The position numbers and the translations under genes are program-made. The notes under the pieces were generated by a model. It was not told the origin of the DNA and did not search any database. It saw only the letters and a program-made list of their open reading frames with translations. Positions 1 to 64,000 of a stretch of DNA of 64,000 nucleotides are shown here, one piece after another (the first letter of the stretch is position 1; every line of letters begins with the position of its first letter). The DNA is taken from the IMG/VR virus record IMGVR_UViG_3300033463_000027, positions 64,001 through 128,000 of that record; one strand, 5' to 3'. Origin of the DNA: a virus. Lineage: Duplodnaviria > Caudoviricetes.

Positions 1-432
1 AGTTTTAGTTAGCATATTAATCTTTGCTTGCAGTTCAACAAAGTCTGATTTAGAAGTGACCGCGAGTTCATTCTCTTTAATTGTAAAGTAAAACTCCATA
101 AGCCCTTCATAGACTTCCCACGCTTTATCGGTATTCAGACTCTTGGCGTGTAATAAGGCACCGCGTTCAGTCCAGAGATAAAGAATTTTAGCGTTTTTCT
201 GAACAAGGTCGAAATTTTCTACCTTGTCTTTAAAACCCTTTAAAACATCACCTTCAAGGCGAATGTAATGTTTGCCCTCTTCGTAATGGAATTTATTGTT
301 GTTAAAATTCTGTTTGATGGTTCTTGTATCAGTCTCATAACATTCTGCAAGTTGTGCGGTAGTCAATACTCTCATACCATTTTGTTCAATTTTATCAAGC
401 TGCTGAATAGTTGTCATGGTAGTGTCGGTCAT
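1..432 (-). CDS. ORF6N-domain antirepressor-like protein (runs off window start)
   Basis: Translated by hand, not in ORF track: MTDTTMTTIQQLDKIEQNGMRVLTTAQLAECY...LYLWTERGALLHAKSLNTDKAWEVY. AAGGAG RBS upstream. Paralogous to the N-terminus of 20295-21593. Confidence 0.85.
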   Translation of the reverse strand, partial: MTDTTMTTIQQLDKIEQNGMRVLTTAQLAECYETDTRTIKQNFNNNKFHYEEGKHYIRLEGDVLKGFKDKVENFDLVQKNAKILYLWTERGALLHAKSLNTDKAWEVYEGLMEFYFTIKENELAVTSKSDFVELQAKINMLTKT

Positions 433-445
433 AATAACATCTCCT

Positions 446-1306
446 TTAATAGCGGTTCATGGGATTAGGACTGCCCCAATCACCACCTATATCATCTTCA
501 TAAATATCCTTGTTAATGGGGTTGGGATTCTTCTTGGTTATAGGCTTGCCAATGTATGTGATTGGCATAAACTCATCCGAGTTACCAAATTTTTTATTGA
601 GAAGTTCATATTTCAGCCTACTCATAGCACCGCTTATATTATTCTCGGCATTTTCATTATTGAGTACATAAATATTGGGAGCATTTGTAATACCATGATA
701 GGTATAATAACTTCCAGTTTGGCGACATACCAACAATCCTATTTCACATAAGCTATTTACACATGAATCATATTTGCTTCTGGACATTCCTAAAGTGTTA
801 GCTGCAATATCTCCTGCAACATAATAAGCTGATATAGATTTTCTACTATCCACATTGTCAACAAACATAAAAGATTTTATATACAAATATACACGTAATA
901 GGGAAGCTTTGTTTCTGTACTGATAGTTGTTTATAATGGTGTCATACTCTTTTTGAGTTAGTTTCAGAAATCTTTCTTTAGGAATATAAGAATTGGAAAG
1001 CACAACCTCTAAACATTCTGAGGGATTAATTTTTTCACCAACAACAGGATTGGATATTGTGATCCATTTCCTACCCAAGAAAAGATGTATATGTTTCCTA
1101 ATAAATGTATAATAAGAAGCCTTACGCCTATCAGCGGAACTGTACCCCGTATTATCACAAATCATCTTAATTGATAAGTATGCCTTGTTAGGGTCTGATA
1201 AAGTTCTGAAATTTAATATCCCTATATAGGTCATAAGCTCATACTCATCAACTTCATAAATATAGTCTGTGGGAATCTTGTAAAATATTTGATTTTTGTT
1301 ATCCAT
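446..1306 (-). CDS. Hypothetical phage protein, possibly tandem winged-helix / replication-initiator-like
   Basis: 286 aa ORF with GGAGG RBS and two repeated 'L..Y..I....wHTH-like' segments. Function inferred only. Confidence 0.55.
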   Translation of the reverse strand: MDNKNQIFYKIPTDYIYEVDEYELMTYIGILNFRTLSDPNKAYLSIKMICDNTGYSSADRRKASYYTFIRKHIHLFLGRKWITISNPVVGEKINPSECLEVVLSNSYIPKERFLKLTQKEYDTIINNYQYRNKASLLRVYLYIKSFMFVDNVDSRKSISAYYVAGDIAANTLGMSRSKYDSCVNSLCEIGLLVCRQTGSYYTYHGITNAPNIYVLNNENAENNISGAMSRLKYELLNKKFGNSDEFMPITYIGKPITKKNPNPINKDIYEDDIGGDWGSPNPMNRY

Positions 1307-1498
1307 TTTTCGTCCTCCAAACGGGTCACTTTACATTATTGTGCTACATGGGTAGTCATTACTTCTGTAAATTGCGTGTCATTAATGTGTGTAACATTCA
1401 AGATGCAAATTTAGAATAGATAAATAATTAAAAAATAAAAGATAAATTTTCTGAGCGCTCTCGCGCCCCCTTATTTGCTGCTTCGCAGATTTTTCTTT

Positions 1499-2299
1499 TT
1501 ATAAAGTCTTGTGATACATTTCATATTCCTTTTCTTTAGTAACAGTAAACTTTCTTTCATCATGATAATCAACTTTTATAACCTCATCTTTAGTAACATA
1601 GTTTTCAATATTAGAAGCAATGTTATATGCGAAAGCAATGCCTTTAGGAGTCCATAATACTCTATGGTCATCCGGGAGTTCAATTAATAATTCTTCCTGT
1701 TCTGCTAAAGGAGTAGGCAACCACTTATACATTTCTCTATGAGGATCATAGTAAGTATAACCTAATTTATACATCGCATAGTAGATTATCTTGTTACAAC
1801 ATTTCTTTTTAAAAGATTCGGGTAAGGCTGTTCCGATCTTATAAAAGTATAAATAGCCTTCGGCAATAAGAGATTGATTTTTGTGAAGTGATCCGGCGTT
1901 TTGATTATGTGATCCAGCGTTTTGAGATGAACTATCATTATGAGATGAGTTGTTATTCAAGGACTTGTTTTCTATTAGGAACAAGTCTTTGTTCTTGTCT
2001 TTCCATCGACAGTAACTATCATACTTGGTGATTAGTATATTAAGGTCGTAATAAACTCTTGCTACGTCTATAATGTTCTTGCCTTTTTCTATATTCTTGG
2101 CGTTTATTCTATTAAGATAGTTCATCTTTCTTTTCCACATATCAAGCAAGTCTACCGCTGGAATAGGTCTGCTCATGTTTTTGAAATTACCATGATAAAT
2201 CTTACCGAGATAAATATAAACGTGTTTAGGAAGAAATGTTATATTATAGTTCTCAAATATCCATTCTGTTATTTGTCGTTTGATTGAAACCTCTTTCAT
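1499..2299 (-). CDS. YorH-like N-terminal domain fused to a KilA-C/antirepressor-like C-terminus
   Basis: RPIPAVDLLDMWKR...ARVYYDLNILITKYDSY matches QPISVADLLDMWQR...ARISYDLSIVMSRHSSY of 44230-44868. C-terminal WTPKG motif. Confidence 0.6.
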   Translation of the reverse strand: MKEVSIKRQITEWIFENYNITFLPKHVYIYLGKIYHGNFKNMSRPIPAVDLLDMWKRKMNYLNRINAKNIEKGKNIIDVARVYYDLNILITKYDSYCRWKDKNKDLFLIENKSLNNNSSHNDSSSQNAGSHNQNAGSLHKNQSLIAEGYLYFYKIGTALPESFKKKCCNKIIYYAMYKLGYTYYDPHREMYKWLPTPLAEQEELLIELPDDHRVLWTPKGIAFAYNIASNIENYVTKDEVIKVDYHDERKFTVTKEKEYEMYHKTL

Positions 2300-2442
2300 T
2301 TATGTTCCTCCATAATTTATTAAAAAAACTGATTATTTTAAGCTTGATGTTCTTAGGGGTATAGTTAGTAGGGGAAGGGTCATTGAAGCGATTTTAGAGT
2401 GATTTTTGCCCTATTTATAGGGAGCATTTTAGTAAAGTCGTT

Positions 2443-2793
2443 TCATGTTTTGTTTTGCTTTAGTCTTTGTATCATTTCTTGTTTTTGTTCTTCTGAATAT
2501 TCTCTTTTCTTGGGAGATTTAAAACTAATTGCGTTCTTGGGAACCTGATAAAATTTTCCTGCAACCTCACCATCAGGATAGTAGTCTATATCGGTGATAG
2601 AATAGTTTAGTTTATCGAATTTGCGTATATGGGATTGGACTGCTGAGTAGATCGTCCAGTAACCATCGGCTTCGTTATAGACACAAGCTGTTTCACGTTC
2701 GTCTTTAGTAAGGCGTTGAATGGGTTCAACGTTGGTTCTCTGAACTTGTTCAGAGGTAGATTGTTGGATTGGTTCGATGTTGGTTTCTTTCAT
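2443..2793 (-). CDS. Hypothetical protein
   Basis: 116 aa ORF, GGAGG RBS, overlaps the upstream gene stop. Confidence 0.65.
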   Translation of the reverse strand: MKETNIEPIQQSTSEQVQRTNVEPIQRLTKDERETACVYNEADGYWTIYSAVQSHIRKFDKLNYSITDIDYYPDGEVAGKFYQVPKNAISFKSPKKREYSEEQKQEMIQRLKQNKT

Positions 2794-3059
2794 ATTTGTT
2801 CCTCCTGTAATAATGCAAGTTGATTTGTTATGTAGGTGCGACGATAGATTTCAAGAGAGTAATAGGTTGGGAAGTAAGATAGGATTGATTTGAAATCGTT
2901 GTTGGATTTGGATTCAGAGAACAGGTCTGGTATTGGGAGATGAAATTCTGAAAAGAGTTTAAATGTTTCTCTGATATCTCGTATTGAGGGAGGTTTTTTA
3001 CGGGATTCTTCTTGGGGATAGGAATGGGTGATTAGGATTGATAGGTTTGTATCGTACAT
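2790..3059 (-). CDS. Hypothetical protein
   Basis: 89 aa ORF with AAGGAG RBS downstream of a leftward promoter. Confidence 0.6.
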   Translation of the reverse strand: MYDTNLSILITHSYPQEESRKKPPSIRDIRETFKLFSEFHLPIPDLFSESKSNNDFKSILSYFPTYYSLEIYRRTYITNQLALLQEEQI

Positions 3060-3075
3060 GATTAGTTTCTCCTTT

Positions 3076-3169
3076 TTGGTACAGTGTATATTGTTATTAG
3101 GATATAGTTATACCCTATTCTATTATACCACGTTTAGTATGGTGGTGTCAAGTGGTTTTGTGGGTACAG
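3076..3169 (-). promoter_or_regulatory. Leftward sigmaA promoter with TGTACC boxes
   Basis: Minus strand TGTACCCAC-N8-TTGACA-N18-TATAAT (extended -10), with a second TGTACCAAA box downstream. Confidence 0.7.
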
Positions 3170-3199
3170 CATATAATTTTGTATAGGTGCAATATTGGT

Positions 3200-5050
3200 T
3201 ATATTATTTAATTTATAGTAGGTTGAAGGGGTGATGATAGGGGTCTGAGATAGGATTTTTGGGGTGTTTGATTAATTATACGTGTTTAATTGTTTCGGTG
3301 AGATTGCGGAAAGGGTTGATTTTCAAGGGTTAGAGAGGGGTTGGGTAGGTTTGATTTATCGTTTTTCGATAAAAAGAAAAAGTAGTAGGAGTGGTGATTC
3401 CTACTACTTGGTGGAGAGATAATTGGGTATTTTGTTTGTATTTACGTGGGGTTTACGTGTTTTTGGGGTAGGGGAGTACGTGGGGGTAAAGAGGTACGGA
3501 AGGTTTGGGAGCGGGGTGAGTTGATTTGGTGGTAACCTAACCACGCCTTGCGGGGTCGGGGTCAGGTCATGAACGTAAAGTCACCCCGGTCTCTGAGCGA
3601 GATCGTCCGGGTATAGTAGTTTGTGCGGTTCAAGTACGCGGGTTTATCCCGCGTTTAGAGCAATTGCAAAAATTCAATAATATCGTCGTTTGCGGCGTGT
3701 TTTGCCGTCGGCGGTGGGTGCTCTTTACATTTCGTTTTTTGCACAAAGTCGAAATGTCAAGGCAAATTAACCCTCATGCAAGCCGAACAAATCAGCGGTT
3801 GACTTTTCAGGGGCTTGAATTTGTAGCAGAATAACAGGTGTTATAGCGTGATATCATTTTGATATCATTTTGATATCGGTATACGTTACGCCTAAACAAA
3901 TATGTTTAGTCTACATTTTCTCCACTCTCGGTGTATAAAATGCAGATTTACAATCACTTACAATTACTTACAATTTGTTTGACAAAATACAAATATCCTC
4001 GATCACTTCCGCAAATTACTAAACAAATATGTTTAAGTTATCAATACTAAACAAATATGTTTAGTATAACTATCATTATTATATTTATTACAAATTGGTT
4101 ACAATATATTACAATATGGTTACAATAATTACAAATCAATTACAATACTAATTATTACAAAACAGTTACAAATAGTTACAAACTAATTACAAATATTACA
4201 ATAAAGTATCAACAAAACTTTCAACACTATTCAACAAACTTTCAACAAAAATAAGTTTACCATAAAAACAAATACATAAAATATCGGTCAAATAAATCAA
4301 TCTGATTTTCTTCGATCGTATAACTATACGATGCACATATACAAATCAGCTACAAATCACCTATACAATATATAGTATATATCAATACAAAAAAGCATAA
4401 AAGACACTACATCTTGTATGCTAACATATTATCATATACAATTATATTATGATTTACACAAAAAATCATTCCGCTATATACAAAAATATATACCTATATG
4501 CAATTATTTCATTACATTCATTTAACTATTAACATCTTATTCACATTCACCAATACCGCATATTATATGCAATATACACAACTTTCAACAATTAAATTTA
4601 TGCACATTTACTTTAATTATCAATCACATACATATTAATAATCTATTCATAAATTGGTGATCTGCCTGAGCAGGCATTATATATAAATCATATATAATAT
4701 AAATCATAACAAATATAAATCAACTATAATCAAATCTGCAAATATTACAAATCAAACATAATATGAATTATACAATATCCGATATATACATAACAAACAT
4801 CAATCATTTTACAAGTAAATTACAATTAAGCTGCGCATTATCAATATTTATTAATTGATAAATATTGCGTTATGTCAAACTATTTGTAAATAACTGTAAA
4901 TGATCTTGGTGCCTGAGCAGGCACTTTATATATATTTTAAACATATTATACTTTAAATATAACTATCCTGATCTCCGATACCTTCCCCCGAAAAATCATA
5001 TATAACACACTTTATCAAACTGTAAGCGATTTAAGGCGGGTTTGTATGTG
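3200..5050. other. Large non-coding region with strand-composition switch; candidate genome terminus/packaging region or origin
   Basis: G/T-rich about 3200-3560, GC-rich hairpins about 3550-3760, A/C-rich about 3900-5000 with many TTACAA repeats. Gene orientation diverges around it. Confidence 0.5.
3892..4064. repeat. Three palindromic CTAAACA-aata-TGTTTAR boxes
   Basis: Copies at about 3892, 4019 and 4047. Confidence 0.75.
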
Positions 5051-5119
5051 GGTAGTATAGTTATATAGGGTATACACTAAAAACGTCATACGGGGCTTGT
5101 TAGGCGGTTTATAGGTATT

Positions 5120-5341
5120 TTATAATTCACCTTTAATTATTTTATTCAAATCTGTCAAGGATATACCAAACATATATTTAAACGATGTTTGGGCGTTTAT
5201 ATTCATTGCTTGCGCTTGCAAAACTAATGTTTTTATTATATAATTTTGTAAATCTTTATCGGATTCAAAAACCATATAACTAATATCATCTGTTATATTA
5301 TTATCTGATTTTTTCAATTCAGATTTCTTTATTGTAAACAT
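5120..5341 (-). CDS. Hypothetical protein
   Basis: 73 aa ORF downstream of the RHH gene. Confidence 0.55.
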   Translation of the reverse strand: MFTIKKSELKKSDNNITDDISYMVFESDKDLQNYIIKTLVLQAQAMNINAQTSFKYMFGISLTDLNKIIKGEL

Positions 5342-5347
5342 TATTAT

Positions 5348-5557
5348 TTACTCCAAATCTATATTATTATCTATTATATAATTAGTTGCTTTTATTATAT
5401 ATTGTGCTATACTCATATTATATAAAGATGCTGTATTTCGTATCATTTCCGCATCTTCGGGTTTTATCTTTATAGATATATTTTTATAATGGGATTTAGA
5501 ATATTTGGCATTTGCTCGAATTTTCGCATCACTATTCTTTTTTTGTGCATTTTCCAT
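5348..5557 (-). CDS. Ribbon-helix-helix (Arc/antitoxin-like) DNA-binding protein
   Basis: AKIRANAKY..YKNISIKIKPEDAEMIRNTASLYNMSIAQYI is a typical RHH pattern. AAGGAG RBS. Confidence 0.7.
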   Translation of the reverse strand: MENAQKKNSDAKIRANAKYSKSHYKNISIKIKPEDAEMIRNTASLYNMSIAQYIIKATNYIIDNNIDLE

Positions 5558-5616
5558 AAACTTTAGACTCCTTTACTTTGCTAATTTATTTATCTATACA
5601 AATTGATCTTGCTGGT

Positions 5617-5662
5617 TACAATATATTGTGGTGTAAGACTTTGACAAACACAATATATTGTA
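5617..5662. promoter_or_regulatory. Tandem NrdR-box-like pair
   Basis: TACAATATATTGTG (5617) and CACAATATATTGTA (5649), 32 bp apart. Confidence 0.65.
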
Positions 5663-5663
5663 T

Positions 5664-5754
5664 TACAATTCGTCTATTGTACATAATATACAATTCGTCT
5701 ATTGTAAGTTTGTGCAATTCGTCTATTGTATTCCTGATTGATTCGTGATATAAT
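5664..5754 (+). promoter_or_regulatory. Three TACAAT-tcgtct-ATTGTA operators overlapping a rightward sigmaA promoter
   Basis: Copies at 5664, 5689 and 5713. -35 TTGTAT 5726-5731, 17 bp spacer, TG-a-TATAAT -10 at 5749-5754. Confidence 0.75.
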
Positions 5755-5874
5755 AAGTACAACGAAAAGAACAAAACCCGAATCAAGGCGGTTAGCCTTA
5801 ACCCCTTTAAGGGGCGCAAAAAGGGTTGACGTTCTTTGAGTTACCCACTCTTTAACGGGAGGGGGTGAATACAT

Positions 5875-5988
5875 ATGAATCTGCTGATTGATCTTATCTT
5901 TGCGGTTCCGCTTGGCTTCTATCTCTGGCAAGGGTTCAAAAGTCAAGTCGATAAAGCAAGTAAGGGCAAAAAGCACGAAAAGCGGTAA
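5875..5988 (+). CDS. 37 aa hydrophobic peptide with basic tail, type I toxin-like
   Basis: MNLLIDLIFAVPLGFYLWQGFKSQVDKASKGKKHEKR. RBS GGAGGGGGTG is sequestered in hairpin 5841-5868. Confidence 0.6.
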   Translation: MNLLIDLIFAVPLGFYLWQGFKSQVDKASKGKKHEKR

Positions 5989-5989
5989 T

Positions 5990-6710
5990 ATTTACCGCTG
6001 ATTGACAAAACCCCAAAAGGACCCTACCGCGGGGCTGCTGTATAAGCATAAATGCGGGGCGGTGTGAGCTGAAAAGCCGTTATCCGTCGGGGGAATGTCA
6101 ATTATAAGTCAAGCGGTTTTCGGTGTCTGCTTAAACGCCGGCGGTACAAGTCAATGAACCTGTAAGTCTTGACCGTATGGGGGTATCTTGAAAATTTAGA
6201 TATCATGTAGTTGCGGCGGTAACTGTCGAGGTGGATGACCTTCCATGTGAAAGCTCTCTCCGCTATCAGTACGCCCAAATAAAAAAATGTTGCTCCCTTG
6301 TAACATTTGCGGTAAAACTGCTAAAACTGCATGACGAAACACTAAAGTAAATAGACGTTACAAGATCGCCTAAATTTTGCGGATAATAGGTGGTATGTGC
6401 CGACTGGATTAGAATGTATTCTATGAAGGCGGCAACAGCGTAAAGGGGTTTACGGCTGATGACCTTCCGACGATCTCGGAATAGCGGTCTTGTGAGTATT
6501 GAAACGGTGTAAAATATGAATGTCTGATTACCTACAATTCCAATTCAAATTTTTAGGCAATAATCGGAATCAAGCTCTGACATTATCCCCATCTTATCAT
6601 ACCACAACGGGGCTAAAAAGTCAAGGGCTGATTCTGATTTGCGCCTGAATTTGTACGAATTAACCATAATTCATGCGGTTAGTTTGTAGAGATTTAGGCA
6701 CAAAATAGGT
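5990..6710 (+). ncRNA. Candidate large structured non-coding RNA or leader
   Basis: About 700 nt with no ORF. Long-range stems ATTGACA..CCCC/GGGG..TGTCAAT, CTTGTAAC/GTTACAAG and TGTTGC/GCAACA, plus a long hairpin at about 6633-6710. Confidence 0.4.
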
Positions 6711-6748
6711 GTCTATTGGTTTTTTAACTTGAATTGGAGGGATTTTCT

Positions 6749-7048
6749 ATGAAAAAAACAACGTCTATGATCTATACACCTTCGCATGAAGCGCGTGAGC
6801 TTTACGTGTACACTATCAATTGTGGGCGTGTAGGTGACTACATGAATGCAATAGAGGAAAATCTGCGTAAAAAGATAAGAGCAAACAAGTATGATTCCGA
6901 AAAGGCTTTAGGCGCTTTTTATAATCTTGCTTGTGAAGGTTCCAGAATGTACGGGCTTGACTTCGGTTATACTTTCGATGTAACCGCACGTTATACCGCG
7001 GCTGTAGATATGCGTAACGCTTTTGAGCTTGACGAACTGGAGGCGTGA
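6749..7048 (+). CDS. Hypothetical early phage protein
   Basis: ATG after TGAATTGGAGG RBS. Confidence 0.7.
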   Translation: MKKTTSMIYTPSHEARELYVYTINCGRVGDYMNAIEENLRKKIRANKYDSEKALGAFYNLACEGSRMYGLDFGYTFDVTARYTAAVDMRNAFELDELEA

Positions 7049-7262
7049 ATCATGATATTCGATCTCATAATCCGCTTGCTCTGCGGAGGTCTCTGTAACT
7101 TCGGGCGGGGTCTGAATGATCTCGCCCGTTAACTGTAACAGTCGTGCAATAGTCGCGGCTGCGCGTGTTTTCTCGTGGTTACTTTTCGCGTGAATGAAAA
7201 ACCACCACCACAAGCGGCGGCATCCGCTTAAACTGTCAAATAATGAATTGGAAGGTGATTGT

Positions 7263-7604
7263 ATGAATATTACAATTAAAGGAAATAAGCGACTGATTTC
7301 TGCTAAAACTCGGTTTATGTTCGCATTCTCTGATTCAATCTCTGAATCAAGGGAAAGTGAATCTGAAAAAATCAAGGCTATGATTGAAAAAATAGCCGAT
7401 GATCACGACGGATTCAGCATTACTTTATACTTAAACGATGGGCGCAAAATGCGTTATATCGGGTTTGTATACGGCGATGAATGGCGGGTTGCTTACTTCT
7501 ATAACGGCGTTCCCTATGGTCATTTCTCGGATACTGAACACTTTTTAGATGAAATTGTATCATTTGTTACAAATGGATACGATCTCTATGTAAAGGCGGT
7601 GTAA
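7263..7604 (+). CDS. Hypothetical early phage protein
   Basis: ATG after TGAATTGGAAGGTG RBS. Confidence 0.65.
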   Translation: MNITIKGNKRLISAKTRFMFAFSDSISESRESESEKIKAMIEKIADDHDGFSITLYLNDGRKMRYIGFVYGDEWRVAYFYNGVPYGHFSDTEHFLDEIVSFVTNGYDLYVKAV

Positions 7605-7606
7605 CT

Positions 7607-7804
7607 ATGAAATACTATAGCATTTTTCGTCCTGTTGGAATAGGCACGTTCCCTAAATATGCGGATAATAAAGTGATTGAAATAGTCAACTTTGATTATC
7701 GGAAATACGTCCCTGAAATAGGGCGTGAGGCGTGGGGTTATATCGTGTATGAATCGGAAATAGCGGAAACGGATGCAAGGTCTTACGATCTTGTCAAGGA
7801 ATAA
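7607..7804 (+). CDS. Small phage protein resembling polyvalent-protein/anti-restriction-associated domains
   Basis: YYSIFRPVGIGTFPK...AWGYIVY motif; family recalled, not verified. Confidence 0.55.
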   Translation: MKYYSIFRPVGIGTFPKYADNKVIEIVNFDYRKYVPEIGREAWGYIVYESEIAETDARSYDLVKE

Positions 7805-7927
7805 TCATGATACTATGCGGCATAGCGGTGTAAACCTGCCTATCTTCGGATATTGGGTGCAAGTCCCTTGCATAGTCTTATCCCTTGAATCAAAGGGAAA
7901 TTTTATGAATTGGAAGGGGTTGCTATT

Positions 7928-8266
7928 ATGGCAAGAATGACAAATACTGAAATAGTAGCTTTCGCTTGGGGTCAACTTGTCGGCTCTGGCGTGATCTCTG
8001 CGGAGGAAGAAATTCACACCTTTGCAAAGTGGAAAAGTCTCGGCTATGCCGTAAAGCGTGGTGAAAAGTGCGTGGTAAAGCTGACAATATGGAAGCATAC
8101 CACAAAACAAATTACGCTTGAAAACGGTGAAAATGTGGAAGATACAAGAATGTTCATGAAAACGGCTGCATTTTTCAGCACTTCGCAAGTTGAAAAGATT
8201 CAGCCCGTGAAACGTGTTGACCCGTCGGAATACATCGGAGTAAAGCGCACAATAACATTAAGGTGA
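7928..8266 (+). CDS. ArdC-like N-terminal ssDNA-binding domain protein
   Basis: HTFAKWKSLGYAVKRGEK and FSTSQVE motifs. Confidence 0.7.
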   Translation: MARMTNTEIVAFAWGQLVGSGVISAEEEIHTFAKWKSLGYAVKRGEKCVVKLTIWKHTTKQITLENGENVEDTRMFMKTAAFFSTSQVEKIQPVKRVDPSEYIGVKRTITLR

Positions 8267-8352
8267 TCTGAAAATAGGGCTTGACTGGAATAATTCAAGC
8301 CCTGATTTGAGGTCATTTAATACGATCTCGGAATGAATTGGAGGGTGATACT

Positions 8353-8673
8353 ATGATGTATTCGGAATTTATCGAACGTACTGGCTATGACAAAAATTAC
8401 ATCACTTTTGCAGATTATGCGGATTTTATCGAACCTGCATATATGCGGCTTGACGTGGATAAAGACAAATTCTGCAAGAAATTTCAGCACCTTTACAGAG
8501 AAAAAGTGTTTGGTGCTGTAGAATTAATGATTATCGGTCATACCTTAGCGGAAAAAGAATCTTATATTTGCGGTGAGTTTGATATGTCTGACGTACAAGG
8601 TGCAGAAAAGCTTATGCAACGTGGATTCTTTAAGGAAATAAAGCGGGGACATTATGACAAAAAGCTCGTTTAA
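8353..8673 (+). CDS. Hypothetical early phage protein
   Basis: RBS GGAGGGTG; MMYSEFIERTG...YMRLDVDKDKFCK. Confidence 0.7.
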   Translation: MMYSEFIERTGYDKNYITFADYADFIEPAYMRLDVDKDKFCKKFQHLYREKVFGAVELMIIGHTLAEKESYICGEFDMSDVQGAEKLMQRGFFKEIKRGHYDKKLV

Positions 8674-8761
8674 ACTCTTGAATAATAGGCATGATCTCGG
8701 AATCATGCCTTGAATTGAGGGGCTTAAACTCTCGGAATTTGAATTGAAAGGTGGAATCTCT

Positions 8762-9085
8762 ATGACTACAAGAGAAAAGAGGTATGCACTTCTTAGCAAT
8801 GCGCGGAATAATCTTGACATTGCTATGCGGGAACTGTCGGAAGCTATCAACACATACAAGCAGACTGCGGAAATATACAAGCAATACCGCATGAATGGTG
8901 ACTATGTGTGCAAGGAATTTTGTGTAAATGGCAAATTCTACACACTGGAAAAAGCACATGACGAAATGGATGCGGCTGATTCTGCGGTAAGGTCTGCGGA
9001 AAATCAAATAACAGATTACAAATTCGGAAGTGATGCGGAAATTGAAGCGTGGTATACTATGCTTGAAATAGCGCACATAATTTGA
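8762..9085 (+). CDS. Hypothetical early phage protein
   Basis: RBS AAAGGTGG. Confidence 0.65.
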   Translation: MTTREKRYALLSNARNNLDIAMRELSEAINTYKQTAEIYKQYRMNGDYVCKEFCVNGKFYTLEKAHDEMDAADSAVRSAENQITDYKFGSDAEIEAWYTMLEIAHII

Positions 9086-9161
9086 TGAAAAGCCGAAACA
9101 GGGGACTCAAAATCCTCTGTCGTGCGGAATGGTATTCAGTGCCTGACGATGACAGCTATCA
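9083..9161 (+). ncRNA. Hammerhead ribozyme (type II permutation), one stem II mismatch
   Basis: GCC-GAAA-CAGGGG..CCTCTG-TC-GTGC..GTGC-CTGACGA-T-GAC. Predicted cleavage after GTC at 9121. Confidence 0.7.
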
Positions 9162-9192
9162 TTGAATGTTTATTGAATTGGGAGGAATCACA

Positions 9193-9516
9193 ATGTATAC
9201 AAGCATAAGAAATTATCCGTCAATGTACAATACAGACGGAAAACCGGATATACTTTACTCTATCCGTATGCGTGAAAAGTACGGAATCAACACGGTATTC
9301 AACTATGAGGATATAGAAAACGCTGGTTTTGAAGTCCTCGACTGCGTGGAAGGCTGTCTGTGTGATAGTGTGATCTGTGAAGATGATAACGGAAACGTGG
9401 TTATCTTTGCGGAAACTGCACTGAATGAATGGTGTAGTGCTCTTATCCCTATCAGAAAAAGCAGTAATGCGGAAACGTGGGATTATTGGTACAATGAGTT
9501 TGTACCTGAATCGTAA
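9193..9516 (+). CDS. Acidic hypothetical protein
   Basis: GGGAGG RBS; D/E-rich. Confidence 0.65.
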   Translation: MYTSIRNYPSMYNTDGKPDILYSIRMREKYGINTVFNYEDIENAGFEVLDCVEGCLCDSVICEDDNGNVVIFAETALNEWCSALIPIRKSSNAETWDYWYNEFVPES

Positions 9517-9617
9517 TAACGATCTCTACTATTTACCTTCAATTCAATTCGATATCAAGCCGCTCGGAATCCGGGCGGTAAGATATCGGAATATGAACGA
9601 ATTGTAAAAGTTTACAG

Positions 9618-9689
9618 TGTACCTAATTTTCGCTTGACATAAGCGGAAATTGGTAGTATACTATATACAACATTATACGGTGTACCTAA
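9618..9689 (+). promoter_or_regulatory. sigmaA promoter with TGTACCTAA operators
   Basis: TGTACCTAA-N7-TTGACA-N17-TATACT, second box at 9681. Confidence 0.8.
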
Positions 9690-9938
9690 ACGGAAGGAGT
9701 GTGTAAACATGAAAGTCAATCTGCGGAAAACTGGCGTTAAGGTACTGCTGAAAAAGCGGTATGTCAACTTAGTAAAAAACGGCAGACAGTACATATATAG
9801 ATGATTTGCCGGAAAAGTCCTATACTATGTGTAGGGCAAAAGAAAAGAGACAACAAAACTATTCGCAAACGGACAGAAAAGCCGATAGAACGCGCTCTGA
9901 TGCGGTTTGCGGCTATGATTGAAATGGAGGTTTTATGT

Positions 9939-10508
9939 ATGGGTAAAAGGAATGAAATATACGACGATTACGCTTTTTTATCGTCGGAATATGAAAAGGA
10001 AACTCGGCAATATCTCTTTGATGAATACGGAGAGTTTGAAGATTGGGAATCTCCGGAAGATATTTCAGATACTCGTGTTTTTGATGAAATAGACGTGCAA
10101 AGAGGATTTATCTTTGAAGATGAAATGGAAATGATTAAATCTTTCTTTGAGGATAAGCAGCTTTTGGTCTGCGGTTCATGCGGCTTATGGTATGGACGTG
10201 TTGACGGAGGAAAAGTTATAACTGTTGATAAACTTTCGGATTTATGGAATGACTGCGGTATGTGTTATATACACCTGTATGACGAAAACGGTCATTTCTT
10301 TGTGGAAGTCGCTCACCATGACGGAACTAACTGCTTTGAAGTCAAGATATTGACGGAAAAAGGATATGAAATTTATTCTGATTGGGAGTATGATTATCGG
10401 TATAGTGAACTTTCGGAGAGAGAAATACATGAAAAGCTCTGGAATGATAGTCACTATACACATATTCCTCATTATGCAAGGGAAGTATTCGGAGTAAAAA
10501 CAAGGTAA
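9939..10508 (+). CDS. Acidic hypothetical phage protein
   Basis: ATG after GGAGG; GLWYGR and HHDGTN motifs. Confidence 0.7.
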   Translation: MGKRNEIYDDYAFLSSEYEKETRQYLFDEYGEFEDWESPEDISDTRVFDEIDVQRGFIFEDEMEMIKSFFEDKQLLVCGSCGLWYGRVDGGKVITVDKLSDLWNDCGMCYIHLYDENGHFFVEVAHHDGTNCFEVKILTEKGYEIYSDWEYDYRYSELSEREIHEKLWNDSHYTHIPHYAREVFGVKTR

Positions 10509-10512
10509 AGGA

Positions 10513-10842
10513 GTGTTGAAAATGCCTAAAGCTATTCTTTATCCTTACGGAAGCGCAACGGATAGAAAAATACTTGACAAGATAGAAGCAGATAGAGAAG
10601 CGGCAAAAACTGGTGACTTTCTTCCTGAGTATTGGTTAAGTGGTTGTACAATTTGTACTCGGAATACACATGGAGTTTATCATGTGTACGTACCTGAAAA
10701 ATCACCTTTTGACGGAAAAATTTTAAGAGATTACAGGATAAACAAATACGGTCATATGGTAGATACAAACTTGTTTTACAAAATTTCTACAAAACAGGAT
10801 TTAATTATGTGGTGTGAGGAACGTGGAATCACGTTTGAATGA
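10513..10842 (+). CDS. Hypothetical protein
   Basis: ORF track; AAGGAG RBS. Confidence 0.65.
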   Translation: MLKMPKAILYPYGSATDRKILDKIEADREAAKTGDFLPEYWLSGCTICTRNTHGVYHVYVPEKSPFDGKILRDYRINKYGHMVDTNLFYKISTKQDLIMWCEERGITFE

Positions 10843-10850
10843 TCTAATAA

Positions 10851-10923
10851 GGCTCTGCGGCTTGCCTTTAAAAGTCGCACCTTATCACTCTAAACAGTGC
10901 ATGAACTGTGCGGAGTGAACCAT
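10851..10923 (+). ncRNA. Repeated pseudoknot + GCAUGA-loop + ACCAU motif, copy A
   Basis: GGC..GCGGCTT-GCC..AAGTCGC then TCACTC..ACAGT-gcatga-ACTGT..GAGTGA-ACCAT. Confidence 0.65.
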
Positions 10924-10975
10924 ATTTACATAAGAAACGGAAATGGTTTTTTGACTTGAAAAGGAGTGTTGAGCA

Positions 10976-11242
10976 ATGGAGAATATAAAGAATACCTGTG
11001 CTATTGACAAGATAATTGCGGAATTATCGTTACAAGATTATCATGCACGAATTGAGCGTTTGACAAGTAATCAGAAAAAAGCTATAAGAAACGGTAAGAA
11101 AAACTTATCTGACTTCGGCGGTTATTCACTCGGACAGAAAACAATGGAAGCCATCAATGTAAAACGTGATTATCTTAACGGAAATATCACAGAAAACGAG
11201 TATAAAGCATGGTGCCTTCGTTATAATTTAGCTTACGCCTAA
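10976..11242 (+). CDS. Hypothetical protein
   Basis: ORF track; AAGGAG RBS. Confidence 0.65.
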   Translation: MENIKNTCAIDKIIAELSLQDYHARIERLTSNQKKAIRNGKKNLSDFGGYSLGQKTMEAINVKRDYLNGNITENEYKAWCLRYNLAYA

Positions 11243-11258
11243 CCTTCCAATTCAAAAC

Positions 11259-11327
11259 GGCTTGCGGATTGCCGAAAAATCCGCATATATCGGCACAATA
11301 TCCGCATGAGGATAAAGTGCTGACCAT
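11259..11327 (+). ncRNA. GCAUGA-loop motif, copy B
   Basis: GGC..GCGGATT-GCC..AATCCGC then TCGGCAC..TATCC-gcatga-GGATA..GTGCTG-ACCAT. Confidence 0.65.
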
Positions 11328-11371
11328 TTAACAAACATACGGAAACGGAATTTGAAAAGGAGCGTTGAACT

Positions 11372-11698
11372 ATGCGAAAAGTCACTTTTGAAATTGACGA
11401 TAAGGCATTTTTCAAAAAGTCGTTCATGAAAGAGAATGGATTGACTGAGGAAAAAGTCAATGAAATTCTTGCGGATATGGATAGTTTTATCTGTACTTAT
11501 TCGCTTATTGGTGGACGTATGCCGGATAGATACGAACTTACAGACAGAAACGGACAGAAGATGAACATTAACGATCTGAACGGATATCAAAAAGGTGTTG
11601 TACTCAATGACTGTTATGCTTACTATGTAGGCGGCAAATATCACGGAGATGCAAAAGAACCTTGTGGAGTTATCCGCATAACTGAAACGGAGGTATAA
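11372..11698 (+). CDS. Hypothetical protein
   Basis: ORF track; AAGGAG RBS. Confidence 0.65.
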   Translation: MRKVTFEIDDKAFFKKSFMKENGLTEEKVNEILADMDSFICTYSLIGGRMPDRYELTDRNGQKMNINDLNGYQKGVVLNDCYAYYVGGKYHGDAKEPCGVIRITETEV

Positions 11699-11700
11699 CT

Positions 11701-12618
11701 ATGAATGAACTGAAAAACTTGCTTGCTCTTAGCAGGAACGCATTACAGGTGTGCTATTATCAGCTTAACATGGATTTTGAAAAGCCCTTTACAGTTATAG
11801 AGGGCAATGGTAAATTTACCGCAAACTCTATCGGTAAAAGGATTTTTGAAGTCACTGGAATGACACGGAAAAATTGCAAGGCTGCACTTTATCTGCGGAA
11901 TGATAATAAGTACAGAAGCGATTACACAAAACTGTATTTTGTGAAATACGATTGTGATTTTGAGTCTGTTGATACGCTTAGTAAAGTTATTTTTAAACAT
12001 AAGTACATAGATGATTTTTGGAGAAAATCAGACTTTGAAGCTGAACGCAAGAAAGACACGGCTCATTGGTGGATAGTTGTACAGAATAAACAGTATCTTC
12101 GTGAAAAGAAAGAGTTCCAGCCTATTGACTTCGGAGAAAGATACAATAGAGTTTATTCAGAACATTACGCTATACTAGGCAATGAACGGAAACGTATCAA
12201 GTACAGTCCGTGCTTTTATCCTTCGCGCAGACCAACGGAGAAAGATATTCTTGATAAATCAGGATATATCCGTTGGGAAAATGTTATTACATATCAGAGG
12301 AAAGCAAAAGCCTTGAAAGCAGAAAGAGAAAAGGCTGCGGCAAGTCTCTTTGATTGTTCGGAAGCAACTGAACGAATCGGAAAAGCTCTACTTGACATTC
12401 GTGATGCCTTGTCTAAAGCCCTAAAGAATAATGTTAGGGCAGGAAAAATAAGAAACGTTTTGCACGATCTGGAATGGGTCGAATCCGACTATAACAACCA
12501 TTGTTCAAAAATTGCAAAAGTCACCTATTCTTCGATTGAGGATATCAACACTAATATTGATAACATGATGGCAAGAATCAACAGAATGAACACAGATATT
12601 GCGGAATTTGATAAATGA
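11701..12618 (+). CDS. Hypothetical protein with C-terminal coiled coil
   Basis: 305 aa; GGAGG RBS. Confidence 0.7.
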   Translation: MNELKNLLALSRNALQVCYYQLNMDFEKPFTVIEGNGKFTANSIGKRIFEVTGMTRKNCKAALYLRNDNKYRSDYTKLYFVKYDCDFESVDTLSKVIFKHKYIDDFWRKSDFEAERKKDTAHWWIVVQNKQYLREKKEFQPIDFGERYNRVYSEHYAILGNERKRIKYSPCFYPSRRPTEKDILDKSGYIRWENVITYQRKAKALKAEREKAAASLFDCSEATERIGKALLDIRDALSKALKNNVRAGKIRNVLHDLEWVESDYNNHCSKIAKVTYSSIEDINTNIDNMMARINRMNTDIAEFDK

Positions 12619-12620
12619 CA

Positions 12621-12666
12621 TACAATATATAGTGTTTACAGAACAGAAACGGCACAAAATATGGTG
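12621..12666. promoter_or_regulatory. Tandem NrdR-box-like pair
   Basis: TACAATATATAGTG (12621) and CACAAAATATGGTG (12653), 32 bp apart. Confidence 0.6.
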
Positions 12667-12724
12667 TTGGAATCCGAATAAAAGGTAAGTTTTAGCGGCT
12701 GTCCTATCGGCTTGACGGGGAGAA

Positions 12725-13414
12725 ATGGAGTATATCATGAATAAGAACAAATTAGAAATAATACTTGAAAAGCACAATAAATGGTGGAATAATGAGGAAG
12801 GAGGAGAAAGAGCTGACTTGTGCGGAGCTGACTTGCGCGAAGCTGACTTGCGCGGAGCTAACTTGCGCGAAGCTGACTTGCGCGGAGCTAACTTGTGCGG
12901 AGCTAACTTGTGCGGAGCTAACTTGCGCGGAGCTAACTTGCGCGGAGCTAACTTGTGCGGAGCTAACTTGCGCGGAGCTAACTTGTGCGGAGCTAACTTG
13001 CGCGGAGCTAACTTGCGCGGAGCTGACTTGCGCGAAGCTGACTTGCGCGGAGCTAATCTATCTATGGCAGAAAATTTATTGTCTGCTATTGCTTACATTA
13101 AGGACAACTTTGAAACGACCAATGAAGGAATTGTTGTTTATAAAACTTTCGGTGGGTCTTATAATCCTCCTGAAAAATGGGTTATACAGTCTGGCTCGAT
13201 ATTATCGGAGAACTGCAATATGAATCGCACTGATTTATGCGGCTGTGGAATCAATGTTGCACCTATTGAATGGGTAAAAAATAATTATTGTGGTGATATA
13301 TGGAAATGCCTTATCCGTTGGGAGTGGCTTTGTGGAGTTTGTGTACCTTATAATACAGATGGAAAAATAAGGGCTGAAATGGTGGAGCTCATTGAAATAG
13401 TTGATAGAGATTAA
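12725..13414 (+). CDS. Pentapeptide repeat protein
   Basis: About 16 A(D/N)L(R/C)(G/E) repeats encoded by 15-nt tandem repeats at about 12811-13060. Confidence 0.9.
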
Positions 13415-13420
13415 TAATAA

Positions 13421-13522
13421 AGGCTTTCCGGATTGAACCTTAATCAATCCGCTACAAACAAAGCGGAGTAAATCTCCGCTTACATACACGATCTATCCGC
13501 ATGAGGATTGAAAGTGTACCAT
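13421..13522 (+). ncRNA. GCAUGA-loop motif, copy C (with an extra hairpin)
   Basis: AGG..CGGATTGA-aCCT..TCAATCCG then TACAC..ATCC-gcatga-GGAT..GTGT-ACCAT. Confidence 0.6.
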
Positions 13523-13565
13523 ATTCAGAAGTAAACGGAAATGTAACACAATAGGAGGAATAACT

Positions 13566-15440
13566 ATGACAGTAATTCAGCGTATCAAACAGGCGGTCAA
13601 TAATCTTGACTGTGAAACGGATAACATTGACAAAATAATAGCTCTTGCCTATATGATTGGCAAGGAAAAAGCAACTCGTGAAGTATCTAACGCATACAAT
13701 AAATTACTTGCTGAACAGCGGGAACGTGCGGAGAAATGCCGTTATCACAATATGGCTACGGAAATAGTTGGTGACAAGGAATACATATACTTCGGAGATT
13801 ATGACGGGGCTATGTGTTATACTTTCGGAAGTGATGAAACGGAGGTGTGACCCACAATGACAATAGCAGAATTTAAAAACCACAACAAAGAAAACAATAT
13901 GCCTTACGAATGGATAGGTCAAGGCTATGGCTACAAAGTAACCGATACCGCATGGGACGATCTGAACGATGACGATATTATTTATATCCCCGAGTATGGC
14001 TACGACAAGAAAGATGACGGAACTGTTTTTGTAAGCAGAAATGATGCGTATAGCAAGAGTGATTTCATTCAGCTAATAAGGGAACTGGGCGATAGATACC
14101 TTGATATTGGTAGACAGGTGGAAGTCAAGCGAATGGCTGCGAAACTCTTTGAAGCTGTTGACTGGCAATATCCGGAGAGTTTATTGAATGAGGGATTTTT
14201 TGAGGAATAAAAGGAGTGAGTGAGAATGAATAATTTATTAGTTATACCAAAATGTGAAAATCATGGTGTGCAGCTTGAATATGTCATACCTCGGACTTAT
14301 GAACAGCGTTTTGTAGGTGCTATGTATTGCTGTCCTTACTGTAATAGATCGCGGCTTTATCCTTCAAAGGAAGCGCAAAAACAATTGGAGGATATGATAA
14401 ACAAAAACAAATAAAACAGTTGTTTTGTGAAAGGAGTATTGGTTTATGAAAGATATTATCAGACGTTTGCTTATCAAAGCAAGCGAAGAAAAGGACTTAG
14501 AACTTGCGGAAATAGCAAGTGATTTGATGGGAGAGCTTGCCAGCACATACAATGCTCCCTCAAATTGGCGTGATATTCTTGACGAACTGCATGAGGAATT
14601 TATAGATAATGAATGGCTCATGAACTCGGTGTATGAGTTTGCAATGTATTGAAAGAAGTGTTGATCTATGAAAAGAGTAACATTATGTAGCGCACCTACA
14701 AAGGAGGAACTTGAAAAGGTTATCAATGAATACTTTTGTAGCACCAATTATTTCATAGCTGCGGATAATCAAACTGTTATCAATGTAAAAACAGGTCTGA
14801 CTTGGGGTAAGAATAACGGATTTGAGGTAAGACAGACAAAGCGCAGATGGGCTTTTGTTAGGTATGTGGATAGTGTTTGAAAGGAGTGCTGACTATGAGT
14901 TACACAAGGCAAATCGGAGAAATGGTTATAACTGTAGTATGCGCTGCAAATCCTGAACAGACATATAACGATCACTATGAGGATATCAAGCGTATGATTG
15001 AAGCTGACGGATATATCCCTGTTACCTCTATGGATAATCTGATTAAGAACATTGTTCTTATGTTTGATTGTGATGACAACTATGGGGAGTATGACAAAGA
15101 AACAGGGTGCGGTGGTTACGGAGAAGCGTTCACTATGACAGAGTGCAGAAACTATGTGCTTGATAGTGGTGGATATGCGGAGTTTGACTATTATTGTTGA
15201 AAGGTGGAATAAGATATGAAAAACTTTTATTGCGCTATCAGTCAGCAGATCGGAGACTATCGCAATGCTTATGTTGGACAGTTTTCAAGTAGCGATAATC
15301 TCTTGAAATTCTGTGAACGCAGACAGCGGGAAGGCGCACAGGTTGTCATGGTGTGCGAATCCAAAAAGCAAGCAGAACGCATTGTTGAGGAATGGAATGA
15401 AACCTATAAATCCGATGGAACTCATTTACTTACTTCTTAA
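13566..15440 (+). CDS. Run of seven small hypothetical genes (13566-13850, 13857-14210, 14220-14414 Zn-ribbon, 14446-14652, 14668-14880, 14877-15200, 15216-15440)
   Basis: Closely packed same-strand ORFs, most with a clear RBS; several acidic. Confidence 0.65.
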
Positions 15441-15447
15441 CTTACAT

Positions 15448-15517
15448 AAGCCCACTGCGGGGCTTTGTACCGCAGACAACACGGAATGAAGCGCATGAAC
15501 TTCGGACTGTGAACCAT
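15448..15517 (+). ncRNA. GCAUGA-loop motif, copy D
   Basis: AAGCC..CTGCGG-GGCTT..CCGCAG (pseudoknot strands swapped) then CACGG..GAAG-cgcatgaa-CTTC..CTGTG-aACCAT. Confidence 0.6.
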
Positions 15518-15558
15518 TTACATTTAACTGTTTACTTATGAAAGGACGTTGATTACTT

Positions 15559-16791
15559 ATGAAAACAACAATGACTATTACTGCGGAGAACTTTAAGAGG
15601 GCTGTCAAGGCGGCTGTAAGCTGCTGCGTATATGCGACTGTCCCTGCCCTTGGTGATGTGTACATGGATATTGGCAAGAATGGGGTGTTTATAGCTTGCG
15701 ACCTTGAACAGTATGTACGCTGTTCGTTTAATCCAGTGAAATACTCAGATGATACAATCGGAGTAAGTGTAGACTTTTCTATGTTGAAAAAGATTGCAGA
15801 CATAAAAGGAGAAAACATCACGTTTACCTATGACGAAAGCGCAGAGCATGAACTTAAAATCTCCAATGGTAAGAAGTGTATAACTCTTGCTTGTACGCTC
15901 GTGGATAATTCGGCGGGAAGTAACGACTTTAACAGAGAAACTTATTCTATTCCTTTTGAAATGGATAGAAAAGAAATTATGCAACTTGACAGCGAGGAAC
16001 TTCTTATTACTATTAAAAACACATCTGTGTTCACTTGTAAGACAGATATTAAGCCTATTCTGAAAGGCTATCATTTCAATGGACACGATAACGTCATTGA
16101 AACTATTGACGGGTATCATTGTGTACGCAAAGACTGGAAAACAGGTGTGCTTAACAGTGACTACTTCGAGACTGTTGGCGAAAAACTCATAAATATTAAG
16201 AACATTTTTAATAAGAATGACGGAATGATCACTATATATGGTGCTGAAAGTATGGAGAGTAAGCTGGACTTTGGTAAATACAAGTATACCTTGTTCAGTC
16301 TTACGGAAGGTGATATGAAAATAGAGTATGCCGTAAGAAATTTGCAAGGTGAGTTTTGTAACGTCAAGAACTCATATCCTACTACATTCCAAACATACGG
16401 AACTGCTAAAGCTGGCTCTTTGATAGAGCTTTGCAAGGAGTATTCTAAGTTTATCAGTGAAAAAGCTCCTAATCCTATCATTTTTCATCAGGTCGATGAT
16501 GTTGTGTATGCAAGTTTAAGGACAGTATCTATTAAATTCTGTGAACCTACAGAAATAAAAATAGATGGTGCTCCGCTTTCGGCAGGATATAAGAACGCAT
16601 TTCTTATGGAAGGATTGAGCGTTTTTGACAAGAATGAAACGATTAACATGAAAACAAATGGAAATTTATACCCCTTGCTTATTGAGAATAACGAATATCA
16701 TGTACTTGTTCTTCCAATCAGATTAGACAATGACATTATATCTGATGTTGAAAAAGATATTGCATTACTTAATAGCAAGGAGGCGGTCTGA
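15559..16791 (+). CDS. DNA polymerase III beta-clamp (DnaN)-like protein
   Basis: 410 aa; ACDLE, KPILKGYHF, ETIDGYH and C-terminal LVLPIRL match DnaN motifs. Confidence 0.7.
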   Translation: MKTTMTITAENFKRAVKAAVSCCVYATVPALGDVYMDIGKNGVFIACDLEQYVRCSFNPVKYSDDTIGVSVDFSMLKKIADIKGENITFTYDESAEHELKISNGKKCITLACTLVDNSAGSNDFNRETYSIPFEMDRKEIMQLDSEELLITIKNTSVFTCKTDIKPILKGYHFNGHDNVIETIDGYHCVRKDWKTGVLNSDYFETVGEKLINIKNIFNKNDGMITIYGAESMESKLDFGKYKYTLFSLTEGDMKIEYAVRNLQGEFCNVKNSYPTTFQTYGTAKAGSLIELCKEYSKFISEKAPNPIIFHQVDDVVYASLRTVSIKFCEPTEIKIDGAPLSAGYKNAFLMEGLSVFDKNETINMKTNGNLYPLLIENNEYHVLVLPIRLDNDIISDVEKDIALLNSKEAV

Positions 16792-16929
16792 ATGTTAGGA
16801 ATAGCTATTGTAGTTATATACTATATCGGCTGTCTGATTGCAGACACCTTCCGAAAGTACAAGTAAATAGATAGGGGGAACCGAGCGGCAGCGGAATGGT
16901 CTGCCGCATGAATGAGGGAGGAATGATTT

Positions 16930-17280
16930 ATGAATACTGTTATACATTTCGCAGGAAGTTGTGTTGTGCATGACGATACAAAAGCATTACAGGAAACGGA
17001 ATACGCTCTGTATCACACGGGGCTTTTTGAAAATAATAACGTAAGTATTATTGAGGTTACGTGTGGAGAACTTGCACAGAATCGGATTGTAACTCAGACT
17101 CGCCGTGAAGCTGACCTATTGGGAAATGGAATCCTTGCCCTTATCAAACAGACAGATGAAGCTATATGTGCTTTAAATGGAAACTGTGCAAAGGCAGCAA
17201 TTGAGATAGCAGATTATCGGAGAGAGTTAATTGAGTTGCTTGATAAGATTAGGAGTTTGGAAAAGGAAAGTGACGAATAA
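16930..17280 (+). CDS. Hypothetical protein
   Basis: GGGAGG RBS. Confidence 0.6.
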   Translation: MNTVIHFAGSCVVHDDTKALQETEYALYHTGLFENNNVSIIEVTCGELAQNRIVTQTRREADLLGNGILALIKQTDEAICALNGNCAKAAIEIADYRRELIELLDKIRSLEKESDE

Positions 17281-17336
17281 TCCCTTGACAATCAAGGGAT
17301 AATATGTTAAAATTAACATCAAAGGAGTGTTGTTTT

Positions 17337-17642
17337 ATGCGCAAATGGAAATACAAGTTGTTCACAGGCAAGGCTTTGAGAGAAGCTATAAGAGAGGATA
17401 GTAATGAAGCTACTTTAGAAGCGTTAAGGACTTGCTATAGGGAAATTCATAGGGCAATGCCTGATTGGTATGACGAAGATGATCTGGAAAACGACTGTGC
17501 AGAGATTGATAATCAGTTAGATAACTGTAACAATTATGTTGATTATGATATGACTGAGGACGATGTTCAGAATGAAATTAACTATTTACTCAGAGACTTT
17601 TATGACTTCTGTGATTGTAATGGTATTTGGGTAGGACTGTAA
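17337..17642 (+). CDS. Highly acidic small protein (paralog of pseudogene 27112-27418)
   Basis: MRKWKYKLFTGKALREAI...FYDFCDCNGIWVGL; AAGGAG RBS. Confidence 0.7.
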   Translation: MRKWKYKLFTGKALREAIREDSNEATLEALRTCYREIHRAMPDWYDEDDLENDCAEIDNQLDNCNNYVDYDMTEDDVQNEINYLLRDFYDFCDCNGIWVGL

Positions 17643-17656
17643 AGGAGTGAATAGAA

Positions 17657-19338
17657 ATGAAAGTTAAAATAGGAACTATTCTTTTTGACGAATGTAGCGG
17701 AAATTATTTCAGAGTTGACAGCGAATATAAAGAGTTGCAGCATGGTTATTGGTGTACTCAGGTAGAGCTTGACGATGATGGAGAAATTATTTCCGAAGAA
17801 TCAAGCGGGTGGAGAACAAAGAAAGAAGTCGAAAGCTGTATTGATAATTCTTAAAAGGGTGGTTTTATGAAAACTTATGTAAAGATAGAAAACGTAGACG
17901 AGCGTTTTGATACTATGCAGGACGCTACTCAGTATGCAGAGGACAATTTCGATGACGAGATTGAATCCTTTGAAATGGACGTATACTCGGAAAGCGGAAA
18001 GCATATTGATAATCAGACTGTCGAGCGGAATCCATATAGTAATCAGTTTGTTTACGCTGCTTGGGGTTTTGGCGTGAGTAAATGGAATGATGACGAATAT
18101 GATTGGTATGGAGATGTGTTTGATACTCTGGATCAGCTTCTTGAAAACGAGGATTATCTTTCTGCAAAAGCAAAAGGTTATGGACTGCGCGTGGAGAAGT
18201 ATACTCAGACTGTTGACGAGAATATTGGAGATGTGGTAGACATCTATTCGGAGGACGATTAACTATGGCTATATCTCAAATAGAAATTATCTGTGAACAT
18301 TGCGGAAGAACATTCAAGCACAGGCACAAATGTTATAACCGTGATGCTGCGGAATCATACACGGAATGGGCGAAAGAGAATGTAACCATTTGCCCTGATT
18401 GTTACCGAGAAATTCAGAGAGAAATAGAACGCAAACGTATTGAAGAGCTTACAAAAGATATGCCAGTTACCGCAGAGCTTCAAGGCAGTGAAAAACAGGT
18501 AAGATGGGCGAACGATATTCGCAAGAAAGCTCTTAGTTTTGTTGCCGATAGAAAACCTAAACAGGCATTTTGGAATGCTGTAAATTCAAAAACTGATGCT
18601 GTGTGGTGGATAGATCATTGTGATAAGTTAGATAACATTTATGACTTTGCAAGATTATTGGAGGAAAAATAAATGGATATTTTAGAACGAATTAAAGAGC
18701 GTGGATATGAAGTAATGAAAGCTGACTATGATGATGTAGACGATCCTTATGCGTTTAATTATGCGAGAGTTGTCATCAAAACCCCTGCCGGAAATATAAA
18801 GCCTATTGTTGGAACGCTCGATAGACTTTTATACATAAAAGATAAAACATTACAGACTTCTCAGAGAGAACTTATTGAAGCTATTTATCACCCCGATAAA
18901 AATGGTTGGTGTCTTTTGGAGAATGGATTTGACCTTAAAAGCAAATCTGTTTTTGAAAAAGCAGAAGAGCAGCTTGGATTGAAAAGTTATAAAACTGAGG
19001 AAGAGGGAGCTTCAATCGAAAATGAAAGCACTGTAAAATTCCTCACTCACTTTGTCAATGGTGAAGCATATCTAACTGTCATTGATGGAGAATATGTAGT
19101 ACAGCTATTTCATCAGGCAGACATTGATTGTTTTATCACAGACACGTTTGTGTTCGATCATGAGCCTACTTTGGAAGAATTTCATGCAGCTTACGATCTT
19201 ATGCAATTTAAGGTTTGCCTTATGTGTAAGAGAATTAAAGAAATTGATGGTGAAATGTATTGGTTTGAACAATTAAGAAGATATAAAGACCTACTCGGAA
19301 ACGCATATTCTATGCTTGTCGAGATAACTAAAAATTAA
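17657..19338 (+). CDS. Four hypothetical genes (17657-17854, 17867-18262 very acidic, 18265-18672 Zn-finger plus LxGSEKQVxWAxxIR motif, 18673-19338)
   Basis: Contiguous ORFs with RBSs. Confidence 0.65.
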
Positions 19339-19442
19339 ATTGATATATATAACTTTTGACCTTCCACTCAGCGGAAATAAATCTGTTGAGTGGAATTTGT
19401 TCACCCACATTTCAAATGTGAATATTGTGTAAAATTTTGCGC

Positions 19443-19515
19443 TGTACCCAAAACGCTATTGACAACAAGAGCGAAAGGATATATAATAGATAATAGAAAT
19501 ATACAATGTACCTAA
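19443..19515 (+). promoter_or_regulatory. sigmaA promoter with TGTACCYAA operators
   Basis: TGTACCCAA-N7-TTGACA-N17-TATAAT, second box at 19507. Confidence 0.8.
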
Positions 19516-19535
19516 TCAGAGAGGTGAAAGCAAAA

Positions 19536-20099
19536 ATGACTTATGAAGTAGTTATACAGGAAACCTTACAGCGTTCAATCTGTGTTGAAGCGGAGACAGA
19601 ACAAGAAGCTGTAGAGAAGGTGGACGAAATGGTATCAAGCGGAGAATTGGTACTTAACGCTGATGACTTTACAGACAGAAAGTATAAGGTCGCTCCCATG
19701 TATGCGGCGAGTGTAGTTTGCCCGAACAGAAAAGATGAATGGGTAAGACGTATTCTCGCTATCGGAACAGGGGAGGATATGACATTGCAATTAAACCGAA
19801 ATACTTTTATGTGGGTGGAGCGATTTATAGAAAATGAAACTGACATACTCTTAGTCGAGATCGACAAGGGGTCTATTGAGAACTGTGACGGAGAAGATAT
19901 AACAGTCTTTAATAAAGTTAAGGAAACGTATAAGCTCGATTTGATGGACATAAGAACGTGTGTAGACACGTTACTTGATTTGTTTGATTATTATGTCAAA
20001 CCCACCACAAGTCCCGCCGATGTGGTCAGGGGAGTTTTTGGAATGGTAGTTGCAATTGGGTTGTTGTCAACATTTTCGGTGCTGATGTCACTATTATGA
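19536..20099 (+). CDS. DpnD/PcfM-like N-terminal domain protein with C-terminal TM helix
   Basis: MTYEVVIQETLQRSICVEAETEQEAVEKV...VLNADDF. Confidence 0.65.
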   Translation: MTYEVVIQETLQRSICVEAETEQEAVEKVDEMVSSGELVLNADDFTDRKYKVAPMYAASVVCPNRKDEWVRRILAIGTGEDMTLQLNRNTFMWVERFIENETDILLVEIDKGSIENCDGEDITVFNKVKETYKLDLMDIRTCVDTLLDLFDYYVKPTTSPADVVRGVFGMVVAIGLLSTFSVLMSLL

Positions 20100-20317
20100 A
20101 AGAAAGGAGTGAACAAACCATGCAGAATGACATTGATGCTGTTATCAGACAGGTTTTGGTGCAAGCAGTCAATGGCAAGGTATCAGATTTCTATGCTTTG
20201 GTAACTGCGGAGTACGAGCCTGATATGTACACTCGTGAAGATGACTATTTTGTGGCGAGAAAAAGAATACAGCATAAGGCAGAAACCGTAAGGTTTGTTC
20301 ACCTCTATGCGGAGTAA
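20096..20317 (+). CDS. Hypothetical protein
   Basis: ORF track; AAGGAG RBS before an internal ATG. Confidence 0.55.
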   Translation: MKERSEQTMQNDIDAVIRQVLVQAVNGKVSDFYALVTAEYEPDMYTREDDYFVARKRIQHKAETVRFVHLYAE

Positions 20318-20369
20318 ACAAACGCAAAGTGCGTTTGACATATACTATTATCTAAAGGAGAAATGTCCT

Positions 20370-21593
20370 ATGAACACATTAACAACAGCAAATGTAAGCG
20401 GAATGTCACTTCCCATTATGGAAGTAAACGGAACAAGAGTGTTGACTACAGCACAGTTAGCGGAGTGCTATGGAACAACGGAGCGCAGGATATCTGAAAA
20501 CTTTAATGCCAACAAAGATCGGTATGAAAAAAACAAACATTATGTTGCTCTCGAAGGCGAAGAGAAACGGAATTTTCTCAACCATACGAAAATTCCGTAT
20601 GGTTCAAAAGCCGCAAAATTTTATCTCTGGACAGAACGCGGAGCTTTACTTCATGCAAAGTCTCTTGGAACTAATAAGGCATGGGAAGTATACGATATAT
20701 TGGTGGACAATTATTTTACCTCTGCTAAGATAGTTACCATCACGCCTACCGATGCTGCTCGAATACTTGCAGAGAATAATCTAAACAACAGAAAAATCAA
20801 TCAAGCGAACGTTCGGAAGTACGCCGACGATATGCTACTTGGTAAGTTTGAACTTAACGGAGATACTATTCGCTTCTACGCCGATGGAACCTTGGCAGAT
20901 GGACAGCATAGACTTATGGCTTGTGTGCTTTCAGGAGTTCCTTTTAAAACCTATGTAGTTAAGGGTTTGGAGAAAAAGGTTCTTCCCACTATTGACTGCG
21001 GCAAGCCCCGGAATATGGTTGAAACTCTGAACATGATAGGTTGTGGAGTAAATAAGATGATAGTTCCTGCGATGAACCTTTACTTTAATAATAGAGCGAG
21101 TCTTACTGCTAATCAGGTACAAGTCCTTTGGGATAAGTATTCGGATAAACTTGAAAAACTATGTACTATATTAAAGGGAAGTCACCACGATCACATTCTC
21201 TCACAGAAAGACGTAAGGGCATACTTTATGCACTTACTGTTAGCGGAGAACTGGACAGAAGATGATGTTCAAACCTTTGTCAACGGATTAAAGACCAAAC
21301 CTAATTGCGCAACCAATTTCGATTATACTTGTTATAATTTCAGACGTTGGTACGACCGCAGGATTCATAGAAAGATTACCGATGGCAAGAAGTGTAAGAA
21401 CAATCCCAAGTCTTTGATGACTATTGAAGGATTATGTACTGTTGCGGATTCGTATATACAAGACAAGCAGTATAACAAGTTTGCTGGAACTAAGTTGACA
21501 CGCGCCAATGGAGTTCTTGAAAGAGGACAAGCGTTAGCTCAGATACAGTTTCAGTTAATGGAATCCTCTAACTTAACATTGACCTCTACTTAA
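20370..21593 (+). CDS. ORF6N antirepressor domain fused to a ParB/Srx-like (DGQHRL) domain
   Basis: VLTTAQLAECYGT..LWTERGALLHAKSL followed by N.NNR, NGDTI and DGQHRL. Confidence 0.75.
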   Translation: MNTLTTANVSGMSLPIMEVNGTRVLTTAQLAECYGTTERRISENFNANKDRYEKNKHYVALEGEEKRNFLNHTKIPYGSKAAKFYLWTERGALLHAKSLGTNKAWEVYDILVDNYFTSAKIVTITPTDAARILAENNLNNRKINQANVRKYADDMLLGKFELNGDTIRFYADGTLADGQHRLMACVLSGVPFKTYVVKGLEKKVLPTIDCGKPRNMVETLNMIGCGVNKMIVPAMNLYFNNRASLTANQVQVLWDKYSDKLEKLCTILKGSHHDHILSQKDVRAYFMHLLLAENWTEDDVQTFVNGLKTKPNCATNFDYTCYNFRRWYDRRIHRKITDGKKCKNNPKSLMTIEGLCTVADSYIQDKQYNKFAGTKLTRANGVLERGQALAQIQFQLMESSNLTLTST

Positions 21594-21657
21594 TTGTTCA
21601 TAGGAAGGGCTTTCGCGGCTGTGCCTAACAACCGCGATTTATAATCGCTTAGAGTGC

Positions 21658-21945
21658 GTCAATAACTCACTGCTTATAGAAGCAGGAGCTTGTAAATGCT
21701 CAAATTGACTACCCTAAGTTCTTCAAGAACTACGTTATGCAAGAATTGTATAAGTTCTTTTATACTAAATAGTTACCCGTGAGCGTTATGCCTAACTTGC
21801 GGCTCTAAGGCAAATGGTTAAATAGTTCTGTGGAGTAGGAACAGTGCTGTTCGCAGTAAAACCTTGCAATAACATTGGGGAAGGCATTTAACAGCTTTGT
21901 ATGTGCTGTCTTACAGAGTAGAACATACAATTTGACTGAAAGGAG
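21658..21945 (+). ncRNA. IscB omegaRNA scaffold
   Basis: About 290 nt structured leader (GTCAA..TTGAC stem, CTACGTT, AACATTGG.GAAGG) upstream of iscB. Confidence 0.8.
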
Positions 21946-23237
21946 TGTTTTTTGGTGGTATATGTGATAAACAAAAACGGACAGCCGCTTATGCCAACCG
22001 AGAGACACGGTAAAGTGAGACGATTGCTTAAAATAGGAAAGGCTAAAGTAATCAAACGCTGTCCGTTTACTATTCAGCTTCTTTATGCTACGACTGATTT
22101 TGTACAAGAAGTCACTTTGGGAGTAGATAGTGGGAGTAAGCATATTGGAGTATCAGCGACAACAAAAGACAAAGTTTTGTATGAAGCTGATATAGAGCTT
22201 AGAAACGATATTGTCAAGCTGTTATCTGCAAGAAGAGAGGCAAGACGTACAAGGCGCAATAGAAAAACTCGTTACAGACAGGCTCGGTTTAACAACCGCA
22301 GTAAGCCCGATGGTTGGCTTGCCCCGTCAGTGCAACACAAGGTCGATGCTCATTTGACTGTCGTTCGTAAAGTGTATGAGATTCTTCCAATTGCAAAAAT
22401 CATAGTCGAGGTTGCTTCTTTTGATATTCAGAAAATCAAAAATCCATATATTAAGGGAGAAGAATATCAGCAAGGTGAACAGCTTGATTTCTGGAACGTA
22501 AGAGAGTATGTGCTTTTCAGAGATAGTCATGTGTGTCAGTGTTGCAAGGGCAAATCAAAAGATAATATTCTCAATGTACATCACATAGAATCACGGCAGA
22601 CAGGCGGGGATGCTCCCAATAACCTTATCACTCTCTGCGAGACCTGCCATTTAGGGTATCATAAAGGGACTGTGAAACTTCCAAAGACCATAAAGCGGGG
22701 GATGTCTTTTAGAGATGCAGCTTTCATGGGAATAATGCGATGGGCGTTTTACAATAAACTTAAATATATATATCCGAACGTTAATCTGACTTACGGATAT
22801 ATCACCAAAAACGCCCGTATTAAAAACACTCTTTCCAAAAGCCACTTTACAGATGCAAGGTGCATAAGCGGAAATCCGAAAGCTGTATCCGATGATGTAG
22901 TTTTCTATCAGAAAAAAGCCAGATGTCATAACAGACAGATACATAAATACAACATACTCAAGGGCGGGTTGAAAAAGAAAAACCAAGCACCGTATGAAAT
23001 GTTCGGTTTTAGGTTGTTTGACAGGGTAAAGTATCTTGGAAAAGAGTACTTTATCTTTGGTAGGAGAGCATCAGGATATTTTGATATAAGAGACTTACAA
23101 GGAAATAAGGTTAACAAAGGGAGTATTTCCTATAAAAAGTTGACCTTTATCGAACGGGCTAAAACTTATTTAACTGAAAGGAGGAAGGAGCATTCCTCCC
23201 CGACTTTTGAAGTTGGGGTATCCTGCTCCTATTTTAG
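21658..23237 (+). mobile_element. IS200/IS605-family IscB element
   Basis: Begins GTCAATAAC, ends in a CCCCGACTT/AAGTTGGGG hairpin. Flanks rejoin as AGAGTGC|ATGAAC. Confidence 0.8.
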
Positions 23238-23241
23238 ATGA
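21952..23241 (+). CDS. iscB: RNA-guided endonuclease IscB
   Basis: PLMP N-terminus, RuvC-I GVDSG, Arg-rich bridge helix, RuvC-II VEVA, HNH (HHI..GG..NLITLC..CH), RuvC-III HFTDA. Confidence 0.93.
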   Translation: MVVYVINKNGQPLMPTERHGKVRRLLKIGKAKVIKRCPFTIQLLYATTDFVQEVTLGVDSGSKHIGVSATTKDKVLYEADIELRNDIVKLLSARREARRTRRNRKTRYRQARFNNRSKPDGWLAPSVQHKVDAHLTVVRKVYEILPIAKIIVEVASFDIQKIKNPYIKGEEYQQGEQLDFWNVREYVLFRDSHVCQCCKGKSKDNILNVHHIESRQTGGDAPNNLITLCETCHLGYHKGTVKLPKTIKRGMSFRDAAFMGIMRWAFYNKLKYIYPNVNLTYGYITKNARIKNTLSKSHFTDARCISGNPKAVSDDVVFYQKKARCHNRQIHKYNILKGGLKKKNQAPYEMFGFRLFDRVKYLGKEYFIFGRRASGYFDIRDLQGNKVNKGSISYKKLTFIERAKTYLTERRKEHSSPTFEVGVSCSYFR

Positions 23242-23331
23242 ACTTAAAGTGATTACCATATAGTAAACGTGCGTATTATAGCGGTTCAGCGGAGTTATAA
23301 ATCCGCGCATTGTCTTGAAAGGAGTATAAAT

Positions 23332-24297
23332 ATGGATAACACAGCAAGAAAGCTAACTATCAGCGGAAACAACATTGATATTTCCGTAGTCAAGTCCAAG
23401 AAAAAGGACAGAATACAATCTAAGATTGTAACCGAGGACGAGTTCGCGGAGATTTATCGCTCTGCTGATGCGATAACTTCTGCAAAGGACATAGAAAATA
23501 TGTGTCTTACGCTCTATAAAAGGGGTTATGTAGATAGCATGGTTCTCTTTATCGTTGGAACCAATATTGGCTATCGTCCTGTCGATTTACAAGCGTGGAG
23601 ATGGGAGCAGATTACCGATGAAAACGGAAACATTCTTCGGAGATTTGCTATGAACGAACACAAGACAAGCAAGATGACAGTAGTTAATTTCAATGAGACT
23701 GTTGTTAAACTTCTTACATGGTATAGGGATTATAAAATGTCTCAACCCAAGTTTATGTGGGAGAATTATGTTTTTTCTGTAAGCATAAAAAATGCGGCAA
23801 GAAGTTATGTGTGGTATGATAAAGAAAACGATATTATCTATCACCAAGATAGGAAACATAAACAGTTGGGGCTTGTATATTATCATGAGGGCAAAAATAT
23901 TATTACTTGTCCTGCGTGTGAAGTTATCGGAAACGAGAAGTATCTTAAATTGCAAAAGCCCATTACGACTGAAACTGCCAGTAACAATTTTATTGAAGCT
24001 GCGGAGAAATGCGGAATTGAGGGACATTTTTCGTCATATACAATGCGGCAAACGTTCAGCTTTTGGTTTAGAAAAACCTTAAAAGAGGACGAAACTCTTG
24101 CAAATGTAGCTGATGAATACTTCTCGACCATGCTGCTGAGTGGATATTTTCAGCATAGCAGTTTAAAGGTCACGCAAAAACACTATATGCGAGATCAAGT
24201 TGCGTTATTCAGACAGATTGTAAACAAGATGAACCTTGCTAAAGATTTTGTGGATTGTCTGGTCGAAAAGGATAATGCAGTACAGATGTGTTTATAA
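23332..24297 (+). CDS. Tyrosine recombinase (YopP/XerC-like)
   Basis: GYRPVDL (R), HKTSK (K), SYTMRQTF (HxxR with H>Y), QHSS (H), QKHY (Y). Confidence 0.8.
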   Translation: MDNTARKLTISGNNIDISVVKSKKKDRIQSKIVTEDEFAEIYRSADAITSAKDIENMCLTLYKRGYVDSMVLFIVGTNIGYRPVDLQAWRWEQITDENGNILRRFAMNEHKTSKMTVVNFNETVVKLLTWYRDYKMSQPKFMWENYVFSVSIKNAARSYVWYDKENDIIYHQDRKHKQLGLVYYHEGKNIITCPACEVIGNEKYLKLQKPITTETASNNFIEAAEKCGIEGHFSSYTMRQTFSFWFRKTLKEDETLANVADEYFSTMLLSGYFQHSSLKVTQKHYMRDQVALFRQIVNKMNLAKDFVDCLVEKDNAVQMCL

Positions 24298-24358
24298 TAA
24301 GGTAGTTACCGAGGAAACTCGGAAAAATATATTAACTAAATTTTAGGAGGAATTTTTT

Positions 24359-24940
24359 ATGAAAACTTTAAAGGTTACTTGGAAAGGCACAAAGACTCTG
24401 ATTATGCACTCTTGCCAGTGCGTTAATCCCCTTAATCCGATTCAAAAGGAATTGAAAAAGTACACTTCAAAAAGAACCAAAACTGATGAAGATTTACAGA
24501 GAATTTCTGATCTTGAATGGGAAGCTGGGGCTTATTGGAAAGAAGGTATGGGACTTTATATCCCCGGAGAAAATGTGATAGCAACCATTATTAATGGTGC
24601 AAAACTCTTCAAGAAGGGTACTGATGTTCAAAAGTATGTTTCTGTTCCTAATGTGCATATTCCGTTTAATTACGGAGAAAATCTCACTAAGGAAGAACTG
24701 ATTGCTGATAAAGATTATCGTGATGTAAGACCTATGGTCGTTGGTAAGGCAAAGGTTATAAGAACAAGACCAAGATTCGATCAGTGGAATATTACTTTTA
24801 ACCTTGAATATGAAGAGGATAAGATTGACCGTGATGTTGTCATTCTTGCATTAGAAAATGCAGGAAAGTATGTGGGGCTTTGCGATAGTCGCAACTATGG
24901 CTATGGGCGATTTGTCGTAAAAGCAGAAGAGTTGGATTGA
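24359..24940 (+). CDS. Stand-alone Cas7/RAMP-like protein
   Basis: N-terminal KVTWKGTKTLIMH, LYIPGENVIATI (cf. RAMP IPGSSIKG) and C-terminal glycine-rich loop GLCDSRNYGYGRFVV. AGGAGG RBS. Confidence 0.75.
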   Translation: MKTLKVTWKGTKTLIMHSCQCVNPLNPIQKELKKYTSKRTKTDEDLQRISDLEWEAGAYWKEGMGLYIPGENVIATIINGAKLFKKGTDVQKYVSVPNVHIPFNYGENLTKEELIADKDYRDVRPMVVGKAKVIRTRPRFDQWNITFNLEYEEDKIDRDVVILALENAGKYVGLCDSRNYGYGRFVVKAEELD

Positions 24941-24945
24941 GATAG

Positions 24946-25378
24946 GGATTATATGTTTGGTTCTGTTCTGTTGTGTTTCGTTAGGTTCCGTTCAGTTCAG
25001 TTGCGCTAAGTTATGTATTGTAGGTTGTGTTTTGTTTCGTTAAGTCGAGTTTCGTTGTGTTGTGTTGCGTTAGGTTGGGTATTATAAGTTAAGCTCCGTT
25101 GCGTTGAGTTTAGTTGTGTTAAGTTCAGTTTGGTTGGGATAGGTATTATAAGTTAAGTTAAGATGTATTATGTTGTGTTTAGTCAGGTTGCGTTAAGCTA
25201 AGTTAAGTATTATAAGTTAGGTTCTGTTTCGTTGTATTGAGTTATGTTGGGGTTCGTTTGGTTCGGTTATGTTTGGTTGAGCTAAGTATTATAAGTTGCG
25301 CTATATTAAGTTATGTTGAGTTAGGTCAAGTTGCGTTGCGTTATGTTAAGTTGCGTTGGGTTAAGTCAAGCATTATAG
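24946..25378 (+). repeat. Array of six GTT-NN pentamer units separated by a 9-nt GTATTATAA repeat (putative guide-RNA array)
   Basis: Units 24955-25014 (12 pentamers), 25024-25078 (11), 25088-25142 (11), 25152-25206 (11), 25216-25285 (14), 25295-25369 (15). Delimiters at 24946, 25015, 25079, 25143, 25207, 25286 and 25370. Confidence 0.9.
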
Positions 25379-25413
25379 GCTTTGAAAAAAAATACCAAGA
25401 AAGGAAAATTATT

Positions 25414-25878
25414 ATGAATGAGTTAATCAACAATAAGACAATCGCGGAGGTTCTTGCGGAAGAAATTGATAAACTTCCCTATGAAACTGTAATCGAGCAT
25501 GGACAAATAGAGTCCATCATCGGAGTTCCGAGAGGTCTGAACAAGTATGGTTCTACTATTGCAAAAGCAAAGAAGTTACTTATAGAGAAGCGGAAACATA
25601 TTGAGAGTATACGGGGTGTTGGTTATCGGATAGTCGCGCCTGATAACGTGATAGATCGTTCACTTCATCACATTAAAAGAGGTTGTAATGAAATCAAAAA
25701 AGGGCAGGAAATCTTAGATCATGCACCTGTTAATGATATGAGTGTAGAGGGTCGTGAAGCCTATCGTAGAGTATATGACAGAGCTGTTATCCTTGATGCT
25801 GCTATGAAAGGCGCTGCCGTGGAGCTTAAAGAGCTTGCGGGTAAACGTCCTCATCCGTTTTTGTTTTGTAAGAAATGA
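25414..25878 (+). CDS. Winged-helix-like protein downstream of the RAMP array
   Basis: ATG after AAGGAA RBS; IESIRGVGYRIV wing motif. Confidence 0.7.
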   Translation: MNELINNKTIAEVLAEEIDKLPYETVIEHGQIESIIGVPRGLNKYGSTIAKAKKLLIEKRKHIESIRGVGYRIVAPDNVIDRSLHHIKRGCNEIKKGQEILDHAPVNDMSVEGREAYRRVYDRAVILDAAMKGAAVELKELAGKRPHPFLFCKK

Positions 25879-26075
25879 GGAATTGTTATGATAGTCTATA
25901 CTGTATTTAAAACTCGATGGAATCCCGATAGTAACTATGACGAAACTTTTCTTATAGACATATATTCCAACGAACAAACAGCTATGCAAGAGTGTATTAG
26001 TTATAATAGTAGTCATGATAACAGTGAAAGTTTTTTTGTTTTATGAAGATTATACTGTCAAGGAGGACTAAAAAA

Positions 26076-27115
26076 ATGAACGAAGAAAGATATAAGAAGT
26101 GGTTTGCAGAAGCCAAAGAACAGACTATTGAAACTCTCCCTGAGTTTATGAAAAGAATCTTGGACGAGCCACAAAGTTATGATTCTATTGTTGAAGCAAT
26201 TACTGCTTGTGCGCTCGGAGCTGCTTGGGCGGCAGACCATCATGAGAATGGTGGAATCACAGGCTTTCAGGGCAGTTGGGTGATGTGGCAATTCATTAAG
26301 CACTGGATGTGCAAGGGAGATAGTTGTGGATTAAAGCTTGTTGATTATGATGATATGCTTTATCCTCAGTATGACTATAAGTTCTGCGATAAAACAATTG
26401 ATAGGAGTACGTGGAAAGCCTTACAGAAGAAAGCGGCAGAGTATTTAGCCGAGGGTCGCGGAGTTGCGGAAGTAAAAGCGCACTGGCGGTCGATTGTTAA
26501 TGGCGTTGTTCCTTTTGGTTATACAGTAAAGGAGGACTAATCATGAACAAAATAGAAAAGCTGAATGAACGTATTGCACAGCTCACAGACCTTGTGAAGT
26601 CCGGCGAAGAAACAATCTCCGCGACTAAGGAAATGTTAAAGTTAGCGGAGCAAGAAAGGGACAGGCTTGCGGATCAGCGGACGGAAATAGAGCCGAAGTT
26701 TGAGAGAATGCATCAAACTAAATCGTATTGGAGATTAGCATTTGACAATGCGTTTGGTTGTGGAGCTTGGGTTCTTAAACAGGTAGAACGCGGATGGTAC
26801 GATTTCAACAACATGACTGATTTTAAGGGCAATAACTATTTTCACACCGAAAAACGAGCGCAGGAAGTCGCTGACAAGATTAACTTCTTATTGAAGTTAG
26901 AAAGATTACATGACATATATTGCCCCGATTATGTGCCTGATTGGAATGATTTTTTTGCTTGCAAATGGTATGTTTGGATGAATACCGATGATAGGTTATA
27001 TTGTTGCACAAGAACAGCAAGTGCTAAAGACCCTTGTGGAGTATATTTCCATTCGGAAGAAATTGCACAGAAAGTCTGTGACATATTGAACGCCGAATTG
27101 GAGGAAAAGAAATGA
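26076..27115 (+). CDS. Two hypothetical genes (26076-26540, 26543-27115)
   Basis: AGGAGG RBSs; GGITGFQ and PDW motifs. Confidence 0.65.
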
Positions 27116-27418
27116 AACGTTGGAAATATTCTTTAGTAACAGGAAAAGGCTCTTCGAGAGTCTATTCAGAACAATGGTAATAAGGAAACCTTAAAGGCTC
27201 TTAGAAAGTGCTATGAAGAAATTCATAGAGCCACGCCCGATTTGTATGATGAAGATAATCTTGAAAATGATGTGGAGGAAATAGAGAATCAGCTTGACAA
27301 CTGTGAGAACTATGAAGATTATGAAATGAGCGAAGATGATATACTGGTTGAAATCAACTATATGCTCAGGAACTTCTATGACTTTTGTGATGCTAACAAT
27401 ATATGGGTGGGGCTGTAA
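27112..27418 (+). pseudogene. Frameshifted paralog of 17337-17642
   Basis: MKRWKYSLVTGK, then one extra A in GGAAAAGG. The shifted frame continues ALRESI...FYDFCDANNIWVGL. Confidence 0.8.
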
Positions 27419-27426
27419 TTAATTGA

Positions 27427-27472
27427 CACCATATATAGTGTATGATGTACTAATGCAACACAATATATTGTA
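27427..27472. promoter_or_regulatory. Tandem NrdR-box-like pair
   Basis: CACCATATATAGTG (27427) and CACAATATATTGTA (27459), 32 bp apart. Confidence 0.65.
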
Positions 27473-27510
27473 TATAAAATACGGATAAAACGAGATTTTT
27501 ATTGTAAGGA

Positions 27511-28966
27511 GTGAGCACGTTGAAAGCGGAAGAATTAATTGATTGTTTAGAAGATATCAGCAGAATGGTATATAGACAGTGGTGTGATGAAACATATTGT
27601 CAGGTTATGGATAAAACAATAAAAGCAGTAAGGAAAACCATTCCTCAGAAAGTAAAATATGACCTATTCGGTGCAGAATGTCCTAATTGTGGTGGACGGG
27701 TGACATTACCAAGCACTTATACCTTTAATGGCAAAATGATTTGCATACGTTGTGATTATTGTGATAGTTGTGGACAGGCATTAGATTGGAGTGATGAATA
27801 ATGAAATTTAAAATAGCTATCGAAGTAGAACTCGATCTTTCAAATCTCACAATCGAGATGGTTGAGTCAAATCCCGCAGTCTTTTGTAAGGAGTTTGCGG
27901 AAACTTTAGTGGAGAACGCGGCGGTCGAAGTCGCGGAACAAGGAGCGATACTTAGCTACAAGAACTCTGCTTGGATGTCTGATAAGAACAATGATTATGA
28001 TACTGGTATCTTGAACTACTTTATTTGGAGGGATTAAAGGAATGAAAATTGTATTAGATATTCCTAAAGATTTTGAACGTCATTATAATAATGATAAGTT
28101 CAAGGACAGCTTGGAAAGAATCAAAGCCGATCTTAATGAGGATTTTGTATTTGCGGGAAACTATGAGCGTGAGCTGCTTGATATGTTGGTAGTAGCTTTT
28201 GAGGAAGCAAGGGTTATTTATTCTACTTGTACACTTAAAGGAATCCCCGTTTACAAAATCAATTGTGATGATATTTGGAATGAAGCCTATGATAAAAGAG
28301 ATGGGGTGAAGTAAATAAAAGCGATTGATGCGCCGGCGCAGGAAGGAAAGTGGATTCCCGTTCCTCAAACTGATATTACAAAAGATTGGAAGTGCTCTAA
28401 TTGTCAAGGACTTGTAACTTTAGCGCATTATAGTAAAAAATGTTATTATGATTATTGCCCTACTTGTGGCGCAGATATGAGAGGAAAGTAAAAATGATTG
28501 AGAAACATATATACATCGCTTATGATGGAAAAGAATTTGTAAATCGAGACACTTGTGAAATATATGAAACGATGTTGTATTACAAAAAGACAAAAGAAGA
28601 ATTGGCGGGATTGCCGAATATAAAGAAGGCAATGTCAGTTATTTCGGAATATTGTACATTACACGCTTGTTGTAATGAATGTCCCATGCTTATTGGTTCT
28701 CCTAAAAGATGTTGTTATTTTAGAGATAAAAGTCCCAATAATTGGCTTAATCAGTAAGAATGAAAGGAATGATTGTAATGCGTGACCTAAATAGAATAGA
28801 CGTAATTTGCGATCTGCTTAGAGAAGTATGGAAAGAAGTTCCTGATTGGAGATTGGGACAGTTAATTTTCAATCTCACCGGTAGGTACGATTGCTTTTAT
28901 GTAGAAGATGATGTATTGGAAGAAGCGTTAAGAATAAATTTGCAAAAAGAAAGTGATAGCAAATGA
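27511..28966 (+). CDS. Small hypothetical genes (27511-27801 Zn-ribbon, 27801-28037, 28042-28314, about 28494-28757, 28760-28966 PDWRLGQL family)
   Basis: Contiguous ORFs with RBSs. Confidence 0.6.
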
Positions 28967-29117
28967 AAATTTTATGCGTAATAATCACCTTGCTAATAGA
29001 AAAAATATTCGGACTTGTATTAGCGATGTGTGATAAGGAATAACTCATACAGGCTACTTGTAGAAAAATAAACGAGTAGCCTTTTACATATAAACTATAA
29101 GAAAGGAATTATTAGGT

Positions 29118-30113
29118 ATGTCAAACATAATTATCAGACAAGGTAGAAACGCCATTCAACAAAGTGCTGTCAATGACCATACTATGAGCAGAAATGCAAG
29201 GGGTATGCTCATGGACTTACTCTTCATGGACAGTGAAGCAAGTGTGAGATCACTTACAGATATGTCCAGTGATGGACAAGCAAAGGTTACTTCTGCTTTA
29301 AAAGAGTTAGAGGACAAAGGTTATCTTATTCGTGAAAGAACAAGAGTGAATGGTAAGCTATCCAAGTATAATTATGTTTTAACTATGCCTAACAGTTCTG
29401 ATACCACATCTGATTCTGCAAGGGATTTATTCATTGAAAGTCTTGAACAGCCTGTATGTGATACGGTAGAATCTCATATAGCTATATCTGACATAGGTAA
29501 TTCTAATGAAGAAATCCCTTGTGTGATAAACCATGACAAGGCTAAAACCACGGTAAATCAAGGCTTTTCGGAGTGTCAGTATGCTTATTCAAGCTATGAT
29601 CTGATAGATAAGAATATAAATAATAATAATATATATTTATCTAATCAATCATCAAATCCATCTTCTGTTAAATCTCAGATAGGTTATGATACTCTTGTCA
29701 ATGAAGTGGACAAGCAGGATATAGAATTGGTAGATATGATGGTCGCTATCATATCCGAAGTGTATAGCTCTCAGAGCGCATGGACAAGAGTGTCAGGGCA
29801 AAGTATGTCTACTCGGAAGGTTGTAACACAGTTCATAAAACTTGGAAAGGAAGATTTACTCTATGTCGTAGAATGTATGAATAAGACCAACACTTTAATT
29901 AGGTCTATAAAACCCTATCTTGTCACAAGCCTTTACAATGCTGCTATAACGCAGGAGTCTCGCAAGTCAGCAGCCAAATTTAACAGACGCGAGAGAAAAC
30001 GTGACTGTTGTGATAGTTACTATGATAATTACGGAGAACATAGCTCGTTCTCTATCGACAAGTTCTATGAGATAGCAAATGGGTATGACCCTTTGCACAT
30101 TACTTTTTCATGA
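29118..30113 (+). CDS. HTH + DUF6017-like replication-initiator-type protein
   Basis: SSDGQAKVTSALKELEDKGYL HTH; C-terminal IKPYLVTSLYNA. Confidence 0.65.
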   Translation: MSNIIIRQGRNAIQQSAVNDHTMSRNARGMLMDLLFMDSEASVRSLTDMSSDGQAKVTSALKELEDKGYLIRERTRVNGKLSKYNYVLTMPNSSDTTSDSARDLFIESLEQPVCDTVESHIAISDIGNSNEEIPCVINHDKAKTTVNQGFSECQYAYSSYDLIDKNINNNNIYLSNQSSNPSSVKSQIGYDTLVNEVDKQDIELVDMMVAIISEVYSSQSAWTRVSGQSMSTRKVVTQFIKLGKEDLLYVVECMNKTNTLIRSIKPYLVTSLYNAAITQESRKSAAKFNRRERKRDCCDSYYDNYGEHSSFSIDKFYEIANGYDPLHITFS

Positions 30114-30203
30114 CAAGAAAATAGCAGAAGTATAGAAACTTCTGCTATGATTGTTGGTATTATCTTTGTATTGCAGATTTGAGGGCGAGGGTGTATAATA
30201 TAA

Positions 30204-30707
30204 TCAGATCGGAATTAAGCTATCTTGAATTTCATAAGCACATTGTTCTAATTTTTGGAAATCGCAACATCTGTGAGCCAAAGATGTGTCATTAACATTG
30301 GTAAGCTTATGGTTATAAACAATAATAGCGTTTTGAATAATCTTATTCGATAGTTTACGGATAATTCGATATTCATTTTGTAAAAGGCTATAATAACCTT
30401 TATCTGTTTTATTAATTTCAGAAAAATCAACATAGTGATATACTCCATCAATCACTGGAATCATGTTGTTTAGATTTACCGAACCATAATGTCCTATGTG
30501 AATATGATCCAACATTTCAGGAAGTTGTTTGTGTTCCTTGAAAGATGTAAGATTTACAAAATATTTTAGATCATTTACTTTAAAGAGGATGCCAAGATAT
30601 TTTCGAGGATAAATTCTTGATTTAATTTTGGGGTCAGCGACTTTATTGTCAACAGCTTTGAGTTTGAGAATATAGTCATCATCAATCTCGAACATTTTTA
30701 AGCTCAT
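30204..30707 (-). CDS. toxN: Type III toxin-antitoxin toxin, ToxN/AbiQ family
   Basis: IDDDYILKL..DNKV, RKYLGIL, YFVNLTS, VNLNNMIPV, CCDFQKLE. Confidence 0.88.
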   Translation of the reverse strand: MSLKMFEIDDDYILKLKAVDNKVADPKIKSRIYPRKYLGILFKVNDLKYFVNLTSFKEHKQLPEMLDHIHIGHYGSVNLNNMIPVIDGVYHYVDFSEINKTDKGYYSLLQNEYRIIRKLSNKIIQNAIIVYNHKLTNVNDTSLAHRCCDFQKLEQCAYEIQDSLIPI

Positions 30708-30721
30708 GATAACACTTCCTA

Positions 30722-30883
30722 AAAAGAATGGGCTGTATTGCACAGCCCACTTCTAAAGTTCTCATTTAAGGGTCGAGATATACCCACTTTATGCAGTTCT
30801 CATTTAAGGGTCGAGATATACCCACTAAGGATAAAGTTTCCTTTATCCACTATTATTATATCACATTGATTAAAGTTTGTCAA
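30722..30883 (-). ncRNA. toxI: ToxI antitoxin repeats with promoter and terminator
   Basis: Two 38-nt-period repeats (30757-30788, 30795-30826; pseudoknot GGGT..CTC.ACCC..GAG), terminator GGGCTGT/ACAGCCC before toxN, and TTGACA-N17-TATAAT upstream. Confidence 0.85.
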
Positions 30884-31057
30884 TATGTTTTTATAAAGTT
30901 TACAATTTGTTCATATCTGATTTCTTTTACCCTATAAACTAAAAAGCAGAAGCGTAACAACTTCTGCCTTGTTCTTTACCATAATGTTTGTATTGAAAAT
31001 CAGAGTAAGAGAATGTATAATAATATCAAGATAAAGAACATAGGGCAAAGCCCAAAA

Positions 31058-31282
31058 CTATTCTTGATTATTTGCGTTATCGGGTATGTATTCAAGAATG
31101 TCACCGGGTTGACATTCAAGGAGCTTGCATATTGTTTCGATGTTCTCCCATGAAACAGGCAAAACATTTCGGAGTTTTTGCACTGTTGATTCACTTAATA
31201 ACTTTTCTTTTCTGATTGTATAGGTTGAATAACCTTTATTTCGTAATTCGTTTAAAACATCTATTTTGAATTTCATTGACAT
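31058..31282 (-). CDS. Xre/Cro HTH transcriptional regulator
   Basis: LSESTVQKLR..SWENIETICKLLECQPGDILEY. Confidence 0.85.
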   Translation of the reverse strand: MSMKFKIDVLNELRNKGYSTYTIRKEKLLSESTVQKLRNVLPVSWENIETICKLLECQPGDILEYIPDNANNQE

Positions 31283-31452
31283 AGAATCACCTTAATTCAA
31301 AGAGAAAAGAGGGTTTCCGAAGAATCCCTCTCGTCCCTTTAACACTACCCTACACACATTGTTAGGGTTTCTCTAAGCATTGTTGTATCATTATCTCTTT
31401 CGTAAAAGAGATTTATCTTGCATCTTTAGTATAACATATAGTTTAAGATTTG

Positions 31453-32079
31453 TCAAGGGGTTTTGGAAATTTTCTTTTTTAATTCTTCAAAGTTGTTGAC
31501 ATTGAAATACTTAAATACACAATTGAGTTGTAAAATTAAATCTGTTTGTCTATTAAACATACGCTTGATTTTTAAATCTTGGTTTTGACATTTAGTATTT
31601 AGATATTGAAACTTAGAAATTAAGCCAGTTTGAAAAAGAAGTTGATTATCAATCTGATCCATCACTGATTTTGGAAGTGGATTAGGAAGGATTTTCTTAT
31701 CTAAACGAACTTTGTCAATGGTTAAAATATTAGATATATTAGCTTTACCATCTAAAATTATATTTCCTTGTTGATTTTTATATATACCAATAGGAATAAG
31801 GCAAGAATAATTTCTACTGCTATGAGTGATTGGGCAAACAATTGTATTAGAAGAACGAATATTAACCTTATCGTTTTGAATTATTACACAAGGTCTTGGG
31901 GTTGTTTTGCGAATTTCTGTTCCAATATTATATCCCAAATGACACCAATATACTTCACCTCGCCTTACAGAACGCTTATGGGCGTGTGTAGTATATGCTT
32001 GATTGTCTAAGAACAATGCAGTATTAAGCCAGTTAATAAAGTATTGGGCTTCGTTTAAAAACATTTGATGAATAGCCAT
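31453..32079 (-). CDS. PemK/MazF-family toxin-like protein
   Basis: RRGEVYWCHLGYNIGTEI..RPCVIIQND..TIVCPIT, TIDKVRL. Confidence 0.85.
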   Translation of the reverse strand: MAIHQMFLNEAQYFINWLNTALFLDNQAYTTHAHKRSVRRGEVYWCHLGYNIGTEIRKTTPRPCVIIQNDKVNIRSSNTIVCPITHSSRNYSCLIPIGIYKNQQGNIILDGKANISNILTIDKVRLDKKILPNPLPKSVMDQIDNQLLFQTGLISKFQYLNTKCQNQDLKIKRMFNRQTDLILQLNCVFKYFNVNNFEELKKKISKTP

Positions 32080-32108
32080 ATCTTATCCCTCTTTATTCTG
32101 GTTATTAG

Positions 32109-32996
32109 CCTGTTCTACATAAAAAGTATTCTATTGAAATACTGGCTATGTCTGATTATACCGAAGAACAGCTCGAAGAACAGTTCATGCGCCTGAACAG
32201 CGGTACACCCTTTAAGCCAACGCAGAAAGAACGTGTAGCACTTGGGACTCAGATTGCTCCCAAGTTTGACGAGAAGATACTTAATCTTCCGTTTTGGGAT
32301 AGGTGTACTCCCTCGGTTGCAAACTCCAAGACTGATGCTAAGTTGGGTATCGCACTCGAATGTCTCATGCTCTTGACAGATTACGAGTGCAAGGGGTATG
32401 GTTCTGCTGAGATACAGAAGTTCGCTCAGTATTTCCGTGAGAATTATGACGAAGCTGCGGTGGACGAGCTTGCGATGTTGCTTGAAAAGTTGGATGAATA
32501 CTATCCTACCGATGACGAGTGTGTTCCTTTGTTAAAGAAGTTACATATCCCTGCACTGGTTATATGTATGAAGATGTTCTTGAAAATACAGAGTGGTGAA
32601 GTTAAGTTTAATGGTAAGGTCAAGTTCAATTTCACAGAGGAGGACTTTGAGAAGTGGCTTTATGAATGGTCTACCAAGATGCATCGTGGAGAATACTCTG
32701 ATAAGGGCTGTAAGGAAGGAACCACCAAGAAAGATAAGGTGAAAGCCCGTGTGGATATTATCTGTGATAGACTCTTGGGAGCAGCGGAAGTCAATATAAC
32801 CAACTATATAATCTCTGTCAAGGGTGATAACTTTGATTGGGAGCATGGCGATTATAGCTTCTTAGAAGGAACCCCCTCAGATGACAACACTGTAACCGCA
32901 GAGATTGTAGAGGACAACACGCCAACAACAGTAGATGCTATCCTGGATAGCATGGATTTGGAAGAAGAAGTAGTTGAGTCTAATGAAAAGAGGTGA
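32109..32996 (+). pseudogene. 5'-truncated DUF262/ParB-like (YopQ-like) gene
   Basis: Starts at EEQFMRLNSGTP, which normally ends a DUF262 domain. No RBS; in-frame TAG at 32106. Confidence 0.55.
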
Positions 32997-33002
32997 AAAT
33001 AT

Positions 33003-33997
33003 ATGCAAATGACTGCAACAGCGAAAATACAGCTTATTGTACCATCTGAATATTATGAGCTGCTGATTAACACAGCTAACACTTATCGTAATGCTTGTAA
33101 TTTTGTATCTGAATATATTTTCAAAACACATAATTTAAAACAGTTTTCTTTGAATCAGGAATTGTATTATGAACTTAGAGAGAAGTTTGGGCTTGGTTCT
33201 CAAATGACACAATCTGTATTTAAAACTGTCATTGCCAGATATAAAACGATTCAAACAAATCAGCATCAATGGATTCAGCCTGAATTTAAAGTTCCTCAAT
33301 TTGATTTAGTTTGGAATAGAGATTATTCTTTAAATCAGGATTGTTTTTCAGTCAATACTTTGCATGGCAGAATCAAATTAGCTTACTGTTCACAAGGTAT
33401 GGAAAAATATTTTGATAAAGAGATTTACAAATTCGGAACAGCAAAACTTGTCTATAGACATAAGAAATATTTTCTGCACATTCCGGTGACTTTTGAAGTT
33501 TCAGAATGTTCTGATTCTGATATTTGTAATGTTGTTGGTATTGACCGTGGAATCAATTTTATTGTTGCAACCTATAACAGTAAACATCAATCTGGCTTTG
33601 TCAGTGGTAAGACTATCAAACAAAAACGTGGGCATTATAAGAATCTCCGCAAACAATTACAGCAGGTCAAAACTCCGTCATCTCTGCTACTGAAAAAATC
33701 AAGCTGAAAAACAGATATGTTTCTGTAAGCTGGGCTTTTTACGATTTAGAACAAAAACTTATCTATAAAGCAACGCAGCATCATGACAAAGTGATTAAAG
33801 TAAATCCTGCTTATACAAGTCAATGTTGTCCCATGTGCGGACATACAGAAAGAGCAAACCGCAATAAGAAAATACATCTTTTCTGTTGTAAAAATTGCGG
33901 TTATAAGTCAAATGATGACCGTATAGGTGCAATGAATCTCTACCGAATGGGAATAGAGTACCTTGTAGAGTCACAGACCAGTATATCTGTTCTGTGA
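33003..33997 (+). pseudogene. tnpB: TnpB with internal deletion and frameshift
   Basis: RuvC-I GIDRG present. Junction near 33685 removes the RuvC-II region. Zn finger and NDDRIGAMN lie in another frame. Confidence 0.85.
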
Positions 33998-34142
33998 AGG
34001 GTGCTGTCAACCACCCTACGATGTAACGCCACTTCTAATAGCAATATTAGTTGTCAAAATGTGGGAGGAGAAATCCGCTATACCACAGGGCAGTTGCAAG
34101 CTCCTACCTCTAAGGCGTTAGCCGTAGGTCGGGGTAGTTGAC
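33998..34142 (+). ncRNA. TnpB omegaRNA / IS right end
   Basis: Structured 3' region ending in a hairpin and TTGAC (34138-34142). Confidence 0.6.
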
Positions 34143-34230
34143 AATAATGAAAAAGTGTATAAACATCATAAAACAAAATATTTGTATTTGTGCAAATAGC
34201 AGAAGATTTCTATTTCAAGTATCTTGTATG

Positions 34231-34259
34231 TTGACAGTGATTCAACAATATGATATAAT
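34231..34259 (+). promoter_or_regulatory. sigmaA promoter
   Basis: TTGACA-N17-TATAAT with extended TG. Confidence 0.75.
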
Positions 34260-34314
34260 GTGACTTAATGGGAACAAGCTATTCTCAAATACAATTGAAA
34301 GGAAGTCACAAGAC

Positions 34315-35082
34315 ATGGTGATTAACAGAAACTACTCCGCTTTGGAGGACGAATTTGAAAACGCTGAAAGGATTGTGTTTAAACGTCCTGATAAAACCGA
34401 GGTTGTAGTCAAGACCTCAGTTCCAGACAAACTGCTTTCGATAAGTCAAACACCTATGAGATATGCAGACGAACGCCACGATATAATTTTTGATAAAGAT
34501 ATTGTTTCAGTGGTAAGACTGAACAATATTCTTGGGGTTGATTATATTAAAAATTTAACCTACACCGTAGATTCAAACGATGATGTTGTTAAGTGTATAA
34601 CCATCATTGACAGTGGACAGGTCATAGGAACTGCGGAAAAGTATCACTACAAGGGAGTTCGCAAGCGGTTCAAGCGTAATAGAAAACATCGGTATAACGA
34701 ACTTGTTAATGAGATTAGCAAGGAATACACATTCAGATTACCCGATGGACGTGTGGTATTGGGAACTGATCTTAATGATTACGAACCAATACCGTGGACA
34801 GGAGAAATCCGAAAAGTAATTAGATTCATGAATCATACAAGACATCGTATTTATGATCTTGATTTATTGATAACGTTTGGATTTATCATGGAGAGAAGCG
34901 GTGGAATATCACTTGGGTTTATAAACGCACTTACAGGAGAATATCTTGCGTTTATATGTCATCTTGATGATGTTTTAACTAATGAGAACAAAGAGAGGTT
35001 ACATAAAAAAAGAGAAGAGTACCTTGATACATTAACCGATACAGAAATAATGATAAACAATAAACTGAACAGGGGAGAATAA
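34315..35082 (+). CDS. Hypothetical protein
   Basis: 255 aa; AAGGAAG RBS. Confidence 0.65.
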   Translation: MVINRNYSALEDEFENAERIVFKRPDKTEVVVKTSVPDKLLSISQTPMRYADERHDIIFDKDIVSVVRLNNILGVDYIKNLTYTVDSNDDVVKCITIIDSGQVIGTAEKYHYKGVRKRFKRNRKHRYNELVNEISKEYTFRLPDGRVVLGTDLNDYEPIPWTGEIRKVIRFMNHTRHRIYDLDLLITFGFIMERSGGISLGFINALTGEYLAFICHLDDVLTNENKERLHKKREEYLDTLTDTEIMINNKLNRGE

Positions 35083-35138
35083 TACGATAATCAGCAGACC
35101 ATTTATTCTTCCCTATATTGGGAAAGGTGGTCACGATT

Positions 35139-35591
35139 ATGAGTGCTATGAATACGGAGACAACAAGAATGAGCCTGTCTCACGCTGATTGTGAGAGAAT
35201 ACAGAAGGCAGCTAATGAAGGCAATTTGTATATAGGCAAACCCAAGTCCAAAGAAGTGCGCAGAGGTCAGGTTTATATTGCTGACCTCGGCACTGGACGA
35301 GGTTCAGAGCAGCAGGGCATAAGACCAGTGCTTATAATTCAGAATGATATTGGTAATCATTTTGGCAACACTGTTCTTGTGGTACCTATTACCTCACAGA
35401 ACAAACGTGAAATGCCCACTCACCTTAGAATATCTTCGGGTACTGCGGGGCTTACTAAGGATTCAACAGCTCTTGTCGAACAGATGAGAACTGTTGATAA
35501 GTCACGTTTGAAGAATTGTATCGGGTGCCTTACCGCTGATATGATGAATGATGTCAATAGTAGGATCATGATTCAGGTTGGAATAGGATAA
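35139..35591 (+). CDS. MazF/PemK-family endoribonuclease
   Basis: RRGQVYIADL..GSEQQGIRPVLIIQNDIGN..PITS..PTH..EQMRTVDKSRL. Confidence 0.9.
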   Translation: MSAMNTETTRMSLSHADCERIQKAANEGNLYIGKPKSKEVRRGQVYIADLGTGRGSEQQGIRPVLIIQNDIGNHFGNTVLVVPITSQNKREMPTHLRISSGTAGLTKDSTALVEQMRTVDKSRLKNCIGCLTADMMNDVNSRIMIQVGIG

Positions 35592-35672
35592 TTTTTACAT
35601 AATGTTTATATTGTAGTAACATTATGTAGTATTATTTGCTATTGGTATTTGATACAATGTATAATGTAAGAG

Positions 35673-36632
35673 GTGATAGTAATGGGCAGAACACCAAAGA
35701 AGTCAAACTTTTTTAATGCTGAAAAAAAGATTAAGTTTTGGGAAACATTAATAGATCAGAAAGATTATTACAATAACACTTGTAATTTATTTAATAAATT
35801 GAAACCCTTTGAGGAAAGTTTAGACAAAGATGTATTAGATTTTACCCAAGATGAACTGACCGAAACTTTCTTTGACTTAACATTGTATACTTATAGAGAA
35901 CGTAAGGACAATCTTATTTTGCTCAACAAGTATGCGTTATATATGGGAAAGCCTGAATTGACTTTACCCGGTGAAGCTGAATTAAAAAAACTGTACATTG
36001 AACGTGGTAAAATCGAAGTTGTTATTAACGACGAAGATTTGTTTGATGCTATGATGGTAGCTTTGAAAAAAGCTAATTGCGTGGATAAACATTATTATGA
36101 TATGCCTATTCTTAGGCAATTAATGCTTTATTATGGAGTTAGTGATGAACAACTCATTAATATGAAAAAGACTTTTATAAATGATTTTAAGTTGCCGACT
36201 GGCAAAGAAATAACCAGTAAGGCAATTCAGAATTTTATCATCAATGTTGTTATGAGCGGCGGTTATAGAGTTCGCGGAAAAGATGATACTGTGAGATACA
36301 GGCGATATGTTGAGACTGAGTTGTTATTAGCAAGGAGTTATTATGTGAGTGATACCCCCAAGAGAACAGATAAATCACAAGAGAATTTGTTGAATCAGTT
36401 ACAAACACAGTTTAAGGAACTATATAGCAATGATGATCGTCTAACCACTAAGAACATAACAATAGCGGGAAAATTTGACAGAGCATACCAACTTGATATG
36501 TTAAAAGACAATAAGGAAGTAATATTGTCTTGGTATATATTACAGCAGAAAGCTCATATTAAAGGATTAACTCTATTGGAGGAAGAGAGATATAACGTAT
36601 ATAAGCTATATCGGTTCACCAACAACATATAA
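35673..36632 (+). CDS. MrpR/YopR-like integrase-fold lysogeny repressor
   Basis: FNAEKKIKF..FEESLDKDVLDFT, LMLYYGV and TKNITIAG resemble SPbeta YopR. No catalytic RHRY tetrad evident. Confidence 0.6.
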   Translation: MIVMGRTPKKSNFFNAEKKIKFWETLIDQKDYYNNTCNLFNKLKPFEESLDKDVLDFTQDELTETFFDLTLYTYRERKDNLILLNKYALYMGKPELTLPGEAELKKLYIERGKIEVVINDEDLFDAMMVALKKANCVDKHYYDMPILRQLMLYYGVSDEQLINMKKTFINDFKLPTGKEITSKAIQNFIINVVMSGGYRVRGKDDTVRYRRYVETELLLARSYYVSDTPKRTDKSQENLLNQLQTQFKELYSNDDRLTTKNITIAGKFDRAYQLDMLKDNKEVILSWYILQQKAHIKGLTLLEEERYNVYKLYRFTNNI

Positions 36633-36639
36633 TAAGACA

Positions 36640-36671
36640 GCTCACGGTTTTCCCGTGGGCTTATTTTTTTT
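36640..36671 (+). terminator. Rho-independent terminator
   Basis: GCTCACGG-tttc-CCGTGGGC followed by a T run. Confidence 0.75.
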
Positions 36672-36743
36672 GCCTTTGGTCTGTATGTACAAAATCGAAT
36701 AATATTCATTGTCATTTTTGTGCAAGTATATAAAATTATACAA

Positions 36744-36875
36744 TGTACCTAATTCCCTATTGACAAGTCGCAAGGTGTGTGGTATACTTATTTATAGAGA
36801 TACGAAAGACGAAAAAGAATAAATAAAAGACAACTTTTATTTTTTTCACTGCATAACATTATGCAGTGTACCTAA
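36744..36875 (+). promoter_or_regulatory. sigmaA promoter with TGTACCTAA operators driving the tRNA/replication operon
   Basis: TGTACCTAA-N7-TTGACA-N17-TATACT, second box at 36867. Confidence 0.8.
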
Positions 36876-36948
36876 ATGTGATTACGACTGTATCAATACT
36901 CCTTTCATTCGGTTTTCCGATTCCGAAGGAAAACAAAAATCGGGGCTT

Positions 36949-37029
36949 GCCCCTTTGGTGGAACGGCAGACACACAGCACTCAAAATGCTGCGCCGCAAG
37001 GCATATTGGTTCGAGTCCAATAAGGGGCA
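36949..37029 (+). tRNA. tRNA-Leu(CAA)
   Basis: GCCCCTT/AAGGGGC acceptor, CT-CAA-AA loop, long variable arm, TTCGAGT T-loop. Confidence 0.9.
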
Positions 37030-37201
37030 TCGCCGAAAGAACAACAGCCACACTATCCGTGGTGATTGCGTTTGATTAGGGTGGTTAGCCGCCACAATTA
37101 ATGGTTAGTCACATGGGCAAGTGGCGTGTAGAACTAAAGATGATAAGTAAAATCGTCTTTTGCTCACCTATGCCGATGATGGTTAATTCGGTGTTCTACA
37201 T

Positions 37202-37287
37202 TGGGGAATGGCGAAGTGGTTTTTAACGCAAGCGGCTTTGACCCGCTCATGAGAAATCTGTCGTGAGTTCAAATCTCACTTCCCCAA
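37202..37287 (+). tRNA. tRNA-Gln(TTG) with atypically long variable region
   Basis: TGGGGAA/TTCCCCA acceptor, AGCGG-CTTTGAC-CCGCT, 15-nt variable region. Confidence 0.8.
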
Positions 37288-37635
37288 CTCTATGAATACC
37301 TCTTTTATTCTTTGCAGAGTTATTCATATTTACCTCCTATGTTCTCGGCAAGTCTTTTACGCCGAAGAGATAGTAGATGTTAAGAGATACTACCGAGAAC
37401 AAACGCCTATTGTCACGCTTTACACAAGGCGTATAAATATATAATGGAAAGGGAATGAATTATGCCGATGTTCGTTAGTGGTTTTATTCAACGGGTAGGG
37501 TTAGCTGAATAATCCCGCCCAAGAAAAGCAACACCAATCTCCTACTGGCTTATAGTCCCGATCAAACTATGAAGCAGGGCAATAGCGGAATTGCTCACCG
37601 TTTATTACTAACACAAAAGGTAGGAGATTGAGTTT

Positions 37636-37707
37636 CGGGGTGTAAGTCAATGGTAGACTGCTTGTTTTGGGAACAAGATGTTGGAAGTTCGATTCTTCTC
37701 ACTCCGA
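37636..37707 (+). tRNA. tRNA-Pro(TGG)
   Basis: CGGGGTG/CACTCCG acceptor, CTTGT-TTTGGGA-ACAAG. Confidence 0.88.
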
Positions 37708-37737
37708 TTACAGTTGTAAAACTTAAAGTTTTGTTCT

Positions 37738-37810
37738 GCGCTTGTAACTCAGTCGGTAGAGTAATCGCCTTTTAAGCGATAAGTCGTGGGTTCGAGTCCC
37801 ATCAGGCGCA
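37738..37810 (+). tRNA. tRNA-Lys(TTT)
   Basis: GCGCTTG/CAGGCGC acceptor, ATCGC-CTTTTAA-GCGAT. Confidence 0.92.
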
Positions 37811-37893
37811 CTTTTCTTCTCATGGTTTTTGTTTGTCATTTTGACGACGCTCCTTTTTGTCAGGTGTGGTTCTCACACAACCGCACCTGATAC

Positions 37894-37967
37894 GCTCCCT
37901 TAGACCAATTGGCAGAGTCATAGCACTTAAAATGCTTATAGTGTGAGTTCGAGTCTCACAGGGAGTA
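37894..37967 (+). tRNA. tRNA-Leu(TAA) with short variable loop
   Basis: GCTCCCT/AGGGAGT acceptor, CT-TAA-AA loop, 5-nt variable loop. Confidence 0.82.
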
Positions 37968-38102
37968 TTAAGGTAGTACATTTCCGACCTATGATTGACT
38001 ATCGAACAGGGAAATGGCGTAGGCACATACGATAGAAATGTGTTGGTTGCAGGGCAGACCAAGTAAGGATATCCTTTACTAAAGATTAGTCATCAGCCCA
38101 AT

Positions 38103-38174
38103 GCTGACATAGTATAAAGGTTATTACTGTAGATTTGTAATCTTCAAATCCCTGTTCGAGTCAGGGTGTCAGCT
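38103..38174 (+). tRNA. tRNA-Thr(TGT)
   Basis: GCTGACA/TGTCAGC acceptor, TT-TGT-AA loop. Confidence 0.85.
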
Positions 38175-38215
38175 TTAACCATAAAACACGTTGATAATTA
38201 TAGGAGGTTATCATT

Positions 38216-40264
38216 ATGTCGTTTGAAAATTTTAGCAAGGCAGTAAGAGACAATTTTGCAAAGATGTCAAAAGAATCAACGAGACTTTTTACGGTTGATG
38301 TTGACAAAGATGAACTTTGGGAGCTTTATCTTTCCAGTTTTCCCACGGGGAAAAATCCCATCTATCGCGTAAATACAGAACATGATTGCTCTTGTTGTAG
38401 ACACTTCATTAAAAGTGTTGGCAACGTTGTAGCGATTAAGTCAGGTAAGGTTTATTCAATATGGGACGTTGATATAAATGATAAGGCTTATAAAGCGGTA
38501 GCAAATGCGTTGTCAACATATATAAAAAGACACGCCGTAAACAATGTATTTCTTACAAAAGAGACACGTTTAGGTACAATGTTATCTCGTGAAATTGTTG
38601 ATAACAAGGTTATAACATACAATCATTTTTATGTAGACCCGTTAAGTAGAGATATAGTACCTCGTAGTGCATCGGTAGATACAGAACTGAGCCAGTATCG
38701 TGATACAAAGAATGTTTTTAAGAGATCATTGGAAGAGATAAGCTTGGACAGTGTTGAAACTGTTCTTGAACTGATAAAATCTAATACTCTGTATAAAGGT
38801 AATGAGTGGTTAAAAGCTCTTACACAATTTGCCACATACAAGAAAAAATATGATGACTTGGCTGATGATAAACAGCGCGACTTGTACGCATGGGAACATT
38901 CTATCGAAGCAGGAATGGTTATAGGCAGAATAAGAAATCATTCTATTGGAGTTTTACTGACGAATATCTCTAATGGTATGGACTTAGACAATGCTGTAAC
39001 ACAGTATGAAAAGATAGTTGCTCCCAGCAATTACAAAAGACCCAAGGCAATTTTCACTCAAAAAATGCTTGATGAAGCAAAACAAACCATAACTGAACTT
39101 GGTTATCTGGATTCTTTACAGAGAAGATATGCTACGCTTGACGATATAACAGTGAATAATATCTTGTTCTCTAACAAGGATTCATCAAAGAGAATCGGAG
39201 GAGCAGGGGATATATTTTCTGAAATGTCAAAAGAAGTTGTAACTTCAAAGCCTAAGAAATTTGACAGAATTGAAGAAGTATCTGCGGATAACTTTCTTAA
39301 AAACATTGTTCCGAACGCTCATGAAATTGAACTGTATTTTGAAAATAGGTTGACAAGTAATATGGTGTCGTTGATTGCCCCTACCATAAAGGACAGTAAG
39401 TCAATGTTTAAGTGGACTAATAATTTTTCTTGGTCATATACAGGAAATATGACTGATAGTATGATGAAAGAAAGAGTGAAGTCTGCTGGTGGTAAGGTTG
39501 ACGGTGTTCTGAGATTTTCAATTCAGTGGAACGATATAGACACAGGCAAAGATGACAACGATCTTGATGCTCATTGTATTACACCAAAAGGAACAGAAAT
39601 TTATTATTCTCATAAACGCGATAGCATCACTGGCGGCGAGTTGGATATTGACGTTATCCACCCTCAAAATGAAGTTGCTGTTGAGAACATCACATGGGCT
39701 GATAAGAATAAAATGACAGAAGGTGTTTATCGTTTCTTTGTTCACCAATTCACCAACAGAGGTGGCAGAGATGGTTTCCGTGCTGAGATAGAATTTGATG
39801 GTCAGATTTATTCTTTTGATTACAGGAACGAATTAAGACAGAATGAAAAAGTTATGGTTGCGGAAGTAACTTATAAGAATGGTCAGTTTACTATTAAAGA
39901 ACTTCTTCCCTCTTCGTTTAGTTCGCGAGAAGTTTGGGGATTAACTACAAACAATTTCATTCCTGTTTCGGTAATTTGTTTCAGTCCGAATTATTGGGAC
40001 GAGCAGCAGGGAATAGGCAACAAACATATCATGTTTATGCTTAAAGAATGTATCAATCCTGAATCTCCTAACGGATTCTTTAATGAATTTTTGAAAGAAG
40101 AACTTGTTAAACATAAGAGGGTGTTTGAAGCACTTGGTTCTAAGATGAAAGTCGCTGATTCAGATGACCAACTTTCAGGTGTAGGTTTCTGCTTGACAAA
40201 GAGAAATTATGTAGTCGTTAAGGTTAAAGGTAACATTGAAAGAATAATTAAGGTAATGTTTTAA
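38216..40264 (+). CDS. Conserved large-phage protein with YfaP/DUF2135-like (DLDAH..LDID..VENI.W) domain
   Basis: 682 aa; HDCSCCRHF N-terminus; AGGAGG RBS. Confidence 0.7.
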   Translation: MSFENFSKAVRDNFAKMSKESTRLFTVDVDKDELWELYLSSFPTGKNPIYRVNTEHDCSCCRHFIKSVGNVVAIKSGKVYSIWDVDINDKAYKAVANALSTYIKRHAVNNVFLTKETRLGTMLSREIVDNKVITYNHFYVDPLSRDIVPRSASVDTELSQYRDTKNVFKRSLEEISLDSVETVLELIKSNTLYKGNEWLKALTQFATYKKKYDDLADDKQRDLYAWEHSIEAGMVIGRIRNHSIGVLLTNISNGMDLDNAVTQYEKIVAPSNYKRPKAIFTQKMLDEAKQTITELGYLDSLQRRYATLDDITVNNILFSNKDSSKRIGGAGDIFSEMSKEVVTSKPKKFDRIEEVSADNFLKNIVPNAHEIELYFENRLTSNMVSLIAPTIKDSKSMFKWTNNFSWSYTGNMTDSMMKERVKSAGGKVDGVLRFSIQWNDIDTGKDDNDLDAHCITPKGTEIYYSHKRDSITGGELDIDVIHPQNEVAVENITWADKNKMTEGVYRFFVHQFTNRGGRDGFRAEIEFDGQIYSFDYRNELRQNEKVMVAEVTYKNGQFTIKELLPSSFSSREVWGLTTNNFIPVSVICFSPNYWDEQQGIGNKHIMFMLKECINPESPNGFFNEFLKEELVKHKRVFEALGSKMKVADSDDQLSGVGFCLTKRNYVVVKVKGNIERIIKVMF

Positions 40265-40277
40265 GGAGGAAGTTACT

Positions 40278-40649
40278 ATGGATATATTTGAATACGCCGC
40301 AGAAAACAAGTTGCGTTTCCCTTATAAGGGCAGTATTTCAACAGAAGATTTGTATGATCTTGGTGTTGAAGAACTTGACATGATTTTCAAAACATTAAAT
40401 CGTGAGGTTAAGAAAAGTAATGAGGAATCTTTACTTGCAAAGAGATCTGATGCAGATACCAAGCTGAACGTTAAGATTGAAATTATCAAGAAGATTGTTT
40501 CTAAGAAACTTGCTGAGATAGAAGAAAGCAAGAACGCTATTATGAAGAAGCACAAGAATGAAAAGATAATGGAATTGATTGCTCAGAAGCAAGACGAGAA
40601 TCTTAGAAGTCTTTCAATTGATGAGCTGAAAAAGATGTTGGAAGATTGA
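40278..40649 (+). CDS. Conserved coiled-coil phage protein
   Basis: KLRFPYKGSISTEDLYDL. Confidence 0.7.
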   Translation: MDIFEYAAENKLRFPYKGSISTEDLYDLGVEELDMIFKTLNREVKKSNEESLLAKRSDADTKLNVKIEIIKKIVSKKLAEIEESKNAIMKKHKNEKIMELIAQKQDENLRSLSIDELKKMLED

Positions 40650-40832
40650 ATAAATAGCTTGTTAATGCAATGTGTGAAATCCACGACATTATGAGTTACA
40701 GTCTCATATCAGCTTTTAATAAGGGTGAAAGTTTGGTTCGATTCCGGGCTACCAGAAGTGACTGGTGCTGGTCTTACCTTGGAGTATTGCAATATCTCTT
40801 ATTAATGACAGCTCGGAAAGACGAGCATTATC

Positions 40833-40921
40833 GGTAGCGTAGACAAATTGGTTATAGTCGGGGTGGGAACCACCCTCTCCAAAGTACACGGAGTTTGCAA
40901 GTTCGAGCCTTGCCGCTGCCA
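40833..40921 (+). ncRNA. tRNA-like RNA with aberrant anticodon arm
   Basis: GGTAGCG/CGCTGCC acceptor, D and T arms normal, GGGTGG-GAA-CCACCC arm lacking U33, long variable arm. Confidence 0.6.
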
Positions 40922-41046
40922 CTATAACTTTTTACAATCTGCTTTGCAGTTGACATAGATATCCTCAAAAGAAAGGAGTATGGATATTTGCTAATGGTTT
41001 AGTCGTAAAGTGTAAAAAGAATTATTAAATGAAAGGAAGAAATTAA

Positions 41047-42072
41047 ATGGCTGAGATTAAAACTAAACATGGTTTGCAGGAAACAAAAGGATCGTTTCAG
41101 CTTCGCGGTATCGTTAATGGCGTAGACCGCGATAGTTTTTACAAAGAGATAACTACCAAGTCCAACAAGTCTATGAGAATGGTCAACTTCGGTGCAGAGG
41201 TGGATAAGGGTAAGACAATTTATGTTACCATTAATGGTATGGAAAGAGATAAAGTTTATTTCTCTACCAAGCAGAATGACAAAACTGTTGTTGAAGCGGT
41301 TGATTGGGACAAGAGAAAGACCTTTAAAAAGAAGGATTATAACCTGATTGGTATAAGGCTGGGTCTTAAAAAGGTAGTAAATAAAGAAGGCAAGGAAGTT
41401 AATGATAAGCAGACTATGACCGAGTTTGATGCCTGTGAATACATTGATGAGAACTTGACTGATGATGTTGCGGTTTATACCAGAGGTAAGGTCGAGTTTA
41501 GCACCTATAATGACAAGCACTATACCAAGTTTGTTCCCGAACAGATTTCGCTTTGCAAACCCATTGACTTTGAAGATGACGATTTTGAATCGCTTGCTAA
41601 CTTTGAACAGACTATCATTCTGACTGGCGTTACCAAGAATGAAGATGGTACGTTTACTGTTAATGGCAAGGTTGTTACTTATAATACTATTGAGGACGTT
41701 GAATTTTTCATCTCTGAACAGAAACAGAAACTTGCTAAGACATTAAAGAAACTCAATCCCTATACCGCGTTAAAGGTCTTTGGTAATATCGTTGTTGAGC
41801 AGGAAGTTGACACTGTTGAGGACGATGATGACGCATGGGGCGACCCCAACCCTATGAATAGAATATCTAATCCTACGCAGAGGAAGATGTTTATTACAGG
41901 CGCAGACAAAGACAGCCTTGATACTGAACTTTATTCTGAGGAATCAGTCGAAGCTGCAATTGCCAAGCTGAACGCCGATAAGAAGGCAGACAAAGACTTT
42001 GGTTCTTCTGATACTGACGATTGGGGTAGCGTTGGTGATAGTAGTTCAGATGATGACGATGAATGGGATTAA
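41047..42072 (+). CDS. YorF-like putative ssDNA-binding protein
   Basis: Highly acidic C-terminal tail ending DDDDEWD; first gene of the replication module. Confidence 0.6.
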   Translation: MAEIKTKHGLQETKGSFQLRGIVNGVDRDSFYKEITTKSNKSMRMVNFGAEVDKGKTIYVTINGMERDKVYFSTKQNDKTVVEAVDWDKRKTFKKKDYNLIGIRLGLKKVVNKEGKEVNDKQTMTEFDACEYIDENLTDDVAVYTRGKVEFSTYNDKHYTKFVPEQISLCKPIDFEDDDFESLANFEQTIILTGVTKNEDGTFTVNGKVVTYNTIEDVEFFISEQKQKLAKTLKKLNPYTALKVFGNIVVEQEVDTVEDDDDAWGDPNPMNRISNPTQRKMFITGADKDSLDTELYSEESVEAAIAKLNADKKADKDFGSSDTDDWGSVGDSSSDDDDEWD

Positions 42073-42085
42073 GAAGTGATGTTTA

Positions 42086-43111
42086 GTGGTTAAAGTTAAG
42101 AAAGATTTAACTGGTCAAAAGTTTGGTAGGCTTACTGTTATAGGACAGGCAGAGGATTATGTGAATTCGAATACTGGCAAACATTCTGCAAAATGGGAGT
42201 GCCAATGTGAATGTGGAAACACTAAAGTTGTAGTGCGTAATGACTTATGTTCTGGAAAGACACTATCTTGTGGTTGCTTAAATAAAGACATTCTTCATAG
42301 TCGTGCTTCTGCTTTTAGGATTGGTGAAAATTCCTATACCAAATATGGGACTAAAGCTACTATTCTCGATTACAAAAATTCTCATGATGTGCTAATTGAA
42401 TTTGAAGATCGGTTCCATTATCAATATGTAACAAGCTACAAAAACTTTATTAATGGTAATATTATCAATCCTTATGATAAAAATGTTTATGGAGTTGGTT
42501 GCTTTGGTGTTGGAGAATATGATTCTAAAAATGAAGCATATTCTGTATGGTATAATATGATAGAACGCTGCTATAAACAGTCAAGAGGAAAAGCAGATGA
42601 ATCATATATCGGTTGTACAACTTGTGAAGAATGGCACATTTATCAAAATTTTGCAAAATGGTACAATGAAAATTCTTATCCATGTTCTGAAACATTAATG
42701 ATTGATAAAGATTTTATGGGTGTTAAGAATAAAAGATATTCTCCACAAACTTGTATCTTAGTTCCTAAGACTTTAAATTTAGCCTTGATTAATTCTTTAA
42801 GAGAAAAACCAAGAGTAGATGAAAACAGAGATTTACCCATAGGGGTGGAAAAAAATAAGAATAAGTATATATCTCGTATTTCTGTAGGAAGAAATACAAT
42901 TTCACTTGGCTCTTATTCCACCATAGCAGAAGCTAAAATCTCATATCAACAGGCTAAAAAAGAATACTTATTATCTTTAACATTAAAATACAAAGATATA
43001 ATGCCTACCAATCTTTATGAAAAAATAACTAATCAGATCATAACAATTTATAGTTCAAAGGAGAATGATACAGATGGCAACAGCAAGAAAAGCATCAAGT
43101 ACACAGAGTAA
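42086..43111 (+). CDS. HNH-like/AP2-domain homing endonuclease
   Basis: DLTGQKFGRLTV, WECQCECG, WYNMIERCY, IDKD..YSPQTC and a C-terminal AP2-like LGSY motif. Confidence 0.75.
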   Translation: MVKVKKDLTGQKFGRLTVIGQAEDYVNSNTGKHSAKWECQCECGNTKVVVRNDLCSGKTLSCGCLNKDILHSRASAFRIGENSYTKYGTKATILDYKNSHDVLIEFEDRFHYQYVTSYKNFINGNIINPYDKNVYGVGCFGVGEYDSKNEAYSVWYNMIERCYKQSRGKADESYIGCTTCEEWHIYQNFAKWYNENSYPCSETLMIDKDFMGVKNKRYSPQTCILVPKTLNLALINSLREKPRVDENRDLPIGVEKNKNKYISRISVGRNTISLGSYSTIAEAKISYQQAKKEYLLSLTLKYKDIMPTNLYEKITNQIITIYSSKENDTDGNSKKSIKYTE

Positions 43112-44252
43112 GTTGGCAATGTTGCTTTATGGTAGTCCTTTTAGTGGCAAGACCACTTTGGCATTACAGTTGGCATATTTTAAGAATCCTGATGGTTCGC
43201 CTTTTAAGATTCTATATATAGATAGCGAGGGTGGTGGTGCAGATGATTATATTCCAGACCTTGAAGCCAATGGGGTAGACCTTGACAATATTTATATTGT
43301 ATATACTCAGAGTTTGGGAGAAGTTCAAGAGCTTATTCGCAAGGCTAAGACTGGTGAAAATTTTCATGAACTTGACGAGCAGGGCAATGAGACAGATAAA
43401 ATAGTTTTAGACGCACAGGGTAAACCATTTAATCCAGATGCTATTATTATTGATGGTACTTCAATACTTAACCTCAGCGCTAAACAATCTCTTGTAGAAT
43501 TTTCTAAGAAAAGAAGTAATGTTCGTGCCAAATCAAAGGGTTTGGTAGGAGAAGAAAGATTGGTTGCTGTTGGTTCAGCATTTTTGGAACTTCGTGACTA
43601 CAATATACTTGCATTTAAGGGTCAGAATTTAATATTAGACCTTATGGGTTGTGGTAAACATTTTGTTATAACTGCAAGAGAAACAGATGAAAAGGTTTCT
43701 GTTAAACAGAATGATGGTAGTGTTACAAGTGTAGCCACTGGAAACAAGATAGCCGAGGGTTTTAAAGGACTTGACTATAATGTTAAGACTGTAATTAGAA
43801 TGTTCCGCGATGAAGATGGTCAGGTTTGCGCTCATGTACAAAAGGATAGAACACATATTCATGATGATAACGTCATAATCGACGATCCTTCTTTGATTGA
43901 TTGGCAGGAAGTAATTGACAAAACTGCAAAAAATAAAGCATTTGTAGTTAAGAATAGCCTTGTACAGTCAGTAGAAAAGGAACAGGATATTTATGAGCGT
44001 GAGGTTCTTGGTCGTGAGGGAAAACCCATTGATACTATAACCGATGAATCCGATGAGTTAATTTCCAATAATACGGTCTCTACTATAATTGACGAGATCA
44101 ATTCTAAGATGAAATCTTTCAGCGTTACAAATAAGAACGTAGCTAAGAAGGCTCTTGAAGATAAAGGACTTCCTGCCAGTCCGAAGGCAATAAAGGCAGA
44201 GACTTCCGAGGACACTCTTAAACAGGTTCTTGAAGTGCTTAATAACGTATAA
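43074..44252 (+). CDS. AAA_24/Sak4-like ATPase (YorG-like)
   Basis: Walker A GSPFSGKT, YIDSEGG, IIIDG. Confidence 0.8.
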   Translation: MATARKASSTQSKLAMLLYGSPFSGKTTLALQLAYFKNPDGSPFKILYIDSEGGGADDYIPDLEANGVDLDNIYIVYTQSLGEVQELIRKAKTGENFHELDEQGNETDKIVLDAQGKPFNPDAIIIDGTSILNLSAKQSLVEFSKKRSNVRAKSKGLVGEERLVAVGSAFLELRDYNILAFKGQNLILDLMGCGKHFVITARETDEKVSVKQNDGSVTSVATGNKIAEGFKGLDYNVKTVIRMFRDEDGQVCAHVQKDRTHIHDDNVIIDDPSLIDWQEVIDKTAKNKAFVVKNSLVQSVEKEQDIYEREVLGREGKPIDTITDESDELISNNTVSTIIDEINSKMKSFSVTNKNVAKKALEDKGLPASPKAIKAETSEDTLKQVLEVLNNV

Positions 44253-44337
44253 AAAGAGAATAAAGGGGTTACAACTTAATACGATAAAGGTTGTGACCCC
44301 TTATTTTTTTTATTCTTTTTACAAGGCGGTGAGCAAT

Positions 44338-44868
44338 ATGCCCAAAGCAAATTCAAATACAAAACCAAAAGCTGCAAAAGCACCAAAGGTTAATCAGAAA
44401 ACATTAACCGATTGGATTTATAAAACTTATGATGTAGACCAATTACCCAAACATTTTTTCATGCACATTGCATCAATTAAAAAGGGCAAGTATAAAGGGC
44501 AGAGACAGCCGATTTCGGTTGCTGATTTATTGGATATGTGGCAGAGGTCAATGCCAAAATTAGAAAAAATTTATGCACAAAACTGTAGTCGTGGCAAAGT
44601 GATGGAAGGTTATGCGAGAATAAGTTATGATCTTTCAATAGTAATGTCAAGACATAGTAGCTATTTGGCGTGGAAGTTGGAACAAGAAGCCAAACGCAAA
44701 GAGGAAGAAAGCAAAGCTGATAGGACTGACTACGCTAAGGCGTATGAGCAAATAGAAGAAAATCGTCAAATCAACAATGACACTCCTTCACAGCATAAAG
44801 TCTTATACAAATCTGGTATTGAAGATATATCAGAAGTTCTTGATGAAATGTGGGTGAGTGATGATTGA
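44338..44868 (+). CDS. YorH-like protein upstream of the helicase
   Basis: Position in the module; paralog of the N-terminus of 1499-2299. Confidence 0.55.
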   Translation: MPKANSNTKPKAAKAPKVNQKTLTDWIYKTYDVDQLPKHFFMHIASIKKGKYKGQRQPISVADLLDMWQRSMPKLEKIYAQNCSRGKVMEGYARISYDLSIVMSRHSSYLAWKLEQEAKRKEEESKADRTDYAKAYEQIEENRQINNDTPSQHKVLYKSGIEDISEVLDEMWVSDD

Positions 44869-46394
44869 GTGAAGTAATCGCAAATATAACCAACGAGATA
44901 TTGATGGTTGGAAGTATCTATAAGAATCCCGACTTGCTGATTGAATATGGCGCACATATAAGAAGCAAGTATGACTTTGCTGATGAAGCCACAAAATTCT
45001 TCTACGACAATGCAGAGAATATGTATTATCATCATACCCATACGTTTTCTAAAACAACAATCAATACTTACTTTGCAAGTGATACAAGCAAACTAAATCA
45101 GTTTAAGAAGTTTGGTGGATATAAAACTATTGCAAACTGGATTGAACTTGCAGTAGTTGAGGATATCGACAAAACATTTGATGTCCTCAAAAAATATTCT
45201 TTACTTAGGGAATATCAACGACAAGGATTTAACATAGATCGAATTGTTGAAAACAAACGCTTTGAACAGTTTGATGCCTTAGACATTTATCGCATGGTCA
45301 GAGGTATGGCTGACAGGGTACATACTGTTATCTTAACAAATCAAGAGAGTGAGATTTTAAATGAGAATCTATCGGAAATGGTAAATGAACATTTGATTTC
45401 GCCTGATATGGGAATCTACTTACCCTTTCCAATACTTAATGATTTGTTTCGAGGGGTTAAATACCAAACTATGACTTGTGTTGGTATGCTTTCTAATGCG
45501 GGTAAGTCACGATTTATGTTTAGAATACTTGCCAATCTTGCGCTTGTTAAAAAACAAAAGGTTGGAGTTCTTCTTAATGAGATGACGGTTTCCCGTATGA
45601 AACTTTGTCTGTTGATTTCTGTAATTAATAATGAAGAGTTTAAAGCCCTACATGGTGTAAACATTTCTAAGAAAGAAAAAGAAGTTGCTATGGGTCTTTA
45701 TCGAGATTCAAAAGGTGAGTTTATTTATCGCAAGAAAGATGAATGGGGAGAGTTTTCTGAGACTGTTGAAGAATATCAAACACGTTTAATTAATGAATCT
45801 GAGGAATACAATAATGTAGTCAAGGTTGCTCAGTGGATTGAGAAAGAAACTGAGGGATTAATTTATGCCAAAGATGTTAGTTCTTGTTATGATGATAAAT
45901 CGTTAGAACATGAAATACGCAAACTCAATTTAGTCAATGGCGTTCGTCTATTTTTCTATGATACTCTTAAACAGGATACCTCGGCTATGGGTGATTGGGC
46001 TGCGTTAAAAACAACAGCCACGATGTTGTCTCAGCTCACAAGAGAATTAGATTGTTTTATATATGGCTCTATTCAACTTGTAGATGAAGCAAACTATATA
46101 AAACCTCATGAACTTACTTCAAGCCAAATTGCAGGAGCAAAACAGATTAAACACGTTTTGGATAATCTTCTTTTCTTTAAAGAGATTCAACCAAATGAAA
46201 AAACCAAGTATCAATATTTGCAGCATAACCCCGATTGGGGCGAAGATGTTCCTTGTGATCTGAAAGCTGATAAACGCTATTATCTTTGTACTGTTGACAA
46301 GAACAGAGAAAGCGAGAAAAAGAAAATCATATTTGAGCTTGACCTTAATTTAAACACTTGGGTTGAACTTGGTGAAATGATTCTAAAAAGGTAG
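44865..46394 (+). CDS. Replicative DnaB-like helicase (YorI-like)
   Basis: Walker A GMLSNAGKS, LNEM, FYDTLK, IQL, DKNR. Confidence 0.85.
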   Translation: MSEVIANITNEILMVGSIYKNPDLLIEYGAHIRSKYDFADEATKFFYDNAENMYYHHTHTFSKTTINTYFASDTSKLNQFKKFGGYKTIANWIELAVVEDIDKTFDVLKKYSLLREYQRQGFNIDRIVENKRFEQFDALDIYRMVRGMADRVHTVILTNQESEILNENLSEMVNEHLISPDMGIYLPFPILNDLFRGVKYQTMTCVGMLSNAGKSRFMFRILANLALVKKQKVGVLLNEMTVSRMKLCLLISVINNEEFKALHGVNISKKEKEVAMGLYRDSKGEFIYRKKDEWGEFSETVEEYQTRLINESEEYNNVVKVAQWIEKETEGLIYAKDVSSCYDDKSLEHEIRKLNLVNGVRLFFYDTLKQDTSAMGDWAALKTTATMLSQLTRELDCFIYGSIQLVDEANYIKPHELTSSQIAGAKQIKHVLDNLLFFKEIQPNEKTKYQYLQHNPDWGEDVPCDLKADKRYYLCTVDKNRESEKKKIIFELDLNLNTWVELGEMILKR

Positions 46395-46404
46395 GTGATA
46401 CAAT

Positions 46405-47424
46405 TTGGATATAGAATATGTTAAGAATTACATTCTTGAAAATTCTTTTATCCCTACCATTTTAGAAAAACTTGGTTGCCATCACATAAGGTATTGCGGA
46501 GAGTATTACAAATGTGCAAATCCCGATGGGGATAATAGTGGGGCTATAACAATTTATTGCACCGAGAATCTTACCACAATAGATTACACTCGACAGCTCT
46601 CACAAGACGATAGAACGCATGATATTTTTGACCTTGTTAAATTCTTTGAACAATGCAACTTTTTTCAGGCTTTAAAAACCGTTTGTGAATGGATTGAACT
46701 GGATTATTATGTTGACCCCGAAGCAGAGTTACCTGAGAGCATTAAACTCACACAACTTATTTATAATCTCCAAAAAGAAGATGATGAGATTAACGAGGAT
46801 AAGCCTATTAAACCTATTCCTGAAACAATACTATCTTATTATAAAACCTATGTCAATGATATGTTCCATAATGATAGTATCTCTTATGAGGTTCAAAGAG
46901 AATTTGAGATTGGTTATGATGATTTTTCCAATCGCATTACCATTCCCATTAGAGATGAGATTGGTTCTCTTGTAGGGGTTAAAGGCAGATTGTTTCAAAA
47001 AGAAATTGCAGAGGACGAAATGAAATACCTTTACATTGAGCCATGCAATAGGTCGCAGATACTTTATGGATTACATAAATCCATTCCCTATATTGAACGA
47101 ACTGGTAAAGTGTATGTGTGTGAATCTGAAAAGGGAGTATTACAGTTATGGTCAATGGGGATAAGTAATTGTGTAGCTACCGGGGGTAAGCGTGTAAGCC
47201 GAGTACAGATTGAAAAGCTGACAAGGTTATGCTGTGAGGTAATCTTCTTATTTGATAAGGACGTTAATCGAGAAGAATTAGAATTATTGGCTAATAGGTT
47301 TCTTGATAGCGTACCTTTATATGCTGTTATTGACAACGGTAATATTCTTGATGAAAAAGAAAGTCCCACAGATAATCCCGAAAAATTTCAGCGATTAATT
47401 CAAAACATAGAAAGATTGAGGTAA
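46405..47424 (+). CDS. DNA primase (TOPRIM; YorJ-like)
   Basis: NRITIPIRDE.G.LVGVKGR, LYGL, VCESEK, FDKD. Confidence 0.88.
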   Translation: MDIEYVKNYILENSFIPTILEKLGCHHIRYCGEYYKCANPDGDNSGAITIYCTENLTTIDYTRQLSQDDRTHDIFDLVKFFEQCNFFQALKTVCEWIELDYYVDPEAELPESIKLTQLIYNLQKEDDEINEDKPIKPIPETILSYYKTYVNDMFHNDSISYEVQREFEIGYDDFSNRITIPIRDEIGSLVGVKGRLFQKEIAEDEMKYLYIEPCNRSQILYGLHKSIPYIERTGKVYVCESEKGVLQLWSMGISNCVATGGKRVSRVQIEKLTRLCCEVIFLFDKDVNREELELLANRFLDSVPLYAVIDNGNILDEKESPTDNPEKFQRLIQNIERLR

Positions 47425-47428
47425 ATAT

Positions 47429-49165
47429 ATGAATTTCAAATTGATTGGTAGTAATAACATAGATGATGTAAAAACTACCTTCTTTAATAATAGGAGTATT
47501 CAAGACGTTAAGGGCTATTGTAATTTAGATAGCTCTTGCGTGAACGATCCTCGTAATTTAGATAATATAGACAAAGCAGTACAAACTTTTATCAATGGGT
47601 TGGATAAAGAAATTGCAATCGTTGTTGACTGCGATACTGATGGTGTTATGTCAGCGGCAATGCTGTATAATTACATTAAATTTGCCAAGCCTGATGCTAA
47701 AATTACCTATTTATTGCATGAAGGCAAGCAACATGGACTGTCAGATGACATAAAAATCCCCGATAAAACTGAACTTTTATTGCTACCAGATGCGGGTACA
47801 AATGACGTAAAAAAGTGCAAGCAACTACAAGATATGGGGGTCGAGATTGTTATTCTTGACCATCACATACAAGAAGTTGAAAATTCCTATGCAATCGTGG
47901 TAAACAATCAATGTAGTGAACGCTATACTAATAAAGAATTATGTGGCGCTGGCGTAGTATATCAATTTCTTAGACTTGTAGATGAAGAATTATGGCTTGA
48001 CTACGCCGATACTCTCTTAGACCTGTGTGCTATTGCTAACATAGCTGACGTAATGGATATGCGTTCATTTGAGACAAAGTATTTTGTTGAACGTGGTCTT
48101 TCTCAAATCGTCAACTCAGGACTTGAAGCATTTATAAATGGACAAGGTTATCAAATAAAGGGCAATCCAACAATTCATGATATAGAGTGGTTCGTATCAC
48201 CTTTAATCAATGCAGTCTGCCGAGTGGGTACACAAGAAGATAAAGACATTGTGTTCAAATCATTTATCGGAGATGAATCAGAAGAATACTCTGCCAAAAA
48301 GAAAGACCCCGATACAGGAAAGTTTGTTACCATTCAAGAAAACATTTACGACCATGCTTTTAGAGTGGCAAAGAATTGTAAATCAAGACAGGATTCGGTT
48401 GTTAAAAAATTAATGCCACAAGTAGAACAATGGATAGATACTCATGGAGCTGCGAATAATGCAGTTATCTTTGGCAGACTTCCAAGTGATATTGACAATG
48501 TATATACTGGCTTGGTAGCCATTAAGATTGCCAATGAGTATAGAAAGCCCACCCTTATTTTACGTAAAGAGGGAAATAACTGGAAGGGTTCTGGCAGAAA
48601 CTTTGATAACTGTCCTCTTGAAAACTTTAAGGAATTGCTTGATAAGTCTAAACAGTTTAAGTATGCAGCGGGTCATAATGGTGCGTTTGGTGTCATGATT
48701 GATGGTAATAACGTAGAAACTGCCATAACATATTGTAATGACCAGTGTAAAGATATAGACTTTAGTTCTGTTAAAGTTGATTTTTCGCTTGATTATGAAG
48801 ATTTGGATATAAGATTTATCATAGATGTAGATAAACTCAAAGATTATTTTGGTACAGGGTTGAAAGAACCAATAGTGCATATTCGCAATGTTGCATTAAA
48901 ACGTAATCAAGGTGTTGTCATAGGTAAACAGAGTACAACTTGGAAATTTACTGATGATAATGATATTGTATTCTTAAAGTTTCTTAATCCCGAAGATGAT
49001 CCTGTATTAAAGTTTCTAAATGACGAAGATGAATATGCCGAAGATGCTATTATTATTCAGGATATGATTTGTAAGGTAAGTTTTTCTGAATACAATAAAA
49101 TTCTGTCAGCACAAGTTCAAGTGCTAAGTTATGAGGTTTGGGGGACTGCTTTTAATGTACAGTAG
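47429..49165 (+). CDS. recJ: RecJ-like ssDNA exonuclease (YorK-like)
   Basis: DCDTDG, LPDAG, LDHH, LCGAGV, GSGR, GHNGAFG. Confidence 0.92.
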   Translation: MNFKLIGSNNIDDVKTTFFNNRSIQDVKGYCNLDSSCVNDPRNLDNIDKAVQTFINGLDKEIAIVVDCDTDGVMSAAMLYNYIKFAKPDAKITYLLHEGKQHGLSDDIKIPDKTELLLLPDAGTNDVKKCKQLQDMGVEIVILDHHIQEVENSYAIVVNNQCSERYTNKELCGAGVVYQFLRLVDEELWLDYADTLLDLCAIANIADVMDMRSFETKYFVERGLSQIVNSGLEAFINGQGYQIKGNPTIHDIEWFVSPLINAVCRVGTQEDKDIVFKSFIGDESEEYSAKKKDPDTGKFVTIQENIYDHAFRVAKNCKSRQDSVVKKLMPQVEQWIDTHGAANNAVIFGRLPSDIDNVYTGLVAIKIANEYRKPTLILRKEGNNWKGSGRNFDNCPLENFKELLDKSKQFKYAAGHNGAFGVMIDGNNVETAITYCNDQCKDIDFSSVKVDFSLDYEDLDIRFIIDVDKLKDYFGTGLKEPIVHIRNVALKRNQGVVIGKQSTTWKFTDDNDIVFLKFLNPEDDPVLKFLNDEDEYAEDAIIIQDMICKVSFSEYNKILSAQVQVLSYEVWGTAFNVQ

Positions 49166-52100
49166 TTTACATAATCATACAGAATATAGCTTGCTTGATG
49201 CTTATGGCACTCCCGAAGAAATGCTTAAACGAGCCAAAGAAATTGGGCTGAAAGCGTATGCTATAACAGAGCATGGTAATCAATATTCTTGGGTTTATTT
49301 TGATAAGCTCAAAGAGAAATATCCTGAGATAAAAATAATATATGGTGTTGAACTCTATGAAGTTTTTGATACTTCTGTTAAAGATAATACAGATAAGCGT
49401 TTTCATTTGATTGCCCTTGCAAGAAATGAACAGGGAAGGATTGCGCTTAATAAAATTATCACCAAGTCTAATCTGGAAAACTTCTATTATAAGCCGAGGG
49501 TTCAAATAAGCAATATTGCTCCTTATGCTAAAGATTTAATAATCACTTCTGCCTGTCTCGCTTCTAAGATTGCAAGAGAAGATGATTACCAGTTGTGCGC
49601 AAAGTATATACGAGACTATAAGAGTGTGTTCCCTTTTTTCTTTCTTGAAATGCAAAGTCACAATACAACAGATCAAAAAGAATACAATCAAAAGATATTG
49701 CAGTTATCGAAAGATACTAATACTCCTTATATAATCACAACTGATAGTCACGCCGCTACCAAAGAAGATTTATATTACCAAGCAAGACACGTTCAAATAG
49801 CTCATGATAGTGAAACCATGAGTGAAAGTTATGAGGATTGTTATTTACAGAGTGAAGAAGAAATCCATAATATAATGGATAGTCAAATAGGTTATAAAGC
49901 TGTTTATAAAGGTCTTGCGACCACAAATGAAATAGCCGATTATTGCGAAGAAGTCAAGATGCCATTTCAAGATGCACAGCTACCAACTTACCCTCTGCCT
50001 GATGGGTTTAAAAGCAATTATGATTATCTTAAATATCTGATTGAACGGGGTTGGGCTGAACGCGCTATCAATAATTTATCAGCCGAGGAACAAAAAATAT
50101 ATAGAGACAGAGTTGATTATGAGTTAAATATAATACATTCTATGAATTTTGATGGCTATTTTCTCATTGTCGCAGATTTTATTGGCTATGCCAAAAATCA
50201 TGGAGTAAAGATCGGAGCTGGACGAGGTTCATGTTCGGGAAGTCTTGTATGTTTTTTGATTGGCATAACAAACTTAAACCCAATTAAATACAACTTAATT
50301 TTTGAAAGATTTCTAAATCCTGAAAGAATCTCCATGCCAGATACCGACACTGATGTATCGGATAGGGCGACAGTAATAAATTATCTTATTGACAAATATG
50401 GTGAAAATCGAGTTTGTCAAATAATCAACTTTTCATATATTACTCCAACAGTTGCTATTAAGGACGTTGGAAAGGTGCTTGGTTTTAAATTCAATGAGAT
50501 GGATAAGCTGTCAAAGAAATTTTCTTATGACACTTTTGATGAATGTATCGAGCATAATAGAGAATTTGTTGACAATCACCCTGAGTATACCGAGTTGTTT
50601 TCAATTGCTAAAAAGCTCAGTGGTCGTATAAAAACTGTTTCTGCTCATGCTGGCGGTGTAGGTATAGTAGATACTGCTATCACAGACTATATGGCTATGA
50701 AGTTGGGAACTAAAGATGAACACGTTATTTCGGTTGATAAAAGAGTAATTGAAGAAATTGGAATTATTAAATTTGATATACTTGGAGTTCAAACTTTAAG
50801 TATGGTTCAAGAGATTCAAGAGGATTTAGGCTTATCAGATTGGGATTTGGATATTAACAATCCAAAGTTTGAAAATGATACAACTCCTTTTGAATTGTTA
50901 AAGACCACAAAAACAAATGGCGTGTTCCAAGTTGAATCTGCTGGCATGAAAGACCTTTTGGGCAGACTACAAGCGAACAATATGGAAGAGTTGTCTGCGG
51001 TGCTTGCACTTTATCGTCCTGACAGTATGCCAGCTCTTGAAGAATTTATTGCTTGCAAACATGATAATTCGTTGGTTCACTATATTCACGATGACATGAA
51101 ACCAATTCTTGAAAGCACTTATGGCTGTATGATTTATCAGGAACAGCTCTTGGATATTGTTCGCACTTTTGGTGGTAGGTCTTATGGAGGGGCAGACCTT
51201 TTTCGCAAAGCGATCGGCAAAAAGAATAAGGAACTTGTACAACAAGAGTCCAAAAAACTCTATCAAGAAATAATGGAAAATGGTTACTCAGAAGAAATTG
51301 CCAAAACAATCAGTGATGATTTGGCAGAGAAAGGCGGGTACCTCTTTAATAAGAGCCATAGTTATAGTTATGCAGTTCTTTGTTTCCAAACCGCCTACCT
51401 CAAAGCTAACTACCCTGTTTATTTCTTTAAGGCTCTTTTTAATCTTAATAAGAACAAGGCAGGAGCTTTAAACAAATATATTCTTGACGCTAAAGATTTT
51501 AAGGTGACGATTTTACCGCCAAATATTAACCAGTCTGAGATGAACTTCTCAGTTGTAGATAATAAGGTTCTTTTTGGGTTGTCTGCTATTTCGGGCATTG
51601 GTGAAAATGTGGCTGCGGAAATCATAGAGGAACGTAATACAAACGGCAAATTTAAGAATTTTCAAGACCTTTTAAACAGAGTAGATTTGTCAAAGTCTCA
51701 AATTGTTTCTCTTATCAAAGCAGGAGCTATCCCTACCAAAGATAAAAAGAAATGCTTGATAAACTATCTTAAAAGCCAATATATTCCACTAACTTTCAAG
51801 CCTGTTTCTAAAGCACCAAGCTACGAAAAGTTGATAACAGACTATGGTTTTGACTTAGAAAAATACAGAACTGGTACAAAGAAGTACGATTATGATAAAG
51901 AAAGAATCCTTACCGATTATAACGTCCTAAAAGAAAAAGCGTTCAATCAACAGCAGACAGAACGTTTTCAGAAATATATTGACGATAATAAGAAGTATCT
52001 TGCTGATGAACAGTTTTGGGAATTTGAAGCACTTCAAATCTTTATAAACAACAATCCTTTTGAGGAAGCGTACAAGTATATTCAATCGCAGTTTGAAGAT

Positions 52101-52385
52101 ATAAATGAGGGCGATAAGTGCGTTGTGGTAGGTGTGATTTCAAGAGTTCAAAAGAAGAAAGACAGAAACAAGAATCAGTTTGCGTTTATTAACATTTATT
52201 CTTCCTTTGGATTGATCGAGGGAACTGTATGGCATTCGACCTACAAACAGTTTGAAGAACTGATTTATAAAGGAAGTCAAATAGCTATTGTGGGTAAGAA
52301 GCTGGGTGATGAAAACATAGCGGTTGAACAGATTAAAACTTATCAGCAATGGTTAAAGGACAGAAAAATTAAAATAGGGAAGTGA
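49155..52385 (+). CDS. dnaE: DNA polymerase III alpha subunit (YorL-like)
   Basis: PHP LHNHTEYSLLD, GRGS, FERFLNPER.SMPDTDTD, HAGG, KFDILG, FNKSHS. Confidence 0.96.
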   Translation: MYSSLHNHTEYSLLDAYGTPEEMLKRAKEIGLKAYAITEHGNQYSWVYFDKLKEKYPEIKIIYGVELYEVFDTSVKDNTDKRFHLIALARNEQGRIALNKIITKSNLENFYYKPRVQISNIAPYAKDLIITSACLASKIAREDDYQLCAKYIRDYKSVFPFFFLEMQSHNTTDQKEYNQKILQLSKDTNTPYIITTDSHAATKEDLYYQARHVQIAHDSETMSESYEDCYLQSEEEIHNIMDSQIGYKAVYKGLATTNEIADYCEEVKMPFQDAQLPTYPLPDGFKSNYDYLKYLIERGWAERAINNLSAEEQKIYRDRVDYELNIIHSMNFDGYFLIVADFIGYAKNHGVKIGAGRGSCSGSLVCFLIGITNLNPIKYNLIFERFLNPERISMPDTDTDVSDRATVINYLIDKYGENRVCQIINFSYITPTVAIKDVGKVLGFKFNEMDKLSKKFSYDTFDECIEHNREFVDNHPEYTELFSIAKKLSGRIKTVSAHAGGVGIVDTAITDYMAMKLGTKDEHVISVDKRVIEEIGIIKFDILGVQTLSMVQEIQEDLGLSDWDLDINNPKFENDTTPFELLKTTKTNGVFQVESAGMKDLLGRLQANNMEELSAVLALYRPDSMPALEEFIACKHDNSLVHYIHDDMKPILESTYGCMIYQEQLLDIVRTFGGRSYGGADLFRKAIGKKNKELVQQESKKLYQEIMENGYSEEIAKTISDDLAEKGGYLFNKSHSYSYAVLCFQTAYLKANYPVYFFKALFNLNKNKAGALNKYILDAKDFKVTILPPNINQSEMNFSVVDNKVLFGLSAISGIGENVAAEIIEERNTNGKFKNFQDLLNRVDLSKSQIVSLIKAGAIPTKDKKKCLINYLKSQYIPLTFKPVSKAPSYEKLITDYGFDLEKYRTGTKKYDYDKERILTDYNVLKEKAFNQQQTERFQKYIDDNKKYLADEQFWEFEALQIFINNNPFEEAYKYIQSQFEDINEGDKCVVVGVISRVQKKKDRNKNQFAFINIYSSFGLIEGTVWHSTYKQFEELIYKGSQIAIVGKKLGDENIAVEQIKTYQQWLKDRKIKIGK

Positions 52386-54622
52386 TATTTTTGGCTGATG
52401 AATTATTGAAGTTTACAATTATTCCTGAACAGCAAAGATTTTATAATGAGAACTCTCATTGGGGAGTATATGTGTTTTCTACTGATGATAAAATTCCCGA
52501 ATACTATATGAGCGATGTAAGATTTGAAGAAAATGAAATCCCTCGTAGATTTAGTGTTATCGCAGGATCAATGCAGCAGTTGACTATGGGTGCAAAATAT
52601 GAAGTTGAAGCTGTTTTGGAATACAATGCAAAATACAAGCAATATCAATATACTCCCAAGATGATTACAAGCTGTACTCCTAAGACGTATGACGAACAGG
52701 TAGCATACTTAAAGACACAGGTTACAGAACTGCAAGCCAAAAATATTTTGAGTGTTTATCCTAATGTGGTTGCTGATATTATTGAGGGGAAAGATATTGA
52801 TTTTACTCCGATCAATGGTATTGGCGAATACACTTGGAACAGAATCAAAAATAACGTAATTGAAAATTATGCTATTTCAGATGTGTTAATTATGTTACAG
52901 CCTTTGGGAGTAACATATAAAACAATCTCCAAGTTGATTTCCGATAGTACAAGTCCTACTGTTTTAAAGCAACAATTACTGGACAACCCTTATATCCTTA
53001 CGAAAGTAAAGGGTATGGGGTTCAAGAGAGTTGATGAAATTGCTTTAAAACTCAATTCCGATATTAAGGTGTCGTTAAAACGAGTGGTTGCTTTTATAAA
53101 GTATTATCTTCATTCCATTGCAAATGATAGTGGTAACACATGGGTAGCTCTTAATGTACTTGACGAGGGAGTAGGTGATACTATTCCTGAGTGCTTAGAA
53201 ATTTATCAAGGGTTTATTGAGCAGCAAAAAAATGATGGAATGTTCCTTTATATTGAGGGTAATAAAGTAGGTCTTGTCAAGTACAGGGAGCAAGAACTGA
53301 ATATTATTAACATACTGAAATACCTCGATAAGATCGAAACTGATTATGAGTTGGACATTCCCAAAGGAATTGCCGAAGCAGAAGAACAGTGCGGTTTTAA
53401 GTTTACTGTTGAACAGATTGACACAGTTAATAAGGTTTGCCATCATAATATAGGCATCTTCTCAGGCAAATCGGGTTGTGGTAAGTCAACCATATTAAGG
53501 GCAATCACCAACATTTATAAAAATAGTGGCAAGTCAATTGCTTGTTGCGCTTTGTCTGCGAAGGCAGCTCAAAGAATCACAGAAACAACGGGACGTGCAG
53601 CTATAACCATTCATCGTTTACTTAAATGGAATGGTAATGAGTTCAAGATGAATCAAGATAACAGGCTCGATTATGATGTGATTATTGTAGACGAGACTTC
53701 AATGATTAATACTCATATATTCTATGCTTTAGTTAAAGCAGTTAAAGAGGGCGCAAGAATAGTTATGTGCGGTGATGATGGTCAGTTACCTCCTATCGGA
53801 GAGGGTAATATTTTTCATGACTTGCTTATGTACGATGATACATTTGCTTGCTGTAAACTCACCAAGATAATGAGACAAGCTGAGAAATCTGGCATTGTAA
53901 CTGATGCGGCAAAGATACGCGAAAATATTTCTCCATTAGATAGACCTGAGTTAAAGGTTTCTACCGGAGAATTGAACGACATGACTTATATGTTCAGGGA
54001 CAATCGTGAGGGCATGAGAGAGCTTGCGATTAAACTATACCTTAAAGCTATCGAACAGTCTGGTGTTGATAATACTATCATCATTACGCCCTGTAAACAA
54101 AATCGTACCAATAGCACGTTTGAGATCAACAGTATCATTCAAGATGAATTAATTCCTGATACAGTACAGAGTATTAAATTTGGGATTAAGGAATTTAGAG
54201 TAGGTGCAAAGGTTATTCAGCGTAGTAACAATTATGATTTAAACGTATTCAACGGCGAGGTTGGGTTTATTACTGATATTTTTAAATGTGATGGTAAGAA
54301 CATGGTTCGCATTGATTTTGGCAATGGCAAGATTATTGATTTTGAACAGTCGCTACTTGCTGATGTAGAACTGGCTTATGCTTTGACTTGTCATTTAACA
54401 CAGGGTTCAGAATATCAGAATGTCATTTGCATTATTGACAATACCCACTACAAGCTGTTAGACAGTTGTTTACTTTACACAGCTATAACAAGAGCAAAGA
54501 AAAAGTGTTTGTTGATTGCAGAACCTTCGGCGTTTAGAAGATGTATTCAAAACAAGGCAAGTGATAGAAACACTTGGCTAAGTTATTATAAGGATAATGA
54601 AAATAAAGAAGAGGTGGTCTGA
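52382..54622 (+). CDS. RecD2-like SF1B helicase
   Basis: GMGFKRVD HhH, GKSGCGKST, VDETSM, GDDGQLPPIG, QGSEY, YTAITRAK. Confidence 0.92.
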   Translation: MIFLADELLKFTIIPEQQRFYNENSHWGVYVFSTDDKIPEYYMSDVRFEENEIPRRFSVIAGSMQQLTMGAKYEVEAVLEYNAKYKQYQYTPKMITSCTPKTYDEQVAYLKTQVTELQAKNILSVYPNVVADIIEGKDIDFTPINGIGEYTWNRIKNNVIENYAISDVLIMLQPLGVTYKTISKLISDSTSPTVLKQQLLDNPYILTKVKGMGFKRVDEIALKLNSDIKVSLKRVVAFIKYYLHSIANDSGNTWVALNVLDEGVGDTIPECLEIYQGFIEQQKNDGMFLYIEGNKVGLVKYREQELNIINILKYLDKIETDYELDIPKGIAEAEEQCGFKFTVEQIDTVNKVCHHNIGIFSGKSGCGKSTILRAITNIYKNSGKSIACCALSAKAAQRITETTGRAAITIHRLLKWNGNEFKMNQDNRLDYDVIIVDETSMINTHIFYALVKAVKEGARIVMCGDDGQLPPIGEGNIFHDLLMYDDTFACCKLTKIMRQAEKSGIVTDAAKIRENISPLDRPELKVSTGELNDMTYMFRDNREGMRELAIKLYLKAIEQSGVDNTIIITPCKQNRTNSTFEINSIIQDELIPDTVQSIKFGIKEFRVGAKVIQRSNNYDLNVFNGEVGFITDIFKCDGKNMVRIDFGNGKIIDFEQSLLADVELAYALTCHLTQGSEYQNVICIIDNTHYKLLDSCLLYTAITRAKKKCLLIAEPSAFRRCIQNKASDRNTWLSYYKDNENKEEVV

Positions 54623-54624
54623 CC

Positions 54625-55316
54625 ATGTGGATAAGAACAATTAACACACAAAACAAAGAAATCCTCATTAACCTTGACAAAATCGAGAGTATACAATTCC
54701 TCGACCAAAAGAACGAAACTATCCTTATACCCGCCACAGACCCCGAAGGTGCAGCTTATACTATCAAAGGTACTCCCGATAGAATCTTTGAATTGCTTGA
54801 ACAGAAAGGTATGGTCGAGGTTTTACCGTTGCCGAGAGAAGAGGAAGATGAAGAAGAATGTAATATTGCCGATGAGGAATGGCGTGAGTGGGCAAGAAAA
54901 ATGCTTAAACAGGAGTGATTAACATGAAACGCAAATACTTGGATGATTTGGGGATAAAAGACAGACATGATCTGTGGAACCCCAATGACAATAGACAATC
55001 AATATGGCAAAGACAAAGAAGGGAATATGGTTTTGACGAACGTGAAACATGGTCGCTGGACAGCGCGTTTTATCTTTGGCTTTACGAGAGATTAAAGATG
55101 TATCTTGAATACGCCAGTAAAATAGTAAATTTAGACTTTCATGAGTTCGTCTATAAAGGTGAGAAGTACACTCAAAAGCAATTGATTAATATGATGATTG
55201 AACGATTAGAAAATTACTTTGCTAACAAGTATGACACCGAGAGCGAAGAAGAAAGTAGCCGCTTGGACGAGGTTGCAGAGATTTGGGCGTTGGTGTTACC
55301 CGCGATGTGGTGGTGA
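54625..55316 (+). CDS. Two hypothetical genes (54625-54918, 54915-55316)
   Basis: Contiguous ORFs; the second has a YGFDERETWSLD motif. Confidence 0.6.
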
Positions 55317-55644
55317 GATTATGAAGCTAAATCAGTATGATGTAGATACTTACGAACAGGTTTTGCATAGTATAGGTATTGATGTAGTAGATAGAACCGC
55401 TGTTGTGTCAACGAGTAACACTAATTATTTTTATGATGTAAGCATGATCCCCATGTCAGAGCGTAGGTTAATGGGGGATGAGGTAAGAGTAGATAACAAT
55501 GTTATAGTTTGTTTTGATAGGTTGGAAGTTAAACGCGAGGGATTGATTGCATATTTATCTGCATTAGTTTCAATAGATTATATTTCTATAAAAAATGATT
55601 GTGGATTATGGTATCATGATTCAAACGTGTATGCAATACAATAA

Positions 55645-56911
55645 TGGTCAGCGAAGATTCCCCACCCTCTAAGCGACAACGTAGGGCGGGGAGGAATCGC
55701 ATAGAAAGGTGGTGAATAAATGTTTAGAGCGTATAAGATGAGGATATTTCCTACAGAAGAACAAAAGGTGCTTATTGTTAAGACTTTTGGTTGTTGTCGT
55801 TGGTATTGGAATCAGGCTTTACATGACAATATAGAATACTACAAAGAGAATGGCAAAGGCAAAATTACTACTCCTGCAAAATATAAAACTGAGAACGAAT
55901 GGCTTAAAGAAGTAGATTCTATGGCATTATGTAATACCCAAATGGATTTACAATCTGCTTTTTCCAAATTCTTTTCTCAACCAAAGACTGGATTCCCTAA
56001 GTATAAGTCTAAGAAAAGACCGAAGAATAGTTATAAGACAACAAGGTCAAAGGGATATGAAGTGACAGATGATTATATTAAGTTGCCAAAACTTAAAGAA
56101 GTCAAACTTGTTAATCATCGTCATAAAACAGGAATTTGCAAATCAGCTACAATATCTCTTACTTCGTCTGGACAGTATTATGTATCTTGTCTGTTTAAAG
56201 AAGAAGTGGATTTATTACCCGCAACTGATAAAGAAATAGGTGTGGATTTAGGTCTTGTTGATTTAGCAATATGTTCAGATGGAACTAAGTTTCCTGTACT
56301 ACGATCATTGAGAAAAAATTTATCAAAATTAAAACGAGAACAACGAAAACTAAGTAAAATGGTTTATGGCAGTAATTGCTATCTAAAACAAAAACAAAGA
56401 GTAGCAAAACTACATGAGCATATAGCAAATCAGCGCAAGGATTATTTGCATAAAATAAGTCACAAACTCATAAACGAGAACCAAGTTGTGTGTTTGGAGG
56501 ACTTAAACGTAAAAGGACTTCTGAAAAATCATCATTTAGCGTTATCAATATCTGATGTTGGTTGGTCTGAATTTGTATCTATGTTGCAATACAAAGCCGA
56601 TTGGTATGGTAGAACAATACAGAAGATAGGCAGATTCTATTCAAGCAGTCAGATTTGCAGTTATTGTGGTTATAAATCAGGAAAGAAACCGTTGCATATT
56701 AGAGAATGGACTTGCCCTGAATGCGGAACACATCATGACCGAGATGTGAATGCAGCTAAAAACATACTGCAAGAAGGTAAAAGACTTTTGGCGGCAAGCA
56801 CCTGCCGTAACAGGCAATTTATGCTCTCGGATAAGCTATCTCAGCCTAAAAATGAGATAGCGAAGCTGAATCGAGTTGCAAGCTCCGTCCTCTTAGGTTG
56901 GAGTGGTTGAC
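55645..56911 (+). mobile_element. IS200/IS605-family TnpB-only element
   Basis: Left hairpin at about 55650-55700; right end TTGAC 56907-56911; left boundary approximate. Confidence 0.75.
55720..56910 (+). CDS. tnpB: RNA-guided endonuclease TnpB
   Basis: HTH N-terminus, GVDLG, CLEDL, CxxC Zn finger and DRDVNAA all intact. Confidence 0.93.
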
Positions 56912-57091
56912 TAATGGTAACTTATTTTCAATAGCATTAAAGGGATTGTCTCATGAATATGTACTTGATGTATTAGATCACACTACCAAAGAAGAATGGC
57001 ACGAAGGCACAGTCCTCGTTGAACAACGCCTTGCTGAATTTTCGCAAGAAGATAATAAAGAAAGATTTGATTTGTAAAAAGGAGAATAATT

Positions 57092-57991
57092 ATGGAACAC
57101 AAGAAGTTTATGGACATTGAAAGAATTAAAGAAGGATATGCGACTGGTTTTAATAAGGGAGATTTTATCTACATCGAAGAGAAGATCGACGGAAGTAATG
57201 CTGCAATCAGGTATGATAAAACAACCAACTCAATAGTAGCGCAGAGTCGTAAGCAGATACTTACTCCAACTAATAATCTGCGTGGGTTCTATGAGTTTGC
57301 ACAGCGGCTCGATGTTGATAAGATTAAGAAGGAACTTGGCGACAACTTGATCGCTTACGGGGAGTGGGCTGTCCCTCACACCGTCAAATATCCTGATGAT
57401 AAGTACAATAATTTCTATATGTTCGACGTATACGATTTGGAAACACAGTCTTATCTGCCGCAGAACAAAGTCATAGCTATCGCTGAAAATCTCGGATTAA
57501 CGATGGTTCCCATATTCTATGTAGGTGAGTTTATCTCATGGGAACATTGTATGAGCTTCGTTGGTAAGTCTGAATTGGGTGCAGAAAGTGGGGAAGGAAT
57601 CATTGTTAAGAGCCAAACAAGATTAAACGATCCCGATTATCGCCACCCATTCTATCTGAAAATTGTTGGTGAAAAGTTCTGCGAAACAAAAGCGCATGGA
57701 CATATAAAGCAGACCAATCCTGATGTTCTTGCAAAACTTGAAGCAGATAGGGAACTTGCAGAAACCATTGTAACCGAAGCAAGAGTTACAAAAATTTTAC
57801 ACAAGATGGTCGATGAAGGAATAATCCCTGCGGATTGGGGTAGTCATGATATGGGAACTATTGCAAAGAATTTGCCCCGTTTGGTGTATGAGGATTGTGT
57901 TAAGGAAGAGTCTGAAACAGTTAATGCAATTAATAACTTTGGAAAGATAGCAAACTCGATTGCAATGGGTGTAGTGAGAAATAAGCTTTAA
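57092..57991 (+). CDS. Rnl2-like RNA ligase
   Basis: EEKIDGSNA motif I, YGEW, FDVY, EGIIVK, LKIV. Confidence 0.85.
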   Translation: MEHKKFMDIERIKEGYATGFNKGDFIYIEEKIDGSNAAIRYDKTTNSIVAQSRKQILTPTNNLRGFYEFAQRLDVDKIKKELGDNLIAYGEWAVPHTVKYPDDKYNNFYMFDVYDLETQSYLPQNKVIAIAENLGLTMVPIFYVGEFISWEHCMSFVGKSELGAESGEGIIVKSQTRLNDPDYRHPFYLKIVGEKFCETKAHGHIKQTNPDVLAKLEADRELAETIVTEARVTKILHKMVDEGIIPADWGSHDMGTIAKNLPRLVYEDCVKEESETVNAINNFGKIANSIAMGVVRNKL

Positions 57992-58003
57992 GGAGAATTA
58001 ACT

Positions 58004-58700
58004 ATGATAAGATTTCCAGAAACAATAAACAATGTGACTTATGATAACTTCTGCAACTGCGTAGAAGCGTTAAAGAAATGGGATAACTTTGCCGATGAAC
58101 TTGAAGAAATTACTGGTCATGGAATAGTTATATGGGAAATAAACGAGCTTACAGGAATAAACACCCAACTTGTGCATTTCTTAGCAAAAGCACTCAATGA
58201 TGGTACAGAAGCAATTATGTATTTTCTATACGAACTTGAATATGGTGAAAGATATGCTTTTGGTGACTGCGATTATGACTACCGTGGAACAGGTGAGATT
58301 ATAGAAACTCCGCTGCGTAATGAAAAAGAACTGTGGCTGTTCCTTGCACTCGATAATCAGATCATTGACAAGAATGAGTATCAAACCTTATTGGCGAAAG
58401 GGTGATAGTATGACGTTTGAAGAAAAGTATGGTTGCTTCACCAATTACCAAAATGAAACTGCGCGTAAGGCTTTAGAGTTTAATAAGGGTGAGTTGCATA
58501 CTTTAGAAGTCGCTTTGAGGTTTGGCAATGATTATGCAGTAAGAACCAATCTTCCTTATAGTGAGATTGAGAATAGGTATAATAAATTAAAAGAATTAGT
58601 TGCTTATCTTGAAAAGCTGTTAAAATCGAATGGTAGAATTATTGACCCTCTTTATAGGGCATATTGGATTTCAATTAAAGACAAAGAATACGAGGTGTAA
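58004..58700 (+). CDS. Two hypothetical genes (58004-58405, about 58410-58700)
   Basis: Contiguous ORFs with RBSs. Confidence 0.6.
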
Positions 58701-58701
58701 C

Positions 58702-59286
58702 ATGAATGACCATATAAACAAAACAAAACCACAGGACGTAGTTATTCTGATCGACATAGACGATGTGCTTACATACTTTGTCCCTGCGTGGGTCAAATGG
58801 CTCAACGATAAGTATGGGCTTGACGTTAGGTATGAAGATATAACCGAGTGGGAGGTAGCAAAATTCTTCCCCACACTTACACCAGAGCAAGTGTTTGAAC
58901 CTTTAGGTACAAGAGAGTTCTGTGAAAGTGTACAGGTCAGACCCGATGCCGTGGAGTACGTCAAGAAGTTGCATGACATGGGTTATCAGATTTATCTTTG
59001 TACTGCGACTAACTATCACAATATCAAGGATAAATATGAGGTTATAATTAAGCAACATCTTCCTTACATTGATTGGGCGCACGTTATTGTGACTTCCAAA
59101 AAGCAAATGATTAGAGGGGATTATTTAATAGACGATTGTGTAGACAATCTGATAGGTGGCGAGTACATACCCATTTGCATGGCAGTTCCGCATAATGAAT
59201 ATCTTGGTTCGCCCGGAAGATGTGATAACTGGAAAGATATTTACAATTGGATTATGTTTTGTGAAAGAAAGCAGGGGCGACTGTGA
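58702..59286 (+). CDS. 5'(3')-deoxyribonucleotidase, HAD family
   Basis: IDIDDVL, CTAT, K..IRGDYLIDD, PHN. Confidence 0.85.
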   Translation: MNDHINKTKPQDVVILIDIDDVLTYFVPAWVKWLNDKYGLDVRYEDITEWEVAKFFPTLTPEQVFEPLGTREFCESVQVRPDAVEYVKKLHDMGYQIYLCTATNYHNIKDKYEVIIKQHLPYIDWAHVIVTSKKQMIRGDYLIDDCVDNLIGGEYIPICMAVPHNEYLGSPGRCDNWKDIYNWIMFCERKQGRL

Positions 59287-60399
59287 TGAAAGATTTTGAA
59301 GCCTATTTTTGTCCCATACCTTATTATGGTCACGATGAGGAAGAGAGGATTAGACCTCAAAAGCCCAAAGTAATCAAATACTTTTATGGAGAGTATTACG
59401 AGTGTCCTAATTGTAAGTTGATGATTATGCAGCATGAAACAAAAGATACGAATTATTGTAAGAAGTGTGGGCAGAAGTTTGATTGGAATGGAATAATTTA
59501 AGGGTGATGATATGTTTATCTTTACATGGCTTAGTAATCATAAGCTACAAACAAATGCTGAACTAATATTATTTGGTATTCTTATTTTTATGATAATTAT
59601 ATTTTTTATTATAGGTATAATATGGAATGAAAGGGTGTGAGTAACATAATGAATGACGATAACACTATTTTTATGGTTTCCAGACAAGCAATCCTTAATC
59701 AAATAGACAGAGAAACAAAGAACACCTCTCCAAGTCTATACGACAAAGAAGATAAATTCATGGAGTTCATGGACGATGAAAACACCTCTGAGTTTGGTAG
59801 ATGGCAATGGGCAAATGGATATAATGCCGCGTTAGTGACTATAAGGTTGTTTGTTGAGAAAATGAAGAGTATAGATATGATGATCGAGATTGGTAAACCA
59901 GTCAAGGCAGTAGAACTTGCAATGGTAATGCCTTATTCAGAACATGAGATATTGGGCGCGTTATCTGATGGAACTTATCAAGGTCTTATTATGAAAGACG
60001 ATGGTGCGTGGGTAGTTACAGATGAAGCAAGAGATTTGTGGGAGTGTGAGTGATATGCGACCGATTGATGGGGACGCACTAAAAGAAAAGTTACAAGAGC
60101 AACAAAAATATGGGAGCATAGCAGATAGCAGAGGTCGTGCCAAGGCTATTGTTGAGGTAATACACGCTCCCACCATTGAAGTCGAGCCTGTCAACCCCAA
60201 GATGACTAACCGTGAAAGATTTATGCGTGAAATATCAAATGAAGATTTGGCAAAGATTTTGAAAGATGCAAGTGGTGGGAATTGTCCTTGCCAGTATTGT
60301 ATAGAAATGCAAGACACTTGTAAGCTCAAACCTTGTATAGAGGGAGTAATAGAGTGGTTAGAAAGTCCAAGTGACAAAGGTGAAACGGAGAGTGAATAA
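59283..60399 (+). CDS. Three hypothetical genes (59283-59501 Zn-ribbon, 59637-60053, about 60055-60399)
   Basis: Contiguous ORFs. Confidence 0.6.
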
Positions 60400-60403
60400 A
60401 ACA

Positions 60404-60805
60404 ATGCGTGATATTCTTTTCAGAGCCAAGAGAATTGATAACGGTGAATGGGTATATGGCTATTACATCAAGACCCATGATTATCTGGATAATAGGGAAA
60501 TACATCTTATAGTTGGTATTGATTCTACGTCTTTTCCTGCTAATGAAATTACAGACACAAACGAAATTGATCCTGAAACTCTTGGGCAGTATACGGGGTT
60601 TACAGATAAGAATGGTACGAAAATCTTTGAGGGGAATATTTGTCATTTTTATGGTGGTGAGTATTATAGCGGTTTTTGGGAGTTGAATCACGTTTGCAAA
60701 ATCGAAATCTGTGTTGAATGTTTGCATTATCTTGAAAATGCCGAATTTGTAGAGGTTATGGGAAACGTGTATGATAATCCTGAGTTGTTGGAGGAAAAGA
60801 AGTAA
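60404..60805 (+). CDS. YopX-family protein
   Basis: ILFRAK..GEWVYG, GQYTG..DKNG.KIFEG, EVMGNVYDNPELL. Confidence 0.9.
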   Translation: MRDILFRAKRIDNGEWVYGYYIKTHDYLDNREIHLIVGIDSTSFPANEITDTNEIDPETLGQYTGFTDKNGTKIFEGNICHFYGGEYYSGFWELNHVCKIEICVECLHYLENAEFVEVMGNVYDNPELLEEKK

Positions 60806-61299
60806 TGAGTACAAGAAATATATTGTTTCGAGGTAAAGATGTAAAGACAAATAAATGGGTTTATGGCTATTATGTTTGGAATCCTAATGGTACTTATATT
60901 ATAGCTTACGATGATGAGATTGCTCGTATGCTGCTTGTTCATGATAATTTATGTCTTAAACGCCTAAAAGGTGTAGAAGCCCATGATTGGAGAGCTGTTG
61001 ACCCAGCAACCGTAGGCGAAATTACAGGTTGGAACGATTGCACTTTAACTGAAATATTTGAAGGCGATATAATTTGCTGTAAGGATAAGATTGGAATTGT
61101 TGAATATGGGGATTACAAAATAACTCTTGATGACGAGAGTGATAGTATAATAGGCTTTCATGTTAATTGGATTCAAGAAACGCAAATGAGAAAAGACCTT
61201 CAATATTGGGCGATCAATTATCATAGTGAACTCAAAATAGTTGGTAACATTTTTGACAATATAAATATTGAGCCTAAATTTAAAGAACAACTAATATGA
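60805..61299 (+). CDS. YopX-family protein
   Basis: ILFRGK..WVYG, IFEGDI, IVGNIFDN. Confidence 0.88.
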   Translation: MSTRNILFRGKDVKTNKWVYGYYVWNPNGTYIIAYDDEIARMLLVHDNLCLKRLKGVEAHDWRAVDPATVGEITGWNDCTLTEIFEGDIICCKDKIGIVEYGDYKITLDDESDSIIGFHVNWIQETQMRKDLQYWAINYHSELKIVGNIFDNINIEPKFKEQLI

Positions 61300-61310
61300 G
61301 GTAAATAATA

Positions 61311-62048
61311 ATGGCTAACTACGAACACATTGTCCAAGAACACATAAAACTGCATGAGTCTCTTTTTAACAAACAAGCGGATATTATAAAAGAAGCGAGT
61401 GAACTTCGAGATATAGCAAATGAATTAAATCAAGAAAATCTTTTATTAAAAAAGATACTTAGTGATGTTTTGCCTATGGTTACAAGTATAGAGTCCCAAT
61501 TGAGTTTACCACCCAAGTATTCAGAATTGATAAAGTCATTTATTGGAGAAGATGACTAATCATGATTTGCCAAATCGTAATTGACTAAAGGGAGATTTGA
61601 TATGCACGAATTAGAAATGTTGGATTATCTTTGTAAGATTATTCCTGATGTTGGGTTGCTTAAAGTAGAACTTGTTAATCATTTAAAGCAAATTACATAT
61701 TTGTATAACAATCCCTCTCAATACACATATATAAAAGGTAAATTTGAGAATTGTAATTCTTTTGAGGAATATATTTATCATTACATTTCTTTTCGTCTGA
61801 CAATAATAAATATAAAAGCAAGGGCTACAAGAGCGAAAACAATTTTTGGGACAACATACGAAGTGTCTATTGCAGAACCATCTCGTTTTAACACTCTCAT
61901 TCACACTTATAACCTCTCTTCTGAACATTTACTATGGCTAATCGGAGTATGTAGTAAATATGAAGCCTATGAGCAAGTTGCTATCCTTGAACAGAGAATA
62001 GCCGAGATAGGTGGTTGCAAGTCTCTTACAGACAGATTTCAAATATGA
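61311..62048 (+). CDS. Two hypothetical genes (61311-61559, about 61602-62048)
   Basis: ORF track with RBSs. Confidence 0.55.
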
Positions 62049-62069
62049 ACAAAATATTAAATTTTGCAT

Positions 62070-62262
62070 TGTACCTAATTTCCTATTGACAAATAAGATT
62101 ATATGGTGTATAATAAAGTTACAGAAAGAGATATAATCTAAGGCGTAAAGTAGTTGATATTTACAATTGCTACTTTACGACCTATATTTTTATCCCCTTT
62201 AAGCATTATGTGCTGTACCTAACGGCATTTGCAAAAATTATAACATTATATATCGTACCTAA
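62070..62262 (+). promoter_or_regulatory. sigmaA promoter with TGTACCTAA operators
   Basis: TGTACCTAA-N7-TTGACA-N17-TATAAT; further boxes at about 62214 and 62254. Confidence 0.8.
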
Positions 62263-62446
62263 AAGTGAGGTGAGAAAATTGCACTTTGGAACGCCTTTAA
62301 AAGTACCTCGAAAAAAAGCTGAATTTTATCAGGATTTTTTGACCCTATATTGGCAAGATGAAGCCAATTGTGGGCTGTCTGATTTCAGTAGTTACGAGGA
62401 TTATGATATAAATGAGTTCATGCACATAGAAGGAGATGATACAGAA

Positions 62447-62683
62447 ATGGTAAGTCGAAGAATTTTGATTGAGAAGTATAAGGACATTAAACGCTTTGTG
62501 GATATCGCCAGTAAATATGGTGACGATCTGATAATCAAGGGAATTAATTATGAGTTTCCTGCTTGTTCTCTTATGTCAGTTATGTCACTCGTTGATTTGA
62601 GCGATAGTGTAAGAATTATGTTCCCCGAAGAATACATTGAGAGCGTTGAAATGGACTTTGCAGAATGGTTGTGTGAACAATGA
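62447..62683 (+). CDS. HPr-like protein
   Basis: AAGGAG RBS; DIKRFVDIASKY..ACSLMSVMSLVDLS resembles the HPr Ser46 region; no His15. Confidence 0.6.
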   Translation: MVSRRILIEKYKDIKRFVDIASKYGDDLIIKGINYEFPACSLMSVMSLVDLSDSVRIMFPEEYIESVEMDFAEWLCEQ

Positions 62684-63375
62684 ACCGCAGACAAAGATTT
62701 ATTTGTCAAGCTCTTGTGTTTTGGTTGCTTGGTGTAACTGCAATTGCGGTGAGTGACTACGTTGACCAAGAGAAGTATGAACGCCAAAAAGATGTAGGTG
62801 CAACTAAACTTGCTACTGTGAGCGTTGTGACCGAAGTCAAACCTCAGAGCGAACGTGTTCTAAAGTTTGAGTTACATCAAGGCGGGAGTTATCAGCCGAA
62901 AGAAAGTTACATAGAGAAAACCATTGTTAAAGAACAGGTGTATGAGAGTTTGGAAATACCGCAAGGTCGAACAGATAATTTCATGTACATGGATTATCGA
63001 GCCTTAACCAATACGGCTTCGGCACAATATGAATTGCAGCAGTACGCTTGGACTGATTCACAAGGATTCCGTAGATATGGTGACTATTACATGGTTGCTA
63101 TGGGAACTTATTACGGTTATGTCGGTGAGACGTTTAGAATAACAACTGATCGTAACAATTGCTACGATGTAATTCTTGGGGATTGCAAGGGGACAGATGC
63201 GGTTAGCTATGACGGTAATCACAGTTGGTATCATGTTGCAGGAGATTACAGATTGAATGTCGTGGAATTTATCGTTGCGACTGAATACTTGCCAAGTGAG
63301 GTTACGTTACATGGTGACTGTGGTGTGCTTGAAAATATCGGCGGGAATGTTATAAAGATTGAGAGGTTGGAATAA
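62680..63375 (+). CDS. Membrane-anchored protein, possibly 3D/cell-wall-hydrolase-like
   Basis: N-terminal TM; YMDYR, YYMVAMGTYYG, ILGDCK. Confidence 0.55.
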   Translation: MNRRQRFICQALVFWLLGVTAIAVSDYVDQEKYERQKDVGATKLATVSVVTEVKPQSERVLKFELHQGGSYQPKESYIEKTIVKEQVYESLEIPQGRTDNFMYMDYRALTNTASAQYELQQYAWTDSQGFRRYGDYYMVAMGTYYGYVGETFRITTDRNNCYDVILGDCKGTDAVSYDGNHSWYHVAGDYRLNVVEFIVATEYLPSEVTLHGDCGVLENIGGNVIKIERLE

Positions 63376-63894
63376 TTGCAAATAGAAAGAACATGGGCAA
63401 TGCCTAATGGTAATACTTTTACAATAAAACCAATCAAAGAACTTGTTGAATCTGTTATAAGCTCTTTACATAATAGCGCGGTTATCGTTGACCCTTTTGC
63501 AAACAATTCTAAGTATGGCACCATAACTAATGACTTAAATCCCGAATATGATACTACTTATCATCTTGACGCATTAAAATTCTTACAACAATTATGCTCT
63601 GATAGTGCAGATTTAATTCTTTATGACCCGCCATACTCCATCACTCAGGCTGCTACGCTTTATAAATCCTATGGAAAAGAGAAGTTGGAAATTAATGTCG
63701 CCAATATGAAGTATTGGGCTGAGTGCAAAAAAGAAGTAGCAAGGATATGTAAAAGCTCTGGACAAGTTCTTTCTTTTGGTTGGAATACTAATGGAATAGG
63801 CAAGAATAGGGGATTTGAAATTGAAAAAATACTAATAGTAGCTCATGGTGGGTCTAAGAATGATACACTATGTACTTTGGAAAGGAAGTTATAA
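63376..63894 (+). CDS. Adenine-specific DNA methyltransferase-like protein
   Basis: VDPFAN, YDPPYS. Confidence 0.8.
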   Translation: MQIERTWAMPNGNTFTIKPIKELVESVISSLHNSAVIVDPFANNSKYGTITNDLNPEYDTTYHLDALKFLQQLCSDSADLILYDPPYSITQAATLYKSYGKEKLEINVANMKYWAECKKEVARICKSSGQVLSFGWNTNGIGKNRGFEIEKILIVAHGGSKNDTLCTLERKL

Positions 63895-64000
63895 ATGAAT
63901 GTGTTGGTAGCCTGTGAAGAGTCACAGCGCGTTTGTACCGCTTTCCGTAGGGGGGGGCATAATGCCTTTAGCTGTGATGTGATTGAACCAAGTGGAGAAC
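63895..64000 (+). CDS. Phage DNA cytosine methyltransferase-like protein (partial)
   Basis: MNVLVACEESQRVCTAFR..GHNAFSCD. Confidence 0.75.
   Translation, partial: MNVLVACEESQRVCTAFRRGGHNAFSCDVIEPSGE

Follow-up and report, generated by a model that had tools for sequence, protein, structure and literature searches.

A co-varying intergenic RNA module repeated in the early operons of a lineage of ~140-kb uncultured phages

The window analysed here, a stretch of 64,000 nucleotides (positions 64,001 to 128,000 of IMG/VR record IMGVR_UViG_3300033463_000027), belongs to the 139.5-kb genome of a Caudoviricetes virus, and a short RNA element, named here copies A to E, recurs between genes of its operons (Table 1). 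A search with the covariance model R2 placed the element at five sites in the whole genome, all on the + strand (E 1.6e-18 to 8.9e-9), the next-best match having an E value of 0.4. The window contains four occurrences of the pattern GCATGA-N(8-30)-ACCAT, where 0.69 would be expected by chance, and none of 100 shuffles reached four. The initial annotation had claimed five copies, and all were re-found, with starts (about 10849, 11258, 13420, 15448 and 21605) within 1-3 nt of where it had placed them. All five are intergenic, on the coding strand and internal to sigma-70-type operons, none being at a promoter or a terminator; sigma-70-like promoters were found at 9634, 17285 and 19459, and none at or beside any copy. 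The pseudoknot begins 5-15 nt past the upstream stop codon, the downstream start codon lies 37-52 nt from the motif, a distance that rises to 72 nt in the split copy, E, and the ribosome-binding site is ~25-40 nt downstream of the motif end. Copy A thus starts 7 nt past the stop of the open reading frame at 10513-10842 and is followed 52 nt on by the ATG at 10976, and downstream of copy D lies a clamp-like gene (15559-16791). We read the motif as a structured RNA module that acts in cis and is transcribed within long phage operons, early or middle.

Table 1. Positions of the motif copies and associated features in the window
Feature	Position	Strand	Details
Sigma-70-type promoter	9634..9662	+	TTGACA-17-TATACT; heads the operon with copies A-D
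Copy A	10849..10923	+	R2 74.7 bits, E 1.6e-18; folding z -5.7
Copy A, pseudoknot strand and hairpins	10849-10853; 10857-10878; 10885-10918		AAGGC; hairpin 1 (loop contains GCCUU); hairpin 2
Copy A, loop and tail	10899-10904; 10919-10923		GCAUGA; ACCAU
Copy B	11258..11327	+	R2 69.7 bits; folding z -4.5
Copy B, pseudoknot and hairpin 1			CGGC:GCCG; GCGGAUU/AAUCCGC
Copy B, loop (hairpin 2) and tail	11304-11309; 11323-11327		GCAUGA; ACCAU
Copy C	13420..13522	+	R2 match; folding z -6.3
Copy C, pseudoknot and its hairpin			AAGG:CCUU on hairpin CGGAUUGA/UCAAUCCG
Copy C, loop (hairpin 2) and tail	13499-13504; 13518-13522		GCAUGA; ACCAU
Copy D	15448..15517	+	R2 54.4 bits
Copy D, pseudoknot and hairpin 1			AAGCC:GGCUU; CUGCGG/CCGCAG
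Copy D, loop (hairpin 2) and tail	15493-15498; 15513-15517		GCAUGA; ACCAU
Strong intrinsic terminator	19362-19395	+	Context feature 19362..19487; just before the promoter heading the copy E operon
Perfect promoter	19459-19487	+	TTGACA-17-TATAAT; heads the operon with copy E
Copy E, 5' part	21605..21657	+	Pseudoknot hairpin, 5' strand of hairpin 2, loop bases GC
IS200/IS605-type IscB element	21658..23237	+	1,580 bp; junctions GC/ATGA; outside the motif proper
Omega RNA (HEARO)	21658-21892	+	Rfam RF02033, 108.6 bits (cut-off 83), E 1.9e-21
IscB open reading frame	21952-23241	+	Pfam RRXRR 1.1e-68, HNH 2.8e-7
Copy E, 3' part	23238..23259	+	Loop bases AUGA, 13-nt 3' strand of hairpin 2, ACCAU 23255-23259

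Each module is built, in this order, of an H-type pseudoknot hairpin (hairpin 1), an A/U linker of 4-7 nt, an irregular 13-layer hairpin (hairpin 2) and a single-stranded tail. Among 23 distinct copies from related metagenomic phages, 84.4% of the pair cells were paired, compared with 67.3% in shuffles, none of 500 of which reached this value, and pairing fell to 26-42% when the partners were slid. Both sides had changed in 13 of the 18 pairs. The 5' flank of hairpin 1 pairs with its loop and co-varies with it, at only about two independent compensatory positions, giving the pseudoknot types AAGGC:GCCUU, CGGC:GCCG, AAGG:CCUU, AAGCC:GGCUU and AAAGCC:GGCUUU. These cognate helices have 3-6 bp (mean 4.15 bp), whereas non-cognate flank-loop pairs between types average 1.75 bp. 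The swap of pseudoknot strands that had been noticed in copy D (AAGCC:GGCUU versus AAGGC:GCCUU) is real, and copy B contributes the second compensatory position (CGGC:GCCG). Folding z-scores were between -4.5 and -6.3 in four of the five copies, G-U pairs made up 37 of the 390 predicted pairs, and in 15 of 19 copies folding favoured the + strand over its complement. Pair statistics, pseudoknot co-variation, folding z-scores and strand folding bias support the proposal that the co-varying structure forms at the RNA level on the transcribed strand. Copy C carries an additional hairpin (~13461-13481), similar to hairpin 1 of the other copies; in its orthologue in phage G001, hairpin 1 is single and the tail reads ACUAU.

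The apical loop and the tail are the sole conserved sequences of the hairpin half. The initial annotation took GCATGA and ACCAT to be invariant, which holds among the five copies here but not across the 23 distinct copies from relatives, where the loop also reads GUAUGA, GCGUGA, UCAUGA or ACAUGA and the tail GCCAU, UCCAU, ACUAU or ACCCAU. The loop consensus is N-Y-R-U-G-A and that of the tail N-C-C/U-A-U, usually ACCAU; the tails begin with ACCA in 19 of the 23 copies and once each with GCCA, UCCA (Y rather than R at the first base), ACUA and ACCCA, and the most invariant tail bases are the A and U at positions 4-5. The 3' strand from loop to tail measures 13-14 nt in all intact copies, even in the distant phage L220, whose stem sequence is unrelated, and the internal loop of hairpin 2 (1x1 to 5x5) and the linker are free in sequence and size. 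The first pair of the hairpin 2 helix is seldom G-C.

Beyond this genome, the motif is narrow in distribution, and where it occurs its blocks can be far better conserved than their surroundings. The copy B block is 88% identical to that of phage G001 while the flanking genes have no nucleotide similarity, and motif plus leader are 87-92% identical between two phages with no nucleotide similarity in the flanking genes. At copy D, motif and leader are 75-96% identical, compared with 68-69% across the full length of the neighbouring clamp gene and 73% for the first 600 nt of that gene. Orthologues of copy D with compensatory changes are present in L001, L002, L004, L006, L216 and L218; copy D is missing at the orthologous site in L003, L005 and L007, as is copy E in L006. 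Parallels exist in T4-type phages, with their PeSL 'mobile regulatory cassettes', and in cluster K mycobacteriophages, with their SAS/ESAS repeats. Like the motif, these are repeated, oriented, intergenic stem-loop blocks in variable early regions, conserved beyond their flanking genes and placed at gene-shuffling joints. However, they have neither a co-varying pseudoknot nor a loop-to-tail ruler, both of which the motif has, and PeSLs include an early promoter. A PeSL-type cassette was rejected, since no sigma-70-like promoter lies at or beside the copies.

Copy E had been described as split, correctly, and the cause, which the initial annotation did not give, is an IscB/omega-RNA element within the loop. 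The RF02033 match is full-length (model positions 1-211) and adjoins the RRXRR+HNH protein. The insertion is precise (GC|...|ATGA), without target duplication, and the IscB open reading frame takes its TGA stop from the ATGA of the loop into which the element inserted. When rejoined, the two parts give a 13-layer hairpin 2 in which a 1x1 mismatch separates blocks of 8 and 4 base pairs. An intact orthologue lies in L002 (8155-8231), to which the 5' part of copy E aligns up to ...AGUGC. Likeness to HEARO/omega RNA with IscB (RF02033) is limited to this insertion; the motif is the target site, outside the element, and is unrelated to it. An IS200/IS605-derived miniature element (PATE) was also rejected as the identity of the motif: the 5' flanks have no word in common, the IscB ends on reading are unlike the motif, and no Y1 transposase gene was found in this genome. 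At the Y1 transposase locus of phage G001, R2 gave no match.

Comparison with Rfam 15, whose library includes RAGATH, ribozyme and riboswitch models, gave no match over the motif at gathering score, and at E<=10 the sole overlap was DUF2693 (21.9 bits against a cut-off of 81.3 bits, E 0.43), with no tRNA model match at that threshold. The family had not been recognised before, and this search, RAGATH included, agrees: the motif is a new RNA family, a previously undescribed element found between genes of early operons in one lineage of ~140-kb uncultured phages. An intrinsic terminator was rejected, as neither hairpin is followed by a U tract; the + strand terminator scan listed no motif hairpin, except the leader hairpin at 23289. 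Pairing of ACCAU with AUGGU is limited to copy A and one copy of phage G001. With no general terminator or RBS-sequestering partner, a terminator-linked switch is less likely.

The functions proposed initially (ribozyme, processing, antitermination or protein-binding RNA) are too broad a list for computation to decide. Still, two conserved single-stranded elements 13-14 nt apart favour a processing or stability signal recognised in trans. The motif resembles the top half of a tRNA and probably marks a cut or protection point of a long mRNA. Based on this anatomy, our tentative reading, to which we give a probability of about 0.35, is that a minihelix like the acceptor/T-arm, ending in RCCA, may be a signal between cistrons for processing and stability, RNase P being the candidate enzyme. 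A trans-acting factor would read loop and tail jointly, in the manner of tRNA-end enzymes, which recognise the acceptor/T-arm (12 bp) together with the NCCA end; the module would then act as mRNA punctuation. Host RNase P, or another structure-guided endonuclease, would cut within the linker, where hairpin 2 has its foot. The upstream cistron would then end in a pseudoknot hairpin blocking 3' exonucleases, and the downstream cistron would lead with a hairpin, ~40 nt before its start codon, blocking 5'-end-dependent decay. In this reading the conserved block would double as a recombination joint at which early genes are swapped.

RNase P cuts hairpin models of the acceptor/T-arm with a 3' RCCA (PMC11143913; PMC12710915), and it uses pairing between RCCA and RNase P RNA (PMC11143913). 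Its substrates include phage P1/P7 C4 RNA, phi80 M3 RNA and polycistronic operon mRNAs (PMC11143913), and one pseudoknot substrate requires the 3' RCCA (PMC12710915). The motif shares with these substrates a single hairpin of about one turn, the A-C-C-A that directly follows single-stranded, an A/U-rich 5' leader, phage origin, a place within polycistronic RNA and an H-type pseudoknot beside RCCA. Single-stranded RCCA lies directly 3' of the helix, which passes straight into ACCA, like a discriminator plus CCA. The motif differs in its YRUGA loop, which is not a T-loop, and in a tail whose A and U are more conserved than its first base, and its cleavage is a prediction. Against the ~12 bp that RNase P reads, its helix has 13-14 layers including the internal loop, constant in length rather than 12 regular pairs. 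A T-loop-like apical loop (UUCRANY) was rejected, the loop being N-Y-R-U-G-A (GCAUGA) with no UUCRA. The tRNA genes of the phage have no encoded CCA, and recognition that depends on CCA may therefore be weak in its host. RNase P has no need for the A and U of the tail, its most invariant bases, and its recognition as such leaves the pseudoknot unexplained. The seldom G-C first pair of the helix, and the single copies with CUA for CCA or with ACCCAU, likewise speak against RNase P.

Other RNAs that set mRNA ends offer partial parallels. The t-elements of plant mitochondria are tRNA-like signals of mRNA ends (PMC1920247). Like the motif, t-elements and mitochondrial tRNA punctuation are tRNA-like stem-loops between or beside protein genes, and they set the 5' and 3' ends of mRNAs, as the motif is proposed to do. 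However, t-elements are recognisable tRNA remnants with T-arm sequences, whereas the motif has no tRNA sequence similarity and has a pseudoknot. In phage T7 and Bacillus phage SP82, the early genes are separated by RNase III processing sites that determine where mRNAs end and how stable they are. Like the motif, these sites are several related irregular hairpins with internal loops between the early genes of one operon, but the motif helix is about half the length that RNase III needs, and RNase III sites have neither conserved single-stranded loop and tail sequences nor a pseudoknot. Phage SP82 is mentioned in PMC4838370.

Alternatively, though more doubtfully, the motif could be the operator of a sequence-specific RNA-binding protein of phage or host that spans the 13-layer helix and contacts both the YRUGA loop and the CCAU tail. 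Its binding would control the downstream cistron at the level of translation, decay or transcription elongation, much as nut/boxB sites or translational operators do. Sequence conserved in loop and tail alone, at fixed spacing, is typical of protein sites, and the same site at several operon positions looks like a regulon. Most neighbouring early proteins belong to no known family, so the partner could be among them; yet no RNA-binding domain was detected in the 29 nearby proteins scanned. Furthermore, simple occlusion is unlikely because the site ends 25-40 nt before the Shine-Dalgarno sequence, and the role of the pseudoknot is left unexplained.

It is unlikely that the motif is a block or stabiliser without specific cleavage, which would stop 5'-to-3' (RNase J1-type) and 3'-to-5' exonucleases and so give the flanking cistrons unequal half-lives. 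A compact H-type pseudoknot right behind the stop codon, followed by stable helices, and the location within long operons would suit this role, but generic hairpins could do the same job, and neither the conserved loop and tail sequences nor the strict spacing is accounted for.

We regard it as improbable that the motif is, like HK022 put or Bacillus EAR, a processive antitermination RNA that acts without a factor and through which modified RNA polymerase would pass terminators. The EAR element is intergenic within an operon, and the motif likewise combines an adjacent stem-loop pair with a pseudoknot inside long operons and recurs over ~12 kb; in copy A, ACCAU has a possible pairing partner in an AAAUGGU further downstream, which a U run follows, and the phage G001 counterpart of copy B has such a partner too. 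This option is missing from most copies, however, terminator-like sites in the operons are few (12 on both strands versus 9.1 expected), five copies exceed the usage of put-type systems, and Rfam gave no EAR or put-like match.

Improbable to the same degree is an element acting as DNA: a miniature IS200/IS605-type palindrome, the target of an HUH or tyrosine recombinase, or a mere gene-shuffling linker, with hairpins forming in single-stranded DNA. Presence and absence at orthologous sites, hairpin modules swapped between copies, blocks far more conserved than the flanking genes and the landing of an IS200/IS605-type element in the hairpin loop all speak for it. By contrast, pseudoknot co-variation and G-U-rich stems suit RNA, every copy is co-oriented with transcription at a fixed distance from start codons, no flanking tetranucleotide (TAM) is shared, the IscB ends are on reading unlike the motif, and R2 has no match at the G001 transposase locus.

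Least credible is a new small self-cleaving ribozyme: size, pseudoknot, copy number and phage setting do recall pistol, hatchet and twister loci, and the failure to match any known class would make it a new one, but neither junction nor internal loop is conserved, there is no junction like a catalytic core, internal loop and linker vary freely, and a rigid 13-layer helix, as in the E-type copies, prevents the loop and the 5-nt tail, the only conserved parts, from meeting in cis.

A further step from the tRNA-like punctuation reading is a long shot: every copy would be cut by tRNA-end enzymes of the host (RNase P, followed by 3' trimming to ACCA), so that early polycistronic mRNAs punctuated by tRNA top-half mimics would release minihelix-ACCA RNAs acting as acceptor-end decoys. 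Were this true, such decoys, several per transcript, would titrate host immune effectors directed at the CCA end of tRNAs, such as CapRel-, HepT- and MenT-type toxins.

The phage that provided the window is a single-contig record of 139,524 bp with 37% G+C. Five places in the window had been described in the initial annotation as copies of one intergenic RNA motif, and each of them indeed bears the same five-part module on the + strand (copies A–E in the table), in which the AAGGC-type word and the loop of hairpin 1 would form an H-type pseudoknot. The spaced pattern GCATGA-N(8–30)-ACCAT was observed four times against 0.69 expected, a count reached by 0 of 100 shuffles. When the copies were used to train a covariance model, a check proposed with that annotation, the model returned exactly these five places from the whole genome (E 1.6e-18 to 8.9e-9) and no further match below E 0.4; the model's matches all lay on the coding strand. 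The proposed comparison with Rfam likewise bore out that no known family is involved, with no match at gathering score or E ≤ 10, and a DUF2693 match (E 0.43) was regarded as chance. The element is real and represents a new RNA family, present in no library.

Parts of the motif module, its copies and neighbouring features, in window positions
Feature	Position	Strand	Description
Module part 1		+	word of AAGGC type, 3–6 nt
Module part 2		+	hairpin 1, 2–5 nt past that word, usually GCGG.../...CCGC; loop opens with the word's complement
Module part 3		+	A/U-rich linker, 4–7 nt
Module part 4		+	hairpin 2, irregular: outer stem, internal loop, inner stem, GCAUGA loop
Module part 5		+	ACCAU (tail), immediately 3' of hairpin 2
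Sigma-70-type promoter	9634		heads the unit with copies A–D
Copy A	from ~10849	+	
Tail pairing option, copy A	10919–10950		
Copy B	from ~11258	+	
Copy C	from ~13420	+	
Additional hairpin, copy C	13461–13481		separates the pseudoknot hairpin from hairpin 2
Copy D	from ~15448	+	
Strong terminator	19362–19395		closes the unit with copies A–D
Perfect promoter	19459		heads the unit with copy E
Copy E	from ~21605	+	split
Insertion in copy E	21658–23237		1,580 bp
tRNA cluster	36948–38174		Leu-CAA, Gln, Pro, Lys, Leu-UAA, Thr

Single-sequence folding, which is independent of the alignment, gave the same two hairpins (z −5.7, −4.5, −6.3, −1.9 and −5.3). The copies came from 11 contigs related to one another, and in a 20-row model alignment standard pairs filled 84.4% of pair cells versus 67.3% in shuffles (0 of 500 reached the observed value), 26–42% remained paired when partners were slid by 1–3 columns, and 13 of 18 pairs changed on both sides; these statistics are indicative, because the alignment is model-fitted and the row of split copy E is spurious in its 3' part. 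G-U pairs made up 37 of the 390 stem pairs, and in 15 of 19 copies folding favoured the + strand over the complement (by a mean of 3.6 kcal/mol), a bias that fits RNA, or at least the + strand, rather than duplex DNA. The pseudoknot strands change together (AAGGC:GCCUU, CGGC:GCCG, AAGG:CCUU, AAGCC:GGCUU and AAAGCC:GGCUUU). Since naive shuffling had no power to test pseudoknot length once G-U pairs were allowed, cognate and non-cognate strands were compared instead: cognate flank and loop share 3–6 Watson–Crick pairs, on average 4.15, whereas flank and loop from different pseudoknot types average 1.75. With about two independent compensatory positions behind it, the pseudoknot has support, though not proof.

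There is free variation in stem sequence, in the internal loop (1x1 to 5x5) and in the linker. The loop of hairpin 2 follows the consensus N-Y-R-U-G-A, being GCAUGA in 19 of 23 copies and GUAUGA, GCGUGA, UCAUGA or ACAUGA in the others, and the tail follows N-C-C/U-A-U, with ACCAU in 19 of 23 and GCCAU, UCCAU, ACUAU or ACCCAU otherwise. The helix of hairpin 2 is continuous into the tail, and all intact copies have a 3' strand of 13 or 14 nt from loop to tail, even the distant L220 copy with its unrelated stem sequence; copy E, rejoined on paper, has 8 + 4 pairs flanking a single mismatch, thus 13 layers. A mini-ORF with the loop AUG as its start codon was rejected, as its frame and stop vary with the 13- or 14-nt spacing and there is no Shine–Dalgarno sequence. 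Pairing of loop and tail in cis (AUG:CAU) was also rejected: a connector of 0–1 nt is too short for a 13-layer helix, the almost continuous E-type helices count against it as well, and the GUG and UAU variants would retain such pairing via wobble only. A recoding pseudoknot for readthrough or frameshifting was dismissed because the spacer from stop codon to element varies from 5 to 15 nt, and in copy A the sole frame read meets a stop after 16 codons. Two conserved single-stranded elements held at a fixed helical distance suggest a trans-acting reader that touches both loop and tail.

The best-known readers of such geometry are the enzymes of tRNA ends, which gauge the 12-bp stack of acceptor and T arm from the T-loop to the NCCA end, and a helix followed immediately by A-C-C-A is the hallmark of a minimal RNase P substrate. 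Documented RNase P substrates include hairpin models, 3' RCCA pseudoknots, phage M3 and C4 RNAs and intercistronic sites in operons (PMC11143913; PMC12710915). Based on this likeness in geometry and on these targets, we tentatively read the module as mRNA punctuation by an RNase P-type cut, with a probability of roughly 0.35. The cut would fall at the foot of hairpin 2, within the A/U linker, leaving the upstream cistron with a cap formed by the pseudoknot hairpin and giving the downstream cistron a new start, a hairpin about 40 nt 5' of its start codon. Both types of end would shield against the exonucleases of Bacillota-type hosts, to which the AAAGGAG-type ribosome-binding sites and low G+C, the only indications, point. 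The motif nevertheless departs from an RNase P substrate in that its loop is not a T-loop, its helix has 13–14 irregular layers rather than 12 regular pairs, its tail is invariant at A and U rather than at the first three bases, and one copy has CUA instead of CCA. It also counts against the RNase P reading that CCA is encoded in 0 of the phage's own six tRNA genes. A gene for a CCA-adding enzyme (PF01743) is absent from both complete genomes. Only 2 nt separate the last tRNA gene, Thr, from a downstream AACCAUAAAAC, and a ribosome-binding site lies about 35 nt further on, an arrangement that resembles motif tail plus leader and may be a chance likeness.

All copies are operon-internal and begin 5–15 nt after the upstream gene's stop codon, and from tail end to next start codon there are 37–52 nt, or 72 nt at split copy E, where an extra leader hairpin lies. 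The genes 3' of the copies share nothing: their products are three small proteins without known family, a clamp-like protein (PHROG 947) and an integrase-like protein. A protein operator would explain loop, tail and ruler equally well; we consider it unlikely, given the gap of 25–40 nt to the Shine–Dalgarno sequence and the missing candidate protein: neither RNA-binding nor RNase domains turned up among the 29 nearby proteins scanned. A passive block to exonucleases would account for the pseudoknot but not for the conserved sequences, and is improbable. Still more doubtful is an antitermination RNA of put or EAR type, which would be without terminators to act on. The tail of copy A, ACCAUAUUU, can pair with a downstream GAAAUGGU followed by U6, with the look of a weak terminator, and the counterpart of copy B in G001, a related complete phage, offers the perfect pairing ACCAUUU:AAAUGGU with no U run behind it; this option is missing from the other copies. 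A ribozyme, lacking any conserved junction, is barely credible. A sigma-70 promoter identity for the motif was rejected, no such promoter being associated with the copies.

Other signals lie in the same region. The leader of the integrase-like gene has its own small hairpin (GCGGAGUUAUAAAUCCGC), common to the window (23289–23306) and to the related contig L006 (3170–3215); as L006 has this hairpin without the motif there, motif and leader are separable modules. The short leader word (gat)CUCGGAAU repeats just 5' of ribosome-binding sites at ~8327, 8697 and 8732 (8320–8745), one occurrence sitting in a hairpin loop (8689–8711). CGGA, as D-CGGA-R, is in strong excess at 8000–28000 (genome 72–92 kb) on the + strand only, with 171 occurrences versus 36 on the complement and an expectation of 23 derived from the remaining genome, and the 4 kb at 8001–12000 hold 38 CGGAA words versus 0–5 per 4 kb outside 8001–28000. 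Because it occupies all three codon phases and intergenic leaders, the excess is a signal at the nucleic-acid level. CGGA is present in hairpin 1 (GCGGA...) and in a leader box, ACGGAAA, 10–20 nt past ACCAU in copies A, B and C. A connection with the motif is possible, though not proven.

The distribution of the motif is narrow. Neither megablast nor blastn nor tblastn matched anything similar among GenBank phages, IMG/VR searches seeded with proteins were likewise negative, and unrelated repeat proteins dominated the results of a pentapeptide-protein search. Following the clamp-like protein to its homologues gave eleven metagenomic contigs with DNA. A 19-base pattern yielded 7 IMG/VR, 84 GTDB-genome and 105 JGI-metagenome stretches (80 of the 105 listed), and of the 167 scored with the covariance model only G001 was confirmed; across 185,579 species genomes and the JGI metagenomes the pattern otherwise gave chance matches alone, and type-specific patterns again returned G001 and no other. 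This phage (140,956 bp) is syntenic with the source phage, the conserved genes being about 70% identical in nucleotide sequence, and has four copies. With the window included, the count comes to 23 distinct copies, and one more is truncated at a contig end. As far as visible from these searches, the family is confined to one uncultured lineage.

Among these relatives the motif behaves like a joint. They differ in its presence or absence, hairpin modules are swapped, blocks 87–92% identical lie between flanking genes without similarity, and copy D with its leader is 75–96% identical versus 68–69% over the whole adjacent gene. The additional hairpin of copy C (AAGCGGAG...CUCCGCUU) matches hairpin 1 of other copy types (copy a of contig L001 and copy 3 of G001), which suggests recombination between copies. 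A mobile or recombination element acting at the DNA level would produce such patterns; against it stand the evidence from pseudoknot and G-U pairs, an orientation that never changes and the lack of a common target word, which make it highly unlikely. The joint-like behaviour is best seen as the consequence of a conserved regulatory block, as for the PeSL cassettes of T4-type phages.

The insertion that splits copy E starts with 235 nt of full-length HEARO/omega RNA (RF02033, 108.6 bits) and encodes IscB (RRXRR, 1.1e-68, plus HNH). Alignment with the intact orthologue in contig L002 (8155–8231) placed the insertion point exactly between GC and AUGA of the hairpin 2 loop, without target duplication, as expected for IS200/IS605-type elements, and the UGA of the target loop supplies the IscB stop codon (ORF to 23241). 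The site is uninterrupted in contigs L001, L002 and L004. A sibling contig of 139,322 bp has the same gene order, IscB included. The element is non-autonomous, and a Y1 transposase gene is absent from this genome; G001 has one (48249–48611). The omega-RNA guide should come from the 5' flank, which here is the 5' half of copy E.

As a repeated structured RNA between the cistrons of phage early operons, and perhaps a processing signal of tRNA-like type, the element belongs to a kind with precedents, and the punctuation principle is familiar from mitochondria and isolated RNase P substrates. To our knowledge, tRNA-like minihelices have no phage precedent as a repeated operon-organising signal; if our reading is true, this would be the first phage case of mRNA punctuation by them. 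The motif makes a small and clean RNA family: its members, about 70 nt long, show co-variation and obey a strict ruler, and its unusual architecture is testable and easily assayed in vitro. It also marks the joints of early-gene exchange between related phages, and it records the entry of an IscB/omega-RNA transposon into a hairpin loop, for which the intact orthologous empty site provides the natural target sequence.

What the first reader, a model, noticed from the sequence alone, without database searches (positions are those of the whole stretch)
24359..25878. Candidate RNA-guided system: stand-alone Cas7/RAMP gene + GTT-NN pentamer array + winged-helix gene
Seen: 5 nt after the stop of a 193 aa gene, a 430-nt array begins with strict 5-nt periodicity. 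It has 74 pentamers, each a near-constant triplet (mostly GTT; variants GCT, GTC, GAT, ATT, GGT) plus a variable dinucleotide. These are grouped into six units of 12, 11, 11, 11, 14 and 15 pentamers by a 9-nt delimiter (GTATTATAA x4; GGATTATAT, GTATTGTAG and GCATTATAG as variants). The phase is never broken inside a unit, which is unlike a decaying microsatellite. Known: the protein has the IPG motif and C-terminal G-rich loop (GLCDSRNYGYGRF) of RAMP/Cas7 backbone proteins, which polymerise on guide RNA with a fixed nucleotide step. Inference: each unit is a guide RNA on which one subunit binds each GUU and presents the NN for non-contiguous target recognition. No cas1, cas2, nuclease or CRISPR repeat is present, which suggests silencing rather than cutting, probably against competing phages or mobile elements. 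The layout resembles what I recall as phage VIPR-type systems (GGY-NN repeats; recollection unverified), but here the scaffold is GTT and the array is multi-unit and delimited.
Basis: partly seen in the sequence, partly recalled or inferred. Interest (0 to 1): 0.97.

Follow-up and report, generated by a model that had tools for sequence, protein, structure and literature searches.

The report
Phage VIPR system with GUU-repeat guides
This 139-kb gut-type phage carries a VIPR system, a CRISPR-related RNA-guided DNA-silencing system first described in 2026 preprints, and its six guide RNAs are built on GUU-NN repeats instead of the published GGY-NN, matched by a serine in the protein pocket that normally stacks on the second G.

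Summary
Window 24946-25378 holds 74 in-phase pentamers (GTT in 59) in six units of 12, 11, 11, 11, 14 and 15, bounded by seven 9-nt delimiters.

The 193-aa protein is a Vipr. It matches the solved SUSP1 Vipr (PDB 36pp) over its full length at E 5e-28, and its model matches Cmr4, Csm3 and type VII Cas7. The downstream gene is a vap1 homolog.

Differences from the characterised type II system:
- The scaffold is GUU rather than GGY.
- The G2-stacking Trp178 of SUSP1 is Ser177 here.
- There is no roughly 40-nt pseudoknot tail, only a 9-nt delimiter whose second base is also never G.
- The array sits between vipr and vap.

Ser at this position went with a non-G second repeat base in every lineage sampled, including scattered distant ones.

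In relatives, two guides match conserved vipr codons only under the published read-2-skip-1 rule (31/34 and 25/28). One of them matches this phage's vipr at 29/34. Targets of this phage's own six guides were not found.

This scan had already noted a GUU VIPR on another genome, so this is a new variant of a known kind.

The parts
24359..24940 (+). vipr gene: 193-aa minimal RAMP (Cas7-like) protein. H17, K33, E71, R137, D176 and R178 match the SUSP1 RNA- and DNA-contact residues. Ser177 replaces the G2-stacking Trp178.
   Evidence: PDB 36pp_D SUSP1 Vipr at E 4.8e-28; phrog_4652 at E 4e-49; model pLDDT 93 with Foldseek hits to Cmr4, Csm3 and type VII Cas7; residue mapping.
24946..24954 (+). Leading 9-nt delimiter (GGATTATAT variant).
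24955..25023 (+). vrRNA unit 1: 12 GTT-NN pentamers (24955-25014) plus a 9-nt delimiter (25015-25023).
25024..25087 (+). vrRNA unit 2: 11 pentamers plus delimiter.
25088..25151 (+). vrRNA unit 3: 11 pentamers plus delimiter.
25152..25215 (+). vrRNA unit 4: 11 pentamers plus delimiter.
25216..25294 (+). vrRNA unit 5: 14 pentamers plus delimiter.
25295..25378 (+). vrRNA unit 6: 15 pentamers plus the closing delimiter (GCATTATAG).
   Evidence: A 24-nt block of this unit is the only array sequence shared with the locus whose Vipr is 95% identical.
25414..25878 (+). vap1-like accessory gene: 154 aa, an N-terminal winged-helix-like domain followed by a long helical hairpin.
   Evidence: hhalign to SUSP1 vap1 at 95% probability, E 4e-8; phrog_5926; model pLDDT 88; only weak Foldseek hits, all to wHTH DNA-binding domains; present after the array in 35 of 48 related loci.
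24398..24447 (-). Predicted target site inside this phage's own vipr (codons 14-30). It is matched by the first vrRNA of a Dorea-MAG prophage (L058) under the 1-nt-skip rule, 29 of 34 guide bases, with the skipped base at codon position 3.

Best explanation
This is a phage-borne VIPR system consisting of vipr, a block of six vrRNA genes and a vap1-like gene.

Shown or directly read:
- The protein is a Vipr homolog.
- The array has the 3-fixed plus 2-variable pentamer grammar, with 11-15 units per guide.
- The cassette is conserved as a unit in many Lachnospiraceae/Clostridia phages and prophages.
- In this clade the fixed triplet is G, then non-G (mostly U), then U.

Inferred by homology to the SUSP1 structures:
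- The block is transcribed with vipr and cut at or near the 9-nt delimiters into RNAs of 64-84 nt.
- One Vipr protomer binds each pentamer. H17 and D176 read G1. The pocket that holds G2 in SUSP1 (R138 plus stacking W178) here has R137 plus Ser177 and takes U. U3 sits in the pyrimidine pocket (E71, R178).
- N4 and N5 are exposed and pair with two target bases. Every third target base is skipped.
- The filament blocks transcription, because the cassette has no nuclease. The winged-helix Vap1-like protein assists.

The likely biological role is silencing of competing phages or other mobile elements. The targets of this phage's six guides are unknown.
For: - Identity: Vipr at E 4.8e-28 to PDB 36pp; Cas7-family fold; vap1 homology.
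- Phage context: DNA polymerase, helicases and RecJ are present, and the genome is a 139.5-kb virus record with a 126-bp repeat of its first bases near its end.
- Conserved cassette: vipr in 48 of 48 and vap in 35 of 48 related loci; flanking genes in 0 of 48. Arrays lie directly downstream.
- Scaffold and protein co-variation: all 23 Ser-type loci show T-dominant, G-poor position 2, whereas the Y, M, C, Q and K types show G.
- Distant Ser-type Viprs at 35-43% identity, scattered on a tree of 151 representatives (at least 6 changes), also have non-G at position 2 (GCC, GTC, GAC, GTT). W and Y neighbours have GGY.
- The second base of the delimiter covaries too: C27, T8, A2, G0 in 37 Ser-clade junctions, against G in 13 of 13 junctions in GGY relatives.
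- Function of the code in this clade: the L058 guide matches 31/34 and the L057 guide 25/28 to conserved vipr codons only with skip 1. The skipped base falls at the wobble position. The guides' own vipr genes escape through synonymous codons. Unit-order shuffles reach at most 25 and 22.
- Guide turnover: a locus with a 95% identical Vipr shares only 24 nt of array.
- The array RNA is less structured than shuffles, z = +1.95.
- No self-target at or above 80% in the phage genome, as the published work reports for other VIPRs.
Against: - There are no expression, processing or binding data for this locus.
- No target was found for any of the six guides.
- There is no recognisable promoter or terminator around the array.
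- The Ser rule runs one way only. Non-Ser residues (F in L051, E in L077) also occur with non-G scaffolds.
- Within the close clade the association is one or two evolutionary events.
- The structural role assigned to Ser177 is transferred from SUSP1 by alignment, not modelled with RNA.
Confidence: 0.9

Rival explanations
1. The cassette is a working VIPR, but its guides are aimed at host genes such as defence, restriction or regulatory genes, not at rival phages or satellites.
For: No rival-phage target was found for the six guides. Earlier notes of this scan report VIPR guides that spell host restriction or methylase motifs in other genomes (unchecked here).
Against: Guide 5 (up to 3 mismatches) found nothing in 405 genomes, and guide 6 found nothing in 151 genomes of the Lachnospiraceae-type family sample. 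The only decoded targets in this clade are vipr genes of other phages.
Confidence: 0.15
2. The array is a decaying, non-functional relic of a GGY array that drifted towards T in an AT-rich genome.
For: The genome has 37% G+C. Two relatives have in-frame stops in vipr (L005/L018 and L012/L029).
Against: Strict phase holds over 74 units. G1 is kept in 95% and T3 in 95% of called units, while only position 2 changed. The same scaffold is conserved across 23 loci with complete guide turnover. The delimiter and the G-loop changed in step. Relatives' guides still spell vipr codons at 89-91%. GC-rich Ser-type lineages use GCC rather than GGC.
Confidence: 0.03
3. The RNA is made from the opposite strand (NN-AAC units), or it uses a different pairing register, for example three paired bases per unit.
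For: Target matching cannot tell the strands apart. Other notes of this scan report minus-strand or 3-base readings in other VIPR-like arrays.
Against: The array is co-oriented with vipr and vap in all loci. In L009-L012 a hairpin plus T-run follows the array on the + strand. G1 and Y3 line up with GGY and with conserved G1 and Y3 ligands. In the decoded targets the skipped base is not constant, so U3 is not paired. Skip 0, 2 and 3 give no strong hits.
Confidence: 0.04

Closest known systems
Type II VIPR of Escherichia phage SUSP1 and the Pseudomonas fulva prophage (bioRxiv 10.64898/2026.04.26.720920, .720927; 10.64898/2026.10.15.759431)
   Same: - Homologous Vipr (32% identity, E 5e-28) and homologous vap1.
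- Guides made of tandem pentamers with three fixed and two hypervariable bases, 9-16 units each.
- Phage-borne, with no nuclease in the cassette.
- Read-2-skip-1 matching with the skipped base at the wobble position, seen in this clade's relatives.
- Guides aimed at rivals' vipr genes with lower self-match.
   Different: - The fixed triplet is GUU (G, non-G, U in the clade), not GGY.
- Trp178 is replaced by Ser177.
- There is no 40-60-nt pseudoknot tail, only a 9-nt delimiter plus an AA-biased last unit.
- All six guides form one uninterrupted block between vipr and vap. In SUSP1 the order is vrRNA1, vipr, vap1, then three spaced vrRNAs.
- The hosts are gut Bacillota rather than Enterobacteria or Pseudomonas.
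VIPR-like arrays with non-canonical repeats (bioRxiv 10.64898/2026.10.21.760802, 21 clusters)
   Same: A Vipr-like fold next to period-5 arrays whose fixed triplet is not GGY.
   Different: The text names GAC, CAC, WGT and TGH cores. GTT is not named and the figure could not be read. No protein determinant is discussed in the text I could read.
Staggered vrRNA arrays (fig. S18 of 10.64898/2026.04.26.720920)
   Same: [quoted passage not shown] That fits a block with only 9 nt between guides.
   Different: Only the legend is available. Whether the figure shows this layout or this clade cannot be checked.
Class 1 CRISPR backbone proteins (Cas7 family: Csm3, Cmr4, type VII Cas7)
   Same: RRM core, G-rich loop and thumb; the same fold by Foldseek; one subunit per fixed step along the guide.
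   Different: No CRISPR repeats, cas1, cas2 or other cas genes in the cassette. The step is 5 nt with three bases sequestered, not 6 nt with one base flipped. The guides are genome-encoded rather than acquired spacers.

Membership tests
VIPR | Vipr protein: a minimal RAMP homologous to the characterised Viprs | tested here: met
   PDB 36pp SUSP1 Vipr at E 4.8e-28, residues 1-188 of 193; tblastn to phiSUSP1 at 32% identity; Cas7-family fold.
VIPR | vrRNAs made of tandem pentamers with three conserved and two hypervariable bases, about 9-16 units each | tested here: met
   Six units of 11-15 pentamers; positions 1-3 conserved and 4-5 variable; NN content replaced between near-identical loci.
VIPR | The conserved triplet is GGY | tested here: not met
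   GTT in 59 of 74 units and GGT in 1 of 74. The papers allow 'a related consensus' and list NNNGG, YNNNG and NNNNG.
VIPR type II | An invariant structured 3' tail (pseudoknot, about 40 nt) after each repeat tract | tested here: not met
   Only 9 nt separate the units. No inverted repeats occur in 24200-26000. The array is less structured than shuffles. The SUSP1 tails are visible for comparison.
VIPR type II | vap1 accessory gene (predicted DNA binder) next to vipr | tested here: met
   hhalign at 95% probability, E 4e-8, to the SUSP1 gene downstream of vipr; winged-helix-like N-terminal domain.
VIPR | Viral or proviral location; a minimal locus without a CRISPR array or cas genes | tested here: met
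   Virus record with phage replication genes. Only vipr and vap are conserved around the array. The nearby IscB has its own HEARO RNA and is not conserved with the cassette.
VIPR | Targets recognised by NN pairing with one skipped target base per unit | tested here: inconclusive
   Met for two guides of clade relatives (31/34 and 25/28, skip 1 only). No target was found for this phage's own six guides.
VIPR | vrRNAs are expressed and co-purify with Vipr, and binding represses transcription | not testable with these tools
CRISPR-Cas class 1 | CRISPR repeat-spacer array plus cas gene set (Cas5, Cas6, large subunit, Cas1-Cas2) | tested here: not met
   Neighbouring ORFs have no cas families in Pfam, PHROGs or PADLOC. 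The repeat period is 5 nt rather than 60-79 nt.

The most novel reading that the evidence does not exclude
Replacing the aromatic G-loop residue with serine is a recurrent switch, arising at least five times, that re-specifies the Vipr scaffold pocket from G to non-G. The scaffold becomes GUU in AT-rich phages and GCC or GTC in GC-rich ones. The result is mutually orthogonal VIPR 'dialects' whose proteins cannot be loaded or hijacked by rivals' solo or decoy vrRNAs. The tail-less, 9-nt-delimited array would then be matured by a mechanism different from that of the tailed type II RNAs.
Probability: 0.3. Interest if true: 0.7.

Novelty: new variant of a known kind. Interest (0 to 1): 0.5.

Why it matters
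VIPR is a months-old discovery whose defining rule is a GGY scaffold read by two guanine pockets. This locus and its large gut-phage clade show that the second pocket can be re-specified, to GUU here and to GCC or GTC in GC-rich lineages. The re-specification comes with one identifiable residue change (Trp/Tyr to Ser), and the read-2-skip-1 targeting code is kept.

If confirmed, this would give:
- a sequence predictor of scaffold type;
- natural orthogonal Vipr/vrRNA pairs for multiplexed programmable silencing;
- a compact guide format with no 40-nt tail.

It also extends the 'VIPR against VIPR' conflict, so far shown in coliphages, to phages and prophages of human and animal gut Lachnospiraceae. 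This phage's own vipr is a predicted target in that conflict.

Tried and rejected
Target searches for this phage's six guides:
- Own genome, skip 0-3: best match 61-77% of guide bases.
- 48 related loci: below 78%.
- Exact 10-unit sub-patterns in viral contigs: guide 5 gave 0 and guide 1 gave 0.
- Guide 6 gave one sequence in three related contigs. It extends to only 23/30 (77%) and is consistent with chance, so I rejected it.
- Metagenome contigs: guides 5 and 2 gave 0.
- Genomes of the family of a Lachnospiraceae host, up to 3 mismatches: guide 5 in 405 genomes and guide 6 in 151 genomes, both 0.
- These are 'not found in what was searched', not absence. The collection scans allow no mismatches.

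Other dead ends:
- Megablast of the locus against GenBank phages found no match. No cultured phage has a Vipr above 40% identity to this one.
- Pfam and PADLOC gave nothing for vipr or vap.
- A PDB sequence search with vap gave nothing.
- The promoter and terminator scan gave nothing on the + strand within the array, so the idea that each delimiter is a -10 box has no support.

Corrections to my own work:
- The coordinates printed were wrong because of a concatenation offset error in my script. They were recomputed per sequence, and only those are used.
- My first unit caller was too loose and was replaced.
- The caller requires G at position 1 and Y at position 3, so only the position-2 statistics are unbiased.

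Full report
**1. What is there**

The 193-aa ORF runs 24359-24940 on the + strand and has a good ribosome-binding site. Five bases after its stop there is a 433-nt tract (24946-25378). Parsed mechanically, the tract is seven 9-nt delimiters enclosing six in-phase runs of 12, 11, 11, 11, 14 and 15 pentamers.
- The delimiters are GGATTATAT, GTATTGTAG, GTATTATAA x4 and GCATTATAG.
- The 74 units carry GTT 59, GCT 5, GTC 4, ATT 3, GAT 2 and GGT 1 at positions 1-3, and 15 different dinucleotides at positions 4-5.
- A period-5 information scan of the whole 139,524-bp genome finds only this tract, plus one marginal AT-rich 54-mer.
- The downstream gene starts at ATG 25414 (154 aa). The listed TTG ORF from 25237 is an artefact that reads into the array.

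**2. Identity of the protein**

- A sequence search of the PDB gives one strong hit: chain 36pp_D, 'SUSP1 Vipr protein', E 4.8e-28, aligned over 1-188 of 193 residues.
- tblastn finds phiSUSP1 and about 130 other GenBank phages at 27-40% identity.
- The AlphaFold model (33-sequence alignment, pLDDT 93) matches Cmr4, type VII Cas7 and Csm3 at Foldseek E 3e-6 to 1e-4.
- Pfam and PADLOC have no model for it; PHROGs has phrog_4652, function unknown.
- A profile search of 1.84 billion representatives finds 5,093 clusters at E up to 1e-3, so the family is very large.

**3. What VIPR is (from the papers)**

- The preprint 10.64898/2026.04.26.720920 defines Viral Interference Programmable Repeat systems. 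They comprise a minimal RAMP (Vipr), an accessory gene (vap) and vrRNAs of 9-16 YNNGG repeats followed by an invariant tail. The systems are mostly in phages and prophages.
- The NN bases pair with double-stranded DNA while one target base per unit is skipped, and binding represses transcription.
- The structural preprint .720927 shows one protomer per repeat. G1 is read by H17 and D177. G2 sits between R138 and stacking W178. Y3 sits in a pocket of E71, M72, R179, C173 and T175. K33 contacts the target backbone.
- The preprint 10.64898/2026.10.15.759431 shows phage-satellite conflict and guides aimed at rivals' vipr genes.
- A fourth preprint (10.64898/2026.10.21.760802) reports 21 clusters with non-GGY cores and names GAC, CAC, WGT and TGH.
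- None of the texts mentions GUU or GTT. The figures and tables were not available.

**4. The cassette and its relatives**

- The genome is a virus record with 37% G+C. It has a 126-bp repeat of its first bases near its end, and it carries DNA polymerase, helicase and RecJ genes.
- Sixty-one related loci were fetched from viral contigs and from Lachnospiraceae, Dorea and Clostridia genomes and MAGs.
- vipr is followed directly by a period-5 array and then by a homolog of the 154-aa gene. vap is detected in 35 of 48 loci, while none of this phage's flanking genes is found in any of them.
- The 154-aa protein is a homolog of the gene after vipr in SUSP1, which is vap1 (BLASTP E 1e-4; hhalign 95%, E 4e-8).
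- Its model (pLDDT 88) has an H-S-H-H-S-S winged-helix-like domain followed by a long helical hairpin. Foldseek hits are weak (E at least 0.02), but all are winged-helix DNA-binding domains.

**5. The GUU scaffold and its protein correlate**

- Aligned to SUSP1, this protein keeps H17, K33, E71, R137 (SUSP1 R138), D176 (D177) and R178 (R179). It has Ser177 where SUSP1 has Trp178, and Asn72 where SUSP1 has Met72.
- In the GenBank SUSP1 sequence, position 175 is Val, not the Thr cited in the paper.
- Across the fetched loci, every protein with the G-loop motif D-S-R has an array whose second repeat base is mostly T (38-86%) and rarely G (4-31%).
- Proteins with Y, M, C, Q or K at that position have G there (52-97%). 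This window has T at 86%.
- On a maximum-likelihood tree the close Ser group needs only one or two changes, so within the clade this is essentially one event.
- I therefore sampled further. Among the 150 best 50%-identity representatives the position is Y, W or F in about 77%, and Ser in six.
- The Ser rows are scattered on a FastTree, which needs at least six changes. This is a quick tree with deep, long branches, so the count is approximate.
- Contigs for the five distant Ser proteins all show non-G at position 2: GNT/GTT in L069, GCC/GTC in L070, GCC/GAC in L071, GCC in L072 and GTC/GCC in L073. G makes up 0-11% of called units.
- A Tyr neighbour (L075) has G in 26 of 27 units, a short fragment from a Trp neighbour (L074) reads GGC, and SUSP1 has G in 27 of 35.
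- The rule is one-directional. A Glu neighbour (L077) and a Phe protein (L051) also have non-G scaffolds.
- A second signal comes from the delimiter. It begins like a repeat unit, and its second base is C27, T8, A2, G0 in 37 Ser-clade junctions, but G in 13 of 13 junctions of GGY relatives that share the same 9-nt layout.
- The unit before the delimiter is biased to GTT-AA, so it is probably part of a constant 3' handle.

**6. Does the code work with this scaffold?**

- I took 85 distinct guides of at least 10 units from Ser-clade loci and scored them against 48 loci plus this genome with 0-3 skipped bases.
- Only skip 1 gave strong hits.
- The first guide of L058, a prophage in a Dorea MAG, has 17 units. 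It matches the antisense strand of vipr codons 14-30 at 31/34 in L017, 30/34 in L055 and L057, and 29/34 in this phage (window 24398-24447).
- The first guide of L057 (14 units) matches vipr codons 173-186, the G-loop, at 25/28 in three loci.
- In every case the skipped base is codon position 3.
- The guides match their own vipr genes less well (23/34 and 20/28). L057 escapes by using TCT-CGC where its targets have AGC-AGA.
- Three hundred unit-order shuffles reach at most 25 and 22. The other skip rules reach at most 24 and 20.
- Of 104 guides of at least 11 units from all clades, only these two hit vipr (31 sites), and only with skip 1.
- The skipped bases are not constant, so U3 is not paired.
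- This reproduces, in gut Bacillota phages and with a G-N-U scaffold, the anti-VIPR targeting reported for SUSP1-family phages.

**7. Other properties**

- A locus whose Vipr is 95% identical (L066) has four guides. It shares only one 24-nt block with this array, while the flanks and delimiters are conserved. Guides therefore turn over fast.
- The array RNA folds worse than shuffled versions (z = +1.95) and has no inverted repeats. This fits a guide held single-stranded by protein.
- In L009-L012 a hairpin plus T-run follows the array on the + strand, which supports + strand transcription.

**8. What remains open**

- No target was found for this phage's own guides in its genome, in the related loci, in exact scans of viral and metagenome collections, or in 405 and 151 host-family genomes with up to three mismatches.
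- Expression, the processing enzyme and the cleavage point within the delimiter are unknown.
- The role assigned to Ser177 is transferred by alignment.
- I could not determine which of the seven published types this clade was assigned to, or whether its layout is the 'staggered array' of fig. S18.

**9. Verdict**

The system belongs to a known kind (VIPR, closest to type II by Vipr and vap1). It departs from that type in the fixed triplet, the G-loop residue, the missing tail and the array position. This scan had already recorded a GUU-type VIPR on another genome, and a preprint reports non-canonical cores in general. I therefore class it as a new variant of a known kind, of moderate interest.

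Noticed in passing
window 21658-23241: An IscB element sits two genes upstream of vipr. It consists of a HEARO/omega RNA (Rfam RF02033, 108.6 bits, E 2e-22, 21658-21892 +) followed by a 429-aa RRXRR plus HNH protein (21952-23241). It is not found next to vipr in any of the 48 related loci.
   Followed up: partly
window 23269-24297: A tyrosine-recombinase-like gene (Phage_integrase E 2e-6; phrog_216 integrase E 2e-21) lies between IscB and vipr. A similar ORF6N, integrase, vipr order is seen in locus L067, whose Vipr is 79% identical.
   Followed up: no
L005/L018 (vipr codon 18) and L012/L029 (vipr codon 44): Two related viral contigs have an in-frame stop inside vipr but keep long, well-formed GTT arrays and vap. 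They could be vipr-null phages that keep guides, like the solo-vrRNA phages of preprint 759431, or they could be sequencing errors.
   Followed up: no
L075:140-500: In a distant GGY-type VIPR locus, each repeat tract is followed by a tail containing a tRNA T-arm-like motif (GGTTCGAWTCC). This suggests maturation by tRNA-processing enzymes.
   Followed up: no
L073:1357-2001 and 3391-3530: In a GC-rich Ser-type VIPR locus, every GYC-NN tract ends in a strong GC hairpin (a terminator-like tail). Guides lie on both sides of vipr and its neighbouring gene.
   Followed up: no
L015 (=L002) 3255-3650: In one relative a transposase-like ORF sits directly after a truncated first guide, and the rest of the array follows about 1 kb further on. 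This looks like an insertion sequence landed in the array.
   Followed up: no
L076:663-936: A Vipr with Ala at the Ser177/Trp178 position has units reading xGT-NN (GGT, AGT, TGT). Position 1 rather than position 2 is relaxed, which is reminiscent of the 'WGT' core named in preprint 760802.
   Followed up: no
G000 1-126 and 139377-139502 (outside the window): The first 126 bases of the genome recur near its end. This is consistent with a complete, terminally redundant or circularly assembled phage genome of about 139.4 kb.
   Followed up: partly

What the first reader, a model, noticed from the sequence alone, without database searches (positions are those of the whole stretch)
24955..25369. 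Decoded NN strings look like codon positions 1-2 (wobble-skipping target code)
Seen, NN per unit. U1 TG CT CT GT TC AG CC CA CA GC AA AT. U2 GT TT TC AA GA TC GT GT GC AG GG. U3 AA CC GC GA TA GT AA CA TG GG AG. U4 AA AA GT AT GT TA AG GC AA AA AA. U5 AG CT TC GT GA AT GG TC TG CG AT TG GA AA. U6 GC AT AA AT GA AG AA GC GC AT AA GC GG AA AA. 53 of 74 start with a purine (15 of 15 in U6) and AC never occurs. Inference: read as NNx codons they give protein-like patterns, e.g. U6 A[IM][KN][IM][DE][RS][KN]AA[IM][KN]AG[KN][KN], U5 ..GS[CW]R[IM][CW][DE][KN] and U4 [KN][KN]V[IM]VY[RS]A[KN][KN][KN]. Targets would then be coding DNA with every third base ignored, making recognition robust to synonymous escape. 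Any dinucleotide string can be read this way, so this is suggestive only. I found no match among this window's translated ORFs; a nucleotide-level search was not done.
Basis: partly seen in the sequence, partly recalled or inferred. Interest (0 to 1): 0.8.

Follow-up and report, generated by a model that had tools for sequence, protein, structure and literature searches.

The report
Phage VIPR guide-RNA array, GUU variant
The five-base repeat tract is the guide-RNA array of a VIPR system, a CRISPR-like phage weapon first described in 2026 preprints.

Summary
Window 24955-25378 holds 74 pentamers in six units of 12, 11, 11, 11, 14 and 15, each closed by a 9-nt GTATTATAA-like delimiter. The NN lists, 53/74 purine-first and the absence of AC all check out.

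The gene 14 nt upstream (24359-24940) is a Vipr protein: its family profile hits PDB 36pp 'SUSP1 Vipr protein' at E 1.7e-61, and its model has a Cas7-like fold. The gene downstream (25414-25878) looks like a winged-helix accessory protein. So this is a VIPR locus (bioRxiv 10.64898/2026.04.26.720920 and .720927).

In VIPR, Vipr protomers hold the constant triplet of each repeat. The NN letters pair with DNA while skipping one target base per repeat, usually the codon wobble.

New here:
- The constant triplet is GUU, not GGY. The SUSP1 tryptophan that stacks on G2 is serine in this protein.
- Pooled over 112 GUU-type units from 25 loci, NN composition matches sense-strand codon positions 1-2 (r = 0.97). 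Only a period-3 target fits that.

No target was found for any of the six guides in the collections I could search, so what they aim at is unknown. This scan has met VIPR before on other DNA: 476 notes in at least 327 genomes.

The parts
24359..24940 (+). vipr: 193-aa stand-alone RAMP (Cas7-like) protein. One protomer is expected to bind each pentamer of the guide RNA.
   Evidence: The family profile A1 hits PDB 36pp_D 'SUSP1 Vipr protein' at E 1.7e-61; the single sequence hits at E 4.8e-28 over residues 1-188. It matches phrog_4652 at E 3.9e-49 and has no Pfam hit. The AF2 model has pLDDT 97.6. Top Foldseek hits are type VII Cas7, Cmr4 and Csm3 at E about 1e-5. SUSP1 contact residues H17, K33, R39, E71, K82, G87, R138, D177 and R179 are kept; W178 is Ser177 here (alignment, residues named).
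24955..25378 (+). vrRNA array: six guide units of (GUU-NN)n on the same strand as both flanking genes. It starts 14 nt after the vipr stop and ends 35 nt before the vap start.
   Evidence: The RNA folds no better than shuffles (z = +1.27). No terminator-like site lies in 24200-26100.
24955..25023 (+). Unit 1: 12 pentamers (24955-25014) plus the degenerate delimiter GTATTGTAG.
25024..25087 (+). Unit 2: 11 pentamers (25024-25078) plus GTATTATAA.
25088..25151 (+). Unit 3: 11 pentamers (25088-25142) plus GTATTATAA.
25152..25215 (+). Unit 4: 11 pentamers (25152-25206) plus GTATTATAA.
25216..25294 (+). Unit 5: 14 pentamers (25216-25285, one of them GGTTC) plus GTATTATAA.
25295..25378 (+). Unit 6: 15 pentamers (25295-25369) plus GCATTATAG.
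25414..25878 (+). vap-like accessory gene: 154 aa, an N-terminal winged-helix-like domain followed by a helical bundle.
   Evidence: It is syntenic after the array in 21 related loci. The AF2 model has pLDDT 85.7 with the order H-E-H-H-E-E and then three helices. Foldseek matches are weak but consistent: the full-length model to GntR/VanR-type repressors, and residues about 1-75 to OmpR/PhoB-type DNA-binding domains (probability 0.9-0.98, rmsd 3.3-4.5 A over about 70 columns, E >= 0.015). There is no Pfam hit and only a weak phrog_5926 hit.

Best explanation
This is a phage-borne VIPR (Viral Interference Programmable Repeat) locus of three parts: vipr, a six-unit vrRNA array and a winged-helix vap gene.

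Inferred by homology: the array is transcribed with its neighbours and cut at or near the 9-nt GUAUUAUAA delimiters into guides of about 64-84 nt. Vipr protomers then polymerise along each guide, one per pentamer. They bury the constant G1-U2-U3 and present N4-N5.

Shown for SUSP1 and P. fulva VIPR, inferred here: the 11-15 presented dinucleotides pair with one strand of double-stranded DNA while one target base per repeat is flipped out. The guide therefore reads NNxNNx..., normally codon positions 1-2 of a gene in a rival mobile element, and silences its transcription. Synonymous third-base changes do not help the target escape.

Specific to this clade of Lachnospiraceae phages and prophages: repeat position 2 is U (the least conserved of the three constant letters) instead of G. 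This goes with loss of the G-loop aromatic residue that stacks on G2 in SUSP1 Vipr.
For: - Vipr homology to a solved, experimentally characterised protein and a Cas7-like fold.
- The vipr-array-vap order is conserved in 21 related viral and Lachnospiraceae loci.
- A blind scan of viral contigs for GTTNN x7 recovered ten unrelated loci with variable-NN arrays. Nine have a Vipr-family ORF beside the array by HMM.
- Over 112 units from 25 loci, G1 is 94%, U2 82% and U3 93% conserved, while NN is hypervariable. Units are mostly 8-13 pentamers long (published range 9-16).
- The window's six units have no counterpart among 64 other clade units: the best overlaps sit in the upper tail of the all-pairs background, with none near the 0.9-1.0 of truly shared units. 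Near-identical phages L128-L131 share identical flanks but only one unit perfectly (plus one at 0.73).
- Sister loci L127 and L141 carry canonical GGY-NN units ending GGATT+4 nt, where ours end GTATT+4 nt. This fixes the register as G1 U2 U3 N4 N5.
- The G-loop triplet is D-S-R in the window and 20 clade loci, where the arrays examined are GUU-type. It is D-Y-R or D-C-R in the two GGY loci and D-W-R in SUSP1.
- Pooled N4 is A .363, C .138, G .301, T .199 against codon position 1 at .35/.14/.31/.20. Pooled N5 is A .389, C .162, G .169, T .279 against codon position 2 at .38/.19/.15/.28. Dinucleotide r = 0.97; the next best model reaches 0.69.
- 75 of 112 units are best fitted by sense positions 1-2, which is what simulation gives if all of them are.
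- The period-3 model wins by 27-37 nats.
- No self-target in the phage's own genome, as the papers report.
- The array RNA is unstructured.
- Mechanism taken from 10.64898/2026.04.26.720920 and .720927.
Against: - No target was found for any of the six guides. Exact NNx patterns of U1-U5 gave 0 hits in IMG/VR, as did the last 12 NN of U6.
- U6, in full and as its last 12 NN, gave 0 hits in JGI metagenome contigs.
- U6 at <=3 mismatches gave 0 hits in 401 Lachnospiraceae genomes, and U2 at <=2 mismatches gave 0 in 301.
- U1, U2, U3 and U6 at <=3 mismatches gave 0 hits in five genomes that carry close Vipr homologues.
- Best matches in 1.15 Mb of fetched phage loci are at shuffle level for every skip.
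- 15 of 74 pentamers depart from GUU.
- The published tail pseudoknot of type II vrRNAs has no counterpart in the 9-nt delimiter.
- The codon-like composition is significant only when pooled. For this array alone it gives 1.2 nats.
- The W-to-S link with G2-to-U2 rests on two GGY sister loci, and distant GUU-type Viprs have W, F, L or N at that position.
Confidence: 0.88

Rival explanations
1. The tract is a binding array for an oligomeric RNA-binding protein in the manner of TRAP on (G/U)AG-NN repeats. GUU would be the only thing read and NN would be meaningless spacer. The RNA would act as a sponge or a regulatory leader and not as a guide.
For: This was my first reading. It rested on the 5-nt period, about 11-12 repeats per unit and an unstructured RNA. 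No target was found for any unit.
Against: - The adjacent protein is a Vipr/Cas7-type RAMP that forms a helical filament, not a ring (paper read).
- NN is not compositionally neutral. It reproduces codon positions 1 and 2 separately (r = 0.97), which spacers have no reason to do.
- Units turn over between near-identical phages as guides do.
Confidence: 0.04
2. It is a genuine VIPR array, but in this GUU-type clade the decoding differs from the published rule. It might use another skip length, need fewer pairing repeats, or aim at non-coding or regulatory DNA or at RNA. Alternatively, some of these six guides are decayed.
For: - None of the six NNx patterns has a match in any collection searched.
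- The constant triplet and the residue facing position 2 differ from the studied systems.
- 20% of the pentamers are degenerate.
- U1, U2 and U5 are individually not best fitted by sense codon positions 1-2.
Against: - Pooled composition fits only a target period of 3 with NN on codon positions 1-2. Skips 0, 2 and 3 are worse than background.
- The residues that hold the skipped base and the non-target strand in SUSP1 (K33, R39, K82, G87) are conserved.
- The searches were exact-match or covered a few hundred species representatives. The papers accept >=80% NN match in full host pangenomes, so my negative result is weak.
Confidence: 0.07
3. It is a DNA-level repeat element, such as iterons, a centromere or packaging site, or a primase-site cluster, read as double- or single-stranded DNA.
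For: - The tract is a strongly periodic intergenic repeat in a mobile element that has a replication initiator gene 4 kb away.
- GTT is the template trinucleotide recognised by T4-type primase (my own knowledge, not tested).
Against: - The arrays always run on the coding strand of their neighbours and sit beside a Vipr gene in unrelated phages.
- Homologous arrays are shown to be expressed as small RNAs that co-purify with Vipr (paper).
- A 5-bp pitch is too short for successive double-stranded-DNA-binding dimers.
Confidence: 0.01

Closest known systems
VIPR systems (Vipr + vrRNA + vap); experimental exemplar is type II of Escherichia phage SUSP1 and a Pseudomonas fulva prophage (bioRxiv 10.64898/2026.04.26.720920, 10.64898/2026.04.26.720927, 10.64898/2026.10.15.759431; PDB 36pp)
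   Same: - A homologous ~190-aa stand-alone RAMP with the same RNA- and DNA-contact residues.
- Pentamer repeats with a constant triplet and hypervariable NN, 11-15 repeats per guide (published 9-16).
- Phage-borne, a two-gene locus with a DNA-binding-type accessory gene, and no self-target.
- NN statistics that fit wobble-skipping targets.
   Different: - The constant triplet is G-U-U (position 2 is U at 77-89%) instead of G-G-Y. The residue stacking on G2 (W178) is Ser.
- Guides are separated by a 9-nt delimiter and lack the long 3' tail with a pseudoknot.
- The array lies between vipr and vap.
- The host range is Lachnospiraceae.
- Pooled guides look almost only sense-stranded, whereas the paper reports targets on both strands.
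- The targets of these guides are unknown.
'Staggered' vrRNA arrays with 1-nt overlapping vrRNAs (legend of fig. S18 of 10.64898/2026.04.26.720920), and the alternative repeat consensuses NNNGG, YNNNG and NNNNG named in its methods
   Same: The units follow one another without long tails. [quoted passage not shown] The authors state that a non-GGY consensus exists.
   Different: I could read only the legend and the methods, not the figures or tables. I cannot say whether a GUU (YNNGU) consensus or this Lachnospiraceae clade is among their seven types.
Class 1 CRISPR backbone: Cas7/Csm3/Cmr4 filaments on crRNA
   Same: The same RAMP fold (Foldseek E about 1e-5), one protomer per fixed step of guide RNA, and a thumb that breaks the guide-target duplex periodically.
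   Different: - There are no CRISPR repeats, no cas genes and no adaptation module.
- The step is 5 nt with 3 buried and 2 pairing, instead of 6 nt with 5 pairing and 1 flipped.
- The guide itself is periodic.
TRAP (trp RNA-binding attenuation protein) sites, 11 (G/U)AG triplets with 2-3-nt spacers
   Same: A constant triplet plus a two-base interval, about 11 repeats, on single-stranded RNA.
   Different: The resemblance is analogy only. The protein is unrelated, it forms a ring and not a filament, and the spacers carry no information.

Membership tests
VIPR system | A Vipr protein: a stand-alone minimal RAMP homologous to characterised Vipr | tested here: met
   The profile hits 36pp_D 'SUSP1 Vipr protein' at E 1.7e-61 and the single sequence at E 4.8e-28, full length. 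The fold is Cas7-like.
VIPR system | Conservation of the residues that hold the repeat, the skipped base and the non-target strand (SUSP1 H17, K33, R39, E71, K82, G87, R138, D177, W178, R179) | tested here: met
   In the alignment read, nine of these ten are identical. The exception is W178, which is Ser177 here; it is the residue facing repeat position 2, the letter that differs. Other named contacts differ: M72 to N, K88 to T and C173 to V.
VIPR system | Adjacent tandem pentamer repeats with a conserved triplet alternating with hypervariable NN, 9-16 repeats per vrRNA | tested here: met
   Six units of 11-15 pentamers lie 14 nt after vipr. Conservation is G 94%, U 82%, U 93% with variable NN over 112 units. 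Units are unique between relatives.
VIPR system | The canonical GGY (YNNGG) repeat consensus | tested here: not met
   The triplet is GUU in 59 of 74 pentamers, and GGU occurs once. The paper allows 'a related consensus'. Sister loci L127 and L141 of the same clade have GGY with a homologous unit end. This is therefore a variant and not an exclusion.
VIPR system | A vap accessory gene with a DNA-interaction domain next to vipr | tested here: inconclusive
   A conserved 154-aa gene follows the array in 21 loci. The model has winged-helix topology, but the structural matches are weak (E >= 0.015). No sequence comparison with the published vap1-6 was possible.
VIPR system | NN specify DNA targets under the 1-nt skip rule, wobble-aligned | tested here: inconclusive
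   Pooled NN composition equals sense codon positions 1-2, and the period-3 model wins by 27-37 nats. No actual target was found for the six guides.
VIPR system | vrRNAs are expressed, processed and bound by Vipr | not testable with these tools
This needs small-RNA sequencing or a pull-down.
CRISPR-Cas | A CRISPR repeat-spacer array plus cas adaptation and effector genes | tested here: not met
   There are no direct repeats other than the pentamers and the 9-nt delimiters. The neighbours are IscB, an integrase-like gene, an anti-repressor and a replication initiator.

The most novel reading that the evidence does not exclude
The GUU-type arrays may mark an orthogonal branch of VIPR with two features.

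1. Repeat position 2 has switched from G to a relaxed U, through loss of the aromatic G-loop residue (W/Y to S). Its Vipr would then load only its own guides and would be immune to rival or decoy GGY vrRNAs.

2. Its guides are almost exclusively sense-stranded (maximum-likelihood antisense fraction 0; 20% antisense costs 9 nats). This would point to template-strand-only silencing, or to a guide-making process that copies coding strands or mRNAs.
Probability: 0.3. Interest if true: 0.55.

Novelty: new member of a known kind. Interest (0 to 1): 0.35.

Why it matters
That shows the rule can be read off the sequence. As biology, though, the locus is one more VIPR system.

Three things add to what is in print:
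- A clade in gut Lachnospiraceae phages and prophages uses GUU-NN instead of GGY-NN. Together with the matching change in the G-loop, this is a natural experiment on how Vipr reads its repeat and a possible source of orthogonal Vipr-guide pairs.
- Whether an array's guides aim at wobble-aligned coding DNA can be tested without knowing any target, from the composition of N4 and N5. Here that test also suggests a strand bias.
- A simple GTTNN pattern scan finds such arrays in many unrelated viral contigs, nearly always beside a distant Vipr gene.

What these six guides silence in the gut remains open.

Tried and rejected
- TRAP-like ring sponge, iteron or centromere, and primase-site cluster were my first ideas. 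I dropped them once the upstream protein matched SUSP1 Vipr.
- A DGR-style origin, (GTTAA)n mutated at A, was considered only in thought and not pursued. There is a single array in the genome and the Vipr match explains the locus.
- Rfam: nothing relevant in 24000-26500.
- A literature search on pentanucleotide, GTT and phage found nothing useful. The papers were found only through the PDB molecule name.
- The supplementary tables of the discovery paper hold nothing searchable on Lachnospiraceae, GTT or the types, so the VIPR type of this locus could not be assigned.
- Target searches were all negative:
  - own genome and 1.15 Mb of fetched loci at skips 0-3 against shuffles;
  - exact unit patterns in viral contigs: U1-U5 and the last 12 NN of U6;
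  - U6, in full and as its last 12 NN, in metagenome contigs;
  - U6 at <=3 mismatches in 401 and U2 at <=2 mismatches in 301 Lachnospiraceae genomes;
  - U1, U2, U3 and U6 in five genomes that carry close Vipr homologues;
  - three guides of sister prophage arrays in nine such genomes.
- These searches were exact-match or covered small samples, so they do not show that targets are absent.
- A one-residue code for repeat position 2 fails outside the clade: distant GUU-type Viprs have W, F, L or N at that position.
As a result, the closest relatives' arrays (Vipr 95-97% identical, P0001 and P0002) and any RNA evidence could not be examined.

Full report
**What is in the sequence.** Between two + strand genes lies a 473-nt gap (24941-25413). 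Most of it is written in fives. From 24955 the sequence reads GTTNN seventy-four times in six blocks of 12, 11, 11, 11, 14 and 15 pentamers. The register is unbroken inside each block. Each block is closed by nine bases: GTATTGTAG once, GTATTATAA four times and GCATTATAG once.

So are 53/74 purine-first, 15/15 in U6 and the absence of AC. A four-pentamer GTTNN pattern occurs 23 times in the window, all here, against 0.03 expected. The 139.5-kb genome has no second array. The RNA would be unstructured (z = +1.27 against shuffles), and no terminator-like site separates the array from its neighbours.

**How the identification came about.** My first reading was a TRAP-like protein-binding RNA in which NN is spacer. 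A scan of viral contigs for seven GTTNN in a row changed that. Besides plain microsatellites, it returned ten unrelated loci with the same kind of array. In these the NN letters vary, the arrays are intergenic and run on the strand of the flanking genes, and the units hold about 11-12 pentamers with a short closing word.

Relatives of the upstream 193-aa protein carry the same three-part module of protein, array and a 150-160-aa gene. They come from 13 viral contigs and nine genome records titled Lachnospiraceae, Dorea, Clostridia, Eubacteriales or 'Bacterium D16-36'. The protein family is very large, with 2,324 clusters at 50% identity, and has no Pfam model.

A profile of 70 members hit one solved structure, 36pp 'SUSP1 Vipr protein', at E 1.7e-61. 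The single sequence hit it at 4.8e-28 over its full length. That name led to three 2026 preprints.

**What is known about the family.** VIPR systems consist of:
- Vipr, a minimal stand-alone RAMP;
- vrRNAs made of 9-16 pentamers in which GGY alternates with hypervariable NN;
- usually a DNA-binding or nuclease accessory gene, vap.

Vipr protomers polymerise along the vrRNA, one per repeat. They bury GGY and present NN. [quoted passage not shown] They searched a host pangenome with 0-3 wildcard bases between the NN. They then confirmed it by competitive binding, GFP repression, reprogramming and cryo-EM. The skipped base usually falls on the codon wobble position, which they interpret as resistance to synonymous escape. 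Natural targets are satellites, rival prophages and other VIPR loci. No guide targets its own contig.

**Membership.** The model of the window protein (pLDDT 97.6) is most like Cas7 of type VII, Cmr4 and Csm3. I read the alignment against the residues named in the cryo-EM paper. H17, K33, R39, E71, K82, G87, R138, D177 and R179 are conserved. W178, which stacks on the second G of GGY, is Ser177 here.

The downstream protein models as a winged helix plus a helical bundle. Its structural matches to GntR- and OmpR-type DNA-binding domains are weak but consistent. That suits the published 'WH-like' vap genes, though I could not compare sequences.

The one defining feature not met is the GGY consensus, because here it is GUU. 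Two sister loci settle the register. L127 and L141 (Vipr 56% identical) have canonical GGY-NN units ending GGATT plus four bases, where ours end GTATT plus four. The repeat is therefore G1 U2 U3 N4 N5.

In the window and 20 clade loci the G-loop triplet is D-S-R. In the two GGY loci it is D-Y-R and D-C-R, and in SUSP1 it is D-W-R. Position 2 is also the least conserved constant letter: U 77% in the clade and 89% in the window. Outside the clade the link fails, since distant GUU-type Viprs have W, F, L or N there. This is a lead and not a code.

The paper's methods mention other consensuses (NNNGG, YNNNG, NNNNG) and 'staggered' arrays whose vrRNAs overlap by one base. Our nine-base delimiter is two pentamers minus one base, which fits that wording. 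I could not see the figures or tables.

The direct test failed to find anything.
- In the phage's own genome and in 1.15 Mb of fetched phage loci, the best NN matches equal those of order-shuffled NN at every skip. The first result is expected for a VIPR system.
- Exact NNx patterns gave no hit in the viral contigs for U1-U5 or for the last 12 NN of U6.
- U6, in full and as its last 12 NN, gave no hit in the metagenome contigs.
- With mismatches allowed, U6 (<=3) in 401 and U2 (<=2) in 301 Lachnospiraceae species genomes gave nothing, and neither did the reversed-pattern control.
- U1, U2, U3 and U6 gave nothing in five genomes that carry close Vipr homologues.
- Three guides from sister prophage arrays gave nothing in nine such genomes.

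The papers accept >=80% NN match in complete host pangenomes. My searches were exact or covered a small sample, so this negative result is weak.

**An indirect test that worked.** If guides copy coding DNA with the skipped base on the wobble, N4 and N5 must carry the separate base compositions of codon positions 1 and 2. That can only show if the target period is a multiple of three. With skips of 0, 2 or 3 the phase would rotate along the guide and the signal would average out.

I parsed 112 units from 25 loci: this window, its clade, and the unrelated GTT-type arrays. I compared 891 canonical pentamers with the long ORFs of this phage.

| Position | A | C | G | T |
|---|---|---|---|---|
| N4 | .363 | .138 | .301 | .199 |
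| Codon position 1 | .35 | .14 | .31 | .20 |
| N5 | .389 | .162 | .169 | .279 |
| Codon position 2 | .38 | .19 | .15 | .28 |

- The 16 dinucleotide frequencies correlate at r = 0.97. The next best model, genome background, reaches 0.69.
- The result holds separately for the clade (0.91) and for the unrelated arrays (0.94).
- Unit by unit, 75 of 112 are best fitted by sense positions 1-2. Simulation gives 65% when every unit is drawn from that model and 19% for background.
- Marginalising over strand and starting phase, the period-3 model beats background by 22 nats and skips 0, 2 and 3 by 27-37 nats. Swapping N4 and N5 abolishes the signal.
- For the window's six units alone the gain is only 1.2 nats. 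U6 is clearly codon-like (+4.1), while U1, U2 and U5 are ambiguous.

The missing AC is not general, since AC makes up 4.5% of the pooled pentamers.

**An unexpected detail.** The pooled composition leaves almost no room for antisense guides. The maximum-likelihood fraction is 0, and 20% antisense costs 9 nats. The discovery paper, in contrast, reports targets on both strands. This could reflect strand-specific silencing or the way guides arise in these phages. It could also be a compositional coincidence that I cannot exclude without real targets.

**Guide turnover.** The window's six units have no counterpart among 64 other clade units. The best overlaps (0.60-0.67 NN identity over 8-12 pentamers) sit in the upper tail of the all-pairs background (median 0.44, 95th percentile 0.59), with none near the 0.9-1.0 of truly shared units.

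Four near-identical phages (L128-L131) share identical flanks, but only one unit is shared perfectly (among L128, L129 and L131), plus one at 0.73 between L128 and L131. Two different bacterial genomes (L137, L139) share one guide that differs at two NN letters.

**Verdict.** This scan has also met VIPR many times on other DNA: 476 notes in at least 327 genomes.

The locus is a new member of a known kind. Its modest new points are the GUU repeat with its G-loop change, the target-free compositional test, and the apparent sense-strand bias.

Noticed in passing
window 21952-23241 (+), with the 358-nt gap 21594-21951 upstream: A 429-aa IscB RNA-guided endonuclease (NCBIfam guided_IscB E 4.6e-115; Pfam RRXRR + HNH) lies 1.1 kb upstream of vipr. 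The upstream gap could encode its omega RNA. The phage would then carry two unrelated RNA-guided systems side by side.
   Followed up: no
window 19506-24297 and 29118-30113: The neighbourhood looks like a mobile-element accessory region: a DpnD/PcfM-like protein (19506-20099), an ORF6N anti-repressor (20295-21593), a weak tyrosine-integrase-like gene (23269-24297) and a DUF6017/DnaD-like replication initiator (29118-30113).
   Followed up: partly
L121 about 3577-5070 (IMGVR_UViG_3300045988_154462): In this relative the array after vipr stops after about one unit. A transposase-like ORF sits between vipr and vap (vap at 5071-5541). This looks like an insertion sequence that has disrupted the guide array.
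   Followed up: no
L125 3622-3692 and 5001-5140; the same in L103: These loci carry a second guide array downstream of vap. One of its units is 88% NN-identical to the unit between vipr and vap, so guides are duplicated within a locus.
   Followed up: no
L137 3328 and L139 3189: Two different bacterial genomes (Bacterium D16-36 and a Lachnospiraceae MAG) share one guide that differs at two NN letters, TT to CT and AT to AG. Read as codons, TTx and CTx can both encode Leu, so the first change could follow a synonymous first-position variant of the target.
   Followed up: no
L014 7961-8026, 10409-10504, 10842-11100: Three variable-NN GTT arrays in separate intergenic gaps, with no Vipr HMM hit in the 11 kb fetched. 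They may be solo vrRNAs of the kind described in the October 2026 preprint, or they may belong to a Vipr outside the locus.
   Followed up: no
L127 3576-3990 and L141 3076-3500: Within the same Vipr clade (56% identity to the window protein) these two loci use canonical GGY-NN repeats with the same unit architecture. The G-to-U switch at repeat position 2 therefore happened inside one clade.
   Followed up: partly
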